Source: Deltaproteobacteria bacterium | Lineage (GTDB): Bacteria; Desulfobacterota; Dissulfuribacteria; Dissulfuribacterales; UBA3076 | Direction of reading: 5' to 3' | DNA: 39,874 nt | NCBI GenBank assembly: GCA_021159445.1 | Contig: JAGGRV010000431.1 | Location: forward strand, 1 to 39,874 | In this document: positions 1-39,874 of the stretch, one piece after another | Layout of the letters: every line of letters starts with the position of its first letter | Numbering within the stretch: position 1 is the first letter of the stretch | Translations under genes and position numbers: made by a program | Notes under the pieces: model-generated | Database searches by the model: none | The model's input: the letters and a program-made list of their open reading frames with translations, nothing else | Told to the model about the DNA's origin: nothing

Positions 1-90
1 GCTAACAGCTAATACCTAATTTTGTAATAGCAAAACATCCTGTAATCATTAAACTAATAGCTAACCGCTAAAGGCTAATCGCTTAATTTA
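1..90. repeat. Low-complexity GCTAAC/AGCTAAT-word intergenic element upstream of folD (cut by the window edge)
   Basis: Seen: gctaacagctaat...ctaatagctaaccgctaaaggctaatcgc. Positions 24-70 align at roughly 80% to the reverse complement of 38601-38650, which sits in the equivalent position upstream of the 34302-38579 gene. Confidence 0.5.
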
Positions 91-132
91 GGTTATATTA
101 TATATGAATAGAAGCGTTTTAGGGAGGGATAT

Positions 133-1020
133 ATGGCAGCAAAAATAATCAGCGGGACACAGATAGCAAAGCAGATAAGGGAAGAACTCAAGGCCGAAGT
201 GGCCGAAATGAAGGAAAAATACGGGGTAACACCGGGCCTTGTGACCATATTGGTAGGAGAAAATCCCGCCTCTATCTCCTATGTGACCGCAAAGCAGCGT
301 ACCGCTCATGACCTTGGTTTTCATTCCATCCAGGATAACCAGCCTGAGGATATCAGTGAGGCCGATCTGCTGGCCCTTATAGACAAATACAATCAGGACC
401 CGGCATTTCACGGCATTCTTATTCAACTTCCCCTTCCGAAGCACATAGACGATGGCAAGGTCATCTATGCCGTAAACCCGGACAAGGACGTGGATGGTTT
501 TCACCCTGTAAATGTCGGCAAGATGGTAGTGGGTGAACCCTGTTTCCTGCCATGCACGCCCCACGGCATCATGGAGATGCTCGTCCGTTCAGGGGTTGAG
601 ACCAGTGGGGCCGAGGCGGTAGTTGTGGGTAGGAGCAACATCGTAGGCAAGCCCATAGCAAACCTGTTGCTTCAAAAAAGAGAAGGCGGAAATGCCACTG
701 TTACCTTATGCCATACCCGGACCAAGGACGTAGCATTTCATACAAAAAGGGCCGACATCCTTGTAGTGGCGGCAGGCCGTCCCAAGGTCATCACGGCAGA
801 TATGGTGAAAGACGGTGTAGTGGTGATAGACGTGGGTGTAAACCGGATAGGCAAGACCCCTGAGGGTAAGGCGATCCTCTGCGGCGATGTGGATTTTGAT
901 GCAATAAAGGAAAAGGCCTCTGCCATAACTCCGGTGCCTGGCGGTGTAGGCCCGATGACAATAACCATGCTTATGAAAAATACAGTCCAGGCTGCAAAGC
1001 AGATTTCAGGTCTGGCCTAA
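133..1020 (+). CDS. folD: Bifunctional methylene-THF dehydrogenase / methenyl-THF cyclohydrolase
   Basis: 295-aa ORF with an AGGGAGGG RBS at 121-128. FolD-typical motifs: LVGENPASISYV, GILIQLPLP, CTPHG, VVGRSNIVGKP, PVPGGVGPMT. Confidence 0.93.
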   Translation: MAAKIISGTQIAKQIREELKAEVAEMKEKYGVTPGLVTILVGENPASISYVTAKQRTAHDLGFHSIQDNQPEDISEADLLALIDKYNQDPAFHGILIQLPLPKHIDDGKVIYAVNPDKDVDGFHPVNVGKMVVGEPCFLPCTPHGIMEMLVRSGVETSGAEAVVVGRSNIVGKPIANLLLQKREGGNATVTLCHTRTKDVAFHTKRADILVVAAGRPKVITADMVKDGVVVIDVGVNRIGKTPEGKAILCGDVDFDAIKEKASAITPVPGGVGPMTITMLMKNTVQAAKQISGLA

Positions 1021-1054
1021 AAAACTTTCAAGTCAACTGAGGAAAAAAATAGTC

Positions 1055-3052
1055 ATGGATACCAGCAGACGCTTTGATAAGGAAGAAGGGGGGTGCCCCA
1101 GCATCCAGTGCGAAGCCAATCGTGATGTGCTGTGTCACTCATGTTCTGAAGGCGTGGTGACCGCGGCCCACAGGGTCTCTATGCGGGCAGTGGAACCGTG
1201 TCTGTTCGGCAAGGGAGGAGTTTGCTGTCGCATTTGCAACATGGGGCCTTGCCAGATAATAGAGGGCGTGGACACCATGAAAGGTGTCTGCGGTGCAGAT
1301 GCGGCCACGGTAGCTGCGCGTAATTTCTGTCGTATGGTTGCCGGCGGGGCCTCCGCCCACATGGATCACGGCAGGGGGGTGGTCCTTGCCTTTCTCGCCA
1401 CTGCCCGTGGTGAAACCCCCTATGAGATCAAAGACACAATCAAGCTGAGAAACACGGCCCTGATGCTCGACATAGACCCTGCTGAAAAGGATACCAGGGA
1501 TCTCGCAATAGAAGTGGGCACCAAGCTGCTCAGTGAATTCGGACAACAGGAGGGGACCCTGGCCTTCATGAAGAGGGCCCCGAAGGCCAGACAGGAGCTT
1601 TGGGGCAGGCTAGGCCTCCTCCCCAGGGGTGTTGACCGTGAGGTAGTGGAGATAATGCACCGAACCCACATAGGAGTGGACCAGGAACATAAGAATCTGC
1701 TCTTCCAGGCCGCCCGCTTGTCGTTGGCTGACGGTTGGGGCGCCTCCATGATAGCCACGGAGCTGTCTGACATCATGTTTGGCACTCCGGTCTCAGTAAG
1801 GAGCAAGGTAAATATCGGAGTCCTCAAAAAGGATGAGGTAAATATCACGGTTCACGGCCACGAGCCGGTACTTGCCGAGGCCCTGGCTATGGCAGCCAAT
1901 GACCCTGAGATTGTCAAGGCCTCCAAGAAGGTCAAGGCAAAGGGCATAAACCTGGCAGGTGTGTGCTGTACTGGAAATGAGATCCTCATGAGGAGAGGGA
2001 TTCCCATAGCCGGGAGTTTTATCCAGCAGGAGGTTGTCCTTGCCACTGCCGCGATAGAAGCTATGGTTGTGGATGTCCAGTGCATCATGCAGGGGTTGTC
2101 TCCTGTGGCGGACAATTTCCACACTGAGCTCATCACGACCTCTGACAAGGCCAGGATTCCAGGGGCCACACACATACAGTTCGACGAACACAGGGCCATG
2201 GAAACGGCCAAGGAAATAATATTGCGTGCCATCAACAAATACCCGGAAAGGGGCAAGCACTTCATACCTGTACATCAGATGGACGTAGTGGCCGGCTTCA
2301 GTCATGAAAATATCGACTATACCCTTGGCGGCCGTTTCCGCGCATCCTACAAGCCCCTTAACGACAACATCATAAACGGCCGTATCCGCGGCGTTGCCGC
2401 CATAGTCGGCTGTGATAACTACAGGGTTATGGAGGAAGTCCATATAGACCTTGCCAAGGAGCTCATCGCCAATGACATACTCGTACTGGCTACCGGATGC
2501 GCTGCCACGGGTATGGGCCGCGCCGGGCTCTTGTCTCCTGAAGCATTGAGCATGGCAGGTGACGGCCTGAAGGAAGTCCTTGAGACAGTGGGATGCCCGC
2601 CTGTGCTGCACATGGGCTCCTGCGTGGATAACAGCCGGATTCTTATTGCCGCTACCGAAATGGTAAAAACCGGCGGTCTTGGCACAGATATAAGCGATCT
2701 TCCAGCAGTAGGCTGCGCCCCTCAATGGATGAGTGAAAAGGCAATATCCATCGGGCAATACTTTGTCTCAAGTGGTGTTTATGTGGTCTTCGGGCCAGGG
2801 TTCCCCACAACAGGCTCCAAGGTGGTTACCGACTATTGCTTCAAGGAGATGGGAAACCTCTATGGAGGGATGTGGGACATGGCCGAGACATCAAATGATT
2901 TTGCCAGTAAGATGATTGATAAAATAAACCAAAAACGCCAGGGCCTCGGTCTGGATAAGAAAAAGGAGCGAGTCCTTTTTGATATGGCCATGAGGCGTGA
3001 ACTCGAGGCCACACCTCTTCTCGATGCAGGGTGCCATGGGCCGGGGGGATAG
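1055..3052 (+). CDS. cooS: Anaerobic Ni-dependent carbon monoxide dehydrogenase catalytic subunit (CooS/AcsA family)
   Basis: 665-aa ORF starting 34 nt after folD. It has the D/B-cluster cysteine pattern C-x7-CC-x2-C-x4-C (EPCLFGKGGVCCRICNMGPCQI). Length and Cys/His distribution are typical of CooS. Confidence 0.88.
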   Translation: MDTSRRFDKEEGGCPSIQCEANRDVLCHSCSEGVVTAAHRVSMRAVEPCLFGKGGVCCRICNMGPCQIIEGVDTMKGVCGADAATVAARNFCRMVAGGASAHMDHGRGVVLAFLATARGETPYEIKDTIKLRNTALMLDIDPAEKDTRDLAIEVGTKLLSEFGQQEGTLAFMKRAPKARQELWGRLGLLPRGVDREVVEIMHRTHIGVDQEHKNLLFQAARLSLADGWGASMIATELSDIMFGTPVSVRSKVNIGVLKKDEVNITVHGHEPVLAEALAMAANDPEIVKASKKVKAKGINLAGVCCTGNEILMRRGIPIAGSFIQQEVVLATAAIEAMVVDVQCIMQGLSPVADNFHTELITTSDKARIPGATHIQFDEHRAMETAKEIILRAINKYPERGKHFIPVHQMDVVAGFSHENIDYTLGGRFRASYKPLNDNIINGRIRGVAAIVGCDNYRVMEEVHIDLAKELIANDILVLATGCAATGMGRAGLLSPEALSMAGDGLKEVLETVGCPPVLHMGSCVDNSRILIAATEMVKTGGLGTDISDLPAVGCAPQWMSEKAISIGQYFVSSGVYVVFGPGFPTTGSKVVTDYCFKEMGNLYGGMWDMAETSNDFASKMIDKINQKRQGLGLDKKKERVLFDMAMRRELEATPLLDAGCHGPGG

Positions 3053-3067
3053 TTCGGGATGATGCAG

Positions 3068-3085
3068 AAGCTCCACGAGCTTTTA
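3068..3085 (+). terminator. Weak candidate intrinsic terminator after cooS
   Basis: aagctc-cac-gagctt forms a 6-bp stem followed by ttt. The stem is short and AT-rich, so the call is tentative. Confidence 0.3.
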
Positions 3086-3174
3086 TAAGGAAGTTACTTC
3101 TCAAAAAACTTGGTGCTTGTTGACTGCGATAGAGCTTGGTGCCCAGTTGCCGGTGAGCTTCCCTTTTTTCATGC

Positions 3175-4461
3175 TCACAGTCTCCAGTATCTGATAGTCT
3201 TTTCCTTAAAATCATCAGGGTGATAAAAATCCTTTACGTCTATTACCACACCCCTGTCAGGAGTGAGCATGTCTTTTATTACTGAAACCCCGGCTTCCGC
3301 ATATGTTTTGTGGGCTACTGCAAGTATGACCGCATCAACATTGGCAGGCAGGTCCTTCAGTAAACGAATGCCATATACTGATTTGGCCTCTTGCGGATCG
3401 GCCAGTGGATCATGTACCAGGGGCTCAATGCCATACTCCATGAATTCATGGATAATATCTATCACTCTGGTGTTTCTTATATCAGAACAATTCTCCTTGA
3501 ATGTAAGCCCGAGTATAACGACCCTGGCCCCTTCAACCCGTACCCTGGCATGGATGAGTTCCTTGACTGTCCTCTGCGCAACATATGCGCCCATTGAATC
3601 GTTGATGCGGCGTCCAGCCAGAATGACTTCGGGATGGTATCCTGTTTGCTGGGCACAATAGGTGAGGTAGTGGGGGTCAACTCCGATGCAATGGCCCCCA
3701 ACCAGACCAGGTGTAAAGGAGAGAAAGTTCCATTTTGTGCAAGCAGCCTCCAGCACTGATTGTGTATCAATATCCAGACGATTGAAAATAATGGCCAGCT
3801 CGTTCATAAGGGCGATGTTGAGATCCCGCTGTGTGTTTTCTATGACCTTGGCTGCTTCAGCCACTTTTATGCTCTCTGCCCTGTATACCCCTGCATCCAC
3901 TATAAGTTCATAAGTGCTTGCCACCTCCTCCAGTGTATCCTGATCTTGAGCTGCCACAACTTTTATTATGTTGGTCAGAGAGTGTTCCTTGTCTCCGGGA
4001 TTTATTCGCTCAGGAGAGTAGCCAACCTTGAATTCTTCGCCATATTTGAGCCCGGAGACCTTTTCAAGGACAGGGCCACATGTATCCTCAGTCACACCCG
4101 GATATACTGTTGACTCGTATACTACAATAGCTCCGCGCTTCAGGTTTTTCCCGACAATTTCCGAAGCAGAAACAAGGTGCCTGAGGTCAGGCTGCTTGTT
4201 GGCGGTAATCGGAGTAGGTACAGCTACAACGACCATGTCTGTCTCTTTTATGGCGGCAGGATCGTTTGTGAAGCTGAGATGCACCGCCTGCTCGAAGTCT
4301 TCGCGGTCAACTTCTGCAGTAGGGTCAATGGCTTTTCTGTAACTGATTATTTTGTCTTTAGACGTGTCAAAGCCGATGGTTTTTATTTTCTTGCCAAAGG
4401 CTATTGCCAGCGGGAGTCCAACGTAACCCAATCCAACTATTGCTACTGAATTTGCCGCCAT
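3175..4461 (-). CDS. Nucleotide-sugar dehydrogenase (UDP-glucose/GDP-mannose dehydrogenase family, TviB/WbpO/CapL-like)
   Basis: 428-aa ORF with Rossmann motif VAIVGLGYVGLPLAIAFG and catalytic Cys motif GGHCIGVDP. The substrate cannot be determined from sequence alone. Confidence 0.88.
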   Translation of the reverse strand: MAANSVAIVGLGYVGLPLAIAFGKKIKTIGFDTSKDKIISYRKAIDPTAEVDREDFEQAVHLSFTNDPAAIKETDMVVVAVPTPITANKQPDLRHLVSASEIVGKNLKRGAIVVYESTVYPGVTEDTCGPVLEKVSGLKYGEEFKVGYSPERINPGDKEHSLTNIIKVVAAQDQDTLEEVASTYELIVDAGVYRAESIKVAEAAKVIENTQRDLNIALMNELAIIFNRLDIDTQSVLEAACTKWNFLSFTPGLVGGHCIGVDPHYLTYCAQQTGYHPEVILAGRRINDSMGAYVAQRTVKELIHARVRVEGARVVILGLTFKENCSDIRNTRVIDIIHEFMEYGIEPLVHDPLADPQEAKSVYGIRLLKDLPANVDAVILAVAHKTYAEAGVSVIKDMLTPDRGVVIDVKDFYHPDDFKEKTIRYWRL

Positions 4462-4502
4462 GTTATAAATGCTCCTTATGAATGTTTTAACCTAAAGTGA
4501 TT

Positions 4503-4696
4503 GGTTCAAGGTCCAGGGTTCAAAGTTCAAGGGTTATAAGGTATTGATATACATCACTTTAAAGCACAATACCCAAATTAACCTTTTTCACCCATTGGGT
4601 GAAACATGCCTGCCGTCTCTATTGAGGCGTCATCCTTTTGATATCAGATAGTTAGGGCTCTCCAACCGTGAGCCTTGAACCTCGAACCGCTCAACC
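4503..4696. repeat. Intergenic element with degenerate GGTTCAAG-word arms in inverted orientation
   Basis: The left arm ggttcaaggtccagggttcaaagttcaagggtt (4503-4535) faces the right arm ccttgaacctcgaaccgctcaacc (4673-4696). ggttcaagg and ccttgaacc are perfectly complementary. An internal hairpin ttcaccc-attg-ggtgaa is also present. Confidence 0.5.
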
Positions 4697-4822
4697 TAGG
4701 TTTAATATATATCGAACAGAATGTTATACAATGTTAAATAAAAGTGATATCAGAAAGGCTATGGTCTTGGCAAGTAAGTTGTGTCAATTTACTCAAGTTT
4801 CTAATAAGAATGGAGAGCAATC

Positions 4823-6064
4823 GTGGATACTGAAAGAATATTTACCCTGTTAAAAAGTAATTTTTCTCTGGAGAAATTGGTCCTTGTTTTGGTCCTTCTG
4901 TTGGTGTGTTTCGTAAGTTACTACGCTATCAGAAGATATCTAATTCAAGGGCTACATTATATCTTTCGCCGGACAGAATATGAATGGGATGATATCCTTA
5001 TTGAAAAGGGCGTATTTAACCACCTGGCCTACCTGGCCCCTGCCATTGTGCTCTATTACGGTGTGCATTTTTTTCCCTCCATTGCGGAGCCTGCAAAGAG
5101 AATTGTAGGCGCGTATGTCTTTCTCAATATTATTTTGTGGCTTGGTAAATTATTGACTGCTGGAGAGGCCATATATAACACATATTCCATATCAAAAAAG
5201 TATACAATTAGAGGATATGTCCAAACATTAAAGATAATTCTTTATATATTAGGTTTAATAATAGCAATTAGTCTGCTTATAAATCAGTCTCCATGGGTAC
5301 TTCTAAGTGGAATAGGTGCTATTACTGCTGTATTAGTTTTTGTATTTAAAGATACTATATTATCATTTGTGGCAAGTATACAAATATTAATAAATGATAT
5401 GGTCAGGGTTGGTGACTGGATAGAGATGCCTAAGTATGGAGCCGACGGTTCTGTCATAGATATGGCGCTTCATACAGTAAAGGTTCAGAACTGGGATAAG
5501 ACAATAACTACTATTCCGACTTATAAATTGATAGAAGATTCCTTTAAAAACTGGCGTGGTATGAGTGACTCAGGAGGCAGGCGCATTAAGCGTTCTATTT
5601 TAATAGACCAGTCCAGTATTCGATTTTGCGATGATGAGATGGTTGAGAAGTTTGAAAAGATACAGATACTGAATGAATACGTCAGACGTAAAAAAACAGA
5701 GCTGGATGCGTACAATAAGGAGCATGGTATAGACACCAGTCAGGTCGTAAATGGGAGGAGGATGACCAATGTGGGAACCTTCAGGGCCTATGTGATAGCA
5801 TATCTCCGCAACCACCCGAAGGTTCGACAAGACCTGACTTTTCTGGTGCGTCAACTGGCCCCTACACCTGAGGGTCTTCCTCTTGAGATTTATGTATTTT
5901 CGAACGATATTGTCTGGGCGAACTACGAGGCAATCCAAGCGGATATTTTCGACCACATACTGGCTGTGGTGCCGGAATTTGGCATCAGGGTCTTCCAAAA
6001 GCCATCCGGACACGACCTGGGAAAGATATCCGGGTTAGGTATACAATATAAAGAACAGTATTAG
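4823..6064 (+). CDS. Mechanosensitive ion channel, MscS family
   Basis: 413-aa ORF with a GTG start 5 nt after GGAGAG. Several N-terminal TM helices are followed by the MscS beta-domain signature VGDWIEMPKYGADGSVIDMALHTVKVQNWDKTITTIPT. Confidence 0.85.
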   Translation: MDTERIFTLLKSNFSLEKLVLVLVLLLVCFVSYYAIRRYLIQGLHYIFRRTEYEWDDILIEKGVFNHLAYLAPAIVLYYGVHFFPSIAEPAKRIVGAYVFLNIILWLGKLLTAGEAIYNTYSISKKYTIRGYVQTLKIILYILGLIIAISLLINQSPWVLLSGIGAITAVLVFVFKDTILSFVASIQILINDMVRVGDWIEMPKYGADGSVIDMALHTVKVQNWDKTITTIPTYKLIEDSFKNWRGMSDSGGRRIKRSILIDQSSIRFCDDEMVEKFEKIQILNEYVRRKKTELDAYNKEHGIDTSQVVNGRRMTNVGTFRAYVIAYLRNHPKVRQDLTFLVRQLAPTPEGLPLEIYVFSNDIVWANYEAIQADIFDHILAVVPEFGIRVFQKPSGHDLGKISGLGIQYKEQY

Positions 6065-6150
6065 GCCCGTCCTCGACTATTTTATTGGCAATCCAGAAAA
6101 AATATTCCTGGTTTCTTAGTAGATTACCAGAGCGACCAATATCCTCCTTA

Positions 6151-6648
6151 TCAGCCAGATTGTTCGGGCACCTCAGGTATGGCTACCGCCACGATTTCCT
6201 TAAGCAGGTCTTCTTTTAAAAGAATTCCTACAACAGCTTCCCCTTCCACAACCGGGAGCCAATCGATCTTATGAGAAGTCATGAGATGGACAGCTTCCAT
6301 GAGGGTACCATCTTGATGAATGACATGCATAACCGGCGACATGATTTCGCTGCCGGGCCTTTCAAGTATAGCCTCACACTCCTCCAAAAACTGACCCTGC
6401 CAGAAGATAGGAAGTTCTTCGATGGCCTTTGTAGAAGACTCCATATGCGCAAGGATATCATCAATAGAGAGCATTCCCAGAATCTCTTCCTCGTCTGCCA
6501 CCTCGTCAACCACCAGCAAGGACGAAGGACGCCTACCTTTTTGTTTTTCATCCAGCACCTTGACCGCTTCTGCCACCTTTGTCTGCGGCGATATACGTTC
6601 AAGTGCCAACACATCAAGCATCAGATCTTTAATTCGTTTTTCAGACAT
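6151..6648 (-). CDS. CBS-domain pair protein
   Basis: 165-aa ORF with two CBS-like repeats (LLVVDE..ILGMLSIDDIL and IDWLPVVEGEAVVGILLKEDLL). Confidence 0.8.
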   Translation of the reverse strand: MSEKRIKDLMLDVLALERISPQTKVAEAVKVLDEKQKGRRPSSLLVVDEVADEEEILGMLSIDDILAHMESSTKAIEELPIFWQGQFLEECEAILERPGSEIMSPVMHVIHQDGTLMEAVHLMTSHKIDWLPVVEGEAVVGILLKEDLLKEIVAVAIPEVPEQSG

Positions 6649-6663
6649 ATATATAGCTCTTTA

Positions 6664-6737
6664 GGTAGAAGGTAGAAGGTAGAAGGTAGAAGGCTGAAGG
6701 TGATAGGCTGAGATACTTTAGCCTTCTACCTTCTACC
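6664..6737. repeat. (GGTAGAA)4 tandem repeat forming a 17-bp perfect hairpin with a downstream complement
   Basis: Four ggtagaa units lie at 6664-6691. ggtagaaggtagaaggc (6678-6694) is the exact reverse complement of gccttctaccttctacc (6721-6737). The element lies in the predicted 5' UTR of the CBS gene. Confidence 0.85.
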
Positions 6738-6760
6738 TATCCAGTGACTTCTTAATTTGA

Positions 6761-6776
6761 GCAAGCGATGTGCCAG
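6761..6776 (-). promoter_or_regulatory. Sigma54 (-24/-12) promoter reading into the CBS gene
   Basis: The minus strand reads CTGGCACATCGCTTGCTC, matching TGGCAC-N5-TTGC. It is 16/18 identical to the element at 10468-10485. Confidence 0.6.
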
Positions 6777-6865
6777 ATCCTTGGGCGTTCGCCTGCTATT
6801 CGCTAACATCTTGATCTTTAAGCATTTATGTACTATTTGCAGACGACTTAAGTCATTTACGGAGC

Positions 6866-6879
6866 GGCATATTTATGCC
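6866..6879. promoter_or_regulatory. GGCA-N6-TGCC dyad, candidate enhancer (UAS) for the CBS sigma54 promoter
   Basis: The sequence cGGCAtatttaTGCCg is centred about 99 nt upstream of the -24 GG. The same dyad with an AT-only spacer occurs twice upstream of the mrp sigma54 promoter. Confidence 0.4.
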
Positions 6880-6903
6880 GAAAAATTTAGGTCAAAATAG
6901 GTT

Positions 6904-6932
6904 TTGACATTTTTTTGCCTATCTGCTAAAAA
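6904..6932 (+). promoter_or_regulatory. Sigma70-like promoter candidate for the sigma54-activator operon
   Basis: TTGACA-N17-TAAAAA. The same hexamer pair and spacing recur at 8558-8587. Confidence 0.4.
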
Positions 6933-6979
6933 TTTGAATTTAAAGAGAACCGGTCAATTATTCTATAAGGGCCTTATAT

Positions 6980-8092
6980 GTGGCTCGGTCAATCGGCAGT
7001 CGGGCAACGAGAAAAAGTGAAAAAGAGATGACGCCTCATAAGATTGCATTACACGGCCAAATCCAGCCGGATCTATTTCCAGAGTTTGTCATAGTAAGCG
7101 AGCACATGCATTCGGTGATCAGAACCGTGCAAAAGATTGCCCGGTTTGACGCTAATATTTTGATTTCCGGTGAGTCCGGAACTGGTAAGGAGCTTGTGGC
7201 CCGCATTATTCATCAAAAAAGCAGCCGGAGGAACAAACCTTTTGTGCCGGTAAACTGCGGTACTCTTTCCGGTGAGCTGTTTGAAAGTAAACTCTTCGGC
7301 CATGAAAAGGGGGCTTTCACAGGTGCCATCAGGCAAACCAAGGGGAGATTTGAGCAGGCCCATAATGGAACTCTCTTTTTAGATGAAGTCTCGGAGATTT
7401 CGCCGCCTAATCAGGTGAACTTTCTGCGCGTACTGGAAGATGGCTGCTTTTGTCGAATCGGAGGCGAGACCCCCATCAGGGTGAACGTCCGTATTATTGT
7501 GGCGACCAACAAGGATCTGGCAACTGAAGTCAAGGCAGGGCGATTTAGAAAGGATCTCTACTACCGCCTAAAAGTGATCCCCATTAACCTTTTTCCTTTA
7601 AGGAAACGTAAGGAAGCAATTCCTCATCTGGCGAATAATTTCCTGGAAAGATTTGCCAAACTATATAAAAAGCCCAGGGTATCCGTTTCCTCTGGTGCCA
7701 TGGAATATCTGATATCTTACGATTGGCCAGGGAATATTAGACACCTTAAGAACATAATGGAAAGAATGTTTCTGATGGCCCAAGGACCGATAATTAATGT
7801 AAACGATTTTCCAGAGGATATTATGGACGTAGTGTCCTTTGATCCTGGAGAGAATCCTGGGCAAGAGACACATAATCCAAGCGCATCATCTTTTGATCTC
7901 GCAGCCCATGGTCCTATTGAGCCATTGCGAAAAGCACGTCAACGTCTGGAGAAAACCATCATTCTGAGGGCCTTAGAGATGACTAAAGGGCAGAGGGCCA
8001 GGGCCGCTGAACTTCTGGAGATTAAACCCCGCACCCTTCGCCAAAAAATGAGCGACTATGGTATTGAGTTTCGGAGGATGGGAAAAGGATGA
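6980..8092 (+). CDS. Sigma54-dependent transcriptional activator (AAA+ domain plus Fis-type HTH, no N-terminal sensory domain)
   Basis: Walker A GESGTGKE, the GAFTGA motif (EKGAFTGA) and a C-terminal HTH ([16 protein letters not shown]) are present. Only about 30-45 aa precede the AAA+ core. The start could be GTG 6980 or ATG 7028. Confidence 0.88.
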
Positions 8093-8496
8093 AACCCAGG
8101 CTCTTGTTAGTTGATGATGAAGAAATGTTCTTGGAATTTCTCTCAAGGCGTTTGATAAGCTATCAGTATGATGTAACAACCTGCTTAAGTGGTGAAAGCG
8201 CCCTTGAAATGACGATTGAACACGATTTTGATGTAGTCATACTGGACGTGCTTATGCCTGGTATGGACGGGATCGAGACCCTGGGGGAAATAAAGAAGAT
8301 AAAGCCACTTACCGAGGTAATCATGCTAACTGGCCATGCGTCCCGGGAATCGGGCATAGAAGGAATGAGGCTTGGTGCCTATGGTTATTTGAGCAAACCC
8401 TGTGATACTGAAGACCTGATCACAAAAATCAACGAGGCCTATGATAGAAAAGTAGAACATGAAAAACGCATCAATATGGCGAGCTGGCATCCATGA
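8089..8496 (+). CDS. Stand-alone response-regulator receiver (NtrC-type REC)
   Basis: 135-aa ORF whose ATG overlaps the activator TGA (ATGA). Motifs: LLVDDE, ILDVLMPGMDG, MLTGH, SKP. Confidence 0.88.
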   Translation: MKPRLLLVDDEEMFLEFLSRRLISYQYDVTTCLSGESALEMTIEHDFDVVILDVLMPGMDGIETLGEIKKIKPLTEVIMLTGHASRESGIEGMRLGAYGYLSKPCDTEDLITKINEAYDRKVEHEKRINMASWHP

Positions 8497-8557
8497 AGAC
8501 ATTAATGCCTATCCTGGGCTCTGCGCGCAAATGGGGGCGTCGGCCCCTGAAATTCCC

Positions 8558-8587
8558 TTGACAATGCCCTGAGAAAATACTAAAAAT
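8558..8587 (+). promoter_or_regulatory. Sigma70-like promoter candidate for the REC-kinase pair
   Basis: TTGACA-N17-TAAAAAT in the 171-nt gap before 8668. Confidence 0.4.
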
Positions 8588-8667
8588 TTTTTAGTTAAGG
8601 TTTTCGAATAGATATATGTTTTGACCGAATTTAATTAGGACTTGTAACTGATTTCAAGGAGTGATCT

Positions 8668-9171
8668 ATGAATGATCAATCAACCATTCGAGTTATTCGA
8701 GTTTTACTGGTAGACGATGAAGCGACTTTGCTTGAATACCTGTCCAAGCGCCTTCTTAGACAGGGCCATACAGTAAAGGCCACTTTCTCCGGCGAGGAGG
8801 CTATCGAGGCGGCAAAACAAGAGCATTTTGATGTGGCAGTTGTCGATTTAAAGATGCCGGGGATAGACGGGGTTGAGACGCAAGCGAGGCTTAGAGAGAT
8901 CCAACCATTCCTGCAATGCATCGTATTGACCGGCCATGGTTCCATAGAAAGCGCTTTGGAGAGTGGCCACGAAGAAGCCTTTCAATATTTGCTCAAACCC
9001 GTTGACTATGAAAATCTTGTGGCAGTCATTAAAGAAGCGTACGAGAAGAAAATGAAGTTACAGGAAGCAAAATTTCAAGAGCAACTGGAAGAACTTCACC
9101 ACCATGGGATGGGGGCACGCGGGATGAAAAATGCCATTGCCGAGTTGCGCAAGATCTATGGATTCGAATAA
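8668..9171 (+). CDS. Response-regulator receiver with a short C-terminal coiled tail
   Basis: 167-aa ORF with an AAGGAG RBS. Motifs: LLVDDE, VVDLKMPGIDG, VLTGHG, LKP. Confidence 0.85.
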   Translation: MNDQSTIRVIRVLLVDDEATLLEYLSKRLLRQGHTVKATFSGEEAIEAAKQEHFDVAVVDLKMPGIDGVETQARLREIQPFLQCIVLTGHGSIESALESGHEEAFQYLLKPVDYENLVAVIKEAYEKKMKLQEAKFQEQLEELHHHGMGARGMKNAIAELRKIYGFE

Positions 9172-10312
9172 CTCTCTGGAGACCGAGCTGAAAAAGGCCA
9201 GGCAAGAACTGGCCGGTTATAAGATAGAGTTACATCAGACCAGGGGCTATCTTCAGTGTATTCTGCAAAATTCTGAGGATATGATCTTTGCTACTGAAGT
9301 TGGCGGAATGCTGATTTCCTTTAGCAAGGGCGGTGAAAAGGTGCTGGGTTACTCCTTTATGGAATTAATAGGTACCTACATAAAGGATTTAGCTGAAGAC
9401 CCTGTATCATTTGAGGAGTTTTTTGACTCCTCCGGGCAGGATGGCCCCGCAGTGCAGTTGGACATCCCCTTTCGACACAAGGAGGGAGGCACGGTTTATT
9501 TCAATGTTTCCCTTATAAACCTGACAAACAGGGAAGGCCAAAGTGTGGGCACGGTCGGAGTGTGCAGGGACATTACCCTGTGGAAGAAGATCCAGGAAGA
9601 CCTGGTCCGAATCGACAGACTGGCGGAAATAGGGAGGATAGCAGCCGGGGTCGCCCACGAAATCAATAATCCTCTGGCAATTATTGGCGAGGCTTCGGGA
9701 TGGGCCGGCGTGGTAATCAGCGACGCTAAAGGCCTAAGTCCTGAGGACCGGGAAGAACTGGAAAAGGCCACCAAAGAGATCGGCCACCAGACCAAGCGCT
9801 GTCGCAGTATAACCCATGAATTATTGGACTTCGCCCGTGGTTCAACCCCGGCATTAACCGAATTTGATATCCACGACGTGATCAGAGACAGCATTAGTTT
9901 TCTCAAACCCGAACTCAAACACACATCCATAGAAATCGATACTCAGTTTATGCCAGGTCCCCTACTCATGAAATCTGATCCAAAGTTGTTGGAGCAGGTC
10001 TTTGTAAATTTCATTACCAATGCCATTCATGCTATCCGAAGTAAGGGGGAAGACAAAGGGTATATCCGGATAAAGACCCTTTCAATAAACTCGGATGTGG
10101 AGATAAGTTTTGAAGACAGTGGTACTGGGATCACGGAGGAAAACCAGAAAAAGATCTTTCAACTGTTTTTTTCCACCAAAGCTCCGGGCAAGGGGACAGG
10201 CCTTGGCCTCTCAATCAGCCAGAATATAGTAAAGAAGTTGGGCGGAACCATCACTCTTGACAGCAAGCCTGGAGTCGGCACCAACTTCACCGTGCGACTT
10301 CCGCTCTCCTAG
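9158..10312 (+). CDS. PAS-domain sensor histidine kinase
   Basis: The H-box is GVAHEINNPL. The N, G1 and G2 boxes are NAIHA, FEDSGTGI and GKGTGLGLSIS. ATG 9158 is preferred over the ORF-track start 9131 and overlaps the preceding gene by 14 nt. Confidence 0.85.
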   Translation: MDSNNSLETELKKARQELAGYKIELHQTRGYLQCILQNSEDMIFATEVGGMLISFSKGGEKVLGYSFMELIGTYIKDLAEDPVSFEEFFDSSGQDGPAVQLDIPFRHKEGGTVYFNVSLINLTNREGQSVGTVGVCRDITLWKKIQEDLVRIDRLAEIGRIAAGVAHEINNPLAIIGEASGWAGVVISDAKGLSPEDREELEKATKEIGHQTKRCRSITHELLDFARGSTPALTEFDIHDVIRDSISFLKPELKHTSIEIDTQFMPGPLLMKSDPKLLEQVFVNFITNAIHAIRSKGEDKGYIRIKTLSINSDVEISFEDSGTGITEENQKKIFQLFFSTKAPGKGTGLGLSISQNIVKKLGGTITLDSKPGVGTNFTVRLPLS

Positions 10313-10315
10313 GTT

Positions 10316-10368
10316 GGCAAAAAAATGCCTAAATAATCTTTTCCTTATTTATGCGGCATTATTTTGCC
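10316..10368. promoter_or_regulatory. Two GGCA-N6-TGCC dyads, candidate enhancer (UAS) for the mrp sigma54 promoter
   Basis: GGCAaaaaaaTGCC lies at 10316-10329 and GGCAttatttTGCC at 10355-10368. Their centres are 148 and 109 nt upstream of the -24 GG. Confidence 0.4.
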
Positions 10369-10468
10369 ACTTTCTAACGCCGTTCAATCTGTTCCAGTCT
10401 CAAAACAAATTAGAACAAAAACTGTAAAATCAGTGTGTTAAATAGCAATACGGCAATCAATAAGTGGC

Positions 10469-10484
10469 TGGCACATCTATTGCT
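10469..10484 (+). promoter_or_regulatory. Sigma54 (-24/-12) promoter of the mrp-like operon
   Basis: CTGGCACATCTATTGCTA matches TGGCAC-N5-TTGC exactly. It lies about 70 nt upstream of the first mrp gene and downstream of a sigma54 activator gene. Confidence 0.65.
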
Positions 10485-10555
10485 ATTAAACAGTCAAATC
10501 GTCTCTTCTGTTTCCCAAAATTGCAAACCGATCAAAAATAGGGGAGGGACACCTG

Positions 10556-11131
10556 TTGGACAAGCAAGAGGAAAAAGGGCTGGGGCACGAGCACAATACC
10601 AGCAAAGTAGAAAACTCGGATCAAGGTCCAGGGCGCCGAAAGAGTTTTGGCCTTTATGTGGTTACATTCTTTATCATGTTCGGCGTCTGGGTCGTCCTTT
10701 CAGGCAAATTTGATCCCTTTCATCTCAGCCTCGGGGTCATCTCCTGCGCCATCGTGGCTTACCTTTCGGCCGACCTGTTGCGTCCCACCGTAAGAGGTCT
10801 TTTAATTCTGTTGGTCCGATGGGTCCCGTATCTCCTGTGGCTGATGAAGGAGATCTTCAAAGCAAACCTTCATGTTACATATCTTGTCTTCCATCCAAGG
10901 ATGATGGATCTGATCGATCCCAAAATTGTTAAATTCCGAAGCAAGCTGGAAGGCGACCTGGCCCTAGTCACCTTTGCCGATTCGATTACCCTCACTCCCG
11001 GCACTATTACAGTCAATGTATCACCCGATGGTGATTTTAAGGTTCATGCCATTGACAAGGCGTCTGGTGAGCCCCTGCCAGGCGAGATGGAGGCCAGGAT
11101 TGCCAAGGCATTTGGGGAGTCTGATGGATAG
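10556..11131 (+). CDS. mrpE: Mrp/Mnh antiporter subunit E (MbhA-like)
   Basis: 191-aa ORF with a TTG start 7 nt after GGGGAGGG. It has TM helices and an MnhE-like C-terminal half (ITLTPGTI). Confidence 0.82.
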   Translation: MDKQEEKGLGHEHNTSKVENSDQGPGRRKSFGLYVVTFFIMFGVWVVLSGKFDPFHLSLGVISCAIVAYLSADLLRPTVRGLLILLVRWVPYLLWLMKEIFKANLHVTYLVFHPRMMDLIDPKIVKFRSKLEGDLALVTFADSITLTPGTITVNVSPDGDFKVHAIDKASGEPLPGEMEARIAKAFGESDG

Positions 11132-11411
11132 TATATTTTTGTACTCGAGTCTTTACTTGGCCTTTCTGATGGTCCTTTCCTTAATCCGGGCCTTGATTGG
11201 ACCCACGGTCCTGGACCGGATGATTGGCGTCAATGCCATCGGGAGCAAGAGTGTCGTATTGCTGATCCTGATCGGTTTTCTCTACCATCGGGTGGATATG
11301 TTCGTAGACATTGCCCTGGCCTATGCCATGCTGAATTTTATCGCAGTGCTTGCGGCTTCAAGATACTTTCAAAAGCGTAAAGGATTGTACGATGAAGCGC
11401 TGTATAGGTAA
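11124..11411 (+). CDS. mrpF: Mrp/Mnh antiporter subunit F (MbhB-like)
   Basis: ATG 11124 overlaps the mrpE stop. The 95-aa product contains LIRALIGPTVLDRMIGVNAIG, which is typical of MnhF. The longer ORF-track start 10974 overlaps mrpE and is rejected. Confidence 0.82.
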   Translation: MDSIFLYSSLYLAFLMVLSLIRALIGPTVLDRMIGVNAIGSKSVVLLILIGFLYHRVDMFVDIALAYAMLNFIAVLAASRYFQKRKGLYDEALYR

Positions 11412-11499
11412 AATTTATTTACTGATTCTCGTAGCCAGGACAGGCGGCATGCCAATGCCCGCAACAGGGGTTCACGTGGGGTCCGGGAGGTTTCGATAG

Positions 11500-11832
11500 A
11501 TGGATATCATGAATATCATTGTATGCGTGCTATTGTTCTCCGGGCTGTTTTTCCTTACGGGGGGGGCAGTGGGGATCCTGCGTTTTCCTGATTTTTATTC
11601 CCGGCTCCACCCCGCAGGTAAACTTGATACCCTTGGCTCCCTTCTGGCCATGACCGCCTTTGCCCTCTTTAATCTCCATCATTTTTCTATGGGCGCCTTG
11701 CTGACCAGCCTGAAGATTCTCCTTATTGTCGTTTTTATATTCCTGGCCAGCCCCACAGCAACCCACGGCATAGTTGACGCCGGCGTCAGGGCCGGTTTGG
11801 CCCCGTGGACCAAGGGAGAGAAAAGGAGGTAA
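11500..11832 (+). CDS. mrpG: Mrp/Mnh antiporter subunit G (MbhC-like)
   Basis: 110-aa ORF with GAVGILRFPDFYSRLHPAGKLDTLG, which is typical of MnhG. Confidence 0.88.
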   Translation: MDIMNIIVCVLLFSGLFFLTGGAVGILRFPDFYSRLHPAGKLDTLGSLLAMTAFALFNLHHFSMGALLTSLKILLIVVFIFLASPTATHGIVDAGVRAGLAPWTKGEKRR

Positions 11833-11835
11833 CCC

Positions 11836-12081
11836 ATGATCTGGCCGATAGATCTGGCAATTCTCACCTTGGTCGTTGTCGCAGCCATAGGCGCCCTCAT
11901 GGTCAAGGATTTGCTGGGCGCCTCCGTACTGTTTGGGGCTTACAGCTTCATGATGTGTCTGCTCTGGTCCATCATGGGAGCAGTGGATGTAGCCTTTACC
12001 GAGGCCTCGGTTGGAGCTGGTGTCAGTACAGTCTTTTTTGTTGCCGCTGTATTCCGCACATCAAGGAGGACAAGAGATTGA
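11836..12081 (+). CDS. MbhD-like / MrpA C-terminal-domain-like small membrane subunit (DUF4040-type)
   Basis: 81-aa ORF. GAVDVAFTEASVGAGVSTVFF resembles the conserved APDVALTE..VG motif of the MbhD / MrpA C-terminal domain. Confidence 0.78.
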   Translation: MIWPIDLAILTLVVVAAIGALMVKDLLGASVLFGAYSFMMCLLWSIMGAVDVAFTEASVGAGVSTVFFVAAVFRTSRRTRD

Positions 12082-12911
12082 AGATCATCGGACTCATTAT
12101 AGTAGTCGTGACAGGCGCACTGCTTATTTACGCCGCAGCTGATTTTCCAGCGTGGTCAGACCCGGCCTCTCCGGCCAGCACATATCTTTCTCCTCACTTT
12201 ATTGAAAAAACCATGGAGGAGACCTCAGTACCCAACATCGTTACCGCTGTGCTTGCAGACTATCGTGGTTTTGACACCATGTTTGAAACCACTGTGATCT
12301 TTTCAGCAGGCGTTGTCTGTTTTTTTCTCCTGCGAATCTCTCGCCGCGAAGAGGAAGAACCTGAAACAAGGTATTACCGGCATGTCCTCACTGGCGTGAC
12401 CATCCAGCTCAAAGAGGGATACAAGATACCGCCGTCCGATGATTTTGAACGGATTGACGCCGCCTGGACACCTCCTGACCTGATTATAAAGACGGGGTGT
12501 CGAATATTGATCCCCTTTGTCCAGCTTTTTGCCCTGTATGTAATCGCCCATGGACATCACAGTCCCGGCGGCGGATTCCAGGGAGGCGTTATCCTGGGGG
12601 CAAGCATTATCCTGCTTGCCATCTCCCACGATCTGAGAACTGCTGTCAGACGAATGAGCGAAAAGCTTATGGCCATCCTTTGTGCTGTAGGCGTCTTTAT
12701 TTATGCCGGCACCGGTGCCCTCTGTCTATTATTAAAGCTGAATTTTCTAGATTATAGCGCTCTTGCGGAGGTACTTCATGTCGACCCGATTACCGCGCGA
12801 TCCCATGGCATTCTCATTGTGGAAATCGGTGTAGGGATTGCTGTCATGGCCACCATGATCTGGATCTATAACAATGTCTCATCTGCAGGCAGATACAGAC
12901 AGGGGCTTTAG
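12078..12911 (+). CDS. mrpB: MrpB/MnhB-domain subunit (MbhE+MbhF-like fusion)
   Basis: TTG 12078 lies 7 nt after AGGAGG and overlaps the preceding TGA. The MnhB signature HHSPGGGFQGGVILG is present. The ORF-track start 11805 would run antisense-free but out of context across the previous gene and is rejected. Confidence 0.8.
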   Translation: MKIIGLIIVVVTGALLIYAAADFPAWSDPASPASTYLSPHFIEKTMEETSVPNIVTAVLADYRGFDTMFETTVIFSAGVVCFFLLRISRREEEEPETRYYRHVLTGVTIQLKEGYKIPPSDDFERIDAAWTPPDLIIKTGCRILIPFVQLFALYVIAHGHHSPGGGFQGGVILGASIILLAISHDLRTAVRRMSEKLMAILCAVGVFIYAGTGALCLLLKLNFLDYSALAEVLHVDPITARSHGILIVEIGVGIAVMATMIWIYNNVSSAGRYRQGL

Positions 12912-12914
12912 GAT

Positions 12915-13313
12915 ATGACCGATCTGATTTCAACAGTTATTGCCAAATATAACTACTGGATTTACATCACCTTGATGATGATCGGGCTATACGCCATGAT
13001 TGCCAAGAACAATCTCGTAAAAAAGATCGTGGGCATGAACATCTTTCAGACCGCCATTATCTTGTTTTACGTGTCCATTGGCGTCAAAAAAGGGGCCACG
13101 ATTCCTATCTTAGAGCATGGCCACGGCCCTGATGCGCATCACGTGGTGCATGCCGTGGACTATATTAATCCATTGCCTCATGTGCTGATGCTGACCGCCA
13201 TTGTGGTAGGCGTGGCCACCCTTGGAGTGGCCCTGGCTTTGGCCATAAGGATCTACAATAACTATAACACCCTGGAAGAAGATGAAATCCTGGCGCAGAT
13301 AAGGGAAAAATGA
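12915..13313 (+). CDS. mrpC: Mrp/Mnh antiporter subunit C (NuoK-like, MbhG-like)
   Basis: 132-aa three-TM ORF with a typical MnhC N-terminus and NIFQTAIILFYV. Confidence 0.88.
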   Translation: MTDLISTVIAKYNYWIYITLMMIGLYAMIAKNNLVKKIVGMNIFQTAIILFYVSIGVKKGATIPILEHGHGPDAHHVVHAVDYINPLPHVLMLTAIVVGVATLGVALALAIRIYNNYNTLEEDEILAQIREK

Positions 13314-14800
13314 ACGAACAGTATCCTGCACTCCTTGTCGTTGTCCCGCTTCTGTCGGCCCTTGTCGTCAGTATTGCCGGATGGGTAAACAAGAGATTGT
13401 GCTTCCCTGTTGCTGTGGCTGCCCTGGGTATGGCTGCCTGGTCAGCCGTTGGTCTGCTGCTCAGGGTCCTGGATGAAGGTGTTATCGTCTATAAATTAGG
13501 CGGATGGTCGCCCCCTATGGGCATAGCCTACTATATAGATTATCTTAATGGCCTTGTTCTGCCGGTGGTGTCCATAGTTGCCCTCCTTAATTTAATAGCA
13601 AACAAAAAGGGTATTGAGCAACAGTTTCCGGACAAAATAGGCCCCTTTTATACATTATATCTCCTGATGGTAACCGGTCTATTGGGTATTGTCGTTACAG
13701 GAGATGCCTTTAACCTGTATGTGTTGCTGGAAATAGCAGCGCTCACCGGTTACGGGCTGCTTGCCATGGGAGAGGAGCGTGCCCCGCTGGCGACCCTTAA
13801 TTACCTGTATATGGGTACAATTGGGGCCTGCTTCTATCTATTGGGCGTTGGATATCTCTATATTGTCACCGGTTCATTGAATATGGTGGATATTGCCCGG
13901 TTATTGCCCCCGCTTTATCAGTCTAATACCGTGCTGGCCGCTTTCATCATCTGTATGGTCGGGGTATGGCTCAAGATGGCCTTTTTCCCCCTTCACGCCT
14001 GGTTGCCCAATGCCTATACATATGCCAACTCTGCGGCCAGCAGCCTGATTGCCCCGTTGGTGACCAAGGTGATGGTCTACGTGATGATCCGCCTCATGTT
14101 GACCATTTTTACCACGGAATTTGTCTTTACCACCTTGGCCCTGAGCGACGCCGTTGTCTGGCTTGCTGTTATCGCCATTGTCATGGGCGCCGTTCTTGCC
14201 TTGGCAGAGCGCAATTTGAAAAAGATGCTGACCTACATCGTAGTGGCGGAAGTGGGCTATATGGTTGGTGGCGCATGGCTTGGAAACCGGGATGGCATGA
14301 CAGGGGCGATTCTCCATATTGTAAACGATGCCCTGATGACACTTTGCGTCTTTATGGTTGTGGGCAATATTGTCTACAAGGTCAAAGGATATGCCTTTGA
14401 GGACCTGAAGGGGTTGTTCCGTAAAATGCCCTTTACCATGGGGGCCTTGGTAGTAGGCGCCATGTCCATTATCGGGGTGCCGCCAACCTGCGGTTTTTTC
14501 AGCAAGTGGTATCTGATCGTCGGGGCCATTTCTTCCGGCCACTACTGTTTTATGGCGGCACTTATATTCAGCAGTCTGGTCAGTGTGGTCCTGTTTTTCA
14601 GGGTCTTTGAGATCTGCTTTTACGAGCCTTTTAGCAATCATCACGGGCATGATAATCATCCGGGAGGCATGGATGAGGCCCCGGTCAGCATGGTCGTTCC
14701 GCTCTTGGTCGTAGCTGTCATCCTGATCCTGGTCGGTCTATATACAGGTGATATTGTCAACCATGTTATCCAATTCGCCATTCCAGAGGCAATGGTGTGA
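13310..14800 (+). CDS. mrpD: MrpD-type (NuoM/N-like) proton-conducting antiporter subunit
   Basis: 496-aa polytopic ORF with start and stop overlaps to its neighbours. It has the conserved FFPLHAWLP and HIVNDALMT-type motifs of the PF00361 family. Confidence 0.88.
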   Translation: MNEQYPALLVVVPLLSALVVSIAGWVNKRLCFPVAVAALGMAAWSAVGLLLRVLDEGVIVYKLGGWSPPMGIAYYIDYLNGLVLPVVSIVALLNLIANKKGIEQQFPDKIGPFYTLYLLMVTGLLGIVVTGDAFNLYVLLEIAALTGYGLLAMGEERAPLATLNYLYMGTIGACFYLLGVGYLYIVTGSLNMVDIARLLPPLYQSNTVLAAFIICMVGVWLKMAFFPLHAWLPNAYTYANSAASSLIAPLVTKVMVYVMIRLMLTIFTTEFVFTTLALSDAVVWLAVIAIVMGAVLALAERNLKKMLTYIVVAEVGYMVGGAWLGNRDGMTGAILHIVNDALMTLCVFMVVGNIVYKVKGYAFEDLKGLFRKMPFTMGALVVGAMSIIGVPPTCGFFSKWYLIVGAISSGHYCFMAALIFSSLVSVVLFFRVFEICFYEPFSNHHGHDNHPGGMDEAPVSMVVPLLVVAVILILVGLYTGDIVNHVIQFAIPEAMV

Positions 14801-16287
14801 TGAATATGGAAACGATCATATCAATAAAGCCTTTGCTGGCCATTCTGGTTTCTTTGCTGGTTGTCCCGATTCTGGTGTTAAGCGGGAAGCGGCCGAATGT
14901 CCGCGAGGCGTGTACGTTTCTGGCGGCTGGTGTAAAATTCCTGATCATTCTCTCTATGGTGCCTGTGATTTTGAATGGTACTCAGATCGTATATACGATC
15001 GCCGAGGTCATCCCTGGAGTTGCGATAAAACTCAGGGTTGACGCCTTTGGAATGCTGTTCGCACTCGTCTCTTCTTCGCTGTGGATTGTGACATCAGCCT
15101 ATTCCATCGGTTATATGCGGGGGCTGAAAGAACACAGCCAGACCAGGTACTTCTGTTTCTTCGCCTTGGCCCTTTCAGCTACTATCGGTGTGGCTTTCTC
15201 AGCCAACCTGCTGACCCTCTATCTCTTTTACGAGATGCTTTCTTTTGCCACATATCCTCTGGTTACACACCATCAGGACCATGAGGCGCGCAGTTCAGGG
15301 CGGAAATATCTGCTCTACATCGTTGGAACCTCTATCGGGTTTGTATTACCTGCCATGCTCATCTCTTACAGCCTGGCCGGGACCCTTGATTTTTCAAGTC
15401 AGGGCTTCTTGGCCGGAACCGGATCAAAGCCCCTGATAGGGCTCCTTTGTTTTATGTTCCTTTTCGGATTTGCCAAGGCAGCGATCATGCCGTTTCATTC
15501 ATGGCTTCCGGCAGCCATGGTGGCACCCACGCCTGTAAGCGCCTTGCTGCACGCTGTGGCTGTTGTGAAGGTGGGGGTATTTTGCGTTGCCAGGGTATTG
15601 ACAGGGGTTTTTGGTACAGACCTATTGTTTTCGCTAAATTTGAACGTGCCGATCATCTATATTGCATCTTTTACTATCATGGCCGGCTCGCTCATTGCCC
15701 TGTCTCAGGACAACCTTAAAAGGCTTCTTGCCTTTTCCACCATCGCCCAACTCTCCTATATTGTCCTGGGCATCGCGCTGCTATCTCCCAAGGGGATGAC
15801 TGGCGGCATGCTCCATATTGCAATGCATGCCTTTGGGAAAATCACCCTGTTTTTCTGTGCCGGAGCGATCTTTGTAGCCACGGGTAAAAAGAACATCAGC
15901 GAGATGATAGGGATAGGCCGGAGGATGCCGGTGACCATAGCGGCTTTTTTTATCGGTTCGTTGAGCATTATAGGGATGCCCCCTTGCGGCGGCTTCATCA
16001 GCAAATGGTATCTGGTCCTGGGGACGCTCGAGGCCCATCAGATGCCGATCCTGTTTGTGCTGCTCACCAGTTCCCTTTTGAATGCCGCCTACTTCATGCC
16101 ATTTGTTTACAAGGCATTCTTCTGTAGGCCCGAAGATTCCATGTTTGAGAATAAGGTGCAAGAGGCCCCGGCTTTCTGTGTGGTGCCTTTGGTTATCACA
16201 GCGACAATTTCCGTGATTCTGCTTTTTTATCCCCAGCCTTTTCTCAGGCTGGCCAGAATGATGGTGCAAAGTATAACCGGAGTATGA
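14797..16287 (+). CDS. Second MrpD-type (NuoM/N-like) antiporter subunit
   Basis: 496-aa polytopic ORF with MPFHSWLPAAMVAPTPVSALLHA and GGMLHIAMHAFGK motifs. Confidence 0.88.
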   Translation: MMNMETIISIKPLLAILVSLLVVPILVLSGKRPNVREACTFLAAGVKFLIILSMVPVILNGTQIVYTIAEVIPGVAIKLRVDAFGMLFALVSSSLWIVTSAYSIGYMRGLKEHSQTRYFCFFALALSATIGVAFSANLLTLYLFYEMLSFATYPLVTHHQDHEARSSGRKYLLYIVGTSIGFVLPAMLISYSLAGTLDFSSQGFLAGTGSKPLIGLLCFMFLFGFAKAAIMPFHSWLPAAMVAPTPVSALLHAVAVVKVGVFCVARVLTGVFGTDLLFSLNLNVPIIYIASFTIMAGSLIALSQDNLKRLLAFSTIAQLSYIVLGIALLSPKGMTGGMLHIAMHAFGKITLFFCAGAIFVATGKKNISEMIGIGRRMPVTIAAFFIGSLSIIGMPPCGGFISKWYLVLGTLEAHQMPILFVLLTSSLLNAAYFMPFVYKAFFCRPEDSMFENKVQEAPAFCVVPLVITATISVILLFYPQPFLRLARMMVQSITGV

Positions 16288-16290
16288 GTC

Positions 16291-16431
16291 ATGACAGACG
16301 AGAGAACAGACGAAATAGAAGGCAAGATGGAACTTGGCCATGAACCTGTTCCGCCTTTTCGGACCATTTTTTGGGTAGCTATTACAATAGGTGTTTTGTA
16401 TCTGGGACTCATCTTTTTCAAGACACTTTGA
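16291..16431 (+). CDS. Candidate 46-aa single-TM peptide in the mrp operon
   Basis: It is not in the ORF track because it is under 60 aa. The ATG lies 3 nt after the preceding stop and 8 nt after GGAG. The product is MTDERTDEIEGKMELGHEPVPPFRTIFWVAITIGVLYLGLIFFKTL. Confidence 0.4.
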   Translation: MTDERTDEIEGKMELGHEPVPPFRTIFWVAITIGVLYLGLIFFKTL

Positions 16432-16483
16432 ATAAGATCGTCAGTGGTGCCGTGTTTGTTGCTCAGGCTATGGAAGGATTGTT

Positions 16484-16744
16484 ATGAAACCAGAGAACAG
16501 CGAAGACAAAAAATATTTTTTTGATAAACCTGCAAGCATGAAGATACTGGCATGGTCTTTTTTGTTATCGCTCGTTCTTCTTCTTGCCCTGGAGTTCTTT
16601 ATTCACAAGCACACTTATTTCCCCTCGGAAGAATGGCCTGAATTTTATTGTGTATTTGCCTTTGTCGGCTTTGTGGCACTTGTTCTTTCCGCAAAATATA
16701 TCCTGCGGCCCCTTGTGAAGAGACGAGAGGATTACTATGACTGA
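16484..16744 (+). CDS. Small two-TM membrane protein in the mrp operon
   Basis: 86-aa ORF with a GGAAGG RBS. Its stop overlaps the next gene's start by 8 nt. Confidence 0.55.
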   Translation: MKPENSEDKKYFFDKPASMKILAWSFLLSLVLLLALEFFIHKHTYFPSEEWPEFYCVFAFVGFVALVLSAKYILRPLVKRREDYYD

Positions 16745-18512
16745 AGTCCTGCCGCCAGCGGCCATTTTTATCATCGGAGGACTACTGGTTCCTCTGATAA
16801 AAGGGAAATGGAAAAGCGCCTACATGTTGCTCATCCCGGTGGTAGGTTTCATAAACCTGATCAATATCCCTGAAGGAACTCATTGGGTTGTAGAGTTTAT
16901 GGAATATGATCTTATCTTTGGTAAAGTGGACAGGCTGAGCCTCCTGTTCGGTTACATCTTCCATCTCATATCTTTCATAGCTATTCTCTATGCCATTCAC
17001 GTAAAAGACGATGTGCAGAATGTGGCCGGGCTGGTTTACGCCGGCAGTGCCCTGGGGGTTGTCTTTGCCGGAGACCTTTTTTCTTTCTTTGTCTTCTGGG
17101 AAATGCTCACTGTAGCTTCCATATTTCTTATCTGGGCCCGCAGGACAAAGGCAGCTCAAGGCGCAGGATACAGATATCTTCTTGTTCATGCAGCCGGAGG
17201 CCTGTGCCTTCTGGCAGGCATCGTCCTGTATGTGAATCAGACAGGCTCTATTGAGTTCGGGTATATCGGACTTAATGGACTTGCCACCTTATTAATTTTC
17301 CTGGGTTTTGGCCTGAATTGCGCATGGCCTCTTCTTCATCCATGGCTGACCGACGCCTATCCGGAGGCCACAATTACCGGAACCGTATTCCTGAGCGCTT
17401 TTACTACAAAATGTGCGGTCTACGCCCTGGCCAGGGCCTTTCCGGGCACCGAGGCCCTTATCTGGATCGGAGCGATTATGACCGCGTTCCCTATCTTCTA
17501 TGCGGTCATTGAAAATAACCTCAGGCGGGTGCTGTCCTATAGCTTGATCAACCAGGTGGGATTCATGGTATGCGGAATCGGCATTGGGACACAAATGGCC
17601 ATAAACGGCGCTGTTTCCCACGCCGTGAACGATATCCTCTTCAAGGCCCTGCTGTTCATGTCCATGGGCGCAGTGATGTATCGTAATAACAATAAAATCA
17701 ACTGCACTGCCCTGGGTGGACTGTACCGGACCATGCCGCTCACCTGTATCTGTTGTATAATAGGGGCTGCATCCATCTCGGCCGTTCCGCTTTTCAGCGG
17801 TTTTGTCAGCAAGTCAATGGTCATGAGTGCGGCTGCTGACGGTCATATGCAGATCATATGGTTCATCCTTCTGTTTGCCTCAGTCGGTGTATTAGAGCAT
17901 GCTGGTATCAAAATTCCGTTTTTTGCGTTCTTTGGACATGATTCCAGGCTGAGACCCAAGGAGGCACCCCTCCACATGCTTCTTGCCATGGGCATCGCAG
18001 CGTTCTTCTGCATCTTCAACGGGTCATTTCCCAGCTACCTGTATAGCCTGCTCCCATATCCGGTTGAGTATGTACCATACACGGTTCCGCATGTGGTAGG
18101 TCAGACCCAGCTCATTTTCTTTGCCGCCCTTGCCTTCATACTTCTCACGCTTTCCGGCATGTCTCCCGCCGAGATGAGGGCTGTCAATGTTGATGCTGAT
18201 TGGTTCTACCGCAAAGGTAGCGGTCTTTTTTACCGGGTCATGGATATTAGTATGAACGGATTGACCAGGGTCGCTGACAGGGTCATTGTGGGTGAGTTGA
18301 CCGGATCTATCTGCCGCATATCCCAACGCTGGCCTGAGGTCCTCTGCCTTGGGATTATGATTCCCTTGTGGAGTATCACCGGTGTAAAGGGAAAAGAACT
18401 CGAGGGCAAGATCGAAAGAACTCGAGTGGCCCTGCAAACACACACCTCACCCATAGGGATCAGTGCGGCTATAGCTACCATTTTTTTGGTGTTAATTTAC
18501 CTGTTAATGTGA
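16737..18512 (+). CDS. MrpA/NuoL-like antiporter subunit lacking the MrpA C-terminal (MbhD/MrpB-like) domain
   Basis: 591-aa polytopic ORF of the PF00361 type (WPLLHPWLTDAYPEAT, GAVSHAVNDILFKALLFM), with a C-terminal extension of about 150 aa. Confidence 0.85.
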   Translation: MTEVLPPAAIFIIGGLLVPLIKGKWKSAYMLLIPVVGFINLINIPEGTHWVVEFMEYDLIFGKVDRLSLLFGYIFHLISFIAILYAIHVKDDVQNVAGLVYAGSALGVVFAGDLFSFFVFWEMLTVASIFLIWARRTKAAQGAGYRYLLVHAAGGLCLLAGIVLYVNQTGSIEFGYIGLNGLATLLIFLGFGLNCAWPLLHPWLTDAYPEATITGTVFLSAFTTKCAVYALARAFPGTEALIWIGAIMTAFPIFYAVIENNLRRVLSYSLINQVGFMVCGIGIGTQMAINGAVSHAVNDILFKALLFMSMGAVMYRNNNKINCTALGGLYRTMPLTCICCIIGAASISAVPLFSGFVSKSMVMSAAADGHMQIIWFILLFASVGVLEHAGIKIPFFAFFGHDSRLRPKEAPLHMLLAMGIAAFFCIFNGSFPSYLYSLLPYPVEYVPYTVPHVVGQTQLIFFAALAFILLTLSGMSPAEMRAVNVDADWFYRKGSGLFYRVMDISMNGLTRVADRVIVGELTGSICRISQRWPEVLCLGIMIPLWSITGVKGKELEGKIERTRVALQTHTSPIGISAAIATIFLVLIYLLM

Positions 18513-18536
18513 TATAAATATAAAAAAATCGTAATA

Positions 18537-18638
18537 GTTCACCGCAGAGTGCACAGAGAGCGCAAAGAGAAGATAAATAGAAAAAATTCTTTACTCTGCG
18601 GTCTCCGCGTTCTCTGTGGTAAATAGAATTGGGTGAAC
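18537..18638. repeat. Hairpin-type element with CNCAGAG-word arms after the mrp operon
   Basis: The left arm is caCCGCAGAGtgCACAGAGagCGCAAAGAG and the right arm is CTCTGCGGtCTCCGCGttCTCTGTGG. accgcagagt pairs perfectly with actctgcggt, cacagagagcgc pairs 11/12 with gcgttctctgtg, and the outer pair is gttcacc with ggtgaac. It may act as a terminator. Confidence 0.6.
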
Positions 18639-19169
18639 TGTTACAAAACCATCAAAGATGCGGGCACGGAGAGGAGAAACGGATATTTGGCTTCTATAGA
18701 ACAACTCAAAAGAATTCGACTCTTTGAAGATTTGACCGACGGCATGTTGGAACAGTTGCTTCCCCTGGCTCAAGAGCAATCGTTTGCGGAAAGGGAGATT
18801 ATTTTCGAACCAGGTAGTGAGGCCACCTACTTTTACTCACTGACCACAGGCAAGGTGTTACTCCAGGCAGAGCTTGCCTCAGCCCTTATTATTTCCCTCG
18901 GGGCCATTAAGCCGGGGTACTCGTTCGGCTGGTCTGCCCTTCTCCCCGGACCCGCCCACACTTCCCTTGCTGTTTGTATGGAACCATGCGAAATCCTGGT
19001 CATGCCCGGAGACAAATTTAAGGCCCTTCTTGATCAAGATCACACCATGGGATTCCTGGTTATGCAAAAGACTGCCACGATCCTTGAGAACCGTTTGGAA
19101 CGTCGTTCAGCACAGTTTGTCAAGGTAATAACCAAACACCCCGATATAGCAACGCTCTTGGGTTTGTAG
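18633..19169 (+). CDS. Stand-alone cyclic-nucleotide-binding domain protein (no HTH)
   Basis: The cNMP-binding fold pattern is RLFEDLTDGMLEQL...FEPGSEATYFYSLTTGKV...GYSFGWSALL. The GTG at 18633 lies inside the hairpin element. TTG 18687, which follows GAGGAG, is a plausible alternative start. Confidence 0.78.
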   Translation: MNCYKTIKDAGTERRNGYLASIEQLKRIRLFEDLTDGMLEQLLPLAQEQSFAEREIIFEPGSEATYFYSLTTGKVLLQAELASALIISLGAIKPGYSFGWSALLPGPAHTSLAVCMEPCEILVMPGDKFKALLDQDHTMGFLVMQKTATILENRLERRSAQFVKVITKHPDIATLLGL

Positions 19170-19177
19170 AAGGGGGC

Positions 19178-20704
19178 TTAGCCTTCATGTGAGTGCGGCT
19201 CAAAAGGCAGCCTGATGACAAAAGTTGACCCTTTTCCAGGTTCAGAGTCTACTTTTATGGTTCCGCCATGCTCGTGGACTGTTTTCCGGGTAATCAGCAG
19301 GCCGAGGCCCGTACCTCTTGACCCCTTGGTGCTGAATAGAGAGCTAAAGATCTGCTTTCTTACGGCCTCATCCATACCACAACCATTGTCAGAGACCTGA
19401 AGAGTAAACGCTCCATCACTTTCGCGCCTTGTGGTCACCCGCACCAGGTGTTCCTTGCCCTCGTTTTCATCAAATATAGCGGCATCAATGGCATTGGAAA
19501 CCAGGTTAAGCAGACAGCGATGAATTCCTTTGGGGTCTAAAGATGCATCGCCTATGGTTGGATCAAGATCTATGACAATCTCTACTCCGGATTCTTTTGC
19601 CTTGAGATCCATTAGGTTGCATACCTCTTCCGCAATTGAATTCGGGGAGCACTTTTCATATTCAGGCTCACGTTCCTTGGAATAGTTGAGGAGATCCATA
19701 GCCAAGCCGGAGATCCTGTCAATATTCCTTTGCACCATGTCCCAGCCGGTACGAAGTCTATGCATATCCTCTTTCTTAAGTGCGTTGTCTACTATATAGA
19801 CTCCTCCCTTAAGACCACCTAAGATGTTTTTGATACCGTGGGCAAGTCCGGCCACAGTTTCTCCAGTGGCAGCCAACCTTTCGGACTTGATCAATTCCTG
19901 CTGTAGCTGCTTGATCTCCCTCAGATCGTGGAGGAAACCCACACTGCCGATGACCTCACCATCTTGATACAGAACAGTTCCTGAAAACTTAACCGGTATC
20001 TTGTCACCGTCCTTTCCCAAAACAAAGGTCTCTCGCCAAACATGCATTTCTTGTCTTTCTGGTTCTTTGCCATGCAGACCTTGCATGATTTCTTCGGCTG
20101 TCTCTGGTGGATAGAGACTCTTTATATCAATCTTCCCTATTACCTCATCCTTGGAATATCCAAATATTCTCTCATCCCCTCGATTAAAGATCATTATTTT
20201 TCCCTGCTTATCAGTGCCGACTATACCGTCGATGGAACGCTGAATCAGATTGTCTTCAAACTCGTACCTCTGTCTTATTTCTTCCGTGGCTTGCTTAACC
20301 TTATCTTCCAAATTATCGGTATATTCCTTGAGCATCCTCCTTAAATGAAGCCTTTCCTCTGCCCGTTTTAAGGCAACCGCCAGGGCTTCGTCCACAATAG
20401 GCTTGGTGACAAAATCAGAGGCCTCAAGTTGCAGAGATTGGATAGCCACGTCCATATCGCCATGCCCGGTAACAACTATCACCTCGGTTTCAGGGCTTAT
20501 TTCCTTAATCTTTTTCAATACCTCGATGCCATCCATGCCGGGCATCTTTATATCAGTTAAGACAATTGGGGGGGCTTCTTTCTCAAATAACTCAAGGCCG
20601 CTTTTGCCGTCCTCTGCGGTCAGCACCTCGTAGCCATCAGCTCTCAGCGACATTCCCACAATTTTTCTTGCCGGCTCTTCATCATCAATAAGTAACAGCT
20701 TCAA
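19178..20704 (-). CDS. Hybrid REC-PAS-histidine kinase
   Basis: 508-aa ORF with a TTG start. An N-terminal receiver (LLIDDEE, LTDIKMPGMDG, VVTGHG) is followed by a PAS region, the H-box GLAHGIKN and the ATPase boxes NAIDA, DNGCGM and GTGLGL. Confidence 0.88.
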   Translation of the reverse strand: MKLLLIDDEEPARKIVGMSLRADGYEVLTAEDGKSGLELFEKEAPPIVLTDIKMPGMDGIEVLKKIKEISPETEVIVVTGHGDMDVAIQSLQLEASDFVTKPIVDEALAVALKRAEERLHLRRMLKEYTDNLEDKVKQATEEIRQRYEFEDNLIQRSIDGIVGTDKQGKIMIFNRGDERIFGYSKDEVIGKIDIKSLYPPETAEEIMQGLHGKEPERQEMHVWRETFVLGKDGDKIPVKFSGTVLYQDGEVIGSVGFLHDLREIKQLQQELIKSERLAATGETVAGLAHGIKNILGGLKGGVYIVDNALKKEDMHRLRTGWDMVQRNIDRISGLAMDLLNYSKEREPEYEKCSPNSIAEEVCNLMDLKAKESGVEIVIDLDPTIGDASLDPKGIHRCLLNLVSNAIDAAIFDENEGKEHLVRVTTRRESDGAFTLQVSDNGCGMDEAVRKQIFSSLFSTKGSRGTGLGLLITRKTVHEHGGTIKVDSEPGKGSTFVIRLPFEPHSHEG

Positions 20705-20741
20705 TATATTGCCCCACTGTTAGAATGTTATTTAAGCGTTT

Positions 20742-20902
20742 GCGGAACGTTGAAATTAGAAATTAGAAATTTGGCCTTCATGCTATCGTACCAGACCATA
20801 TCTGATAACTCTTCTGCCGGTTTGTAAACATCCAAATCGTAAGCTCGTTTCATCTCCTGCAAATTTCTACTTTCCAATTTCAAGTTTCAAGCCGTGAACG
20901 GC
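20742..20902. repeat. R1 element, copy a (161 nt; GAAATT-word arms plus a GCCGTGAACGGC hairpin)
   Basis: It is an inverted copy of 23878-23985. The outer roughly 45 nt and 60 nt align almost perfectly, and copy a carries about 50 extra central nt. Confidence 0.85.
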
Positions 20903-20908
20903 TACCCA

Positions 20909-22606
20909 TTATTTAGCATCTGAACATGGAGGAAATTTCAACAGAAATGTTGTACCAGTCCCTACCTCAGTCTTTACCTCTATAGTTCCACCATAATCCT
21001 TGACAATTCCATAGCTGATGGACAGACCTAATCCCGTTCCCACACCCACTTTTTTGGTGGTAAAGAATGGTTCAAATATTTTATCCAATACATTTTCGGG
21101 AATACCGTTTCCCGTATCGGATACAGAAATTGCAACCCGTCCTCTGTCTGAAAATGACTTAATTGTTACCTTACCACCTGGTTCGCCTTTTTCCTCAATG
21201 GCTTGCCGGGCATTGACAACCAGGTTTAAAAGGACCTGCTCCAACTTATTACTATCTGCCATTATATGGGGCGGGTTATCATCCAGGTCCAAATCTATCT
21301 CTATATCACGCACCTTGAACTGTTGTCCCAATATCCCAATAATATTTCTGATAGGCACATTCACATCAAGCTCTGTTGTTTTGACACCGATCCTTGAAAA
21401 ATCCCGCATATGATTGATGATTGCCGCTGCCCTGTCTACCTGACCAACAATTTGTTCAGTCACAGTTCTTAATTCTTCATCCTTAATCTTTTTGCCCTTG
21501 TCGATCATCTTTGACAGAAACGTAGCGCCCATTCTAATAACACTTAACGGTTGATTTAACTCGTGGGCTACGCCTGATGCCATCTCACCCAAGGTGGACA
21601 TCTTGCTGGCCTGAACTAACTGGGTCCTTTTTTCTAATTTCTTTATCTCTTTTTCAGAAATATCCAGTTTGGAGACCATATGTTTAAAGGAATCCGCCAA
21701 CTGGACCATCTCGTCACCCACATGGGTTTTATATACTTTGCATTCACGACACTCGTCCAGTTTTTCTGGAAAGCTCCCTGATGGCTGGCCGAAACAGAGT
21801 GTTCCGTCCACGTACCAGCACATTGTCGAAGTATTTCCATATGCAGGGCAGTCGGTTTTTGTGCATTTTTCTATCTCCCAGCATTTGACCTCTCTACCAA
21901 AATCAACCTCTGTTTTCCCACGGCTGATTTCATCGGCTAATCGCGCAAGTTGGGCAAGGGGCCGGGTAACGAATCTGGATAAGAAAATGAATAAGAAGAC
22001 ACCCACAATTACAAGGGAAGCCAGGCCCCAGACAATCTCTCTATTCCTGACTTCTGCTACTCGCTTCTCTACGGGGCCCCAGCTGATTCCTACGGTTAGG
22101 ATCCCCAATATTTCATTTTCACTTCCATGGCATTTATAACAGGTTTCCTCATTCGGGATAGGCATGGCATGGAGAAGTATCTTTTCTCCTTCCTGCACCT
22201 CTAGGTCCTTCGCCAGGGAACCGGTGCGTAATGCCTCTTCAGTGGCATGTGAATCGTCAAGCATTTTTATATTGGCTGGTAATCCACTGTATTTGATGCT
22301 GCCTGTAAGATCGCAAAGATTTACTACTCTCACGTCTGTTAATTTATACAAGCTTTCCAAGATGGCCTGTACGGCCTCCATGTCTCCGTCGAGCATAGGG
22401 TACTCAATACTTCTTAATACCGTGTCACTGATCTCATATGCCCGCTCCTCCTGCTTTCCAAAGTGATACTTAATTCGCATTACCATATCGTAGTAAGTAA
22501 GGAGGCCTATTACTACGATTAAGATCACGCCCATACCCATTATTACCTTGTCTCTTACGCTGGATATGCGTAATTTTGACCATAATCTGTCCAAAAGAGG
22601 TGTCAT
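20909..22606 (-). CDS. Sensor histidine kinase with a periplasmic CXXCH (haem c) domain and a 7-Cys module inserted in its HAMP domain
   Basis: 565-aa ORF. Order of elements: TM1, a roughly 150-aa periplasmic domain with CYKCH, TM2, HAMP helix 1 (RPLAQLARLADEISRG), a 48-aa Cys-rich insert, HAMP helix 2 (DEMVQLADSFKHMVSKL), H-box GVAHELNQPL, and ATPase boxes NARQA, DTGNGI and GTGLGLSIS. Confidence 0.88.
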   Translation of the reverse strand: MTPLLDRLWSKLRISSVRDKVIMGMGVILIVVIGLLTYYDMVMRIKYHFGKQEERAYEISDTVLRSIEYPMLDGDMEAVQAILESLYKLTDVRVVNLCDLTGSIKYSGLPANIKMLDDSHATEEALRTGSLAKDLEVQEGEKILLHAMPIPNEETCYKCHGSENEILGILTVGISWGPVEKRVAEVRNREIVWGLASLVIVGVFLFIFLSRFVTRPLAQLARLADEISRGKTEVDFGREVKCWEIEKCTKTDCPAYGNTSTMCWYVDGTLCFGQPSGSFPEKLDECRECKVYKTHVGDEMVQLADSFKHMVSKLDISEKEIKKLEKRTQLVQASKMSTLGEMASGVAHELNQPLSVIRMGATFLSKMIDKGKKIKDEELRTVTEQIVGQVDRAAAIINHMRDFSRIGVKTTELDVNVPIRNIIGILGQQFKVRDIEIDLDLDDNPPHIMADSNKLEQVLLNLVVNARQAIEEKGEPGGKVTIKSFSDRGRVAISVSDTGNGIPENVLDKIFEPFFTTKKVGVGTGLGLSISYGIVKDYGGTIEVKTEVGTGTTFLLKFPPCSDAK

Positions 22607-22665
22607 TTTACCTGTCCCTCAATTCCCCATACGCTCATACTGATGATGGCATGTAGTGCAGCGGC

Positions 22666-23106
22666 TCAATATCCCGGATGCTTGTGCCCGCTGTGACAGC
22701 TTGTACATATATTCTTTGGAATGCTCAATGTCTCTTGATGTTCCAGCCTGGTCGGAGCCTTGAGATGTAAGCTGGCCGGACCATGGCAACTTTCACACTG
22801 TTTATTGACCATCCTTGGGGTTTTTTCCACACTGACAAATCCTCCCTTTTTCCCAAAGCCGGTCGTATGGCAAGGCAGACAGTCTGGGTCATGATCTCTT
22901 TTTCTCATCTGTATGACCCGAAAATTCCTTGAGTATTTCCAGGAGAGATAGCTTTCCACATGCCCTGCGTGGCATTCTTTGCACTTGTCCATTCCAACAT
23001 AGGTGGCCTTCTCTTTTTCAGCCTGAAGATACGGTGTGTTAAAGGCAAACAAATATAAAGCAACAAGCCCGGTGGTCATGGTGATAAATAGTTTTTTCAT
23101 TTTCAT
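22666..23106 (-). CDS. Periplasmic tetrahaem c-type cytochrome (cytochrome c554-like multihaem family)
   Basis: Four CXXCH motifs are present (CKECH, CLPCH, CESCH, CTSCH) with a signal-peptide-like N-terminus MKMKKLFITMTTGLVALYLFA. ATG 23106, 7 nt after AAGGAG, is preferred to the ORF-track GTG 23133. Confidence 0.88.
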   Translation of the reverse strand: MKMKKLFITMTTGLVALYLFAFNTPYLQAEKEKATYVGMDKCKECHAGHVESYLSWKYSRNFRVIQMRKRDHDPDCLPCHTTGFGKKGGFVSVEKTPRMVNKQCESCHGPASLHLKAPTRLEHQETLSIPKNICTSCHSGHKHPGY

Positions 23107-23443
23107 CTTCAAGCTCCTTTGGCCAGAATCCACGTCGAGGATCTGAAAACAAATAGCATTTTATCCTATCGTACGAAGCATGGAGAATAAAACGGTGCTG
23201 AACTGAATAGCGCTCCATGCTATTTTGCGAACTCTATGGATATTATATAGAAGCCTGGTCCTTGGATCAACCACACCTAAGAACTTTAATCATGTATTAT
23301 ATGGAAATCTTAAGGTGAAGTAAAAACCTGCATTATTGCCATTTTGTCTTTCAAAGCGCAGCATTCTGTGCTATGTATTTGTTCAGGTAAAGAGATAGGC
23401 TTGCCTAAGGGCTTTCTCAGTAATTATAGGAGTGAGGAAGGAA

Positions 23444-23878
23444 ATGGCTAAAAAGATACTTATCGTGGACGATGAGCCTGATATTATTACCTTTATCAGC
23501 GCAGTCCTTGAAGACAACGGTTATTCAAGCATAAGTGCCAACAATGGGATTGAGGGACTTGAACTCTTGCGCAAAGAGAAGCCTGATCTGGTTTTGCTCG
23601 ATCTTATGATGCCCAAAAAAAGTGGCATTGCCATGTTTCAAGAGTTAAGATCGGATCCGGACATGAGCAATACTCCCGTGATCGTGCAGACCGGGGTCTC
23701 TGAGGTGACAGGGGTCAATTTCAGGAACTTCATGTTCAAACAACCGCTTCGGGATGAAAAGAAATTTGTCGAGAGCACGGGATTAACAAAATATACTATT
23801 CCAGACGGCTATATTGAAAAACCAATTGATCCTGTTGAGTTGATTGAAGTAATTAAGAAAGCCTTAAAAGAAACATAG
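23444..23878 (+). CDS. CheY-like single-domain response regulator
   Basis: The 144-aa product begins MAKKILIVDDEPD and contains LVLLDLMMPKKSG and IEKP. ATG 23444 follows GGAAGGAA and is preferred to GTG 23432. Confidence 0.88.
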   Translation: MAKKILIVDDEPDIITFISAVLEDNGYSSISANNGIEGLELLRKEKPDLVLLDLMMPKKSGIAMFQELRSDPDMSNTPVIVQTGVSEVTGVNFRNFMFKQPLRDEKKFVESTGLTKYTIPDGYIEKPIDPVELIEVIKKALKET

Positions 23879-23985
23879 CCGTTCACGGCTTGAAACTTGA
23901 AATTGGAAAGTAGAAATTGGGGAGAGATGAAACGAGTCTACACAAAAGCATGAAGGCCAAATTTCTAACTTCAACGTTCCGTGCG
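23878..23985. repeat. R1 element, copy b (108 nt)
   Basis: It starts on the last base of the RR stop codon. Its reverse complement matches 20742-20902 apart from a central deletion. Confidence 0.85.
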
Positions 23986-24036
23986 TGAATTCCCCTGCTC
24001 TATACAAATCGACAAAACCGGCTTCTTGAATAATAG

Positions 24037-24065
24037 ATTGAGACGACCTCAGAGGTCGTCTCAAT
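24037..24065. terminator. Bidirectional intrinsic terminator between the convergent RR and cytochrome b genes
   Basis: A perfect 13-bp stem attgagacgacct / aggtcgtctcaat has a 3-nt loop. T-rich sequence follows on both strands. Confidence 0.65.
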
Positions 24066-24082
24066 CCTTATTGATTTGTTGG

Positions 24083-24715
24083 TTAGTGATCTTCTACCTC
24101 TTCCTCCCAACCGGTTATCATCGTTATGATATGAGCCCAGAAGGTATGGCCCAGGGTAGCCAGATACATGTGGACAAAGAGGAAGGCAGCGAAACAGCAG
24201 GCTACCAGAAAATGTAACCCAATCACTATTTTTACCCCACCCAAAAACACCATCCATTTTTGCGTAATCAGCAGAAGCAGCAGGCCGGACAACAGGACGA
24301 TCGGTACAAGCATCGTCATGATCATCAGATATGCCCCTTTCTGCATGGGGTTGAATTTGGCATCAGGCGTGGAGTGGTGAGGGTTCGGTCCACCTTTGAA
24401 GTAGTTGAAGCCATAGAACACCATCTGTTTTATGATTCCCGTCTTCAGGTCATACATGTTGGGGACATAGAGCTTTATCAGGCTCTTATCAATAAACACG
24501 TAATATACAAACCATAACAACCAATCGATGCACACGAAAATTCCGGTAAAATCATGAACCAGTACCGCTGCTCTATAGCTGCCGAAGAAATTAATATACT
24601 CAGGAAACCTGATCTGAGCTCCTGTAATGCACAGAGTTGTTATTCCAATGGCGTGGATCCAATGCCATATCCTCACTGTAAGAGGATTGAGGTAGATCAT
24701 TTTTGGTTTTTCCAT
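24083..24715 (-). CDS. Dihaem b-type cytochrome, HydC/FdnI (Ni/Fe-hydrogenase cytochrome b) family
   Basis: 210 aa from ATG 24715, with four TM helices. Four conserved His lie in VRIWHWIHA, VLVHDF, IGLHFL and FVHMYL. The ATG is 2 nt after the stop of the upstream cytochrome c gene. Confidence 0.86.
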   Translation of the reverse strand: MEKPKMIYLNPLTVRIWHWIHAIGITTLCITGAQIRFPEYINFFGSYRAAVLVHDFTGIFVCIDWLLWFVYYVFIDKSLIKLYVPNMYDLKTGIIKQMVFYGFNYFKGGPNPHHSTPDAKFNPMQKGAYLMIMTMLVPIVLLSGLLLLLITQKWMVFLGGVKIVIGLHFLVACCFAAFLFVHMYLATLGHTFWAHIITMITGWEEEVEDH

Positions 24716-24717
24716 GA

Positions 24718-25884
24718 TCAATGTTTCCTCCTGTTTTTTTGAGTCAGAATTCTGAAAGTGCCATGGAGGCAGGCCGCGCCTAAACCACCGGCTATGATCA
24801 GCAGGCCCAAAATGCTGAGAATATCGTTTCTGGTGGAGCCCACCATGTAGAAGTCAGCAGTAGCAAAAAGAGGGTCAAGCACTGCCCCCTCTTCAACAGC
24901 GACCCTGCTGTATGTGCCATCTTGATTAGGGAAGGCTACGTAACATGTCTGCATGGCTTTGGGCCCGGCAGCGTGACAGAAAGAACAATCCCGGCGGTCT
25001 TCAAATATTCCATAACTGTGACTTGCTGTCTTTGTTGACAGCATCCCCCAGAGCCCTACACTCTTATATTTTGAGTTCATATTAAACTCTTTGAGTTCCG
25101 CCGTTGTAATGGAGCCGTCACCATTGGTATCTATGAGAGATTGAACTCCCTTGTCTCCGACTAATTGCGTGAGATCCTGGTAAGTTGCGAGGTCAATCTC
25201 ACCTTCTTTATCTGGTTTGATATCCTCTCTTTTCTCAATATACATGGTGATGACGATGCCTTTTGAATCGGTATGGCAGCTTATGCACGTAGTTGCCTGC
25301 ATGTGGAGCTTGTTCCGGAGGAGCCATTCAGAGTGGCCGGCACCTTCGTGACAATTAATACACTGTTTATTTTTTTCAAAACCTGAGGTCTCCAGGTAGC
25401 TTATTGCTGTATGGGGGCTGTGACAATCCGAGCAAACCGCATTTCCTGCATGGGGACTATTTAAATACTCTTCAACGGCCTCTTCATGGCACATACCACA
25501 ACTTTCACCAGGAGACTTGAGACCTTTGGCCGCATGGGGGTCGTGACAATCTGTGCATTCCGCATTTCCCGCATGAAGGCCCTTTGATAACTCATCAATA
25601 GTATCTTCATGGCACATGTCACAGCTTTCTTTTTCGGGCATGACACCGTCGTCCGGGTGATCATCGGTTACGTAATGGCAGGACACGCAACCATCTTCTG
25701 CGTGTTTTGTGCCGGCGAACTGGGTACCATCGATATATAAATATTCACCAACAATGGATGAATCGCCATGGCATTCCAGACAGTCATCGGTTTCCATGGC
25801 ACTCGACGAGCTGATGCCAATGCCAGCCACCAACATCATGAAACCGAAAATACAGATTATGAGAAACTTTGCTTTGAGCACCAT
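24718..25884 (-). CDS. Membrane-anchored nonahaem c-type cytochrome
   Basis: Nine CXXCH motifs were counted: CLECH, CVSCH, CDMCH, CTDCH, CGMCH, CSDCH, CINCH, CISCH and CSFCH. An N-terminal signal and a C-terminal TM (ILSILGLLIIAGGLGAACL) are present. ATG 25884 is preferred to the ORF-track GTG 25902. Confidence 0.88.
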   Translation of the reverse strand: MVLKAKFLIICIFGFMMLVAGIGISSSSAMETDDCLECHGDSSIVGEYLYIDGTQFAGTKHAEDGCVSCHYVTDDHPDDGVMPEKESCDMCHEDTIDELSKGLHAGNAECTDCHDPHAAKGLKSPGESCGMCHEEAVEEYLNSPHAGNAVCSDCHSPHTAISYLETSGFEKNKQCINCHEGAGHSEWLLRNKLHMQATTCISCHTDSKGIVITMYIEKREDIKPDKEGEIDLATYQDLTQLVGDKGVQSLIDTNGDGSITTAELKEFNMNSKYKSVGLWGMLSTKTASHSYGIFEDRRDCSFCHAAGPKAMQTCYVAFPNQDGTYSRVAVEEGAVLDPLFATADFYMVGSTRNDILSILGLLIIAGGLGAACLHGTFRILTQKNRRKH

Positions 25885-25951
25885 CCTTCCTCTCTTCCTC
25901 ACCTATAGAACTTAGAAGTTCATGTGCGAGCATACTCCAATGTCCCTTGCT

Positions 25952-26110
25952 AAGGAACGTACAATAAATAACTTGAACAAATTAACGTCTTTTTTGCCGT
26001 CTTCTTCGTTGCTCGTCGATCACATAACCCGTTATGCTCGCTCCTCGCGCCTTGAATACAACAAAAAATCCTGTTAATTTTTGTTCAACTTATTTATCTC
26101 CCGTTCCTAA
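25952..26110. repeat. R2 palindromic element, copy a (159 nt, about 45-nt imperfect terminal inverted arms)
   Basis: The arm aggaacgtacaataaataacttgaacaaattaac faces gttaatttttgttcaacttatttatctcccgttcct. Positions 26009-26110 equal the reverse complement of 39774-39874 with 1 mismatch. Confidence 0.85.
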
Positions 26111-26698
26111 AACAAAACTTTCGCACAGGACTTGCAGTAGCTATGCACCCACGATAAGGGCGCAGATCCCAAAAAAAAGTTTAGATATAGACACCGCTTT
26201 TGTCGTTTCCGATATTATAGATCACCGGAGCTAAAAAAGCGGTAGTTAAAAGAAAAACCAATGCAAGAATTATTTTTTTGTGTTCTTTTAATGGCACGCC
26301 CCTCCTTCCTGTTTTGTTATTTATTTTAAAATGATTTCTATTACACCTATGTGAAATTGTAATATTGTTATTTTAAAATTACTTTGTAACCTGCCTGGAA
26401 GAAATTGGCAATATCAGTCTGACCACCCAGGCAAATCTTTTTTGTTTTTTTATAGAGCGTGAGATCAAATCATAAGTGAGATTCCGCATAATCTCAATCG
26501 ATTCTGTCTTATGTCTAGAGCATATTCCTGTGCTTGACAAGCCCAAATGGCCCTGCTACTACAAAAACAGGTGTTAGTATTATATATAGATAGCGGCCGC
26601 TGAATAATATTGCTATGGTTTTTTCTGGAAAACGCATGACTATCAACGGCTTCGCATGAGGTTCCTTTGATTAAAGAGGCCATTAAGGTTGGGGTACA

Positions 26699-27175
26699 AT
26701 GAGATACTTCCTTACCATTGTCACAGCAATAATAACGATCATTATCTTTTTTAATCCGGAAGAGGTTAAAGGTGGAAATAACACTGAAACACAAAAATAT
26801 GTCGGTTCAGAAGCCTGCGAGGCCTGTCACCAAAAAGAATATAGTAGTTTCATCAAATATGCAAAGAAGAGCATTTCGTTCGAGAGCATTCAAAGGGTAA
26901 AAAAGGGCCTTGCCGAGGAAGAAATCCATAAGTGCTATTTTTGCCATACAACAGGATATGGTAAACCGGGCGGCTTTGTCAGTCCTGAGGAGACCCCTCA
27001 CTTGAAGAACGCAGGCTGTGAAGTATGCCATGGCCCGGGTGAACTACATGTCAGGACGCAGCGCGTTCAGGATATCAAGATGAATCTCACAATGAAAGAT
27101 TGTGAGGAGTGTCATATTTCAGAGAGGGTCAAGGCCTTCAGGTACAAGCCCTTGATTCACGGAGGCGCGCATTAG
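26699..27175 (+). CDS. Periplasmic tetrahaem c-type cytochrome, paralogue of 22666-23106
   Basis: Four CXXCH motifs are present (CEACH, CYFCH, CEVCH, CEECH). It shares CHTTGYGKPGGF and CEVCHGPGELH blocks with the other tetrahaem protein. Confidence 0.88.
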   Translation: MRYFLTIVTAIITIIIFFNPEEVKGGNNTETQKYVGSEACEACHQKEYSSFIKYAKKSISFESIQRVKKGLAEEEIHKCYFCHTTGYGKPGGFVSPEETPHLKNAGCEVCHGPGELHVRTQRVQDIKMNLTMKDCEECHISERVKAFRYKPLIHGGAH

Positions 27176-27182
27176 CGGCTCC

Positions 27183-27342
27183 GTAAGCGTTCACAGGGCA
27201 CCGCATCTGCTTTGTTGTCGGGCACTTGAAGTACAGGGAGTACGTCTGCGTACCCTCCGCCTCGCATCTGCAGCACCCTGTAAACGCTTACAGTTCTGTG
27301 GGTTGCGATAAAGCGGGGCGTTGTAATCCCGTGAACGGTTAC
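27183..27342. repeat. Three copies of a GT(A/G)A-N4-T(T/C)AC near-palindrome in the cytochrome-kinase intergenic region
   Basis: The copies are GTAAGCGTTCAC (27183-27194), GTAAACGCTTAC (27280-27291) and GTGAACGGTTAC (27331-27342). Extended 16-nt segments pair 15/16 (27183-27198 with 27276-27291). Confidence 0.5.
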
Positions 27343-27377
27343 GCGGCTCCAATGGGTGCCGCATTGTTGAGGACAGG

Positions 27378-30071
27378 ATGTTTGGTTTTATAAGAAAGAG
27401 TTTTGCAAACAAGATAATGGCTACTGTAATAATCAGTATAGCCCTGGTTATGGCGGCTGAAATTGTCTTGAGAATATACTTCGGGACCAAAGACAGGATG
27501 GAGTTGGTAAGAACTCTTAATTTAGACGTGTCCGGATCGATCCATTCCGGCATAACATATCCAATGCATGTTGGAGATAATAAGGCTATCGAGGGAGTCT
27601 TGTCTGATGTCCGTAAAAGGATGGGAAACATCGAGGCATGGATATGCGATTTTGATCAAGTGATAACCTGGTCCACACACGAGGAAAGGGTAAAGACCAG
27701 GGTTGCAGATTCCATTCATGATAAGGAGGCATTGAAGGCCTTAAGCAAGACGTTGAGCTCAGGAGTAACACAAGAAAAAGCATTTTTAGAAGAACTTGCT
27801 GGAAGAAAGGTCCTTATTACCATCCAGCCCATTCTGAATCAAGAAGACTGCTATCACTGCCATGGCTCTTCAAGGAAAGTTCTCGGTGGCTTGATAATAG
27901 GAACTGACGTGAAGCATGCTTACATGACGGTCGTTGCTGCCAGGAACAGGACTATAGTGATGAGTTTTATTGGAATATCGATTATCATTGCCTTAATTTA
28001 TGTGATGGTGACCAGATTCATCAGGCGTCCTGTGGAGGATTTGGCTGACAAGGCAAAGAGGTTTGCAGAAGGCGATACGTCTGTTTCGGTAGACATAAAG
28101 TCAGAGGATGAAATAGGCGTATTAGGCAACGCATTTAACTATATGGTTCAAAGGGCATCTCAATTCAGCAAAAGACTTGAAAGTGAGGTCGCCAGAAAAA
28201 CCGACCTGTTAGGCGAAAGGACCAATCTTATAGCACTATTGGAAAAAGCAAATACACAACTCAGGGAGCTTGACAAACTAAAATCTACGTTCTTGGCGAA
28301 TATGTCTCATGAGCTAAGGACACCGATGAATTCTATTATCGGATATTCAGATTTGCTAATAGACGGGGTTGACGGACCAATTAACGAGGAACAGGAAAAG
28401 AGTCTGGGCAGAATTTCCAATAATGCCAGGCACCTCTTGCAATTGTTAAATGATCTTCTCGATCTCTCCAAGATAGAAGCAGGGAAAACTGAGATAGAAG
28501 CAGAACAATTCAACCTCAAAGGGCTCATTGATTCAGTAATTCCCGTGTTTGAGGGAATGATAACCCAAAAGGGTCTTTCCCTTGATTTTGATATCGATGA
28601 GAATCTGCCTTTAGTCTATGGCGATAAGAATAAAATCAAGCATGTTTTAATGAACCTGCTGTCCAATGCGATCAAGTTTACCGATGAGGGAGGCATAACC
28701 ATCCGTGCCAGGACATCCGGTCGCGGTATTCAACCTGGCGAGTCTCCCATATTTGCAGAGGTCTGTGTAGAGGATACAGGCATCGGGATAAAGGATGAGG
28801 ACCTCGGTAAGATTTTTGACAAGTTCGTGCAGGCTGACCTTTCTACCGTCCGCCAATATGACGGGACCGGCCTGGGTCTCAGTATTGCGAGAGGGTTGAT
28901 TGCATTGCACAATGGTATGATCTGGGCCACGAGCAAGTATGGCAAGGGAAGTCAATTCTATTTCACTATTCCGCTCAAACAAGAGACACTTGAATCTTCA
29001 GCTAAGCCGGTCATAGAATTACGAGTGGCTGACGACCTGGCTGAGCACTTCGGGGTGCCTGTTGAGACCTTTCTGAAAGACCCCGAATATGAAGGCAACC
29101 CGGTAAGGTGTCACGACTACATCCATTGTGGACAGCCAAGCTGTCCGGCCTATGACAGTGAAGATAAACGTTGCTGGCTCATTCTTGGGACACATTGCTC
29201 AGGACTGAAAGTCGGTGCCTATCCGGAAAAGGTTAATTTTTGCAAGAATTGTGAGGTTATACAGAAACTGGTGCTTGAGTCACAGAAGTCAAAAATCGTT
29301 GGGTCAGAGCTATCGACCGAAGAAGGCATTACGAAAAAGACGGTCTTGGCAATAGATGACAATCCGGATGCCATTGATATTATCAGGAAATCTCTGGGAG
29401 AGGACTACAAAATAGTAGGTCTTCTCAGTGGGAAAAGGGCAGTTGAAAAGGCCATAGAGACCAGACCTGTAGCCATTACTCTGGATATAATGATGCCGAA
29501 AAAGGATGGATGGCAAGTACTGCGGGAGCTGAAGAGTACGCCAGAGACCCGGGATATCCCGGTAATTGTCCTTTCAATTGTGGATAATAAAAAACTGGGA
29601 TTCAGTCTGGGTGCTGCGGAATATATGGTAAAGCCGCTAGATAAGAATTTTCTGCTCAGAAAAATAAGAGATCTGGAAAAAACGGGTAAGATACAACGGG
29701 CACTTGTAGTAGATAGTGATACAGATACAGTATCGCTGATCGAACATGCCCTGCAAGACGTTGGGTGTGAGGTAAAGACAGCTTACAATAGCCAGGATGC
29801 AGTTAAGTTGATAAAGAGTTTCATGCCCCATCTGATCATCCTCAATCTGACAATGCCCAAGGTAAATGGTTTTGATGTAATCGAGTATATAAAAACAGAA
29901 AAAAGTGCCAAGAAGATCCCTCTTATTCTTATTACTAAGAGGGAGTTGAGTGAGAAAGAGAAAGACGCTCTAAACGGTAGGTTACGTGGTATATTAAACA
30001 AGATGGTACTTAAAGAAGAAGATCTCTCACAAGAACTCAAAGATAGAATTGATGAGATAAAGAGTGCCTGA
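27378..30071 (+). CDS. Hybrid sensor histidine kinase: periplasmic CXXCH domain, HAMP, HisKA, HATPase, 7-Cys module and two receiver domains
   Basis: 897-aa ORF. CYHCH lies at aa 158-162 between two TM helices. The HAMP is intact (RRPVEDLADKAKRFAEGD..DEIGVLGNAFNYM) and the H-box is MSHELRTPMNSI. ATPase boxes are NAIKFT, DTGIGI and GTGLGLSIA. The Cys-rich block spans aa 578-625. The two REC domains contain LAIDDNPD..LDIMMPKKDG and LVVDSDTD..LNLTMPKVNG. Confidence 0.9.
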   Translation: MFGFIRKSFANKIMATVIISIALVMAAEIVLRIYFGTKDRMELVRTLNLDVSGSIHSGITYPMHVGDNKAIEGVLSDVRKRMGNIEAWICDFDQVITWSTHEERVKTRVADSIHDKEALKALSKTLSSGVTQEKAFLEELAGRKVLITIQPILNQEDCYHCHGSSRKVLGGLIIGTDVKHAYMTVVAARNRTIVMSFIGISIIIALIYVMVTRFIRRPVEDLADKAKRFAEGDTSVSVDIKSEDEIGVLGNAFNYMVQRASQFSKRLESEVARKTDLLGERTNLIALLEKANTQLRELDKLKSTFLANMSHELRTPMNSIIGYSDLLIDGVDGPINEEQEKSLGRISNNARHLLQLLNDLLDLSKIEAGKTEIEAEQFNLKGLIDSVIPVFEGMITQKGLSLDFDIDENLPLVYGDKNKIKHVLMNLLSNAIKFTDEGGITIRARTSGRGIQPGESPIFAEVCVEDTGIGIKDEDLGKIFDKFVQADLSTVRQYDGTGLGLSIARGLIALHNGMIWATSKYGKGSQFYFTIPLKQETLESSAKPVIELRVADDLAEHFGVPVETFLKDPEYEGNPVRCHDYIHCGQPSCPAYDSEDKRCWLILGTHCSGLKVGAYPEKVNFCKNCEVIQKLVLESQKSKIVGSELSTEEGITKKTVLAIDDNPDAIDIIRKSLGEDYKIVGLLSGKRAVEKAIETRPVAITLDIMMPKKDGWQVLRELKSTPETRDIPVIVLSIVDNKKLGFSLGAAEYMVKPLDKNFLLRKIRDLEKTGKIQRALVVDSDTDTVSLIEHALQDVGCEVKTAYNSQDAVKLIKSFMPHLIILNLTMPKVNGFDVIEYIKTEKSAKKIPLILITKRELSEKEKDALNGRLRGILNKMVLKEEDLSQELKDRIDEIKSA

Positions 30072-30085
30072 CAAACGGAGATGAC

Positions 30086-30481
30086 ATGAAAGAAACAGGG
30101 AAGGTTTCCGGGAAAAAATTGCTGATAATTGATGACAACCAGGATAGCCGGGAGCTGGTAATTAAGATTTTAAGAAACCGGGATTATCAGATAATTGAAG
30201 CCGTTGATGGAGAAGATGGCCTGGAAAAGGCGAATGCTGAACAGCCGGATATTATTCTTTTGGATATCTCACTTCCGAAAATGGGGGGTTATGATGTCGC
30301 GAAAAACCTGAGGCTTCGAGAGGAGTTTAAGCATACCACGATAATTGCACTGACCGCACATGCAATGAAAGGAGATGAGGAAAAGGCTTTGCAGGCTGGA
30401 TTCAGTGGATATATTTCAAAACCGATAAATGTCCGCGAGCTGCCGGGGCAGATAGAGAAATATGTGGAAGGGGGAAGGTAG
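30086..30481 (+). CDS. Single-domain response regulator
   Basis: 131-aa ORF with LLIIDDNQD, ILLDISLPKMGG, LTAHAMKGD and SKP. Confidence 0.88.
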   Translation: MKETGKVSGKKLLIIDDNQDSRELVIKILRNRDYQIIEAVDGEDGLEKANAEQPDIILLDISLPKMGGYDVAKNLRLREEFKHTTIIALTAHAMKGDEEKALQAGFSGYISKPINVRELPGQIEKYVEGGR

Positions 30482-30533
30482 ACTGTGGAAGGTAGATTAG
30501 AGTGTATATAATAGGAGAAACGGAGATTTTTGC

Positions 30534-31607
30534 GTGGACAAAACCAAGATCCTGATTGTAGAGGATAATATCGATACAGTAGACCTATTGAGGAAGAGGC
30601 TCCGCGCTGATGGATACGATACCGCTGAGGCATACGACGGCGAAGAAGGCCTTGAAAAATTCGCTGAATACGAGCCGGATCTGGTTGTGCTGGACATTAT
30701 GATGCCTAAAATGGATGGGTTTGAGGTATGCAAGAGACTCAAGGAAGATGAAAGCACCCGCTACATACCAGTCATTATCCTAACTGCCAAGGGCGACGTT
30801 GACAGCACTGTCAAGGGTCTCGATATCGGCGGGGATGATTATCTGGCTAAACCCTTTGATTATAAAGAGCTTGTTGCAAGAATACGGTCATTGCTCAGCA
30901 TTAAAGAAGAGCGCAAGAAGTTGATGGAGGCGGAGAAGACAGAAGCATTAGAAAAAATGATGGATCAAGTGGCGCATGAGATTAGGAACCCTCTTGTTGC
31001 TATAGGAGGGTTTGCGCGAAGGATCTGTGAATCCCTTTCTGAGAATGATCCAAACAGAAAATATTTGAAATTAATTGTACAAAATGTTGAGACCCTGGAA
31101 CATATGATAAAAAAGCTCATTGAGCTGAAAACCACTGTAATATCTTATAGAGAGCCGGCGGATATTAATGAGATTATTGCCGAAGCGATCGAAAAATGCA
31201 GACCTGCACTTGAAGAAAATCACATAGATATCAAAACCGAATTAATAAAAAATCTTCCTGATATTTCTGTTGATAGAGAACAGATTAAGGCGGTATTTGC
31301 CAATCTTATTGAAAATGCAATTGAAGCAATGAGAAATGAGACACGCATACTGAAAATTGGCAGCCGTGTCAGCGAGGGATATATTGAAATCAAGGTATCC
31401 GATACAGGGGTCGGTATCCCAAAAGACAAACTCAAGCATGTTCTGGACCCTTTTTTTACCTCAAAGATCCACGCAGGGCTCGGTCTTACCTATGCACTCA
31501 AGATCATTCAGGCCCACAGGGGCACGATCTCAGTGGAAAGCGAACTAGGCAAGGGATCCACCTTTACGATTAGATTACCTGTGAAGAGACACGGCAGCAG
31601 CCATTAA
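30534..31607 (+). CDS. Hybrid REC-histidine kinase
   Basis: 357-aa ORF with a GTG start. The receiver contains ILIVEDN and VVLDIMMPKMDG. The H-box is QVAHEIRNPL and the ATPase boxes are NAIEA, DTGVGI and GLGLTYA. Confidence 0.85.
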   Translation: MDKTKILIVEDNIDTVDLLRKRLRADGYDTAEAYDGEEGLEKFAEYEPDLVVLDIMMPKMDGFEVCKRLKEDESTRYIPVIILTAKGDVDSTVKGLDIGGDDYLAKPFDYKELVARIRSLLSIKEERKKLMEAEKTEALEKMMDQVAHEIRNPLVAIGGFARRICESLSENDPNRKYLKLIVQNVETLEHMIKKLIELKTTVISYREPADINEIIAEAIEKCRPALEENHIDIKTELIKNLPDISVDREQIKAVFANLIENAIEAMRNETRILKIGSRVSEGYIEIKVSDTGVGIPKDKLKHVLDPFFTSKIHAGLGLTYALKIIQAHRGTISVESELGKGSTFTIRLPVKRHGSSH

Positions 31608-31665
31608 GCTCACAAATAAGCCACTTTCCCCCATAGGATGATTACGCTGCAAAAATCCTGAAATT

Positions 31666-31751
31666 TGGTGCCGAAGGGGGGATTCGAACCCCCATGGGTT
31701 TTGCCCACCACCCCCTCAAGATGGCGTGTCTACCTATTCCACCACTTCGGC
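31666..31751 (-). tRNA. tRNA-Leu (anticodon GAG), class II with long variable arm, encoded CCA
   Basis: I folded the reverse complement GCCGAAGTGGTGGAATAGGTAGACACGCCATCTTGAGGGGGTGGTGGGCAAAACCCATGGGGGTTCGAATCCCCCCTTCGGCACCA by hand. The fold has a 7-bp acceptor stem, a 3-bp D stem, anticodon stem CCAUC/GGUGG with loop UUGAGGG, variable arm GGG-CAAAA-CCC, and T arm GGGGG-UUCGAAU-CCCCC. Confidence 0.9.
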
Positions 31752-31757
31752 AAAATA

Positions 31758-32177
31758 CTATTTAGAGGTCTCAGGTTCCTTAACCCCGGTTACTGGTTCA
31801 GGAGCAGTTTCAACAGTCTCGGGAATTACAATAGTCTCAGTAGTTTCGACAGGTTCAGTAGCTTCAGGAATTGCAGTCTCAGCAGGTTCAACTGGTTCAG
31901 TAGTAACAGGACTGGTAGTTACCTCCACGTCCTGCATTATCGAATCCTCAACCCTGTGAGCTGACAAATAGGTAAGAACAAGAGCAAAAACCATAAAGGC
32001 TACTGCCAGTCCTGCAGTAATCTTGTGCAGAAAGGAGGCTGGTCCTGCACTGCCAAAAATGGTATCACTGGACCCGAACACAGCACCAATCTCAGCACCC
32101 TTGCCTTGCTGGAGCAAGACAGTAAGAACTAAGAGGATACATACAATAACGTAGACTACTATTAATATAGAATACAA
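31758..32177 (-). CDS. secG: Preprotein translocase subunit SecG with an acidic Pro/Glu/Thr-rich C-terminal extension
   Basis: The N-terminal 75 aa are typical of SecG (LLVLTVLLQQGKGAEIGAVFGSS..FGSAGPASFL). About 65 extra residues of degenerate TEPVE/ETVET repeats follow. Confidence 0.85.
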   Translation of the reverse strand: MYSILIVVYVIVCILLVLTVLLQQGKGAEIGAVFGSSDTIFGSAGPASFLHKITAGLAVAFMVFALVLTYLSAHRVEDSIMQDVEVTTSPVTTEPVEPAETAIPEATEPVETTETIVIPETVETAPEPVTGVKEPETSK

Positions 32178-32299
32178 AATATGTCCTTTATTCTAACAGA
32201 GAAAACCTGGCCCTCAGGGCCAAGTCAGAGTCAATAGGCTCTGCCGGCAGCAAGCCAAATCCGGGCCCTCTGGACCCGGATTCTTTACTCAGACACTAA

Positions 32300-33073
32300 T
32301 TAACTAATCCGGCAACTCACAATTTGACCAAAACTCCCGGGCTTGAGAGATGCACCGCCAACAAGAGCTCCGTCTACATCGGGGAGCGCCATTAATTCAT
32401 TAACATTTTCCGGTTTAACCGAACCACCATACAATATTCGAATTTGCCCTGCAATACCGAAATCGAAACGATCGGTAAGCCACGACCGGATATTGATGTG
32501 GGCATCCTGTGCCTGATCCGGGGTAGCTGTTTTACCTGTGCCGATTGCCCATACAGGTTCATAGGCAACTACTACTTTATCTGCTTCTTGGTTACCTACC
32601 CCTGAGAAGCCCGCCGATAACTGTTTTTCAAGTATCTCATTCGTAAGCCCGGCTTCTCTTTCCTCCAATTTTTCTCCGATACATAGGATTGGAAGCAAAT
32701 CATTTTCCAGGGCAGACTTGACCTTTAAGGAAATAAGGCTGTTTTCTTCTCCAAAAATATGCCTACGCTCTGAATGCCCGAGGATTACCCACTTGACTCC
32801 GAATTCCTTGAGCATGATAGATGATATTTCACCAGTGAAGCCGCCCTTTTGCTCAAAGTACATGTTCTGAGCTGCAAGGGACACAAGTTCACTTTCTTTA
32901 ATGATTTCACCGGCTGCTGAAAGGGCAGTAAATGGAGGTGCAATCACTATCTCTCTTTCCGTCAGGTAATTCACCAAGGGTAAAAAAACTTTAAGGAAAT
33001 CACGGGTCTCGGCCACGGTTTTATACATCTTCCAGTTAGCTGCTAAAACAGGTCTTCTTTTTGAAGAATTCAT
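32300..33073 (-). CDS. tpiA: Triosephosphate isomerase
   Basis: 257-aa ORF with AANWKMY, ILGHSERR, AYEPVWAIGTG and YGGSV motifs. Confidence 0.93.
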   Translation of the reverse strand: MNSSKRRPVLAANWKMYKTVAETRDFLKVFLPLVNYLTEREIVIAPPFTALSAAGEIIKESELVSLAAQNMYFEQKGGFTGEISSIMLKEFGVKWVILGHSERRHIFGEENSLISLKVKSALENDLLPILCIGEKLEEREAGLTNEILEKQLSAGFSGVGNQEADKVVVAYEPVWAIGTGKTATPDQAQDAHINIRSWLTDRFDFGIAGQIRILYGGSVKPENVNELMALPDVDGALVGGASLKPGSFGQIVSCRIS

Positions 33074-34263
33074 TTCTTGCTACACTCCTCAAGTGCCGTT
33101 ATGCCCGGCAGTTTTTTTCCTTCCAAAAGGTTGAGAAACGCCCCACCACCTGTGGACATATAAGATATGTTTTCTACTTCACCGGCCCTGTGGATAGCCA
33201 GATCAGTATCTCCTCCGCCTACAATGCTGAGGGCCTGACTGCTGCCGACTGCATGCGCCAGGGCCATTGTACCCTGGCTGAAGGAATCGAGCTCAAAGGC
33301 CCCCATTGGGCCATTCCACACTATGGTTTCGGCATTGTAAAGGGCTTCACTGAAAAGGTCTGACGTTGCAGGCCCTATGTCCAATGCCATCCAATCATCA
33401 GGAATTTCCTGGGTTGGGACGATCCTGGTCTCGGCGTTTGTGTCAAGATCCTGTGCTATGACGCAGTCAACAGGAAGGTAGAATTTAATACCTTTGTCTT
33501 TTGCCTGATCAATTAAGGCCCTAGCCGTGCCTGCCAGATCTTTCTCAGTAAGAGATTTTCCTATATCAATGCCTTGCGCTGCCAGGAACGTATTGGCCAT
33601 GGCCCCTCCGACTATCAGCTTATCCACCCGGTTCAGTATGTTTTTAATGGCCTCCAGCTTGCCAGATATCTTGGCCCCACCCAGAATGGCCACCAAAGGC
33701 CTGGCAGGTTCTTCCATGGCCTTTTTGAAGTATAAAAGTTCCTGCTTTATAAGAAAACCGGCTGCACATTCTTTAACCAGGCCGGGTACTCCGGTCACTG
33801 AGGCATGGGCCCGGTGCGATACCGCAAAGGCATCATTTATATATACATCAGCCATTTTTGCCAGGGCTCCCGCAAAGCCAGGGTCGTTTTTTGTTTCTCC
33901 TTGATGATATCTGAGGTTTTCAAGTAGCAGTACTTCTCCGTCTGACATGGAGTTGACCTGGTTCTCCACTTCATCTCCAATGCAGTCAGGGGCCAGAGAT
34001 ACCTCCCTGCCTGTCAGCTCTCCAAGACGCTTGGCCACTGGTCTCAGGCTAAATTTTTCTATCCTCTGTCCCTTTGGCCGGCCAAGATGCGAGCAGAGTA
34101 TCAGCCGTGCTCCAGCCTCTATGGCGTAACGTATGCTTGGCAGGGCCGCCCTGATACGGTTGTCGTCTGTGATATTGCCGGAATCGTCCAGGGGGGTGTT
34201 GAAGTCCGTCCTCATCAGGACCCTTTGGCCTTTCAGTGGAATCTCGTCTATGTATTTGATCAT
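33070..34263 (-). CDS. pgk: Phosphoglycerate kinase
   Basis: 397-aa ORF with VLMRTDFNTPL, SHLGRPKG, ILGGAKISGK and STGGGAFLNLLEG motifs. It overlaps tpiA by 4 nt. Confidence 0.93.
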   Translation of the reverse strand: MIKYIDEIPLKGQRVLMRTDFNTPLDDSGNITDDNRIRAALPSIRYAIEAGARLILCSHLGRPKGQRIEKFSLRPVAKRLGELTGREVSLAPDCIGDEVENQVNSMSDGEVLLLENLRYHQGETKNDPGFAGALAKMADVYINDAFAVSHRAHASVTGVPGLVKECAAGFLIKQELLYFKKAMEEPARPLVAILGGAKISGKLEAIKNILNRVDKLIVGGAMANTFLAAQGIDIGKSLTEKDLAGTARALIDQAKDKGIKFYLPVDCVIAQDLDTNAETRIVPTQEIPDDWMALDIGPATSDLFSEALYNAETIVWNGPMGAFELDSFSQGTMALAHAVGSSQALSIVGGGDTDLAIHRAGEVENISYMSTGGGAFLNLLEGKKLPGITALEECSKK

Positions 34264-34301
34264 TACAACATTTTCCCTTGCAAATCCCTATACCTAAATT
34301 T

Positions 34302-37300
34302 TTAAACCAGAGACATCTCTTCCTCTATCTGAGTGACATGCTTACCCATATATATCGAGCCGTTTCTGCCGTCAATACTCAAGAATTCACCGGAACGAAT
34401 AATGCTGTCGTGTAATCGCGCAAAACCCAGATTTTCAAAGACCTGGAGTTGCTTGCAGCCCACAATGCAGTTTTTGTCCAGACGAAATGCAATAATAGCT
34501 GCATGAGATGTCTGCCCTCCCTTTGCTGTGAGCAGGCCGTCTGTTAAAGTAATTTCCTTGATATCGTCCGGGACCGTGTCTGACCGGATCAGGATCAATG
34601 GGATTTTGGGCTCCTTCTCGCGGAAGGATTTAATCTCGGAGAGGGTGAACACGGCCTTCCCTGTCACGGCCCCTCCACTCACCCCAATGCCTCTACCCAG
34701 GTAGCTGGCCTCCAATTCTGCTGAGTGTACAAAAACCTGAACGATGTGTCGCTTCTTTGTGGTCATGTTTCGGCTCTGGAGTATAAAAAGCTGGTTGCTC
34801 TCCGGGCCTTCAAAGGTAAATTCTATCTCCTGGGGGTCCCATCTTTTTCCGTAGATGAGCTCTCTGGTCATGGATAACAAGCTATTGTAAATCTCCGGAA
34901 AATTTTTCTCCAGAATCATTTCGGAATCAAGCCCCATGGCCTTTTGCTGCTTTATTGAAATCGGATATGTAGTGACCAGGCCGCTTACAATGTCATCCCC
35001 CTGGTTGCCGGTGGTGAAGTCGCCCCACAGGCTGATACTGTCTATATGGTCAGTATGGATCGGCGTAAAGGCCACGCCGCTCCCAGAGGTTTCAGCAAGA
35101 TTTCCATAGGCCATGGCCTGCACTATTACAGCCGTGCCCCAATAATCAGACATTTCCATTATTTCCCTGTAATTTTTTGCTTTTTCAGACTCCCAGGATG
35201 TAAGAATCAGTCGTATGGCCATAAGGAGTTGCTCAAAAGGTTCCTTTTCCAGCTCCAGACCGTGGTCCAGCGTGGCTTGACGGTAAGCCAGGGCCAACTC
35301 TTTCATCTGGTCTCCGGTAAATTCCCTTTTCTGCTTTACTCCATACCGGCGCTTGTGATTACTAATGAGCTCGTTGAACATCTCACGGTCCAGATCAAAA
35401 GACATGGCCCATGATTGAACAAACCTGCGGTAGTTGTCCCAGGCAAACCAGGCATTACCGGTTTTTTTAGCCAGGCCTTCTATGATTTCAAGATTACTGC
35501 CCACATTTATGATTGTTGACATCATCCCCGGCATGGAAATGGCCGCTCCGCTCCTTACCGATAGGAGCAAGGGATTTGACTGGTCGCCAAATCTGCGCCC
35601 GGTTTGATGCTCTAACTCCCCAATGGCTTTCTGAAGCTGTGATCTGAATTCTCTGTATACACTGGGCAGTTTCCAGATAATCGGGTAACACCTGAACACC
35701 TCGGTTGTGACTATTACTCCTGGTGGAACCTGTACTCCCTCCTGTGCCAGGAGCACCAGGTTAAAGCCTTTATTGCCGAGGTGTATAAGGTTTTTTGTCT
35801 GTTCTTTCGGGCTGTGTATGGTACACAAAATCTGATTCGGATCATAGCTCAACATTAAGTCGAGTTCCTTGTGATCCAGTCTTTCTTTTTGCTCTCCAAG
35901 CACCTGATATACCCTGGCTATGAAGTTGTCCAGGTACTGTAGTCCAAAGGTGCGGGAGATAAGGTCTCTCAGGAACCACTCTGTTATCTGATGAATGAGC
36001 TGGGTCTCGTTTTCAGCCTCTTTTATAGCAGTCTTGTATTTTGGAAGAAGGTTGTGTTTGCCCAACTGGCGAATAATAAGAGAGATATTGTCCTGATGGG
36101 GGCTTATGTAATAGACATGGATAATGTCTTTAACCCCCTCAGACAGCCCTCTCACTACGTCCAGATACTGGGAAAAGGCAAATCGCCTGACCTCGAGGGA
36201 TTTTTCCAGCAAGGCGAGATGGGTGGCGAACTTCCTGGAATACACTCCGTCTAGCTGTACGGCTCTCCAAAAGAGGCGGAGGTACCTCAGGATGCGCACA
36301 AAGATAGCCCTTGAGATGAAGGTTGAATCTATCTCAGCTATCAGCCGTTCGAAGTAAATATTGGCCAGGTTCTCCAGACGGAAACTGAGGCTAAGGGCGT
36401 CAAATTTGCGCTCATGGTAACGGCCATACATTGAAGGAATATCCACTGTTATATGCCGCTTGTGGTATATGTCCTCCCTGATTTCAAATTGCTCTTTACT
36501 GAGAATAATACCCTTAAGGACATCAAGCTGGTCCAGGATTACCTCAAGACACCGCTCCGGATCGTCGTTTACATCCAGGATCTCAAGTACCTTGTCCAGT
36601 CCCTCAAAACCCAGATTTTTGGCCTCTTCCAGATGATGACGGATTTCCTGGGTGCCGAGCTTGTACTTATGGGCCTCAAGCCTGTACATCTGGATAAGAA
36701 GTTCAACACGCCTTCTCTCTTGATAGGGGATATCAGAGACTTGACACAAAATTTGAGAGAGCCGGTCCTTTTCCAAATTCAGCAGGCTATCTACATTGTG
36801 GGTAAATCGTTTGAGATCCAGCACATCTGCCAGATACCGTATGAGCCTGTGGACATGATCCACGTGAGGGCCATGGACAGGAACCTGCTCCAGCATCTCA
36901 GGGGGCAAGAAGGGGGCCAGACCTTCCTTTTGCCTGCTGAACCAGAAGCACAGAATGGCTTCAATAAAATCGACAATGCGGTTGTTGCTCTCAACATGGC
37001 TCTGTTTTCTCAGGAAATGGATAAGTATATCCTTGCGGTGAGATATCTCATCAAGCTCTGTTGACACATCCCTCAGGAGACCCTCTGCTCCTATTTCATT
37101 GAAGTAAACCGGCAGGACCTTGGTTAACTGTTTGACTAGATTGTAAGTCGGCTCTATGTCACAGTTCAATAATCTGCTGACGTCTTTCTGAAACAGGTCT
37201 GTATCCCGGATGCATGTGCCTGCCAGCTTAAGATTTATTATAAGGGCTGACAACAGGGTGCCGCAGACACTGGTTCTTTGTTCTACAAGTTTTAACCAGA

Positions 37301-38579
37301 CACGAATATTCTGCAGATGAGCAGGATCGCTCAAGATATGCCATTCGGCATCTACGCCCTTAATCCCAGGGGGTTGGAAGCCAAATCGGACTACCTGATT
37401 GAGAAAAAGCTCTATAAGCCTTGTGTCGTCCCTGCGGACTACTTCTGAACCCAGGGCCTCAATGCACTGAAGTGCAGTCCTTGGGAAATTGCCTACTTGC
37501 TGCTTTAGCAGCGCAAAGCTTCTGGAAAGGATCTCTTGAAGCTGCTTCAGGTCTGCAGTGCGTATAAGATACAAAAGGCTGCGGTTGATCTGTCGAAGTA
37601 TTTCCTCGTGGATCGTGGACAGGCCTTCTATTTCAATAAGATGGAATGGCAGCAGAAGGTATAATCCGGCCTCTTGATTGCGGGAAGCCTGCTCTTTTGA
37701 TGATACGGACGGGATTTGACACGACAAACGGCCTAGTTCCTGGACAATCTTTCTGTACTGATTCACTATATCCAGATAGCCTTGGCGCCTGGCCAGCTCC
37801 AAGACGTCTTTTTCCTTGAGAGGCGCTTTCCTTTCGATTTCCAGGTCTTCCAAAGAGGATTTGATCTGTTTATGCGAGACCGGCTCGATAAATCCCAGCG
37901 TATTTTTCAGATCTTCAGAATCCAGTTCCATGGAGAACTGTTCAATAGCGCTGTTTAGCCAGTTAACAGGGTCTTCTTGCTCAAGCCAGTACTGAGAGGT
38001 AGCTTTCTGAACTTCAACAAGAAGTCTTCCGGCTTCATCCCACAACTCTGAAGGAATTTTTTGTCCATCCAGGCGGTTGGAAAGATGCTGTATCAGGTGT
38101 GATACAGGGTGATAGCTCATGGCAACAGCCTTAATCACATGCGTATTGGATTCTTTGAGCTTGTGAAAGATATGTTCGATATCAGGCAGTATTGTCAGAA
38201 GTTTTTCAGTATCTACTTTTTGAATAATCTTTTCCAGAAAGGCCAGAAGTCCGTTTACGGCTTCGGTCTTTTGGCCATTTTCAGGGGCCTGGGAGATGAC
38301 ATCAGAGAAAGTGTCCAAAAGCACTCTGATGGCTTCAGGTCCCTGAGGCGAACGGCTGTAAGTAGCAAGATTCTTGAGGGCAAATGACCTCAGATCTCCG
38401 ATTACGATTTCCCAGTTGCGAAATGGATGGTGCAGCTCAAAGAGGAGGCTATCAACAGCCTTAATTATGCCCTGATAATCCTTGACTGCGTCCCGGAGAA
38501 CCTGGTAGCGGGAGTCAAACTCTATTTCCCGGACGGCTGTGGCCTCAAGATTTGCACGGAGGGCTTTCGATGCTATCAT
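34302..38579 (-). CDS. Large PPDK-derived protein: about 925-aa unrecognised N-terminal region plus the PPDK nucleotide-binding (ATP-grasp) domain and phosphohistidine swivel domain, with no PEP/pyruvate TIM-barrel
   Basis: 1425-aa ORF. The last 496 aa track pyruvate phosphate dikinase block by block (LLLSVRSGAAISMPGMMSTIINVG, WDNYRRFVQSW, DYWGTAVIVQAMAYGN, SGSGVAFT, QGDDIVSGL, QEIEFTFE..LFILQSRN, GGQTSHAAIIA). The protein ends about 65 aa after the catalytic His (codon 34503-34505). Confidence 0.85.
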   Translation of the reverse strand: MIASKALRANLEATAVREIEFDSRYQVLRDAVKDYQGIIKAVDSLLFELHHPFRNWEIVIGDLRSFALKNLATYSRSPQGPEAIRVLLDTFSDVISQAPENGQKTEAVNGLLAFLEKIIQKVDTEKLLTILPDIEHIFHKLKESNTHVIKAVAMSYHPVSHLIQHLSNRLDGQKIPSELWDEAGRLLVEVQKATSQYWLEQEDPVNWLNSAIEQFSMELDSEDLKNTLGFIEPVSHKQIKSSLEDLEIERKAPLKEKDVLELARRQGYLDIVNQYRKIVQELGRLSCQIPSVSSKEQASRNQEAGLYLLLPFHLIEIEGLSTIHEEILRQINRSLLYLIRTADLKQLQEILSRSFALLKQQVGNFPRTALQCIEALGSEVVRRDDTRLIELFLNQVVRFGFQPPGIKGVDAEWHILSDPAHLQNIRVWLKLVEQRTSVCGTLLSALIINLKLAGTCIRDTDLFQKDVSRLLNCDIEPTYNLVKQLTKVLPVYFNEIGAEGLLRDVSTELDEISHRKDILIHFLRKQSHVESNNRIVDFIEAILCFWFSRQKEGLAPFLPPEMLEQVPVHGPHVDHVHRLIRYLADVLDLKRFTHNVDSLLNLEKDRLSQILCQVSDIPYQERRRVELLIQMYRLEAHKYKLGTQEIRHHLEEAKNLGFEGLDKVLEILDVNDDPERCLEVILDQLDVLKGIILSKEQFEIREDIYHKRHITVDIPSMYGRYHERKFDALSLSFRLENLANIYFERLIAEIDSTFISRAIFVRILRYLRLFWRAVQLDGVYSRKFATHLALLEKSLEVRRFAFSQYLDVVRGLSEGVKDIIHVYYISPHQDNISLIIRQLGKHNLLPKYKTAIKEAENETQLIHQITEWFLRDLISRTFGLQYLDNFIARVYQVLGEQKERLDHKELDLMLSYDPNQILCTIHSPKEQTKNLIHLGNKGFNLVLLAQEGVQVPPGVIVTTEVFRCYPIIWKLPSVYREFRSQLQKAIGELEHQTGRRFGDQSNPLLLSVRSGAAISMPGMMSTIINVGSNLEIIEGLAKKTGNAWFAWDNYRRFVQSWAMSFDLDREMFNELISNHKRRYGVKQKREFTGDQMKELALAYRQATLDHGLELEKEPFEQLLMAIRLILTSWESEKAKNYREIMEMSDYWGTAVIVQAMAYGNLAETSGSGVAFTPIHTDHIDSISLWGDFTTGNQGDDIVSGLVTTYPISIKQQKAMGLDSEMILEKNFPEIYNSLLSMTRELIYGKRWDPQEIEFTFEGPESNQLFILQSRNMTTKKRHIVQVFVHSAELEASYLGRGIGVSGGAVTGKAVFTLSEIKSFREKEPKIPLILIRSDTVPDDIKEITLTDGLLTAKGGQTSHAAIIAFRLDKNCIVGCKQLQVFENLGFARLHDSIIRSGEFLSIDGRNGSIYMGKHVTQIEEEMSLV

Positions 38580-38602
38580 GTTTCTGCTACCTAAATTGGG
38601 CT

Positions 38603-38703
38603 ATTAACTGTTAGCTATTAGTTCAATGATTATAGCTAGTTTTGCTATACTAATCCGTGATAAACCATTTTTCAAAGCTAAATCCTAATGGCTAACAGCT
38701 AAT
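38603..38703. repeat. GCTAAC-word hairpin element between gap and the PPDK-derived gene
   Basis: attaactgttagctattag (38603-38621) is complementary to ctaatggctaacagctaat (38685-38703) at 17/19 positions, with a 63-nt spacer. Confidence 0.65.
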
Positions 38704-38719
38704 CGCTCATTAAGTGCCG

Positions 38720-39727
38720 TTAAAGGACCTTGTGAGCGTTCATGTGAAGGATCAGATCCAATACCCTGTTGGAGTACCCCCATTCATTGTCATACCATGA
38801 CATGACCTTGATCAACTTGTCCCCAATAACCTTGGTGCATCCGCCATCCACAATAGAGGACCTTGGGTCTCCCATGAAATCTGTGGAGACCAGGGGGTCG
38901 TCTGTGTATCCAAGGAAGCGGTTGGTAGCCGCCTTAATGGCCTCGTTTATTTCGGCTACTGTGGCACGTTTTTCCACCTGGGCCACAAGATCCACTATGG
39001 AGACGTTAGGGGTGGGCACACGGACTGCCAGGCCGTCAAATTTGCCTGTAAGCTCAGGAATGACTTTGCTCACTGCTGCTGCGGCACCGGTCTTGGTGGG
39101 AATCATGTTGACAGCAGCGGCTCTGGCCCGTCTGAGGTCGCTGTGGGGAAAATCAAGCAATCTTTGATCGTTTGTATAGGCGTGTACAGTAGTAATCAGC
39201 CCGGAAACTATACCAAATCTGTCCAGTATTACTTTGGCTACAGGGGCGAGACAGTTGGTGGTGCAGGAGGCGTTAGATACGATGTGGTGACTGGCTGGAT
39301 CGTAGTCGTCTTCATTGACCCCCATCACAATCGTGACGTCCTCATGCTTTGCAGGGGCTGTGATTACGACTTTTTGTGCTCCGGCCTCCAGATGCCCGCG
39401 TGCAAGATCCGCATCACTGAACCGTCCGGTAGCTTCAATTACGTATTCCACACCCATTTCCTGCCAAGGCAACTGGGATGGTTCCTTGATAGCTGTTATC
39501 CGAATATCTTTGCCGTCCACAACTATTCCCTGATCTGTGTCCTTCACATCAAGGGGGAATGTTCTCATTACAGAATCATACTTTAATATGTGAGCCAGCG
39601 TATGGGTGTTTGTCAGGTCATTTATGGCCTCAATTTCAATGGCTTCAAATTCTTTATATTGTTTAGAAGCCCTGAAAATGCTTCTTCCAATGCGTCCGAA
39701 ACCGTTGATGCCGACCTTAATAGTCAT
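38720..39727 (-). CDS. gap: Type I glyceraldehyde-3-phosphate dehydrogenase
   Basis: 335-aa ORF with INGFGRIGR, SNASCTTNCLAP and WYDNEWGYS motifs. Confidence 0.93.
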   Translation of the reverse strand: MTIKVGINGFGRIGRSIFRASKQYKEFEAIEIEAINDLTNTHTLAHILKYDSVMRTFPLDVKDTDQGIVVDGKDIRITAIKEPSQLPWQEMGVEYVIEATGRFSDADLARGHLEAGAQKVVITAPAKHEDVTIVMGVNEDDYDPASHHIVSNASCTTNCLAPVAKVILDRFGIVSGLITTVHAYTNDQRLLDFPHSDLRRARAAAVNMIPTKTGAAAAVSKVIPELTGKFDGLAVRVPTPNVSIVDLVAQVEKRATVAEINEAIKAATNRFLGYTDDPLVSTDFMGDPRSSIVDGGCTKVIGDKLIKVMSWYDNEWGYSNRVLDLILHMNAHKVL

Positions 39728-39773
39728 GTCTGAACCTCCTAGCAGCTAATATTCAAGCATTAATTATATTGGT

Positions 39774-39874
39774 TAGGAACGGGAGATAAATAAGTTGAAC
39801 AAAAATTAATAGGATTTTTTGTTGTATTCAAGGCGCGAGGAGCGAGCATAACGGGTTATGTGATCGACGAGCAA
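39774..39874. repeat. R2 palindromic element, copy b (cut by the window end)
   Basis: It is the reverse complement of 26009-26110 with a single mismatch (aatagg vs aacagg). It starts 46 nt upstream of the gap start codon. Confidence 0.85.

Follow-up and report, generated by a model that had tools for sequence, protein, structure and literature searches.

Tetrahaem cytochromes paired with haem-c sensor kinases around a CbcBA-type complex in a methane-seep sulfate reducer

What does a small multihaem cytochrome do when its gene lies directly before that of a membrane kinase whose periplasmic sensor itself carries a c-type haem motif? The question is raised twice over by one locus of a methane-seep sulfate reducer whose nearest genomes are those of Seep-SRB2, the partner of methane-oxidising archaea. 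In the window (the whole stretch of DNA analysed, 39,874 nucleotides), two such cassettes, C1-K1 and C2-K2, each a four-haem cytochrome plus a membrane haem-sensor kinase, bracket a CbcBA complex (Table 1). The answer put forward, tentatively and with a little less than an even chance, is that each module works as a three-component system for sensing redox state, the cytochrome being the dedicated co-sensor of a redox-switched haem kinase.

Layout of the locus

The initial annotation had recognized two cytochrome-plus-kinase modules, and all of the reading frames were found where it had placed them, as were the 59 nt between C1 and K1, the single REC protein between the modules and three further REC proteins around the island (REC-PAS-HK, REC and REC-HK). 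The REC protein between the modules has a divergent C-terminal half, is transcribed divergently from C1, and matches NF045717 (DVU0259/DivK family) in part, at 100 bits against a cutoff of 160. A hairpin between its gene and cbcB is likely a bidirectional terminator. For module 1, the second-tier kinase is likely the REC-PAS-HK next to K1; beside C1-type modules in L091 and L089 there is likewise a similar protein (REC-PAS-HATPase or REC-HK). Owing to a MITE-like insertion, flanked at both sides by an 8-bp direct repeat (GCGGCTCC) and having 16-nt terminal inverted repeats, the gap between C2 and K2 is 202 nt in the window as against about 34 nt in relatives; the insertion is absent in L008, L009, L012 and L015.

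Also borne out was the description of the central pair as an operon for a nonahaem cytochrome c and a cytochrome b. The CbcA-like protein has nine CXXCH motifs, a signal peptide and two TM segments (13-31 and 361-379), of which the C-terminal one, the anchor, contains a His, and its CbcB-like companion, 89-97% identical among Seep-SRB2-clade loci, scores 99.5 bits against NF011582 (thiosulfate reductase cytochrome b), below that model's cutoff. Together they make up a quinone:cytochrome complex of CbcBA type; for Seep-SRB2, CbcBA has been described (PMC10553843). The complex adjoins the cassette in Seep-SRB2-clade loci L007-L015, its cytochrome b being present in L007-L009, L011-L013 and L015; the only case outside that clade is L079, where distant homologues lie about 7 kb downstream. 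The Geobacter cbcBA locus (GSU0593-0594) likewise has a CbcBA-type cytochrome bc complex among two-component genes. Expression there tracks redox potential (10.1101/2021.04.15.440034), and the haem-c-motif signal proteins GSU0599 and GSU0591 have gene numbers near cbcBA (PMC8396549). However, CbcA has 7 haems in Geobacter and 9 here, the flanking kinases here each have a tetrahaem partner, and the window has no adjacent regulator of the type of BccR (GSU0598), a sigma54 REC-AAA-HTH protein.

Table 1. Features of the locus, in window coordinates
Feature	Position	Strand	Remarks
REC-PAS-HK	19178..20704	-	Pfam domains; 3' of K1, same strand
K1 histidine kinase	20909..22606	-	565 aa
K1 two-CW segment	21728-21886		aa ~241-293; NF045718, 43.2 bits (cutoff 35)
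C1 tetrahaem cytochrome	22666..23106	-	c554 family, second narrower subfamily; alternative start GTG at 23133
Single REC protein	23432..23878	+	148 aa; PF00072, 77 bits
Hairpin	24036..24066	.	perfect 14-bp; between convergent REC gene (23432..23878) and cbcB
CbcB-like dihaem cytochrome b	24083..24721	-	PhsC/Ni_hydr_CYTB type; PF01292, 70.8 bits
CbcA-like nonahaem cytochrome c	24718..25902	-	multihaem Pfam families
C2 tetrahaem cytochrome	26699..27175	+	158 aa; c554 family; gene 1 of widely kept cassette; N-terminal signal or anchor
MITE-like insertion	27183..27342	.	160 bp; between C2 and K2
K2 hybrid histidine kinase	27378..30071	+	897 aa
K2 periplasmic haem-c sensor	27480..27962	+	aa 35-195; PF21563
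K2 two-CW (7-Cys) domain	29109..29252	+	aa 578-625; NF045718, 27.7 bits (below cutoff 35)
Single-domain response regulator	30086..30481	+	cassette gene 3; PF00072
REC-HisKA-HATPase second-tier kinase	30534..31607	+	cassette gene 4; Pfam domains

Sensors, kinase cores and cytochromes

Each kinase has exactly one CXXCH, in a periplasmic domain bounded, as first annotated, by two TM helices (21-39 and 191-209 in K1; 13-31 and 193-211 in K2). GSU0582 and GSU0935 of Geobacter sulfurreducens (PDB 3B47, 3B42; PF21563) had been cited as precedent; the likeness holds, but it goes beyond mere analogy, since the K1 and K2 sensors (36.6 and 36 bits; gathering score 27) are members of the same domain family. 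K1 matches 3B42 and 3B47 by sequence at E ~1e-3, and the model of the K2 sensor (AF2, pLDDT 85), a haem-c sCache/PAS fold, is matched in Foldseek by WalK, GSU0935, GSU0582 and CitA. Common to both sets of proteins are the single CXXCH, the distal Met60 in alignment, and a periplasmic domain that has a TM helix on either side and HAMP after the second. In K1 the motif is CYKCH (aa 156-160) and Met71 aligns to GSU0935 Met60; in K2 it is CYHCH (aa 158-162, nt 27849-27863), with Met63 predicted as the distal haem ligand. Invariant in all 77 sensors compared (homologues 28-80% identical) are, in K2 numbering, P62, M63, N154, C158, C161, H162 and G170, and this constancy of the CXXCH and the Met60 equivalent supports, at the level of sequence, the covalent haem binding on which the initial idea depended. 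GSU0582 and GSU0935 are, however, chemoreceptors (MCPs), whereas K1 and K2 are histidine kinases with a Cys-rich two-CW domain, and in the literature examined no dedicated adjacent cytochrome partner is described for the Geobacter proteins.

K1 and K2 are 26% identical over 567 columns (E = 2e-39), in an alignment that contains the sensor blocks first pointed out, and differ in domain order. K1 runs TM, haem-c sensor, TM, HAMP with its halves flanking a two-CW insertion, HisKA and HATPase; K2 runs TM, haem-c sensor, TM, HAMP, HisKA, HATPase, two-CW, REC and pseudo-REC. The 7-Cys module noticed at the outset is indeed in both kinases, but it already had a name, being the two-CW domain of NCBIfam NF045718, which is uncharacterised. 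It lies within the HAMP connector in K1 and between HATPase and the first REC in K2; aligned separately, the Cys-rich segments are 37% identical (E = 5e-13) and so homologous, and each of the seven Cys of the K2 domain is kept in 79 of 80 sequences. The first K2 receiver has its Asp in 45/45 orthologues, while the acceptor position of the second is Asn or Ser (45/45).

Both cytochromes have four CXXCH motifs and, as initially described, share motif blocks that are present in their pairwise alignment (38% identity, E = 5e-23). Against PF13435, C2 scores 66.7 bits and C1 48.7. The tetrahaem c554 of Nitrosomonas europaea (PDB 1BVB/1FT5; PF13435) is the closest known relative in this respect: its N-terminal haem motifs align, C..CH then a G(F/Y)G.(K/P)GG(Y/F) block (C2 versus 1BVB, E = 2.6e-7). 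Unlike c554, with 211 mature residues, C1 and C2 have about 130, lack a link to hydroxylamine oxidation, and are two distinct subfamilies defined by kinase neighbour. The predicted structure of the cytochrome (pLDDT 53) is too poor for docking or fold work.

Conservation of the pairing

C2 orthologues (53-90% identity) are found at 80 genome loci in two phyla, Desulfobacterota and Nitrospirota supplying the 76 that are informative, and in 74 of these the cytochrome gene is directly followed by that of a haem-sensor kinase. C1 homologues form about 100 clusters, Ca. Desulfofervidus auxilii among them; for 12 C1-type cytochromes taken from outside the Seep-SRB2 clade, a sensor kinase follows directly in every case (9/9 metagenome loci plus 3/3 look-ups, including Ca. 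Desulfofervidus). In reverse, three of three kinases retrieved by their sensor domain have the cytochrome directly upstream, and, as a control for specificity, 56 cytochromes of the c554 family at greater distance all lack a haem-sensor kinase neighbour. The adjacency on which the initial idea hung thus holds elsewhere. The pairing is kept in hundreds of anaerobes, and the view of cytochrome and CXXCH kinase as a dedicated, conserved pair is supported.

After the C2-type pair usually come a single receiver and a receiver-kinase. Orthologues of these third and fourth genes hold the same positions (56-92% identity, in both phyla, and 51-94%, respectively), and all four genes are present in 45 loci. 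The cytochrome is always gene 1 while other neighbours change. Neither a respiratory enzyme conserved beside the cassette nor, by domain search and inspection of the neighbouring genes of the loci, a DNA-binding output or transcription factor encoded within it was found.

The modules had been called mirror-duplicated. Paralogous and inverted they are, but recent duplication does not fit, as C2 is 32-38% identical to C1 and far closer to its own orthologues, and the K1 and K2 sensors share about 29%. Judged by sequence, the duplication is ancient, and cytochrome and kinase have since diverged together: C1-type cytochromes always accompany K1-type sensors (45-63% identical to K1, 22-30% to K2), a strict segregation that shows co-divergence of cytochrome and sensor. 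That the layout reflects chance, an assembly effect or a meaningless recent local inverted duplication is scarcely credible. The K1 gene did seem split in the related contig L001, but the break is a 100-N scaffold gap; the same layout recurs across independent assemblies and MAGs, the paralogues (29-38% identical) each have their own orthologue family, and the synteny counts, clade loci, type segregation and 0/56 control refute such a reading.

A further possibility, considered improbable, is that the cytochrome is an ordinary periplasmic electron carrier whose gene shares a transcript with the two-component system and is perhaps autoregulated by it; it would then be a regulated product and no part of the sensor. 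"c554" cytochromes are listed among the periplasmic electron carriers that all syntrophic SRB conserve (Murali et al., PMC10553843). In a mirror-tree test the correlation of cytochrome and sensor did not go beyond shared phylogeny (partial r 0.16-0.18, cytoplasmic domains controlled for), and the rate of evolution of the sensor domain is more than double that of the far more conserved cytochrome; both results suit a carrier and weaken the redox co-sensor reading. Against a carrier stand adjacency and gene order retained over two phyla, the constant first position of the cytochrome, segregation of the duplicated cytochromes by sensor type, other c554-family members without a kinase neighbour, and the lack of a conserved respiratory enzyme alongside. 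First position in the operon is usual for periplasmic co-sensors, which favours that role for the cytochrome.

Electron or ligand as the signal

As a redox co-sensor, periplasmic C1 or C2 would equilibrate with the electron pool of the periplasm, and electrons would pass between it and the single c-haem of the cognate sensor. The invariant Met would be haem-bound on reduction and released on oxidation, as in the redox-linked on/off spin switch of GSU0582 and GSU0935 (PMC8396549). The resulting change in sensor shape would reach the kinase core by way of TM2 and HAMP, with the cytoplasmic two-CW Cys cluster a possible second redox or metal input. Output would presumably pass by a multi-kinase relay to regulators encoded elsewhere, in the case of K2 by way of the REC-HK, reached from the kinase's own REC or from the single REC, and in that of K1 by way of the REC-PAS-HK. 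For the Geobacter paralogues (Em = -156 and -251 mV) different potential windows have been proposed (PMC8396549), and K1 and K2 may similarly cover different potentials; in Seep-SRB2 the cassettes could plausibly tune expression or use of cbcBA, the DIET-to-quinone link, in two redox windows. Linkage to cbcBA almost only in the Seep-SRB2 clade, and a cassette without a transcription factor, weaken this proposal.

It is also weakened by an unlikely though substantial alternative, in which NO, CO or a similar small ligand displaces Met on the kinase haem and electron-pool redox is not the primary signal; the cytochrome would then hold the sensor haem ferrous and ligand-competent, or scavenge or reduce the ligand. 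Besides their four haems the cytochromes conserve only three extra His (H117, H154 and H158 in C2; H114, H141 and H143, invariant, in the C1 subfamily), which may leave one haem five-coordinate, the state found in N. europaea c554, to which the second haem motif of C2 aligns. NO-reductase activity is reported for c554. NO and CO bind GSU0582/0935 reversibly in vitro, displacing Met60 (PMC8396549), and a 2026 preprint proposes signalling-fused haem-Cache family members as NO sensors, one sCache_haem member being reported as NO-selective (PMC12889525). That member, however, has a labile water-type distal site, whereas the K1/K2 subfamily keeps its invariant Met; the organisms concerned live strictly anaerobically, in sulfidic or methane-seep settings in which the electron pool of the periplasm plays a central part; and in about 97% of loci the sensor is accompanied by a dedicated four-haem protein, for which a ligand sensor has no obvious need.

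In organization, the redox co-sensor reading recalls accessory-protein 'three-component' systems, Streptomyces reticuli HbpS-SenS-SenR and E. coli TorT/TorC-TorS, in which sensor activity is modulated from outside the cytoplasm by an accessory protein whose gene lies with that of the kinase or close to it; HbpS and TorC, the latter acting on TorS, are haem proteins. There is no sequence relationship to these systems (HbpS-SenS is cited in PMC8396549), and in the present case a four-haem cytochrome would play the accessory part. With c-type haem on both partners, the signal could be an electron, as opposed to binding or degradation. A search of the literature found no description of a tetrahaem cytochrome-haem-sensor kinase pairing, in line with the initial annotation, which knew of no characterised example. 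If the redox co-sensor reading is true, the modules would join the accessory-protein two-component systems in a form without published description, and the pairing is a good candidate for periplasmic redox sensing in these bacteria.

Two modules flanking a CbcBA-type cytochrome pair

All gene positions of the initial annotation were matched by the ORF list of the window (table below), and its quoted motif blocks were all found in the alignments of the two tetrahaem cytochromes, C1 and C2, and of the haem-sensor kinases encoded with them, K1 (module 1) and the hybrid kinase K2 (module 2). Each cytochrome has four CXXCH motifs, C1 and C2 being 38% identical on pairwise alignment (E = 5e-23), and each kinase has exactly one, between two hydrophobic helices, with K1 and K2 alignable over the whole of their shared length (E = 2e-39). 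The opposed paralogous modules originally read as a mirror duplication are real, but a recent inverted duplication is ruled out by the levels of identity and by the separate orthologue families; modules 1 and 2 are paralogues of long standing, which have ended up on either side of cbcBA, the cytochrome b and nonahaem cytochrome c genes.

Features of the modules and their surroundings in the window
Feature	Position	Strand	Length	Source
sigma54 -24/-12 near-consensus site, TGGCACATCGCTTGCT	6760-6775	-		
REC-less sigma54 activator gene	6980-8092	+		
sigma54 -24/-12 near-consensus site, TGGCACATCTATTGCT	10469-10484	+		
Mrp/Mnh-type antiporter operon	10556-18512			
K1	20909-22606	-	565 aa	ORF list
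Two-CW segment of K1	21728-21886			
C1 (alternative GTG at 23133)	22666-23106	-	146 aa	ORF list
Single REC	23432-23878	+	148 aa	ORF list
Perfect hairpin	24036-24066		14 bp	
Cytochrome b	24083-24721	-	212 aa	ORF list
Nine-haem cytochrome c	24718-25902	-	394 aa	ORF list
Small hydrophobic ORF	26184-26297	-	38 aa	
C2	26699-27175	+	158 aa	ORF list
Direct repeat GCGGCTCC of MITE-like element	27175-27182 and 27343-27350		8 bp	
MITE-like element	27183-27342		160 bp	
K2	27378-30071	+	897 aa	ORF list
Second REC of K2	29703-30035			
Single REC downstream of K2	30086-30481			
REC-HisKA-HATPase protein	30534-31607			
tRNA-Leu(GAG)	31666-31751	-		

The large cytochrome has nine CXXCH motifs and a C-terminal TM segment, within which a His is located, and its gene overlaps by 4 nt that for the cytochrome b, a PhsC-like protein of four TM segments with matches to PF01292 and to thiosulfate-reductase-like cytochrome b. 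Judged by its encoded architecture, a 4-TM dihaem cytochrome b plus an anchored multihaem cytochrome c from tandem genes, the pair is of the CbcBA type. Geobacter CbcBA (GSU0593-0594; 10.1101/2021.04.15.440034) has the same architecture, though with seven haems in CbcA as against nine here. Upstream of cbcA is a small hydrophobic ORF with a GGAGG ribosome-binding site, 82-90% conserved in four relatives (L007, L009, L011, L013) and interrupted in two (L012, L015), that recalls the small hypothetical genes of the Geobacter cbcBA operon (10.1101/2021.04.15.440034). A sigma54 promoter was looked for here on the model of Geobacter, and the upstream region (25903-26698) has no convincing -24/-12 site.

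The convergent ends of cbcB and the REC gene are separated by a perfect hairpin, and the tRNA gene directly beyond that of the REC-HisKA-HATPase protein was the sole match in an Rfam search. A MITE-like element with 16-nt terminal inverted repeats separates the stop codon of C2 from the start of K2; it is single copy in the window and absent from Seep-SRB2 relatives, where the C2-K2 gap is ~34 nt. It may affect C2-K2 co-transcription; the RNA fold of the spacer is not of higher stability than its shuffles (z = -1.16). One near-consensus sigma54 site is just upstream of the antiporter operon, another is on the minus strand, and a REC-less sigma54 activator gene is also present, with the total number of such sites in the window not being above chance. 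In a Desulfobacterales MAG (L091 1-10923) a module of the C1 type adjoins a gene for a REC-PAS-HATPase protein and an Mrp/Proton_antipo_M operon, as in window 10556-23106, which hints that module 1 has a wider conserved neighbourhood.

Haem sensors, cytochromes and cysteine-rich segments

Profile and structure searches, suggested earlier for the periplasmic domain, retrieve PF21563 together with 3B42 and 3B47, the latter two both by sequence and by fold. Scores against PF21563 (Mcp40H-20_sensor, renamed sCache_haem in a 2026 preprint, PMC12889525) are 36.6 bits for K1 and 36.0 bits for K2, the gathering score being 27, and the only sequence matches of either sensor are the two solved members, 3B42 (GSU0935) and 3B47 (GSU0582), at E ~1e-3. 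In its AF2 model (pLDDT 85), for which the best Foldseek matches are the extracellular domain of WalK/YycG, 3B42, 3B47, CitA and DcuS, the K2 sensor is an extracytoplasmic sCache/PAS-like fold flanked by TM helices. The haem motifs, CYKCH at 156-160 in K1 and CYHCH at 158-162 in K2, lie towards the C-terminal end of the domain, and covalent c-haem is predicted for both sensors from CXXCH, a motif invariant in 77/77 homologues (28-80% identical to K2). Also invariant in this set, in K2 numbering, are P62, M63, N154 and G170, along with C158, C161 and H162 of the motif itself. Met63 is the counterpart of the distal Met60 of GSU0935, with Met being kept in every one of the 77; K1 Met71 aligns with chain position 26 of 3B42, which is Met60 by offset from Cys140, Cys143 and His144.

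In GSU0935, Met60 is bound to the haem on reduction and released on oxidation, and the Em values of the Geobacter MCP sensors GSU0582 and GSU0935, -156 and -251 mV, have been interpreted as covering different potentials (PMC8396549). Such a domain could alternatively be a sensor of NO/CO gas or of a ligand, with the cytochrome acting as reductant or scavenger, a proposal that draws support from the 2026 preprint (PMC12889525) and from ligand binding by GSU0582/0935 (PMC8396549) but that we regard, on the whole, as unlikely.

Both C1 (48.7 bits) and C2 (66.7 bits) match PF13435, the cytochrome c554 family, above its gathering score of 20.8, and N. europaea c554 (1BVB) is matched at E = 2.6e-7. 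The AF2 model of C2, built without haems, has a pLDDT of 53, too low for use in a fold comparison. Since in either cytochrome subfamily only three His outside the four CXXCH motifs are conserved, one haem may have no distal His, a situation known from c554. In the NF041198 'UshA-like (seleno)protein' model, the C-terminal ~120 residues match C1 and C2 at E ~1e-21 to 1e-22, and the same tetrahaem module therefore also exists fused to a UshA-like protein. Candidate Rosetta-stone fusions of cytochrome and kinase were overlapping stop-to-stop ORFs in different frames, and hence no fusions.

The 7-Cys module noticed earlier in both kinases is the NCBIfam NF045718 two-CW domain, defined by seven conserved Cys and two C-W pairs, with K1 (43.2 bits) above and K2 (27.7 bits) below the curated cutoff of 35 bits. 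The first CW of K2 reads CH, and its segment, aligned on its own with that of K1, is homologous to it (E = 5e-13, 37% identity). Conservation in relatives is 79/80 for each Cys of the seven. The position of the segment differs, being between the two HAMP helices in K1, where it replaces the connector, and after the HATPase in K2. Two distant MAGs (L089 and L091) have kinases with two-CW within HAMP, as in K1; the Desulfofervidus orthologue has plain HAMP + PAS. A literature search found no paper mentioning "two-CW domain" and nothing for DVU0258/0259. The first REC of K2-type kinases keeps its Asp in 45/45 and the second (orthologues L007-L086) has Asn (41/45) or Ser (4/45) at the phospho-acceptor position, because of which it is a conserved pseudo-receiver.

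Conservation of the pairing

Adjacency of cytochrome and kinase in other genomes had been named as one point on which the proposed pairing would stand or fall, and the pairing was upheld. A genome scan with the C2-family alignment, 80 loci of >561 matches, gave loci about half in Desulfobacterota and half in Nitrospirota/Thermodesulfovibrionia. Four were left out as uninformative because the contig ends within 371 nt of the cytochrome; a haem-sensor kinase is directly 3' of the C2-type cytochrome, on the same strand, in 74 of the remaining 76, the exceptions being one locus with room but without a sensor (L064) and one with the sensor 5.6 kb away (L027). The reverse look-up, from the kinase sensor domain, finds a c554-type cytochrome just upstream in 3/3. 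In C2-type loci the next genes are normally for a single REC (56-92% identical to the one encoded at 30086-30481) and then a REC-HisKA-HATPase protein (51-94% identical to that at 30534-31607), to which some Nitrospirota loci add a further kinase of ~540 aa. All four genes of this cassette (C2-type cytochrome, haem-sensor kinase, single REC and REC-HisKA-HATPase kinase) are present in 45 loci under strict filters.

The C1-type family is smaller, and Ca. Desulfofervidus auxilii is among the members of its ~100 clusters. The C1-type cytochrome adjoins a sensor protein in 3/3 look-ups and in 9/9 metagenome loci where the downstream DNA extends for 700 nt or more; in the same metagenome scan, no haem-sensor neighbour (0/56) is found beside more distant c554-family cytochromes (<45% identity to C1, with enough DNA downstream). 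Because sensors beside C1-type cytochromes are always of the K1 type (45-63% identical to K1, 22-30% to K2), the duplicated unit comprised both cytochrome and sensor, and the two have since diverged jointly. With these synteny counts, the recurring layout, the co-segregation of subfamilies, the 0/56 control and the nature of the gap in L001, chance or artefact as the source of the pairing is so improbable as to be negligible. That gap, 100 N at L001 5344-5443 with a 55-nt duplicated edge and no mutation, disposes of the K1 gene of this sister scaffold as a truncated pseudogene. In L050 (Deltaproteobacteria bacterium RIFOXYD12_FULL_57_12) two cytochrome plus haem-sensor-kinase modules are in tandem on one strand (2106-5252 and 6618-8842), an independent module duplication in another lineage.

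Mirror-tree and partial-Mantel comparison of cytochrome with sensor over the 45 loci gave a partial r of 0.16-0.18, no more than shared phylogeny accounts for, and the cytochrome follows the cytoplasmic domains more closely than it does the sensor. We take this as neutral rather than as contrary to specific co-evolution, since transient electron-transfer interfaces need not co-vary. An electron carrier merely co-transcribed with the kinase would also be in keeping with a cytochrome that evolves slowly and does not co-vary specifically with the sensor. The subfamily-specific and order-preserving synteny fits such a carrier poorly, and we consider this reading improbable.

Each single domain is already known or named, and haem-c sensor kinases were predicted earlier in Geobacter and Anaeromyxobacter. 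For the near-obligate cytochrome-kinase pairing, the four-gene cassette and the two-CW association, no description could be found in a literature search.

Proposed redox signalling and the Seep-SRB2 setting

That each module is a three-component redox sensor is the reading to which we give not quite even chances. The dedicated cytochrome would link the haem of the kinase to the pool of periplasmic electrons, an on/off switch of the Met, as in GSU0582/0935, would drive HAMP and kinase, and output would reach unlinked targets by way of a kinase cascade (REC-HK or REC-PAS-HK), with every electron-transfer and output step here being inferred. No DNA-binding protein is encoded in the cassette. The likeness to accessory-protein systems such as HbpS-SenS and TorT/TorC-TorS is in manner of working only, with no homology claimed and the pairing here being known from genomes.

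The best-matching genomes are Seep-SRB2 MAGs, FWG174_SeepSRB2 (L008) and E20SeepSRB2 (L077), and the whole mirror layout (K1 and C1 leftward, REC, cbcBA, then C2, K2, REC and REC-HK rightward) is also present in L008, L009, L011, L012 and L015, all of the Seep-SRB2 clade. Outside it, cbcBA beside the cassette is represented only by distant homologues ~7 kb downstream in L079. CbcBA of Seep-SRB2 is proposed to be horizontally acquired, is highly expressed during AOM, and is viewed as what connects DIET electrons with quinones; the "c554" cytochromes are treated in the same work as conserved periplasmic electron carriers, and its main text has no mention of kinases or sensors (Murali et al., PMC10553843). 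In Geobacter, cbcBA is induced with falling potential and the regulator BccR has been named, but not the sensor behind it (10.1101/2021.04.15.440034). The two Seep-SRB2 paralogues may span different potentials around cbcBA, in the way read for the Geobacter MCP pair.

For anaerobes living on extracellular or interspecies electron transfer, the cassette is a concrete conserved candidate for periplasmic redox sensing, in the genomes of at least several hundred species of Desulfobacterota and Nitrospirota, and it places the two-CW Cys domain, itself uncharacterised, in a definite gene context. Biochemical tests in vitro are feasible on the ~15 kDa haem proteins, as are genetic ones in cultured carriers such as Desulfoferrobacter suflitae DRH4 (L072) and Thermodesulfobacteriota strain B35 (L059). 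The cassette is duplicated around CbcBA, considered central to Seep-SRB2 DIET (Murali et al., PMC10553843), and the pairing suggests that at least some "c554" cytochromes catalogued as generic carriers may be signalling components. More tentatively, and with considerable doubt on our part, the cassette could be a widespread undescribed class of signalling with the electron as input, in which the cytochrome wires the periplasmic or extracellular chain to the kinase haem and paralogous cassettes are each set to a potential of their own; for Seep-SRB2 and Ca. Desulfofervidus it would then read the supply of electrons from ANME and adjust CbcBA-dependent uptake.

Follow-up and report, generated by a model that had tools for sequence, protein, structure and literature searches.

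A two-CW cysteine module nested in the HAMP domain of a transmembrane sensor histidine kinase

The HAMP domain is the commonest bacterial relay from membrane sensing to cytoplasmic output; its switching is still debated, and it is usually regarded as a passive two-helix converter. The DNA stretch analyzed here (hereafter the window: 39,874 nucleotides from a Deltaproteobacteria bacterium) raises the question of whether such a relay can host a further domain within its own chain, and what that domain might do there. The window encodes two paralogous histidine kinases, K1 (565 aa; 20909..22606, minus strand) and K2 (897 aa; 27378..30071, plus strand), which share a cysteine-rich block that in K1 lies between two helices taken by the original prediction for the halves of a HAMP domain.

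K1, a transmembrane sensor histidine kinase, has the domain order haem-c periplasmic sensor, TM2, HAMP::two-CW (a HAMP domain with the nested module), HisKA (res 339-406; 21389..21592) and HATPase_c (res 451-559; 20930..21256), all on the minus strand. K2 is a hybrid kinase, in which the haem-c sensor is followed by a contiguous HAMP, HisKA, HATPase_c, the two-CW module and two REC domains; the two proteins exhibit 26% identity over the span from the sensor to the ATPase. Both possess the HisKA and HATPase_c domains of sensor histidine kinases (Pfam: 47.4 and 90 bits in K1, 75.9 and 94.8 bits in K2). Both also match the Mcp40H-20_sensor family (PF21563) above its cut-off of 27 bits, K1 with 36.6 bits (res 63-173; 22088..22420, minus strand) and K2 with 36.0 bits, and place a CxxCH motif between two TM helices (CYKCH at res 156-160, 22127-22141, minus strand, in K1; CYHCH at res 158-162 in K2), hence they are predicted to attach haem. 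With the periplasmic CxxCH sensor placed between the two TM segments, the module of K1 is assigned to the cytoplasm. The same sensor type with a single CxxCH is found in GSU0582 and GSU0935 from Geobacter, which are chemoreceptors with haem-c periplasmic sensors of the Pfam family Mcp40H-20_sensor (PMC3460858); K1 joins this sensor to HAMP::two-CW and a kinase output, whereas the Geobacter proteins, compared here by their description, are chemoreceptors for which no Cys-rich module is mentioned.

Translation of positions 21740-21883 of the window (minus strand) yields K1 residues 242-289, CWEIEKCTKTDCPAYGNTSTMCWYVDGTLCFGQPSGSFPEKLDECREC, i.e. 48 aa from the first to the last of seven Cys residues, exactly where the original prediction had placed the module. 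The spacing C-x5-C-x4-C-x9-C-x7-C-x14-C-x2-C recurs unchanged in residues 578-625 of K2 (29109..29252, plus strand), and a six-frame pattern scan detected only these two copies in the window. The two modules share 36% identity over 59 aa (21 identical columns), with a pairwise BLASTP E-value of 5e-13; judged by this match, they are homologous and do not represent a chance pattern of cysteines. The K1 module belongs to the NCBIfam family NF045718, "two_CW_domain" (44.9 bits, E 1.1e-11, curated cut-off 35). The K2 module scores under the cut-off (28.8 bits, E 1.2e-6), and its homology is held up by the Cys spacing, the pairwise E-value and the high ranks of K2-type proteins in the profile search, where their cluster representatives are among the top matches of the module profile. 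What had been treated as an anonymous Cys block is therefore already catalogued by NCBIfam, as a sequence model only; our literature and database searches returned no function, cofactor, structure or paper for the NF045718 domain. Pfam contains no model that matches the module, even with the threshold relaxed to E <= 10, and searches of PDB with sequences and profiles matched the HAMP flanks only and no relatives of the module. An exhaustive profile search at E <= 1e-3 recovered 1247 clusters (50% identity). Across 136 diverse modules, K1 and K2 included, all seven Cys and the Trp of the second CW motif (W263 in K1) are invariant, and Pro, Thr and Lys residues are nearly so; K1 possesses both CW motifs, while in K2 the first is CH and the second CW.

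Is the region interrupted by this module really a HAMP domain? The helices could instead form a generic coiled-coil linker, with nothing inserted into HAMP at all, and in agreement with such a reading intact K1 matches the Pfam HAMP profile (PF00672) only over positions 1-24 of 53 (res 208-235, 29 bits, cut-off 25), and a Foldseek search with the K1 model returned no HAMP structures. Removal of residues 241-293, i.e. the inserted unit including K241 and KVYK (21728-21886, minus strand), allows the flanks to match the profile nearly end to end (positions 6-51 of 53, 34.4 bits, above the Pfam cut-off). The same behavior was observed in diverse representatives with a TM-adjacent module: full-length HAMP was recovered in five of five once the module was excised (32-45 bits), and all ten intact HAMP-nested representatives tested gave half-domain matches only. 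A profile of the K1-type segment also matched the HAMP domain of Af1503 (4gn0_A, E 0.0035) in two stretches, profile positions 4-36 aligning with chain residues 41-73 and positions 89-122 with residues 69-102, so that stretches contiguous in Af1503 are separated by the module in K1. Finally, the segment directly follows TM2 (res ~191-212; 21971..22036, minus strand; the hydrophobic stretch IVWGLASLVIVGVFLFIFLSRF, which runs into AS1), and its Pro, Gly and DE..L..F..M landmarks align with those of the canonical HAMP of K2, which is contiguous as originally proposed (res 211-260; 28008..28157, plus strand; 50.9 bits, profile 2-51 of 53). The coiled-coil reading is thus effectively refuted at the level of sequence, and we give it hardly any weight.

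These comparisons show that the original prediction was right to regard the helices as HAMP: K1 has a genuine HAMP domain, in which AS1 with the conserved Pro follows the last TM helix and a Gly-led connector precedes AS2, all otherwise intact around a nested 53-residue two-CW insert. AS1 together with the N-terminal part of the connector comprises residues 208-240 (FLSRFVTRPLAQLARLADEISRGKTEVDFGREV; 21887..21985, minus strand), according to both Pfam and the Af1503 match, and AS2 comprises residues 294-314 (THVGDEMVQLADSFKHMVSKL; 21665..21727, minus strand), according to the excised construct and the same Af1503 match. The module had been placed inside the connector; it does split the HAMP domain, but the site is the C-terminal end of the connector, at its junction with AS2 and eight residues ahead of the 'DE' that opens this helix, rather than mid-connector, where the conserved Gly and the residues following it (GKTEVDFGREV) are undisturbed. 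After excision the connector of K1 counts 14 residues, compared to 11-12 in K2 and Af1503. Canonical HAMP domains (PF00672; Af1503, Tsr, NarQ) share with K1 the Pro-containing AS1 after TM2, the Gly-led connector, the DE..L..F..M pattern of AS2 and the position between the membrane and the kinase core, and differ from it in lacking a 53-residue, independently folding domain at the connector/AS2 junction.

Structure prediction by AF2 depended on the alignment. With 42 close homologs the pLDDT was 56, while the monomer modeled with a mixed alignment of 136 sequences (K1-type segments, other HAMP-nested segments and module-only rows) reached a pLDDT of 89.3 and a pTM of 0.75. In this model TM2 and AS1 form a single helix, and the two-CW module, with pLDDT 90-95 in the deep alignment only, is predicted to have little regular secondary structure. 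In PDB, Foldseek matched neither the HAMP part of the K1 monomer nor its module (best E 5.2).

A word-indexed homolog search with the 131-aa segment covering HAMP and the module returned only two fragments, and relatives were therefore collected by a full-length K1 search and an exhaustive profile search. The alignment of homologs had been proposed as a gauge of how often the HAMP-inserted form occurs; among the matches listed, 120 of 120 full-length relatives of K1 (46-91% identity) contain the module at the same place. Relatives of the K1 HAMP-plus-module segment are encoded at 98 loci in GTDB species-representative genomes, a count skewed to K1-like sequences by the K1-family alignment used in the scan. 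TM-HAMP::two-CW accounts for about a fifth to a quarter of the two-CW clusters sampled. The spacing around the insert is nearly constant as well, with eight residues from the last Cys to 'DE' in 30 and 12-14 residues from the Gly to the first Cys in 29 of 32 HAMP-nested representatives. The sensors paired with HAMP::two-CW include haem-c Mcp40H-20, sCache and dCache domains, and the outputs behind it include HisKA/HATPase, the MCP signaling domain and HD domains of the HD-GYP type. We conclude from the alignments that HAMP::two-CW is a conserved composite unit whose insertion site is fixed. Its hosts are mainly Desulfobacterota and other sediment MAGs, in over a hundred lineages (an 'anaerobe' distribution taken from MAG names), and the closest relatives of the window are Seep-SRB2 genomes. 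Of the named source genomes, many come from Desulfobacterota and some from syntrophic partners of alkane-oxidizing archaea, and in the latter the module occurs beside multihaem cytochromes.

The original prediction that one and the same module occupies two topologically different positions in the paralogs holds, as judged by Pfam, NF045718 and the pairwise match. In K2 it resides in the linker between HATPase_c (res 415-534; 28620-28979) and the first REC (from residue ~653; ~29334), preceded by residues 545-577 (29010-29108), which resemble the pre-module stretch of other K2-type proteins. It is not the HAMP-inserted form, however, that is the odd one, as had been implied: HAMP-nesting is among the commonest contexts of the module, and the K2-type placement is rarer (about 7 of 150 cluster representatives). 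A further class, with 29 of 150 representatives, carries the module at the N-terminus of soluble signaling proteins. Judging from Pfam co-occurrence in 95 scanned proteins, the partners of the module are most often signaling domains: HATPase_c in 43, HisKA in 32, PAS_9 in 27, HAMP in 24, REC in 13, GGDEF in 11, and MCPsignal, HD and CheW in 4 each. Module-bearing CheW domains match their Pfam profile in two pieces when intact and in one piece (profile positions 1-137 of 138) once the module is excised, and these profile matches show that the module is also nested inside CheW. Many soluble proteins ('class B') exhibit a similar helix-module-helix layout. Pfam did not recognize HAMP in their flanks (none of five), and while hhalign related them to the HAMP-nested class with 97% probability, a control with swapped halves indicated that the score derives mostly from the AS2-like helix alone. 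These results do not support a diverged HAMP in all helix-module-helix contexts, and for the soluble class B we claim only an AS2-like helix after the module.

Directly upstream of K1 lies a gene for a 155-aa tetrahaem cytochrome c (22666..23133, minus strand; four CxxCH, Pfam Cytochrome_C554), and directly downstream a gene for a REC-PAS-HATPase_c hybrid kinase (19178..20704, minus strand; Pfam). The cytochrome is present at 29 of 80 related loci, in most of these directly upstream and on the same strand, and the REC-PAS-HATPase_c kinase follows K1-type genes in most close loci. K2 is likewise directly preceded by a paralogous tetrahaem cytochrome c of 158 aa (26699..27175, plus strand; Cytochrome_C554), 38% identical to that of K1 (E 5e-23). 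The cytochrome-kinase-kinase cassette is conserved and provides a redox-related genomic context for K1.

What could the module do at the connector/AS2 junction? We propose that K1 is a HAMP::two-CW kinase in which a metal-centered module adds a cytoplasmic input that biases HAMP via AS2, and we put the probability of this reading at roughly 55%. The two-CW module would be a compact domain in the cytoplasm, stabilized by a putative metal centre, either Zn or Fe-S, the latter option being suggested by the seven invariant Cys, the C-P motif and the seemingly mostly anoxic habitats of the hosts. If the centre changed its redox state or bound O2, NO or metal, the geometry or rigidity of the module would be altered and, since the module is covalently joined to the first turn of AS2, the on/off equilibrium of HAMP would be biased. 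K1 would thereby merge a periplasmic redox signal, from the c-haem sensor and the co-encoded tetrahaem cytochrome, with a cytoplasmic one at the HAMP relay, ahead of the kinase core. We regard a second input to AS2 that depends on metal or redox state as plausible. The action of the module cannot depend on HAMP alone, because the modules of K2 and of the N-terminal class have no HAMP attached.

The seven invariant Cys are equally compatible with a zinc site of purely structural function, and the module could be a constitutive, non-sensing zinc knot. Next to the membrane-proximal end of HAMP it would then offer a surface for docking or clustering, with candidate partners in the receivers, the co-encoded REC-PAS kinase or further receptors, and it would play the same adaptor role in CheW and K2. 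An invariant Cys pattern in a compact, coil-rich fold is typical of structural Zn modules; placements where action on HAMP is impossible (the K2 linker, the N-terminal class, CheW), the co-occurrence with many partner-dependent signaling proteins and the conserved cassette that K1 shares with a second kinase would all be accommodated. On the other hand, no partner is known, the insertion in HAMP is strictly fixed beside AS2, a helix critical for signaling, and the module often takes the usual position of an input domain in soluble kinases and in proteins with GGDEF (the N-terminal class mentioned above). We regard this explanation as rather unlikely. Still more doubtful is a metal-free thiol switch, in which reversible disulfides, formed among the seven Cys by cytoplasmic oxidants, would strain the connector/AS2 junction and so regulate HAMP. 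Compatible with it are the redox-related genomic context and the cytoplasmic location of a domain with seven invariant Cys, but the odd number of invariant Cys, the C-P motif and a CxxC pair, in a domain of ~50 aa that contains hardly any regular secondary structure, are better explained by metal ligation.

The reading that we prefer, a metal-centered module with an input to HAMP, can be extended to the whole family, albeit only tentatively. The two-CW module may represent a new class of cofactor-bearing input domains, most likely with an Fe-S centre that senses redox state, O2 or NO. Its N- and C-termini are probably close together, which would enable it to plug into sensitive loops and pass the state of the metal centre mechanically to the host; the loops in which it is found are the connector/AS2 junction of HAMP and, in CheW, the point where the two profile halves meet.

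Cytoplasmic Cys-ligated Fe-S clusters are known to control kinase activity by O2 or redox state in NreB and AirS, where they are bound by four Cys in N-terminal PAS-type domains. This is the kind of chemistry that we propose for the two-CW module, which differs in being a seven-Cys mini-domain nested in HAMP and exhibits no detected relationship in sequence to these proteins. With respect to the route of the signal, the closest analogy is Aer from E. coli, whose FAD-PAS redox sensor acts laterally on HAMP (PMC13232288); as in the scheme proposed for K1, a cytoplasmic redox module signals straight to HAMP in a membrane receptor and not via the TM helices. The PAS domain of Aer is, however, a separate N-terminal domain in non-covalent contact with HAMP, whereas the module of K1 is unrelated to PAS and covalently nested in the HAMP chain, and K1, unlike Aer, retains a periplasmic sensor.

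In the literature searched, including that on Cys-rich inserts and on Fe-S together with HAMP, we came across no account of a HAMP connector that hosts another domain. If the proposed function is correct, HAMP::two-CW would be the first natural HAMP domain with its own built-in sensor. A widespread natural HAMP with a conserved, independently folded Cys7 domain attached where AS2 begins would demonstrate that input can enter at HAMP itself. It would also allow AS2 to be perturbed from a defined position, and the engineering of two-input receptors by domain insertion would have a model in nature. More generally, the analysis draws attention to an uncharacterized signaling domain with more than a thousand clusters at 50% identity. 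In syntrophs of the Seep-SRB2 type, the proposed function would mean that one receptor couples the periplasmic (cytochrome/haem) and the cytoplasmic redox state.

The seven-Cys block flagged in the original prediction belongs to K1, a membrane sensor histidine kinase (ORF of 565 aa, 20909-22606, reverse strand), where residues 242-289 (CWEIEKC...CREC) are the exact translation of bases 21740-21883 on the same strand. Its paralogue K2, a hybrid kinase (ORF of 897 aa, 27378-30071, forward strand), carries a second block at residues 578-625 (29109-29252) with the same spacing, C-x5-C-x4-C-x9-C-x7-C-x14-C-x2-C, and a six-frame pattern scan found no third copy in the window. The blocks are 36% identical over 59 aa (pairwise E-value 5e-13); that of K1 scores 44.9 bits against the NCBIfam model NF045718, "two-CW domain", above the 35-bit cut-off, and that of K2 scores 28.8 bits, below it. 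No Pfam model covers the block. On the strength of this identity, the pairwise E-value and the match to one curated model, sequence comparison identifies the module as genuine, homologous between the two kinases and already catalogued. K2 residues 545-577 (29010-29108), immediately before the module, form a stretch of ~30 residues resembling those in seven proteins found by our module search (P0128-P0133 and P0137); by eye, the flanks of the listed K2-type proteins read ..AE.F..P...FL..PEY.G.. This stretch matches no family and could be a context-specific extension of the two-CW domain.

K2 has a normal HAMP domain (residues 211-260, Pfam profile positions 2-51 of 53, 50.9 bits). In intact K1 the match is confined to the first half (residues 208-235, positions 1-24 of 53, 29 bits), but removal of residues 241-293 and joining of the flanks restores a near full-length HAMP (positions 6-51 of 53, 34.4 bits, cut-off 25). 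A profile of the K1-type segment also matches the solved HAMP of Af1503 (4gn0_A, E-value 0.0035) in two stretches, chain positions 41-73 and 69-102, which are contiguous in Af1503 and are held apart in the K1-type profile by positions 37-88, i.e. by the module. The restored match and the Af1503 match to both flanks lead us to reject, at the sequence level, the reading that the flanks are not a HAMP, and bear out the prediction that the module is nested within this domain. BLASTP aligns the sensor, TM2 and the first HAMP helix (AS1) of K1 and K2 collinearly and breaks down at the start of the module. The placement "in the HAMP connector" needs refinement: the HAMP is indeed split, but the start of the connector is undamaged (G229 KTEVDFGREV) and the insert occupies its C-terminal end, at the junction with the second helix (AS2), 8 residues ahead of the "DE" at the start of AS2. 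With the insert removed, the connector measures 14 residues, compared with 11-12 in K2 and Af1503, which comes close to a pure insertion. The topology originally proposed, one homologous module at two different points in K1 and K2, was right.

The split HAMP of K1 is not a one-off. A full-length K1 search returned 1438 proteins (E-value ≤ 1e-10), and all 120 full-length relatives listed (46-91% identity), some with an extra PAS domain, have the module in this position, flanked by RPL..L..LADEISRG..FGR..K and HVGDEMVQLADSFKHM. When one genome for each GTDB species was scanned with the K1 HAMP-plus-module segment, 98 loci encoding a relative were found; the 80 kept all come from MAGs, many of them named as members of Desulfobacterota/Thermodesulfobacteriota groups and a few as Acidobacteriota or Myxococcota, the nearest being UBA3076 (96%) and two MAGs of Seep-SRB2 (95% and 90%).

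A profile built from the module's two copies in the window, searched exhaustively, matched 1247 clusters (50% identity) at E-value ≤ 1e-3 and 293 at ≤ 1e-10. Across 136 diverse modules the seven Cys and one Trp never vary; one Pro, one Thr and one Lys are nearly invariant. The most frequent companions are signalling domains: among 95 representatives, HATPase_c (43), HisKA (32), PAS_9 (27), HAMP (24), REC (13), GGDEF (11), and MCPsignal, HD and CheW (4 each). When the best 150 of the 1247 representatives were sorted by flanking sequence, ~32 proved to be TM-HAMP-nested like K1, so that this form is common and no exception. Another ~30 are soluble helix-module-helix proteins with an AS2-like "LGE.FN.M" helix, 29 have the module at the extreme N-terminus, ~7 have it after HATPase_c as in K2, 4-5 have it within CheW, and the rest show other contexts, including more soluble helix-module-helix variants. 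Pfam called a HAMP in none of five soluble helix-module-helix proteins; hhalign relates this class to the HAMP-nested one with 97% probability, the score coming mostly from the AS2-like helix, and the apparent likeness is claimed no further than that helix.

All ten intact HAMP-nested representatives tested give only a half-domain HAMP match, and excision restored a full-length one (32-45 bits) in 5 of 5 diverse cases. The site is fixed, with 8 residues from the last Cys to the DE in 30 of 32 representatives and 12-14 from the Gly to the first Cys in 29 of 32. In the ten intact proteins the sensors are Mcp40H-20, sCache_3_2 and dCache_3, and the outputs HisKA/HATPase with or without REC, MCPsignal and HD_5. 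This fixed site amid different sensors and outputs points to a single composite sequence unit, HAMP plus module, shuffled as a whole. In four CheW proteins (P0260, P0204, P0153 and P0167, the last two with an N-terminal PAS domain) the module interrupts the profile near position 76 of 138; CheW matches in two pieces when intact and in one (1-137/138) once the module is excised, and CheW is therefore a further host domain, unrelated to HAMP, in which the module is nested. Since it behaves as an insert cassette, its termini are probably adjacent. Six proteins (P0123, P0124, P0136, P0125, P0126 and P0139) have two modules each, which stand either in tandem, as helix-module-helix units ahead of a kinase or GGDEF domain, or together at the C-terminus; in P0125 the C-terminal copies follow an MCP signalling domain and a CZB zinc-binding domain is also present, and the second module of P0139 is longer by a ~20-residue insertion between the fifth and sixth Cys.

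AlphaFold2 gave a pLDDT of 56 with 42 close homologues and, as a monomer with a 136-row mixed alignment, a mean of 89.3 (pTM 0.75; module 90-95). In the latter model a single helix runs through TM2 and AS1 into a coil connector, the module has only short helices and a small hairpin, and a short helix (KVYKTH) precedes one long helix through AS2 and beyond. The prediction is compatible with a metal-knot mini-domain that protrudes between AS1 and AS2. Foldseek found no match to the model in the PDB (best E-value 5.2), and at the sequence level the module has no counterpart among PDB chains.

Directly before K2 lies a tetrahaem cytochrome c gene (26699-27175, forward strand), a paralogue (38% identity, E-value 5e-23) of the Cytochrome_C554-like gene (4 CxxCH) upstream of K1 (22666-23133, reverse strand). 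Since each kinase has one of these small paralogous cytochromes ahead of it, the cytochrome-kinase pair appears to have been duplicated as a unit. With the REC-PAS-HATPase hybrid kinase downstream of K1 (19178-20704, reverse strand), the K1-linked genes form a conserved three-gene cassette (19178-23133, reverse strand; loci L001-L033 and L042). The cytochrome occurs in 29 of the 80 kept species-representative loci, mostly directly upstream on the same strand, and the second kinase lies downstream in most close loci. Carriers of the cassette include Seep-SRB2 MAGs and Eth-SRB1, and a K1-type kinase is present in Ca. Desulfofervidus auxilii; all three live in syntrophy with alkane-oxidising archaea. 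Between the kinase cassettes lie a receiver and, at 24083-25902 (reverse strand), a 394-aa multihaem cytochrome c (9 CxxCH) overlapping a cytochrome b561-type (Ni_hydr_CYTB) membrane protein, which together look like a membrane electron-transfer module. Signalling genes are dense in this neighbourhood: those at 18633-19169, 23432-23878 and 30086-31607 (all forward strand) encode a protein with a cNMP-binding domain, two receivers that stand alone and a REC-HisKA-HATPase kinase. The neighbourhood looks like a redox-signalling island. K1 and K2 share a periplasmic c-haem sensor domain of the type described in Geobacter GSU0582/GSU0935 (PMC3460858), and the topology predicted from sequence places the K1 module in the cytoplasm.

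Each element is known in its own right, from the kinases, HAMP and the haem sensor to the two-CW model, but our literature search turned up no paper describing the two-CW domain, nor one describing a domain inserted into a HAMP connector; a conserved HAMP that contains an uncharacterised Cys7 domain is thus a new variation on a known type. The architecture is established as a nested domain at a fixed, conserved site in the company of signalling domains; gating of the HAMP by a putative sensing module, as originally proposed, is plausible. The seven Cys would hold a metal centre, Zn or Fe-S; their number, the C-P motif and the coil-rich 48-aa domain may hint at Fe-S, as may the hosts, most of which seem to come from anoxic habitats. 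The chief alternative is a zinc unit with a purely structural role in docking or clustering, which accounts equally well for the non-HAMP contexts; a metal-free thiol switch counts as a minor variant. If the module does gate the HAMP, the nearest functional precedent, though not a relative, is Aer, whose FAD-PAS domain signals laterally to HAMP (PMC13232288). The state of the metal centre would alter the module, and this change, through the covalent link, would bias AS2 and with it the HAMP equilibrium, so that K1 would gain a cytoplasmic input beside its periplasmic haem signal.

Follow-up and report, generated by a model that had tools for sequence, protein, structure and literature searches.

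The window analyzed here, i.e., the whole stretch of 39,874 nucleotides (contig JAGGRV010000431.1 of assembly GCA_021159445.1), contained two adjacent genes on the minus strand. The first, cbcA (24718..25884), encoded a membrane-anchored, periplasmic nonahaem cytochrome c of 388 aa, which carried nine CXXCH motifs and matched PDB entry 28pb with an E-value of 1.5e-85. The second, cbcB (24083..24715), encoded a dihaem cytochrome b of 210 aa with the four-helix HydC/FdnI fold, and it scored 70.8 bits against Pfam Ni_hydr_CYTB (PF01292), for which the curated cut-off is 30.1. The cbcA gene started with an ATG at 25884, with GAGGAAGAGAGGAAGG directly before it, and ended with a TGA stop at 24720-24718. 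This stop was separated by 2 nt (TC) from the ATG of cbcB at 24715, and the ribosome-binding site of cbcB, AGGAGG (24727..24732, minus strand), was read from the sequence within the 3' end of cbcA. The TAA stop of cbcB was at 24085-24083. A mechanical list of open reading frames started both frames at upstream GTG/TTG codons, giving 394 and 212 aa; the ATG starts were preferred because they carry ribosome-binding sites and agree with the homologues.

A signal peptide region was recognized in CbcA by a hydropathy scan at aa 1-29 (25798..25884, minus strand; core aa 7-25, SSSA/ME), and the first CXXCH fell beyond it. The nine motifs were located at aa 35, 66, 88, 110, 129, 151, 175, 200, and 300. 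The periplasmic part contained exactly nine further His outside the motifs (61, 76, 104, 117, 145, 158, 184, 194, and 289), so that bis-His ligation is possible for all nine haems. In the hydropathy scan, a hydrophobic C-terminal helix spanned aa 355-373, and H374-G-T-F-R and a basic tail came after it. The anchor helix as a whole (aa 353-378; 24751..24828, minus strand) had His374 (codon 24763-24765) at its cytoplasmic end, and this residue was invariant in 79/79 sequences from the loci and in 94/94 database sequences. An H-G-x-x-R motif like that at the anchor helix was present in 22 of the 26 fused relatives examined. The haem-poor, beta-rich part of CbcA contained an EF-hand-like loop, DTNGDGSITTAE (aa 252-263; 25096..25131, minus strand), in which D252 and E263 were invariant (79/79) and N/D254, D/N256, and I259 were conserved. 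The loop gave a weak Pfam EF-hand match below the cut-off, and its region was modelled at pLDDT >90.

The AlphaFold model of CbcB comprised four long helices (residues 12-36, 47-75, 123-150, and 160-186). Four residues, H18, H54, H168, and H182, were invariant across 73 homologues and could be aligned with four His in HyaC of E. coli, which we take to be the haem ligands of that protein. HyaC was reached from CbcB only with a 22-sequence profile, and a single-sequence search of PDB with CbcB gave no match. The best structural match of the model in Foldseek was FdnI (1kqf_C, TM 0.70, probability 1.00). The features listed in the preliminary description of this DNA, i.e., nine CXXCH motifs, an N-terminal signal and a C-terminal transmembrane helix in a 388-aa protein, and a 210-aa four-helix cytochrome b with four conserved His 2 nt after the stop of the cytochrome c, were all confirmed.

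Among the NCBIfam models, CbcB was matched best by the thiosulfate reductase cytochrome b subunit (NF011582, 99.5 bits) and next by the b subunits of hydrogenase and then of formate dehydrogenase. By that name, CbcB would be the membrane anchor of a PhsC-type thiosulfate/polysulfide reductase, a hydrogenase or a formate dehydrogenase, and the cytochrome c would be unrelated to it. However, these matches were far under the cut-offs of the three models (204, 121.5, and 115.85 bits, respectively), no adjacent molybdopterin, Fe-S, hydrogenase, or formate dehydrogenase catalytic genes were found at the locus, and the partner coupled to CbcB at 2 nt was always a CbcA-type cytochrome. Anchor roles of the PhsC, HyaC, and FdnI kinds were rejected on the missing catalytic partners and the low scores, which leaves this reading extremely improbable. 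The label "thiosulfate reductase-like" is a common mis-annotation of CbcB homologues (Joshi et al., bioRxiv 10.1101/2021.04.15.440034).

Geobacter CbcBA comprises a seven-haem CbcA with a His on its C-terminal helix and a four-helix "thiosulfate-reductase-like" CbcB (Joshi et al., bioRxiv 10.1101/2021.04.15.440034). The window's CbcB shared 57% identity (E 5e-92, residues 2-205) with the product encoded at the cbcB position in G. hydrogenophilus, and CbcA shared 44% identity over its whole length (E 1e-111) with that encoded at the cbcA position. PDB 28pb matched the CbcA of G. hydrogenophilus with an E-value of 4e-159; this entry was taken to be the soluble domain of Geobacter CbcA, i.e., the structure of Antunes et al. 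(2026) that is cited in a review (PMC13591261). A Foldseek search of the CbcA model against PDB (to April 2026, evidently without 28pb) gave no match with E <0.9. This outcome was uninformative, since matching of haem-poor multihaem models is poor. For comparison of the loci, 80 species genomes were fetched, and both genes were callable in 72 of them. The conservation of the pair is far beyond chance, since cbcA was followed directly by cbcB in 72/72 of these loci and the gap was 2 nt in 46/72. The closest loci were those of MAGs labelled SeepSRB2 (90-93% identity). We concluded, with a probability of about 0.88, that the two genes form the cbcA-cbcB operon of a Seep-SRB2-clade bacterium and encode an orthologue of the Geobacter CbcBA (Cbc5-type) menaquinone:cytochrome c oxidoreductase. 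The occurrence of CbcBA in Seep-SRB2 is already known, as it was named there by Murali et al. (2023, PLoS Biol 21:e3002292; PMC10553843). Nine haems instead of the published seven represent a variant within the CbcA family and not an exclusion from it, because all seven conserved motifs are kept and a duplicated pair is added.

Relative to all heptahaem CbcA, the window's CbcA contained a 41-aa insertion that added two CXXCH and two His. Two consecutive two-haem units formed a tandem duplication here: unit A (ESCDMCH...CTDCHDPH; aa 86-126; 25507..25629) and unit B (ESCGMCH...CSDCHSPH; aa 127-167; 25384..25506), both on the minus strand, were identical at 20/41 aa and 82/123 nt. In the nearest seven-haem relatives there is one such unit, to which each of them was about 54-57% identical. 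The inserted unit was modelled at pLDDT <50. Nine haems were found in 13/13 complete CbcA of the Seep-SRB2 genus and seven in the 67 other species loci; H104 and H117 were present in 13/13 nine-haem sequences and in no others. In the CbcB tree, in which the window's CbcB fell inside the CbcB clade, the nine-haem clade had a single origin (97) and was nested among partners of seven-haem CbcA (99 and 96). These observations indicate that the nine-haem state goes back to a single event within the Seep-SRB2 lineage, in which the haem 3-4 unit was duplicated in tandem. The alternative that the two extra haems are ancestral and shared with CbcL was rejected on account of this nesting. It was also contradicted by the mutual similarity of units A and B (54%), which matches the similarity of either to the one unit in the closest relatives with seven haems, and by the sister genera in the same family, whose CbcA has seven haems.

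The preliminary description had interpreted the pair as the unfused equivalent of CbcL. Its statement that CbcL is a fusion of a HydC/FdnI-type cytochrome b with a nine-haem cytochrome c agrees with the literature examined. On such a reading, the pair would be descended from, or orthologous to, this nine-haem c/six-helix b fusion, with the haems corresponding one to one. The two systems have equal haem counts (nine), the first seven CXXCH of CbcA were collinear with a CbcL-type fusion in BLAST (29% over about 200 aa, E 2e-13), and hhalign of CbcA with CbcL gave a probability of 98.9% over 135 columns in the N-terminal haem region. In addition, the elements of CbcL follow the same order as those of CbcA plus CbcB, with a c domain, a His helix, and then helices bearing H, H, and HH. 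However, CbcB showed no pairwise similarity to the CbcL-type fusion (BLASTP E 0.63; hhalign probability 25.8%), and the C-terminal half of CbcA, with the beta-rich part, the EF-hand loop, and the last haem, had no counterpart in CbcL. The CbcL-type protein possessed six hydrophobic segments or helices, as against four in CbcB and one anchor in CbcA; two of the nine CbcA haems were a recent lineage-specific duplication on a seven-haem scaffold; and the full-length matches of the pair to CbcA and CbcB were far stronger than those to CbcL. A search of the window's own genome with CbcL recovered the N-terminal haem region of the same CbcA only (E 1.6e-6), with no b-domain match.

Descent from CbcL or orthology with it is therefore very unlikely, and the split-CbcL reading is largely refuted; CbcA/CbcB is the better family. 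The alignment to CbcL held for the first haems and failed for the cytochrome b. It indicates distant homology between CbcA and CbcL over about six haems at the start, as a shared module and not as orthologues. The equal haem count is coincidental and arose independently, since the nine of CbcA are seven plus a lineage-specific duplicated pair. Of the menaquinol:periplasmic-cytochrome conduit proposed in the preliminary description, the functional class and the HydC/FdnI-type b subunit were retained, but the CbcL family was not.

A perfect 14-bp hairpin (24036..24066), 17 nt after the cbcB stop, is a probable bidirectional terminator that would close the two-gene operon. Convergent with cbcB was a stand-alone receiver-domain response regulator (23432..23878, plus strand; Pfam Response_reg), which was part of the conserved cassette and was present at this position in every Seep-SRB2 locus whose flank was long enough. 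Beyond it, on the minus strand (20909..23133), were a c554-like tetrahaem cytochrome (22666-23133) and a haem-motif sensor kinase, HK1 (20909-22606). HK1 matched the kinase upstream of cbcA in G. hydrogenophilus over its full length (29% identity, E 2e-56). On the other side, divergent from cbcA, a paralogous c554-like tetrahaem cytochrome (26699-27175) was followed by a hybrid sensor kinase, HK2 (27378-30071), and this module (26699..30071, plus strand) was conserved in position in the Seep-SRB2 loci. Its conserved synteny with the sensor modules makes it plausible that the pair is their regulatory target, as the preliminary description had suggested. The cassette contained no DNA-binding regulator, no sigma-54 activator of the BccR type, and no cbcC-like gene. 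A sigma-54 promoter scan (TGGCAC-N5-TTGCW, <=2 mismatches) gave 20 hits compared with 22.9 expected, with none upstream on the cbcA strand, and a sigma-70 scan gave no excess over the shuffled background.

Seep-SRB2 is described as a sulfate reducer with an obligate syntrophic lifestyle, to which electrons are delivered as the partner of methane-oxidising archaea (PMC10553843). It was reported to lack Qrc and to express CbcBA highly, and reverse running of the complex was proposed: in the methane-oxidising syntrophy, CbcBA would transfer electrons from periplasmic cytochromes to menaquinone and thereby replace Qrc (Murali et al., 2023; PMC10553843). Horizontal acquisition of CbcBA from Desulfuromonadales was also proposed (PMC10553843). 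The window's own genome (96% complete) was examined in this respect. CbcB was its only PF01292 protein above the cut-off, and its only NrfD-family protein was DsrP, which means that it has no QrcD. In metatranscriptome contigs of a ~93%-identical strain, cbcA and cbcB were spanned in one piece. The contigs of the pair had a word depth of 12-37x compared with about 5-7x for those of the neighbouring kinases, although these ratios are not quantitative: word depth in contigs reflects expression poorly, DNA may be present among RNA contigs, and the strain is only a related one.

Sequence features give the anatomy of the complex, from which a mechanism can be proposed. A single C-terminal helix anchors the exported CbcA in the membrane, and its chain of nine bis-His c-haems lies on the periplasmic side. 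The four-helix bundle of CbcB accommodates two b-haems, one between H18 and H182 on the cytoplasmic side and the other between H54 and H168 on the periplasmic side. The c-haem chain, together with the two b-haems, would then connect the menaquinone pool with the periplasmic cytochromes for electron transfer. By analogy with FdnI only, the quinone site is probably near the cytoplasmic b-haem; with the site in this position, inward flow would be electrogenic and could stand in for the missing Qrc. Considering the lifestyle of the organism and the published expression data, we favour an inward physiological direction, from partner-reduced cytochromes to menaquinone and thus the reverse of that in Geobacter, as the somewhat better supported choice.

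The identity of the complex would be the same if it acted as a menaquinol oxidase like that of Geobacter, exporting electrons to extracellular acceptors or for electron disposal. Export is the only role of CbcBA that has been shown experimentally (Joshi et al., bioRxiv 10.1101/2021.04.15.440034). At -279 mV, the midpoint potential of CbcA is below those of the other inner-membrane cytochromes of Geobacter, and its electron exchange with periplasmic cytochromes is reversible (PMC13591261), so either direction is possible. The two haem-motif sensor kinases in the cassette also suggest conditional use. However, Seep-SRB2 receives electrons, is without Qrc, and highly expresses CbcBA during AOM (PMC10553843), and neither a further FdnI-type b subunit nor QrcD is available in the genome for the inward step. 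Moreover, oxidation of quinol toward haems at -0.28 V would be uphill without a low-potential sink. Export as the main function is thus rather unlikely here.

With the complex running inward, electrons from the archaea are proposed to enter the quinone pool of Seep-SRB2 at CbcBA, and anaerobic methane oxidation coupled to sulfate would then depend on this complex for one of its central steps. The correct family assignment also matters for annotation, as "thiosulfate reductase" is the label routinely given to the b subunit. The clade-wide nine-haem CbcA, the anchor-helix His beside the four canonical b-haem His, and the natural fusions provide handles for biochemistry; fused CbcA-CbcB forms are common outside Seep-SRB2. 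The nine-haem duplication, the anchor-helix His, the CbcA-CbcB fusions, and the collinearity with CbcL were not found in the literature examined. The nine-haem CbcA, the anchor-helix His, and the fusions do not change the picture of the system. A multihaem c domain, a His-bearing anchor helix, and an FdnI-type b bundle, with five conserved membrane His in all, may constitute a common and ancient architecture. As a tentative speculation, which we regard as possible though doubtful, the nine-haem CbcA could be an adaptation specific to Seep-SRB2 whose duplicated bis-His unit of two haems tunes or lengthens the periplasmic wire for inward, energy-conserving flow from the archaea to menaquinone, and CbcBA, the fusions, and CbcL could be one architecture that was fused and split repeatedly.

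One of the closest known systems is CbcBA of Geobacter sulfurreducens (GSU0593/GSU0594), which belongs to the Cbc5 cluster cbcEDCBA. In both bacteria, cbcA is followed by cbcB with the stop and start nearly abutting, and a homologous haem-motif sensor kinase is encoded nearby. Both CbcA proteins have a signal peptide, a multihaem periplasmic domain, a conserved beta-rich part with the EF-hand-like region, and a C-terminal helix with the invariant His, and CbcB is in both cases a four-helix FdnI-type dihaem b subunit. They differ in that the Seep-SRB2 CbcA has nine haems through the duplicated haem 3-4 unit, whereas that of Geobacter has seven. In Geobacter, cbcC, cbcD, and cbcE lie downstream, and the operon has a BccR-type sigma-54 activator and a -24/-12 promoter; the Seep-SRB2 locus is without the former genes, and neither of the latter was found there. 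The missing cbcCDE and sigma-54/BccR operon are context and not a property of the protein family. The Seep-SRB2 locus is instead flanked by two mirror-image modules of tetrahaem cytochrome and kinase, unlike that of Geobacter, and it belongs to a sulfate reducer, for which inward running of the complex is proposed.

CbcL of Geobacter (GSU0274) belongs to the same job class, that of inner-membrane bc-type quinol:cytochrome c oxidoreductases. It is fused in one polypeptide and its b domain has six helices with five candidate His, whereas the pair is split, cbcB having its own start and ribosome-binding site after the stop of cbcA, and CbcB has four helices. The four-helix fold of CbcB is shared with E. 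coli FdnI (1kqf_C), and the His pattern of E. coli HyaC (4gd3_A), H in TM1, H in TM2, and H-x13-H in TM4, aligns with that of CbcB. However, the partner of FdnI or HyaC is a formate dehydrogenase or a hydrogenase, while that of CbcB is a membrane-anchored multihaem cytochrome c, whose anchor helix brings an additional invariant His into CbcBA. QrcABCD of Desulfovibrio is a menaquinone reductase fed by periplasmic cytochrome c3. As one arm of a redox loop, it carries electrons of periplasmic cytochrome c to menaquinone, which is also the role proposed for CbcBA in a sulfate reducer, but its architecture of NrfD-type membrane, molybdopterin-like, and Fe-S subunits is unrelated. The text of Murali et al. 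(2023) does not mention that the Seep-SRB2 CbcA has nine haems or contains a duplication, and the His of the anchor helix and the sensor modules on either side of the pair are likewise absent from it. The gene pair of the window is the one that was described there for this clade, and the features described here are added details of that system and not a different one.

The cytochrome pair is encoded on the minus strand. The cbcA gene extends from ATG 25884 to TGA 24720–24718 (388 aa) and is preceded by a purine-rich ribosome-binding site; after a gap of 2 nt, cbcB starts at ATG 24715 with its own AGGAGG ribosome-binding site and ends with the stop at 24085–24083 (210 aa), and a perfect 14-bp hairpin was located 17 nt past this stop. 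CbcA contains nine CXXCH motifs (aa 35, 66, 88, 110, 129, 151, 175, 200, and 300), an N-terminal hydrophobic stretch (aa 7–25) and a single C-terminal hydrophobic helix (aa 355–373), after which come H374-G-T-F-R and a basic tail. Its periplasmic part has exactly nine non-motif His, a number that suffices for bis-His ligation of nine haems. CbcB matched Pfam Ni_hydr_CYTB (PF01292) with 70.8 bits (cut-off 30.1), and its AlphaFold model comprised four long helices. The ORFs, the nine motifs, the 2-nt gap and the helices bore out, as written, the preliminary description of a nonahaem cytochrome c gene next to a four-helix cytochrome b gene. CbcA was shown to be an exported, membrane-anchored nine-haem cytochrome c, and CbcB an FdnI-type dihaem b subunit. 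CbcA also carries an EF-hand-like loop, D-x-N-x-D-G-x-I-x-x-x-E (aa 252–263, nt 25096–25131), which is kept family-wide beyond the window, with D252 and E263 invariant in 79/79 sequences, and lies where the protein is modelled best (pLDDT above 90).

One solved structure, PDB 28pb (chain of 278 aa), strongly matched CbcA (E 1.5e-85). It also matched (E 4e-159) a G. hydrogenophilus protein whose gene immediately precedes one of the CbcB type, and the 28pb chain comprises the soluble domain of a CbcA from Geobacter. A 2026 review (PMC13591261) cites Antunes et al. for a new crystal structure of CbcA; because the code is printed there as 2BPB, we only infer that it is 28pb. The window CbcA aligned with this G. 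hydrogenophilus CbcA over the whole length (44% identity, E 1e-111), the sole difference being 41 residues that the Geobacter protein lacks, and the window CbcB shared 57% identity with the downstream protein (E 5e-92). CbcBA has been described as a multihaem CbcA with a His-bearing C-terminal anchor helix and a four-helix CbcB whose usual annotation, "thiosulfate reductase-like", is wrong (Joshi, Chan and Bond, 2021; 10.1101/2021.04.15.440034), and the window pair agreed with this description on each point. The top NCBIfam name for the window CbcB was thiosulfate reductase b subunit, far under its cut-off. On sequence grounds, the pair was thus shown to be an orthologue of CbcBA, encoded by tightly coupled genes.

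Four His of CbcB (H18, H54, H168, and H182) were invariant across 73 sequences and lined up with four His of E. coli HyaC, which we take to be the HyaC haem ligands, and the CbcB model matched FdnI (1kqf_C) with a TM of 0.70. This alignment and the FdnI-like model indicated that CbcB alone has the complete canonical b-haem ligand set. That differs slightly from Geobacter CbcBA as published, in which CbcB contributes three His and CbcA one (10.1101/2021.04.15.440034). H374, where the anchor helix of CbcA ends on the cytoplasmic side, was invariant in all sequences examined, and it may provide a fifth ligand option, belong to the quinone site, or contact a haem propionate.

Among 80 species CbcA loci, nine CXXCH motifs occurred only in the 12 complete loci of the Seep-SRB2 genus, the clade of the host, and 67 others had seven; a further Seep-SRB2 locus was truncated. 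Nine motifs were also present in two more divergent metagenome proteins. The additional 41 residues duplicate the haem 3–4 unit (ESC-x-MCH ... HAGNA-x-C-x-DCH-x-PH). The two copies in the window CbcA were identical at 20/41 aa and 82/123 nt, and each shared about 54–57% identity with the one unit that the closest seven-haem relatives have. The insert supplies two CXXCH and two additional His, kept in 13/13 nine-haem sequences, and the duplicated unit would bring two more haems to the periplasmic wire and may alter its reach, potential or docking. In the CbcB tree, the nine-haem clade had one origin within the seven-haem forms, which indicated that nine is the derived state. No mention of the nine-haem count was found in the text of the Seep-SRB2 paper (Murali et al., 2023; PMC10553843).

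The nearest loci belonged to metagenome-assembled genomes (90–93% protein identity), two of them labelled SeepSRB2. Seep-SRB2 was reported to lack Qrc, to have acquired CbcBA from Desulfuromonadales, to express it highly during anaerobic methane oxidation and probably to run it backwards, with periplasmic cytochromes feeding electrons to quinone (Murali et al., 2023; PMC10553843). The window CbcB was the only PF01292 protein above cut-off in its genome, and the only NrfD-family protein was DsrP, in the dsrJOP cluster, so QrcD is absent. Of 17 further genomes from this genus, 14 had CbcB and three, which were 70–83% complete, did not; elsewhere in the order the distribution of CbcB was patchy. 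The Seep-SRB2 clade was nested among Desulfuromonadales sequences in the CbcB tree. In metatranscriptome contigs of a ~93%-identical strain, cbcA and cbcB were on one contig, with a word depth above that of the flanking kinases, which is weakly consistent with the published high expression. These genome, distribution, tree and RNA-contig checks agreed with the published account.

The potential of menaquinone is about -74 mV. For Geobacter CbcA, a midpoint potential of -279 mV and reversible electron exchange with periplasmic cytochromes have been reported (PMC13591261), and Geobacter needs CbcBA below about -0.21 V (10.1101/2021.04.15.440034). In Seep-SRB2, electrons from the ANME partner would arrive at CbcA and pass through the two b-haems to reduce menaquinone, a direction that would be downhill at these potentials. 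FdnI, taken as an analogue, would place the quinone site close to the cytoplasmic b-haem, so that inward electrons together with cytoplasmic proton uptake would build membrane potential. Outward flow through the same geometry would consume it, in line with the low growth yield that was reported when Geobacter respiration depends on CbcBA (10.1101/2021.04.15.440034).

The pair lies in a cassette in the order of hybrid kinase, receiver, HK2 (hybrid sensor kinase, 27378–30071) and tetrahaem c554-like cytochrome; cbcA and cbcB; receiver; c554-like tetrahaem cytochrome, HK1 (sensor kinase, 20909–22606) and receiver-kinase. All Seep-SRB2 loci with sufficient flanking sequence kept this order. In G. 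hydrogenophilus, a kinase gene lies upstream of cbcA, and its product and HK1 aligned end to end, periplasmic sensor included (29% identity, E 2e-56); similar kinases were present at many Desulfuromonadales loci. The conserved cassette and this homology support the view that the sensors and cbcAB are functionally linked. No DNA-binding output domain was found in the cassette and no sigma-54 promoter ahead of cbcA, and therefore we only infer that cbcAB is the regulatory target of the sensor modules.

Both HK1 and HK2 have a periplasmic Mcp40H-20-type sensor domain with CXXCH (CYKCH, CYHCH), and the kinase beside the Geobacter bccR-cbcBA locus, a full-length homologue of HK1, has CYTAPCH where HK1 has CXXCH. 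Elsewhere in the window, perfect sigma-54 -24/-12 matches (TGGCAC-N5-TTGCT) were located at 6760–6775 (-) and 10469–10484 (+), the latter ~70 nt upstream of an ORF starting at 10556. Between the c554-like cytochrome gene and HK2, the spacer (27183–27342) reached an RNA-contig word depth of ~1000–2200 in three metatranscriptomes, against <10 around it, and many of the contigs over it differed in their flanks; it resembles a repeat or small RNA element that is present in multiple copies and strongly transcribed. The contigs of the ~93%-identical strain skipped 157 nt (25949 to 26107) at a palindromic element upstream of cbcA (25952–26110), and another 157 nt (23871 to 24029) at 23871–24029, where they had 46 other letters instead. 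These repeat elements thus appear to be strain-specific insertions flanking cbcAB.

An exhaustive CbcB search retrieved 654 related cluster representatives. Among the best 150, 79 exceeded 400 aa, all but one with the CbcB-like domain in the C-terminal part, and 52 were stand-alone proteins of 190–300 aa. A closer look at 26 long forms revealed seven CXXCH in 16, and an H-G-x-x-R anchor motif in 22, ~30 residues ahead of R-x-WHW (first b helix). In the isolate genome of Oryzomonas japonica Red96 (L071:5965–7686), cbcA and cbcB formed one in-frame ORF of 573 aa with no junction stop, and this fusion was nested among split forms in the tree. These long proteins and the nested Red96 fusion indicated that both fusion and fission are common within the CbcB family. 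The tree sister of the Red96 fusion was a metagenome representative of 574 aa (P0122). Many other representatives (P0131–P0211) were long proteins of up to 1094 aa with 7–13 CXXCH, ending in an anchor helix with H-G-x-x-R and then the CbcB-like domain; they formed a large, mostly fused branch in deep clades apart from the split CbcBA group.

The preliminary description had taken the pair for an unfused CbcL, the Geobacter protein that fuses a nine-haem c part with a b part. CbcL-type proteins taken from three Geobacter genomes by PF01292 search were 618 aa long, with a signal peptide, nine CXXCH and six hydrophobic segments, and kept V205, mutated in published CbcL work. Judged by the tests named in the preliminary description, the specific link failed: the window CbcB had no pairwise similarity to the CbcL-type protein (E 0.63) and only 26% probability in profile–profile comparison, and CbcA aligned only in the N-terminal haem region (29% identity over ~200 aa, E 2e-13; hhalign 98.9%, 135 columns). 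CbcL has no counterpart of the C-terminal half of CbcA (beta-rich part, EF-hand-like loop and last haem), and no CbcL was found in the window's own genome (96% complete). As nine haems arose once inside seven-haem forms, the shared number is coincidental. What is left of the link is that the multihaem module is distantly homologous and the overall layout collinear; CbcL seems to be a protein that has diverged much further but has the element order of the CbcA–CbcB fusions. The pair is real and important to its organism, yet it belongs to a system already described, and the label "split CbcL" should be replaced by "CbcBA (Cbc5-type), nine-haem Seep-SRB2 variant".

Follow-up and report, generated by a model that had tools for sequence, protein, structure and literature searches.

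What does a 1,425-amino-acid protein, part pyruvate phosphate dikinase (PPDK) and part unknown, do between the genes gap and pgk? The window analyzed here, a 39,874-nucleotide stretch of contig JAGGRV010000431.1 from a SEEP-SRB2 genome, raises this question. The open reading frame (termed X here) and its minus-strand neighbors gap, pgk, tpiA, secG, and tRNA-Leu were all confirmed as a sequence-only reading of this DNA had described them (Table 1). X is 100% identical to the database protein P0001, annotated as a phosphoenolpyruvate synthase; databases use this name or that of pyruvate,orthophosphate dikinase. No terminator-like hairpin was found on the minus strand of the X-pgk interval, and the one 3′ of tpiA is the sole intergenic minus-strand candidate in the gap-X-pgk-tpiA cluster. 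Judged from such sequence features, the transcription unit likely ends there, and pgk is probably cotranscribed with X in the source genome. In the consensus scan, shuffled sequence gave promoter-like matches at least as often as the region around the gap-X spacer did.

Table 1. Minus-strand features of the X locus, in window coordinates
Feature	Position	Strand	Evidence or remark
Gene X, 1,425-aa N-domain/ATP-grasp/swivel-His protein	34302..38579	-	ATG start; stop codon 34302-34304; ORF list and translation
Variable helical N-terminal region, residues 1-309	37653..38579	-	Predicted; high pLDDT
All-α N-core, residues 310-925, putative acceptor/third active-site domain	35805..37652	-	No known family or fold matched
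Invariant motif block GTCIRDTDLFQKD ... FNEIGAEGLLRDVSTELDE ... HFLRKQSHVESNN, residues 454-533	36981..37220	-	No variation across 37 homologs; kept in most distant members
β-Hairpin motif EDIYHKRHIxxDIPSMYGRYHExKFDA...R.E, residues 702-736	36372..36476	-	Near-invariant
PPDK-type ATP-grasp nucleotide-binding domain, residues 926-1290	34710..35804	-	PF01326; TIGR01828 positions 10-348; K937, R1009, E1251, E1253, Q1268, R1270
Phosphohistidine swivel domain, residues 1291-1425	34305..34709	-	PF00391 at 1329-1407; protein terminates here, without PEP/pyruvate barrel
gap, canonical type I GAPDH, 335 aa	38720..39727	-	Pfam Gp_dh_N/C; NCBIfam TIGR01534, 432 bits (cutoff, 367)
pgk	33070..34263	-	PF00162, E 3e-154; starts 38 nt past X
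tpiA	32300..33073	-	PF00121; 4-nt overlap with pgk
secG	31758..32177	-	
tRNA-Leu(GAG)	31666..31751	-	
σ70-like promoter match TTGAAA-17-TAGTAT	38647..38675	-	Consensus scan; in 140-nt gap-X spacer; weak evidence
Terminator-like hairpin 3′ of tpiA	32204..32226	-	10-bp stem, 6 GC pairs, then T-rich tail

Dikinase unit and N-terminal domain

Pfam placed PPDK_N and PEP-utilizers within residues 977 to 1407 of X and gave no match to PEP-utilizers_C. In a phmmer search against PDB sequences, residues 931 to 1417 aligned to residues 17 to 512 of the C. symbiosum PPDK (E 2e-81), and the alignment ended where the PEP/pyruvate barrel would start. HMMER alignments paired PPDK K22 and R92 with K937 and R1009 of X, and the PPDK motif GGMTSHAA, with T453 and H455, with GGQTSHAA, with T1357 and H1359. 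H1359, within GGQTSHAAIIA, is the catalytic His (codon verified at 34503-34505), the C terminus lies 66 residues further on, and the ATP-site residues are invariant across X homologs. With Foldseek, the dikinase model superimposed on 1kbl with a root mean square deviation of 3.3 Å (538 columns, 33% identity), and the swivel domain matched the NMR His-domain structure 2fm4 (TM 0.84). The C-terminal 500 residues as an intact PPDK-type ATP-grasp and swivel-His unit, and the absence of the PEP/pyruvate barrel, are strongly supported; Pfam and phmmer thus bear out the PPDK likeness, the GGQTSHAAIIA His, and the missing barrel proposed in the sequence-only reading.

More than 120 full-length homologs were found at ≥50% identity, and the N-terminal domain alone matches 556 clusters (50% identity). 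All full-length homologs tested, the most distant at 28% identity, had the order N-domain, PPDK_N, PEP-utilizers, except P0156, a hemerythrin-fused protein in which PEP-utilizers went undetected and the PPDK_N score was marginal. Because more than 550 clusters exist and the full-length members checked share one architecture, X is real and no frameshift artifact; its architecture is far beyond chance. The full-length homologs checked also share ends and length, ruling out the separate, frameshifted barrel that had been considered earlier. It is likewise strongly supported that the all-α domain (core, residues 310 to 925) is always fused N-terminally to the dikinase unit. Of 177 full-length members, all retain the catalytic His except one lineage and two defective sequences. 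The hemerythrin-fused lineage lost the 707-716 motif, the catalytic His, and the ATP-site Arg together and is the only one with a degraded 702-736 hairpin motif; it keeps much of the N-domain, showing that this domain can function without phosphotransfer.

The N-terminal half had been described as helix rich and of unknown type, and it remains so. Residues 1 to 925 gave no match to Pfam, NCBIfam, or PDB sequences (for PDB and Pfam, also by profile), and Foldseek returned no specific fold but only generic α-solenoids (TM 0.1 to 0.2), the closest being HEAT or karyopherin-like. The AF2 model of residues 1 to 940 (pLDDT 82) is all-α, with about 45 helices and, as the sole β element of the N-domain, the 702-736 hairpin. 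Residues 1 to 309 are variable (mean identity of 0.24 to 69 diverse homologs, with only 2 of 309 positions ≥93% conserved), and distant homologs frequently fail to align over them. The N-core, in contrast, has 47 of 616 positions conserved at ≥93% among 70 diverse sequences, ∼28 of them D, E, K, R, H, S, T, Y, or Q. Many of these residues lie in or beside loops that remain disordered in the AF2 models even when the dikinase half is included, as would be expected of a ligand site: loops 458-460, 494-498, and 530-532 have pLDDT values of <50 in both models, and residues 702 to 719 have values of 35 to 41 whether or not the dikinase half is present. Since its near-invariant residues are mostly charged and many sit in loops that the model cannot place, the N-core resembles an active site in its conservation pattern, although how the invariant loops lie relative to one another and to the His domain is not established.

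Linkage to GAPDH genes

A GAPDH gene is directly adjacent to X on the same strand in 65 of 80 assessable loci, and in all 32 loci at ≥48% identity; the remaining 15 loci and the most divergent X clades lack it. An unbiased neighbor census also ranked GAPDH first (89 loci), and the linkage extends to Thermodesulfovibrio (Nitrospirota). In the cultured T. indicus and D. thermomarina the order is gapS-X-gapL-pgk-tpiA, gapL being a divergent "long" GAPDH (408 to 424 amino acids) that follows X wherever examined and that was lost from the source genome. When the search was begun from the long GAPDH, X was found 40 to 50 nt upstream in four of four contexts with otherwise unrelated flanks. The X gene is therefore tied, with strong support, to genes for phosphorylating GAPDH in at least two phyla and several orders, whose members are mostly sulfur-cycling anaerobes. 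The gap-pgk-tpiA setting noted in the sequence-only reading does extend beyond this genome; the conserved partner, however, is GAPDH itself, often in the form of the long paralog, and not the whole block, pgk and tpiA following X in some lineages only.

The GAPDH partner varies, with two types found upstream or downstream of X. In both types the catalytic Cys and His are intact, as are the residues of the phosphate site, which makes G3P and 1,3-bisphosphoglycerate (1,3-BPG) the metabolites they share. We infer that this switching of type and side is more in line with a shared metabolite than with a coevolved protein interface. The view of X as a barrel-less PPDK derivative with a new N-terminal domain, be it for acceptor, substrate, or regulation, and a role in lower glycolysis/gluconeogenesis is supported, its biochemical function being inferred.

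Nearly all of the named members reduce sulfate or disproportionate sulfur and belong to two phyla (SEEP-SRB2, Desulfobulbaceae, Desulfocapsa, Dissulfurirhabdus, Dissulfurimicrobium, Thermosulfuriphilus, Thermodesulfatator, Desulfococcus, Desulfonema, Thermodesulfovibrio, and Dissulfurispiraceae); one member is from Myxococcota.

Candidate acceptors of the phosphoryl group

Our best reading, to which we give a probability of roughly 0.4, is that X is a three-site dikinase in which phosphate from ATP reaches, by way of His1359, an acceptor at the GAPDH node. Like PPDK, PEPS, and rifampin phosphotransferase, X would be phosphorylated by ATP, here on His1359 at the ATP-grasp site, with release of AMP; its His domain, at the C terminus, would then swivel over to the N-core, and the phosphoryl group would move to an acceptor in a third site, putatively formed by the DTD/EIGAEG/HFLRKQSHVES block and the KRHI..IPSxYG hairpin. 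The acceptor would be a GAPDH-step metabolite, the lead candidate (by inference only) being the carboxylate of 3-phosphoglycerate (3-PG), which would yield 1,3-BPG: 3-PG + ATP (+Pi) ⇌ 1,3-BPG + AMP (+PPi). In the autotrophic source organism the flux would be gluconeogenic, and the step would parallel the driving of pyruvate to PEP by PPDK/PEPS. Genes for acyl-phosphate reductases of the GAPDH superfamily usually accompany the gene for the kinase that supplies their labile acyl phosphate (pgk-gap, proB-proA, argB-argC, and ask-asd), and transfer from His~P to an acyl phosphate has a precedent in succinyl-CoA synthetase. The characterized barrel-swapped dikinases RPH, PigC/HapC, HpeHI, MarK, and GWD all have nonprotein acceptors, namely, small molecules or, for GWD, α-glucan (PMC4844700, PMC12167813, PMC12624787, PMC13534948). 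Several points speak against this reading, however. Biochemical data for family members are absent, the modeled N-domain has no recognizable substrate-binding or enzyme fold, and a 3-PG site of 600 to 900 residues would be large. Because PGK is reversible and pgk is colocated, there is no obvious need for another way to make 1,3-BPG, and this one would take an extra ATP equivalent from an energy-limited organism. Finally, GAPDH adjacency is missing in the 15 loci and the most divergent clades noted above, and the His-less clade keeps much of the N-domain.

The main rival, possible but on balance doubtful, is a regulatory kinase or scaffold acting on GAPDH without any new metabolite: the N-domain solenoid would bind one or both GAPDH isoforms, autophosphorylation of His1359 would follow the adenylate, Pi, or PPi state, and protein phosphotransfer or phospho-dependent binding would set GAPDH activity or flux direction. 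HEAT-like solenoids, the only structural matches of the N-domain, typically bind proteins, and the two co-oriented GAPDH isoforms flanking X in cultured relatives would need posttranslational discrimination. Fusion of the catalytically dead clade to hemerythrin, a sensor, two-component regulators beside the most divergent members, and a regulatory rpoN-hpf-ptsN-rapZ-EIIA cluster upstream also fit control. A precedent exists in Mycobacterium tuberculosis VadK, a barrel-less PPDK that undergoes autophosphorylation at its His and is a binding partner of methylcitrate synthase and methylcitrate dehydratase (prpC/prpD), enzymes of the methylcitrate cycle, although phosphotransfer to these partners is undemonstrated and, unlike X, VadK has no extra N-terminal domain (PMC13400623). 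The dense invariant charged loop residues of the N-core, kept across phyla while GAPDH type and side change, would be unusual for a protein-protein interface. X also scores higher with the canonical PPDK model TIGR01828 (375 bits) than with the 534-amino-acid NF004531 (PRK05878), which we take to be the VadK-type model (286 bits, under its cutoff of 456).

The proposed 3-PG chemistry could also run in reverse to conserve energy (1,3-BPG + AMP + PPi → 3-PG + ATP + Pi), which we consider improbable. By our own estimate from standard free energies this reaction is near equilibrium, and with PGK, whose gene adjoins X in many lineages, it would give a net AMP + PPi ⇌ ADP + Pi cycle. Sulfate reducers would thereby recycle the AMP and PPi from APS reductase and ATP sulfurylase, or, in sulfur disproportionators, the cycle would supply both, in keeping with the named membership. 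PPDK itself forms ATP when it works in PPi-dependent glycolysis (PMC5371819). This reading, however, hinges wholly on the 3-PG/1,3-BPG assignment, which is unproven, and the sequence of X does not tell whether Pi/PPi (as in PPDK) or water (as in PEPS) is used. The skew toward sulfur anaerobes may reflect phylogeny and horizontal transfer among cohabiting anaerobes, the Myxococcota member does not fit it, and the neighbor census showed no linkage to sat, apr, or hppA in any X locus.

An α-glucan (glycogen) dikinase, in which the N-domain would bind polyglucose for phosphorylation by His~P, is very unlikely. Plant GWD, of which X would be a functional analogue, is the other known dikinase of ∼1,400 amino acids with a very large noncatalytic N-terminal part, and a GT5 glycogen-synthase-like gene lies directly upstream of gap-X in 37 Desulfobulbales-type loci; that neighbor, however, is limited to one lineage whereas GAPDH is general, the domain order of GWD differs, and Pfam and AF2 gave X no carbohydrate-binding module or β-rich domain. 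Least likely of all, despite the database names, the homology of its His domain to that of Enzyme I (a weak TIGR01417 match), and ptsN, rapZ, and EIIA-man upstream in 22 to 24 loci, is an ordinary PPDK/PEP synthase with its barrel encoded elsewhere or lost by assembly error (effectively refuted by a TIGR01828 score under the cutoff of 843, PEPS models far under theirs, the unmatched PEP-utilizers_C, proteins from hundreds of independent assemblies that end where PPDK residue 512 would fall, and pgk as the next gene) or an ATP-driven Enzyme I analogue for the PTS-Ntr neighbors (EIIA-man and gap have no HPr gene between them, and the PTS cluster does not accompany X-gapL in Desulfobacterales, Desulfobulbales, and Thermodesulfovibrio).

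A literature search found no publication on this family. X represents an uncharacterized, widespread family of three-module phosphohistidine dikinases with a previously undescribed all-helical N-terminal domain, and its adjacency to GAPDH points to a step of phosphotransfer or control, as yet uncharacterized, in lower glycolysis/gluconeogenesis. If the favored 3-PG assignment is true, X would be an AMP-forming partner of GAPDH that is independent of PGK.

Architecture of X and comparison with known dikinases

The sequence-only reading had placed X, the 1425-residue product of a minus-strand ORF, in the gene order gap, X, pgk, tpiA, secG, tRNA-Leu, and the coordinates bear out the whole of this arrangement (see the table). 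No terminator-like hairpin was found on the minus strand between gap, X, pgk, and tpiA, and an Rfam scan of the cluster returned no RNA element except the tRNA-Leu. The same reading's PPDK-like C-terminal part with a catalytic histidine and a missing barrel was confirmed by Pfam, NCBIfam, and a phmmer alignment against the PDB. Pfam placed PPDK_N and PEP-utilizers within residues 977-1407 (PF00391 in the swivel domain, E 4e-15), and residues 931-1417 aligned with residues 17-512 of pyruvate phosphate dikinase (PPDK) of C. symbiosum (E 2e-81), with K22, R92, and T453/H455 of PPDK corresponding to K937, R1009, and T1357/H1359 of X, respectively. H1359 sits in the motif GGQTSHAAIIA, and residues E1251, E1253, Q1268, and R1270, in the motif QEIEFTFE...LQSR, are invariant in the family; both the PPDK ATP-grasp criterion (equivalents of K22, R92, D321/E323, and Q335/R337) and the swivel-domain criterion (phospho-carrier His in GGxTSHAA) are fulfilled. 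In a Foldseek search with the AF2 model of residues 300-1425 (pLDDT 84, pTM 0.70), the dikinase half (residues 926-1425) superimposed on PPDK 1kbl with 3.3 Å over 538 columns at ∼33% identity, with weaker matches to PEP synthase (PEPS), rifampin phosphotransferase (RPH), and HpeI. ATP/Mg2+-dependent autophosphorylation on the His is predicted from sequence alone, all of its sequence prerequisites being present.

The PPDK alignment breaks off at residue 512 of 873-874, and X ends there too, 66 residues beyond H1359, where the PPDK barrel would start. No Pfam match to the barrel (PF02896, PEP-utilizers_C) was obtained in X, and every full-length homolog examined is likewise barrel-less. A frameshift concealing a split or adjacent barrel, which would have weakened the earlier interpretation, is ruled out: hundreds of independently assembled homologs share the length and C terminus of X, and pgk starts 38 nt after the X stop codon. 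X holds an intact PPDK-type ATP/His module without a barrel.

Membership in the named families failed. As a PPDK or PEPS, X has no barrel and scores below the cutoffs: TIGR01828 (PPDK) gave 374.9 bits (cutoff, 843.45; best stretch, profile positions 10-348 of 865), and the PEPS models TIGR01418 and NF005057 gave 64.8 (739.75) and 76.8 (598) bits, matching the His-domain region alone. Tests as an RPH, an α-glucan, water dikinase (GWD), or a VadK-type protein failed as well, with 20.3 bits for the RPH model NF041857 (cutoff, 999), 17 bits for the PigC model, and 286.4 bits (cutoff, 456) for NF004531/PRK05878, which we take to be the NCBIfam model of VadK-type proteins (∼490-530 amino acids, ATP-grasp and His domains only). 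The Enzyme I model TIGR01417 matched weakly.

Compared with PPDK itself (C. symbiosum 1kbl/1dik, TIGR01828), X keeps the ATP-grasp and swivel His domains, the ATP-site residues, and the T-S-H motif, but the C-terminal PEP/pyruvate TIM barrel is wholly missing, an unrelated stretch of 925 residues comes before the ATP-grasp domain, the score is under half of the equivalog cutoff, and the His domain is terminal, held by one linker rather than two; the His domain of RPH is likewise C-terminal. VadK (Rv1127c of Mycobacterium tuberculosis) is also derived from PPDK and without a barrel; it has been shown to autophosphorylate on the equivalent His, binds methylcitrate synthase and dehydratase (prpC/prpD), and was proposed to regulate central-metabolic enzymes (PMC13400623). 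X resembles VadK in its barrel-less ATP-grasp and His domains and in its association, genomic in the case of X, with a metabolic enzyme, but VadK has ∼490 amino acids and no additional domain whereas X carries a conserved 925-residue N-domain, VadK is partnered by methylcitrate synthase and dehydratase and X by GAPDH, and the taxa are not the same (Actinomycetes versus Thermodesulfobacteriota and Nitrospirota). In acceptor-swapped dikinases, the ATP-grasp and swivel His domains are joined to a family-specific acceptor domain in place of the barrel (PMC4844700, PMC12167813, PMC12624787, PMC13534948). Against the set compared (RPH, PigC/HapC, HpeHI, MarK, phenylphosphate synthase, and GWD), X meets the criterion of ATP-grasp, swivel His, and a non-barrel third domain by domain scan, models, and fold search, but its third domain is N-terminal and unrelated to theirs, sequence similarity is only marginal, and it is found in a setting of central carbon metabolism and not of antibiotic resistance, pigment synthesis, or aromatic catabolism. 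Enzyme I (PtsI/PtsP) shares the homologous phosphohistidine swivel domain, and PTS-Ntr genes lie upstream of X in some lineages; however, Enzyme I receives its phosphate from PEP bound in a TIM barrel and not from ATP in an ATP-grasp domain, and carries an HPr-binding helical subdomain inserted in its His domain in contrast to the 900-residue N-terminal region of X.

Coordinates of features in the window and in the loci compared with it (L-numbers are locus handles)
Feature	Sequence	Coordinates	Strand	Remark
X	window	34302-38579	-	ORF and translation, 1425 aa
H1359 codon of X	window	34503-34505	-	
gap	window	38720-39727	-	140-nt spacer to X
pgk	window	33070-34263	-	
tpiA	window	32300-33073	-	4-nt overlap with pgk
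secG	window	31758-32177	-	neighbor on tpiA side
tRNA-Leu(GAG)	window	past secG	-	end of cluster
Terminator-like hairpin	window	32226-32204	-	after tpiA
folD, then Prismane/CO-dehydrogenase-family protein	window	133-3052		second product 665 aa
Mrp/Mbh-like antiporter subunit run	window	11805-18512		MnhB/MbhE and three Proton_antipo_M proteins
Hybrid histidine kinases and response regulators	window	19178-22606, 27378-31607		
Multiheme cytochromes c and cytochrome b	window	22666-27175		three cytochromes c, one with MtrC/MtrF-like domains
rpoN-hpf-ptsN-rapZ-EIIA(Man)	L018	149-4753		
rpoN-hpf-ptsN-rapZ-EIIA(Man)	L133	1-3889		
rpoN-hpf-ptsN-rapZ-EIIA(Man)	L134	1-3713		
rpoN-hpf-ptsN-rapZ-EIIA(Man)	L046	1-4917		
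Long GAPDH	L043	10106-11332		
Long GAPDH	L046	9342-10589		
Long GAPDH	L047	9282-10556		
Long GAPDH	L016	5721-6980		
Long GAPDH	L031	10186-11433		
Long GAPDH	L129-L134			
aroC, GT5 gene, gap, X, NiFe hydrogenase cluster	L025	1928-14413		
NiFe hydrogenase	L044	9691-12007		
Hemerythrin-fused X-family member	L048	5001-9623		

The N-terminal domain and the X family

Residues 1-925 (the N-domain) had been described as unrecognizable, and this status was upheld, as Pfam, NCBIfam, PDB sequences, and Foldseek gave no specific relative. Pfam found nothing there when run on the whole of X, nor any match up to an E value of 1 in a set of 13 diverse N-domains; NCBIfam gave only chance matches for the N-domain (E ∼0.04), and neither phmmer of X against the PDB nor the PADLOC defense models matched residues 1-925. 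The best hit of a profile HMM of the 13 N-domains against PDB sequences was a designed helical repeat (E 0.077). An AF2 model of residues 1-940 (37-sequence alignment; pLDDT 82, pTM 0.67) was all-α, with ∼45 helices and a single β-hairpin at 701-722, and Foldseek with the N-domain retrieved from the PDB only generic α-solenoids (CRM1/exportin, transportin, and importin-β; E ∼3e-4, TM 0.1-0.2, rmsd >30 Å), which we judged to be nonspecific. The possibility that the DTD and RDVSTELDE motifs are terpene-synthase-like was dropped for want of fold support in Foldseek.

Conservation over 70 diverse sequences (near-invariant positions are defined here as at least 93% conserved) divides X into three parts: the variable residues 1-309 (mean identity to the window protein, 24%; 2 near-invariant positions), residues 310-925, termed the N-core (40%; 47 positions), and the dikinase half (47%; 78 positions). 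The near-invariant residues of the N-core are mostly polar and include D459, T460, D461, Q464, E499, R503, D510, R515, D517, H521, R524, K525, H528, E530, K638, Y639, E702, K707, H709, S716, Y718, Y721, E723, R734, Q804, E867, R871, and D884, many of which lie inside or flank segments left unplaced by AF2 (407-416, 458-460, 495-498, 530-532, and 702-719). Co-modeling with the dikinase half (residues 300-1425) did not order these invariant loops, for which the pLDDT stayed below 50. The N-core is novel, strongly constrained, and always fused to a dikinase half, and X defines a new conserved domain of ∼600 residues without a relative detectable by sequence or fold search.

A word-indexed search returned >120 full-length homologs (1405-1470 amino acids, 50 to 100% identity), annotated as "phosphoenolpyruvate synthase," "pyruvate,orthophosphate dikinase," or "PEP/pyruvate-binding domain-containing protein." Exhaustive phmmer with residues 1-926 against 1.84 billion cluster representatives gave 556 matches (180 of them <1e-30); full-length matches nearly all had 1350-1450 amino acids, and, barring fragments and a hemerythrin-fused clade, no other architecture containing the N-domain came up in this search. 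The question of phyletic distribution raised by the sequence-only reading can be answered with homologs in Thermodesulfovibrio, Dissulfurispiraceae, Myxococcota, Desulfobacterium, Desulfobulbaceae, and others; all tested distant members (28 to 36% identity; from the first four of these) kept the N-domain, PPDK_N, and PEP-utilizers. The nearest genome matches are SEEP-SRB2 MAGs (83 to 95% identity). One contig with gap and a 95%-identical X (L010, JAIWFS010000102.1) is binned in a MAG labeled "archaeon," which is probably mis-binned SEEP-SRB2 DNA with its ANME partner. No paper was found on the X family, its N-domain, or the X-GAPDH module, the literature searches returning only VadK and other swapped-domain dikinases. 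At the superfamily level, X groups with the acceptor-swapped phosphohistidine dikinases, among which both its domain and its setting in central metabolism are new.

The hemerythrin-fused clade (1455-1540 amino acids; represented at locus L048 and by the database proteins P0158, P0278-P0283, and P0156, the last with a garbled C terminus) has Tyr in place of the catalytic His (GGATSYAA) and has lost the ATP-site Arg (SVRSG to SVGAG). This clade alone has degraded KRHIA and IPSxYG motifs in the 702-719 hairpin, and the DTD, EIGAEG, and HFLRKQ block is retained. Its members have no GAPDH neighbor, and ferritin-like and GGDEF genes are nearby. Outside the clade, the catalytic His was absent from only one, truncated, sequence among 177 full-length proteins. 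The joint loss of motif and catalytic His suggests that the hairpin motif is functionally coupled to phosphotransfer, on evidence that is modest because such a loss is known from one lineage only. The clade also shows that the remaining N-domain is able to function without phosphotransfer; it looks like a pseudo-dikinase and is possibly an O2, iron, or redox sensor.

Linkage of X to GAPDH genes

Proteins encoded by gap, pgk, tpiA, and secG of the window were compared by tblastn with 42 genome loci. The order gap-X-pgk-tpiA-secG was present in all SEEP-SRB2-like loci; where X was 57 to 61% identical, a long GAPDH (415-419 amino acids) lay between X and pgk, and where it was 45 to 47% identical (Desulfobulbaceae and Desulfocapsaceae), only gap-X remained and was followed by a NiFe hydrogenase. 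Scanning metagenomes with an N-domain profile yielded 80 further loci with enough flank on both sides, 65 of which (65/80) had a same-strand GAPDH gene directly adjacent to X: a canonical one upstream only in 42, a long one downstream only in 7, and both in 16. Adjacency held in 32/32 loci with X at least 48% identical to the window protein and in 31/45 in the 40 to 48% band. Unbiased clustering of all flanking ORFs ranked GAPDH first (89 loci), followed by a GT5 glycogen-synthase-like family (37), pgk (34), tpiA (30), rapZ (24), rpoN (23), and ptsN (22). The linkage of gap and X, which had been noticed as an insertion into the gap-pgk-tpiA block, recurs beyond this genome, but its conserved partner is GAPDH, pgk and tpiA being present in some loci only. 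X and GAPDH genes, the latter of the phosphorylating type, are tightly linked across more than one phylum.

The X family comes with a dedicated long GAPDH paralog (gapL), a large, type-I-like family of 408-424 amino acids whose gene was immediately downstream of an X homolog in every context examined. When the long GAPDH rather than X was the starting point, in 4/4 contexts sampled (Desulfococcus, Desulfonema limicola, and two MAGs), a gene for a 1400-1409-residue protein with PPDK_N and PEP-utilizers ends 40-50 nt upstream, and the remaining flanking genes differ. In Thermodesulfovibrio (Nitrospirota), a 408-residue GAPDH begins 20 nt after X, and the same pair occurs in loci L046 and L047. 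The long GAPDH retains the catalytic S-C-T-T and T-V-H-A motifs (Cys and His) and the phosphate-site residues, has five insertions, and scores below the TIGR01534 cutoff; the Asp of the NAD-specifying "NDL" motif is replaced, and NADP is thus a possible cofactor. Two cultured strains, Thermodesulfatator indicus and Dissulfurirhabdus thermomarina, have the order rpoN-hpf-ptsN-rapZ-EIIAman-GNAT-gapS-X-gapL-pgk-tpiA-secG (gapS being the canonical gene). By comparison with this order, the window is a reduced version, in which gapL and the GNAT gene were lost.

In SEEP-SRB2, Thermodesulfatator, Dissulfurirhabdus, and others, the rpoN-hpf-ptsN-rapZ-EIIA(Man) genes are directly upstream of gap-X and share its orientation, with a GNAT acetyltransferase between EIIA(Man) and gap in cultured strains and none in SEEP-SRB2. 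No HPr gene is present in this cluster; a functional link of X to the PTS-Ntr genes, which are lineage restricted, was set aside. In L025 and ∼37 Desulfobulbales-type loci, aroC, a glycogen/starch-synthase-like GT5 gene (542-609 amino acids), gap, and X are followed by a four-gene NiFe hydrogenase cluster (4Fe-4S dicluster, FAD/NAD-binding, small-subunit, and large-subunit genes), which we read as group 3-like; a NiFe hydrogenase also adjoins a very divergent X on a Dissulfurispiraceae contig (L044).

The window further carries folD, a CODH-like gene, Mrp/Mbh-like antiporter modules, three multiheme cytochromes c, a cytochrome b, and many histidine kinases. The gene pair beginning with folD suggests a Wood-Ljungdahl context, and the cytochromes accord with uptake of electrons, extracellular or interspecies, in a bacterial partner of ANME. 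The hybrid histidine kinase and response regulator genes are unusually dense, and two of the kinases have an Mcp40H-20-type sensor domain in common; these genes are on the opposite strand, just upstream of where the cluster ends with tpiA, secG, and tRNA-Leu. Apart from the cluster, the gene content of the window fits an autotroph that accepts electrons as a partner of ANME archaea, and carbon flux is accordingly gluconeogenic here.

Possible functions of X and their significance

In the mechanism that we propose, H1359 would be charged from ATP and would deliver its phosphate to a site inferred to be formed by the invariant N-core loops; the acceptor would be a metabolite of the GAPDH step, most simply in the reaction 3-PG ⇌ 1,3-BPG. 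That X is a catalytic dikinase with a small-molecule acceptor remains tentative (probability of about 0.4), and for 3-PG in particular, the favored single candidate, confidence is lower still. Support for the N-core as an acceptor-binding site with AMP-yielding turnover is only indirect, inferred from its invariant polar loops and from the 707-716 motif lost together with the catalytic His in one clade. A metabolite acceptor is favored because X is paired with either of two GAPDH types, on either of its sides, a variability that a shared metabolite would tolerate better than a co-evolved interface. It is favored also because the genes of acyl-phosphate reductases of the GAPDH superfamily typically accompany those of the respective kinases (pgk-gap, proB-proA, argB-argC, and ask-asd), and the 3-PG ⇌ 1,3-BPG reaction because transfer from phosphohistidine to an acyl phosphate has a precedent in succinyl-CoA synthetase. 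Moreover, characterized acceptor-swapped dikinases act on non-protein acceptors, namely, small molecules or, for GWD, α-glucan (PMC4844700, PMC12167813, PMC12624787, PMC13534948). Against a small-molecule acceptor stand the HEAT-like fold and large size of the N-domain, the co-located reversible pgk, the additional ATP cost, and the loci in which X has no GAPDH neighbor.

The chief alternative is that X is a VadK-like regulator, which we consider somewhat unlikely: a solenoid fold, a catalytically dead clade fused to a sensor, and a location between two GAPDH isoforms all fit, and it is the alternation of partners that a co-evolved interface would tolerate less well. The remaining probability is shared by a reverse role in PPi/AMP recycling, a glucan dikinase (no CBM45 or CBM20 was found by Pfam in residues 1-925, which are all-α), and others.

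With 3-PG as the acceptor of a catalytic X, the protein would be an analogue of PGK in function only. Both would make or use 1,3-BPG for GAPDH, and pgk, like X, is encoded beside gap, but the two are not homologous, and PGK is ADP-forming by direct in-line transfer whereas X would hypothetically be AMP-forming via phosphohistidine. An AMP-linked (possibly PPi-linked) interconversion of 3-PG and 1,3-BPG of this kind would be a PGK-independent step of lower glycolysis and gluconeogenesis, absent from textbook pathways, in many sulfate reducers and sulfur disproportionators and, together with PGK, would amount to AMP + PPi ⇌ ADP + Pi, recycling by-products of sulfate activation; we regard this as improbable on present evidence.

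Lower glycolysis and gluconeogenesis are well charted, yet the gene of a 1400-residue enzyme-like protein adjoins the GAPDH gene, often between two such genes, in most contigs examined from ecologically dominant anaerobes, including ANME-partner SEEP-SRB2, Desulfobulbaceae, Desulfobacterales, Thermodesulfobacteria, and Thermodesulfovibrio. Its misannotation as PEP synthase or PPDK can insert a spurious pyruvate-to-PEP step in metabolic reconstructions. The function of X can be tested directly in hosts that are in culture and have sequenced genomes (Thermodesulfatator indicus, Dissulfurirhabdus thermomarina, Desulfonema limicola, and Desulfococcus). As a regulator, X would extend the VadK principle, PPDK-derived kinases controlling neighboring metabolic enzymes, to a larger multidomain family and to an enzyme at the core of glycolysis; as a metabolic dikinase, it would add a new reaction and an AMP/PPi energy-coupling option to the central carbon metabolism of energy-limited sulfur cyclers.
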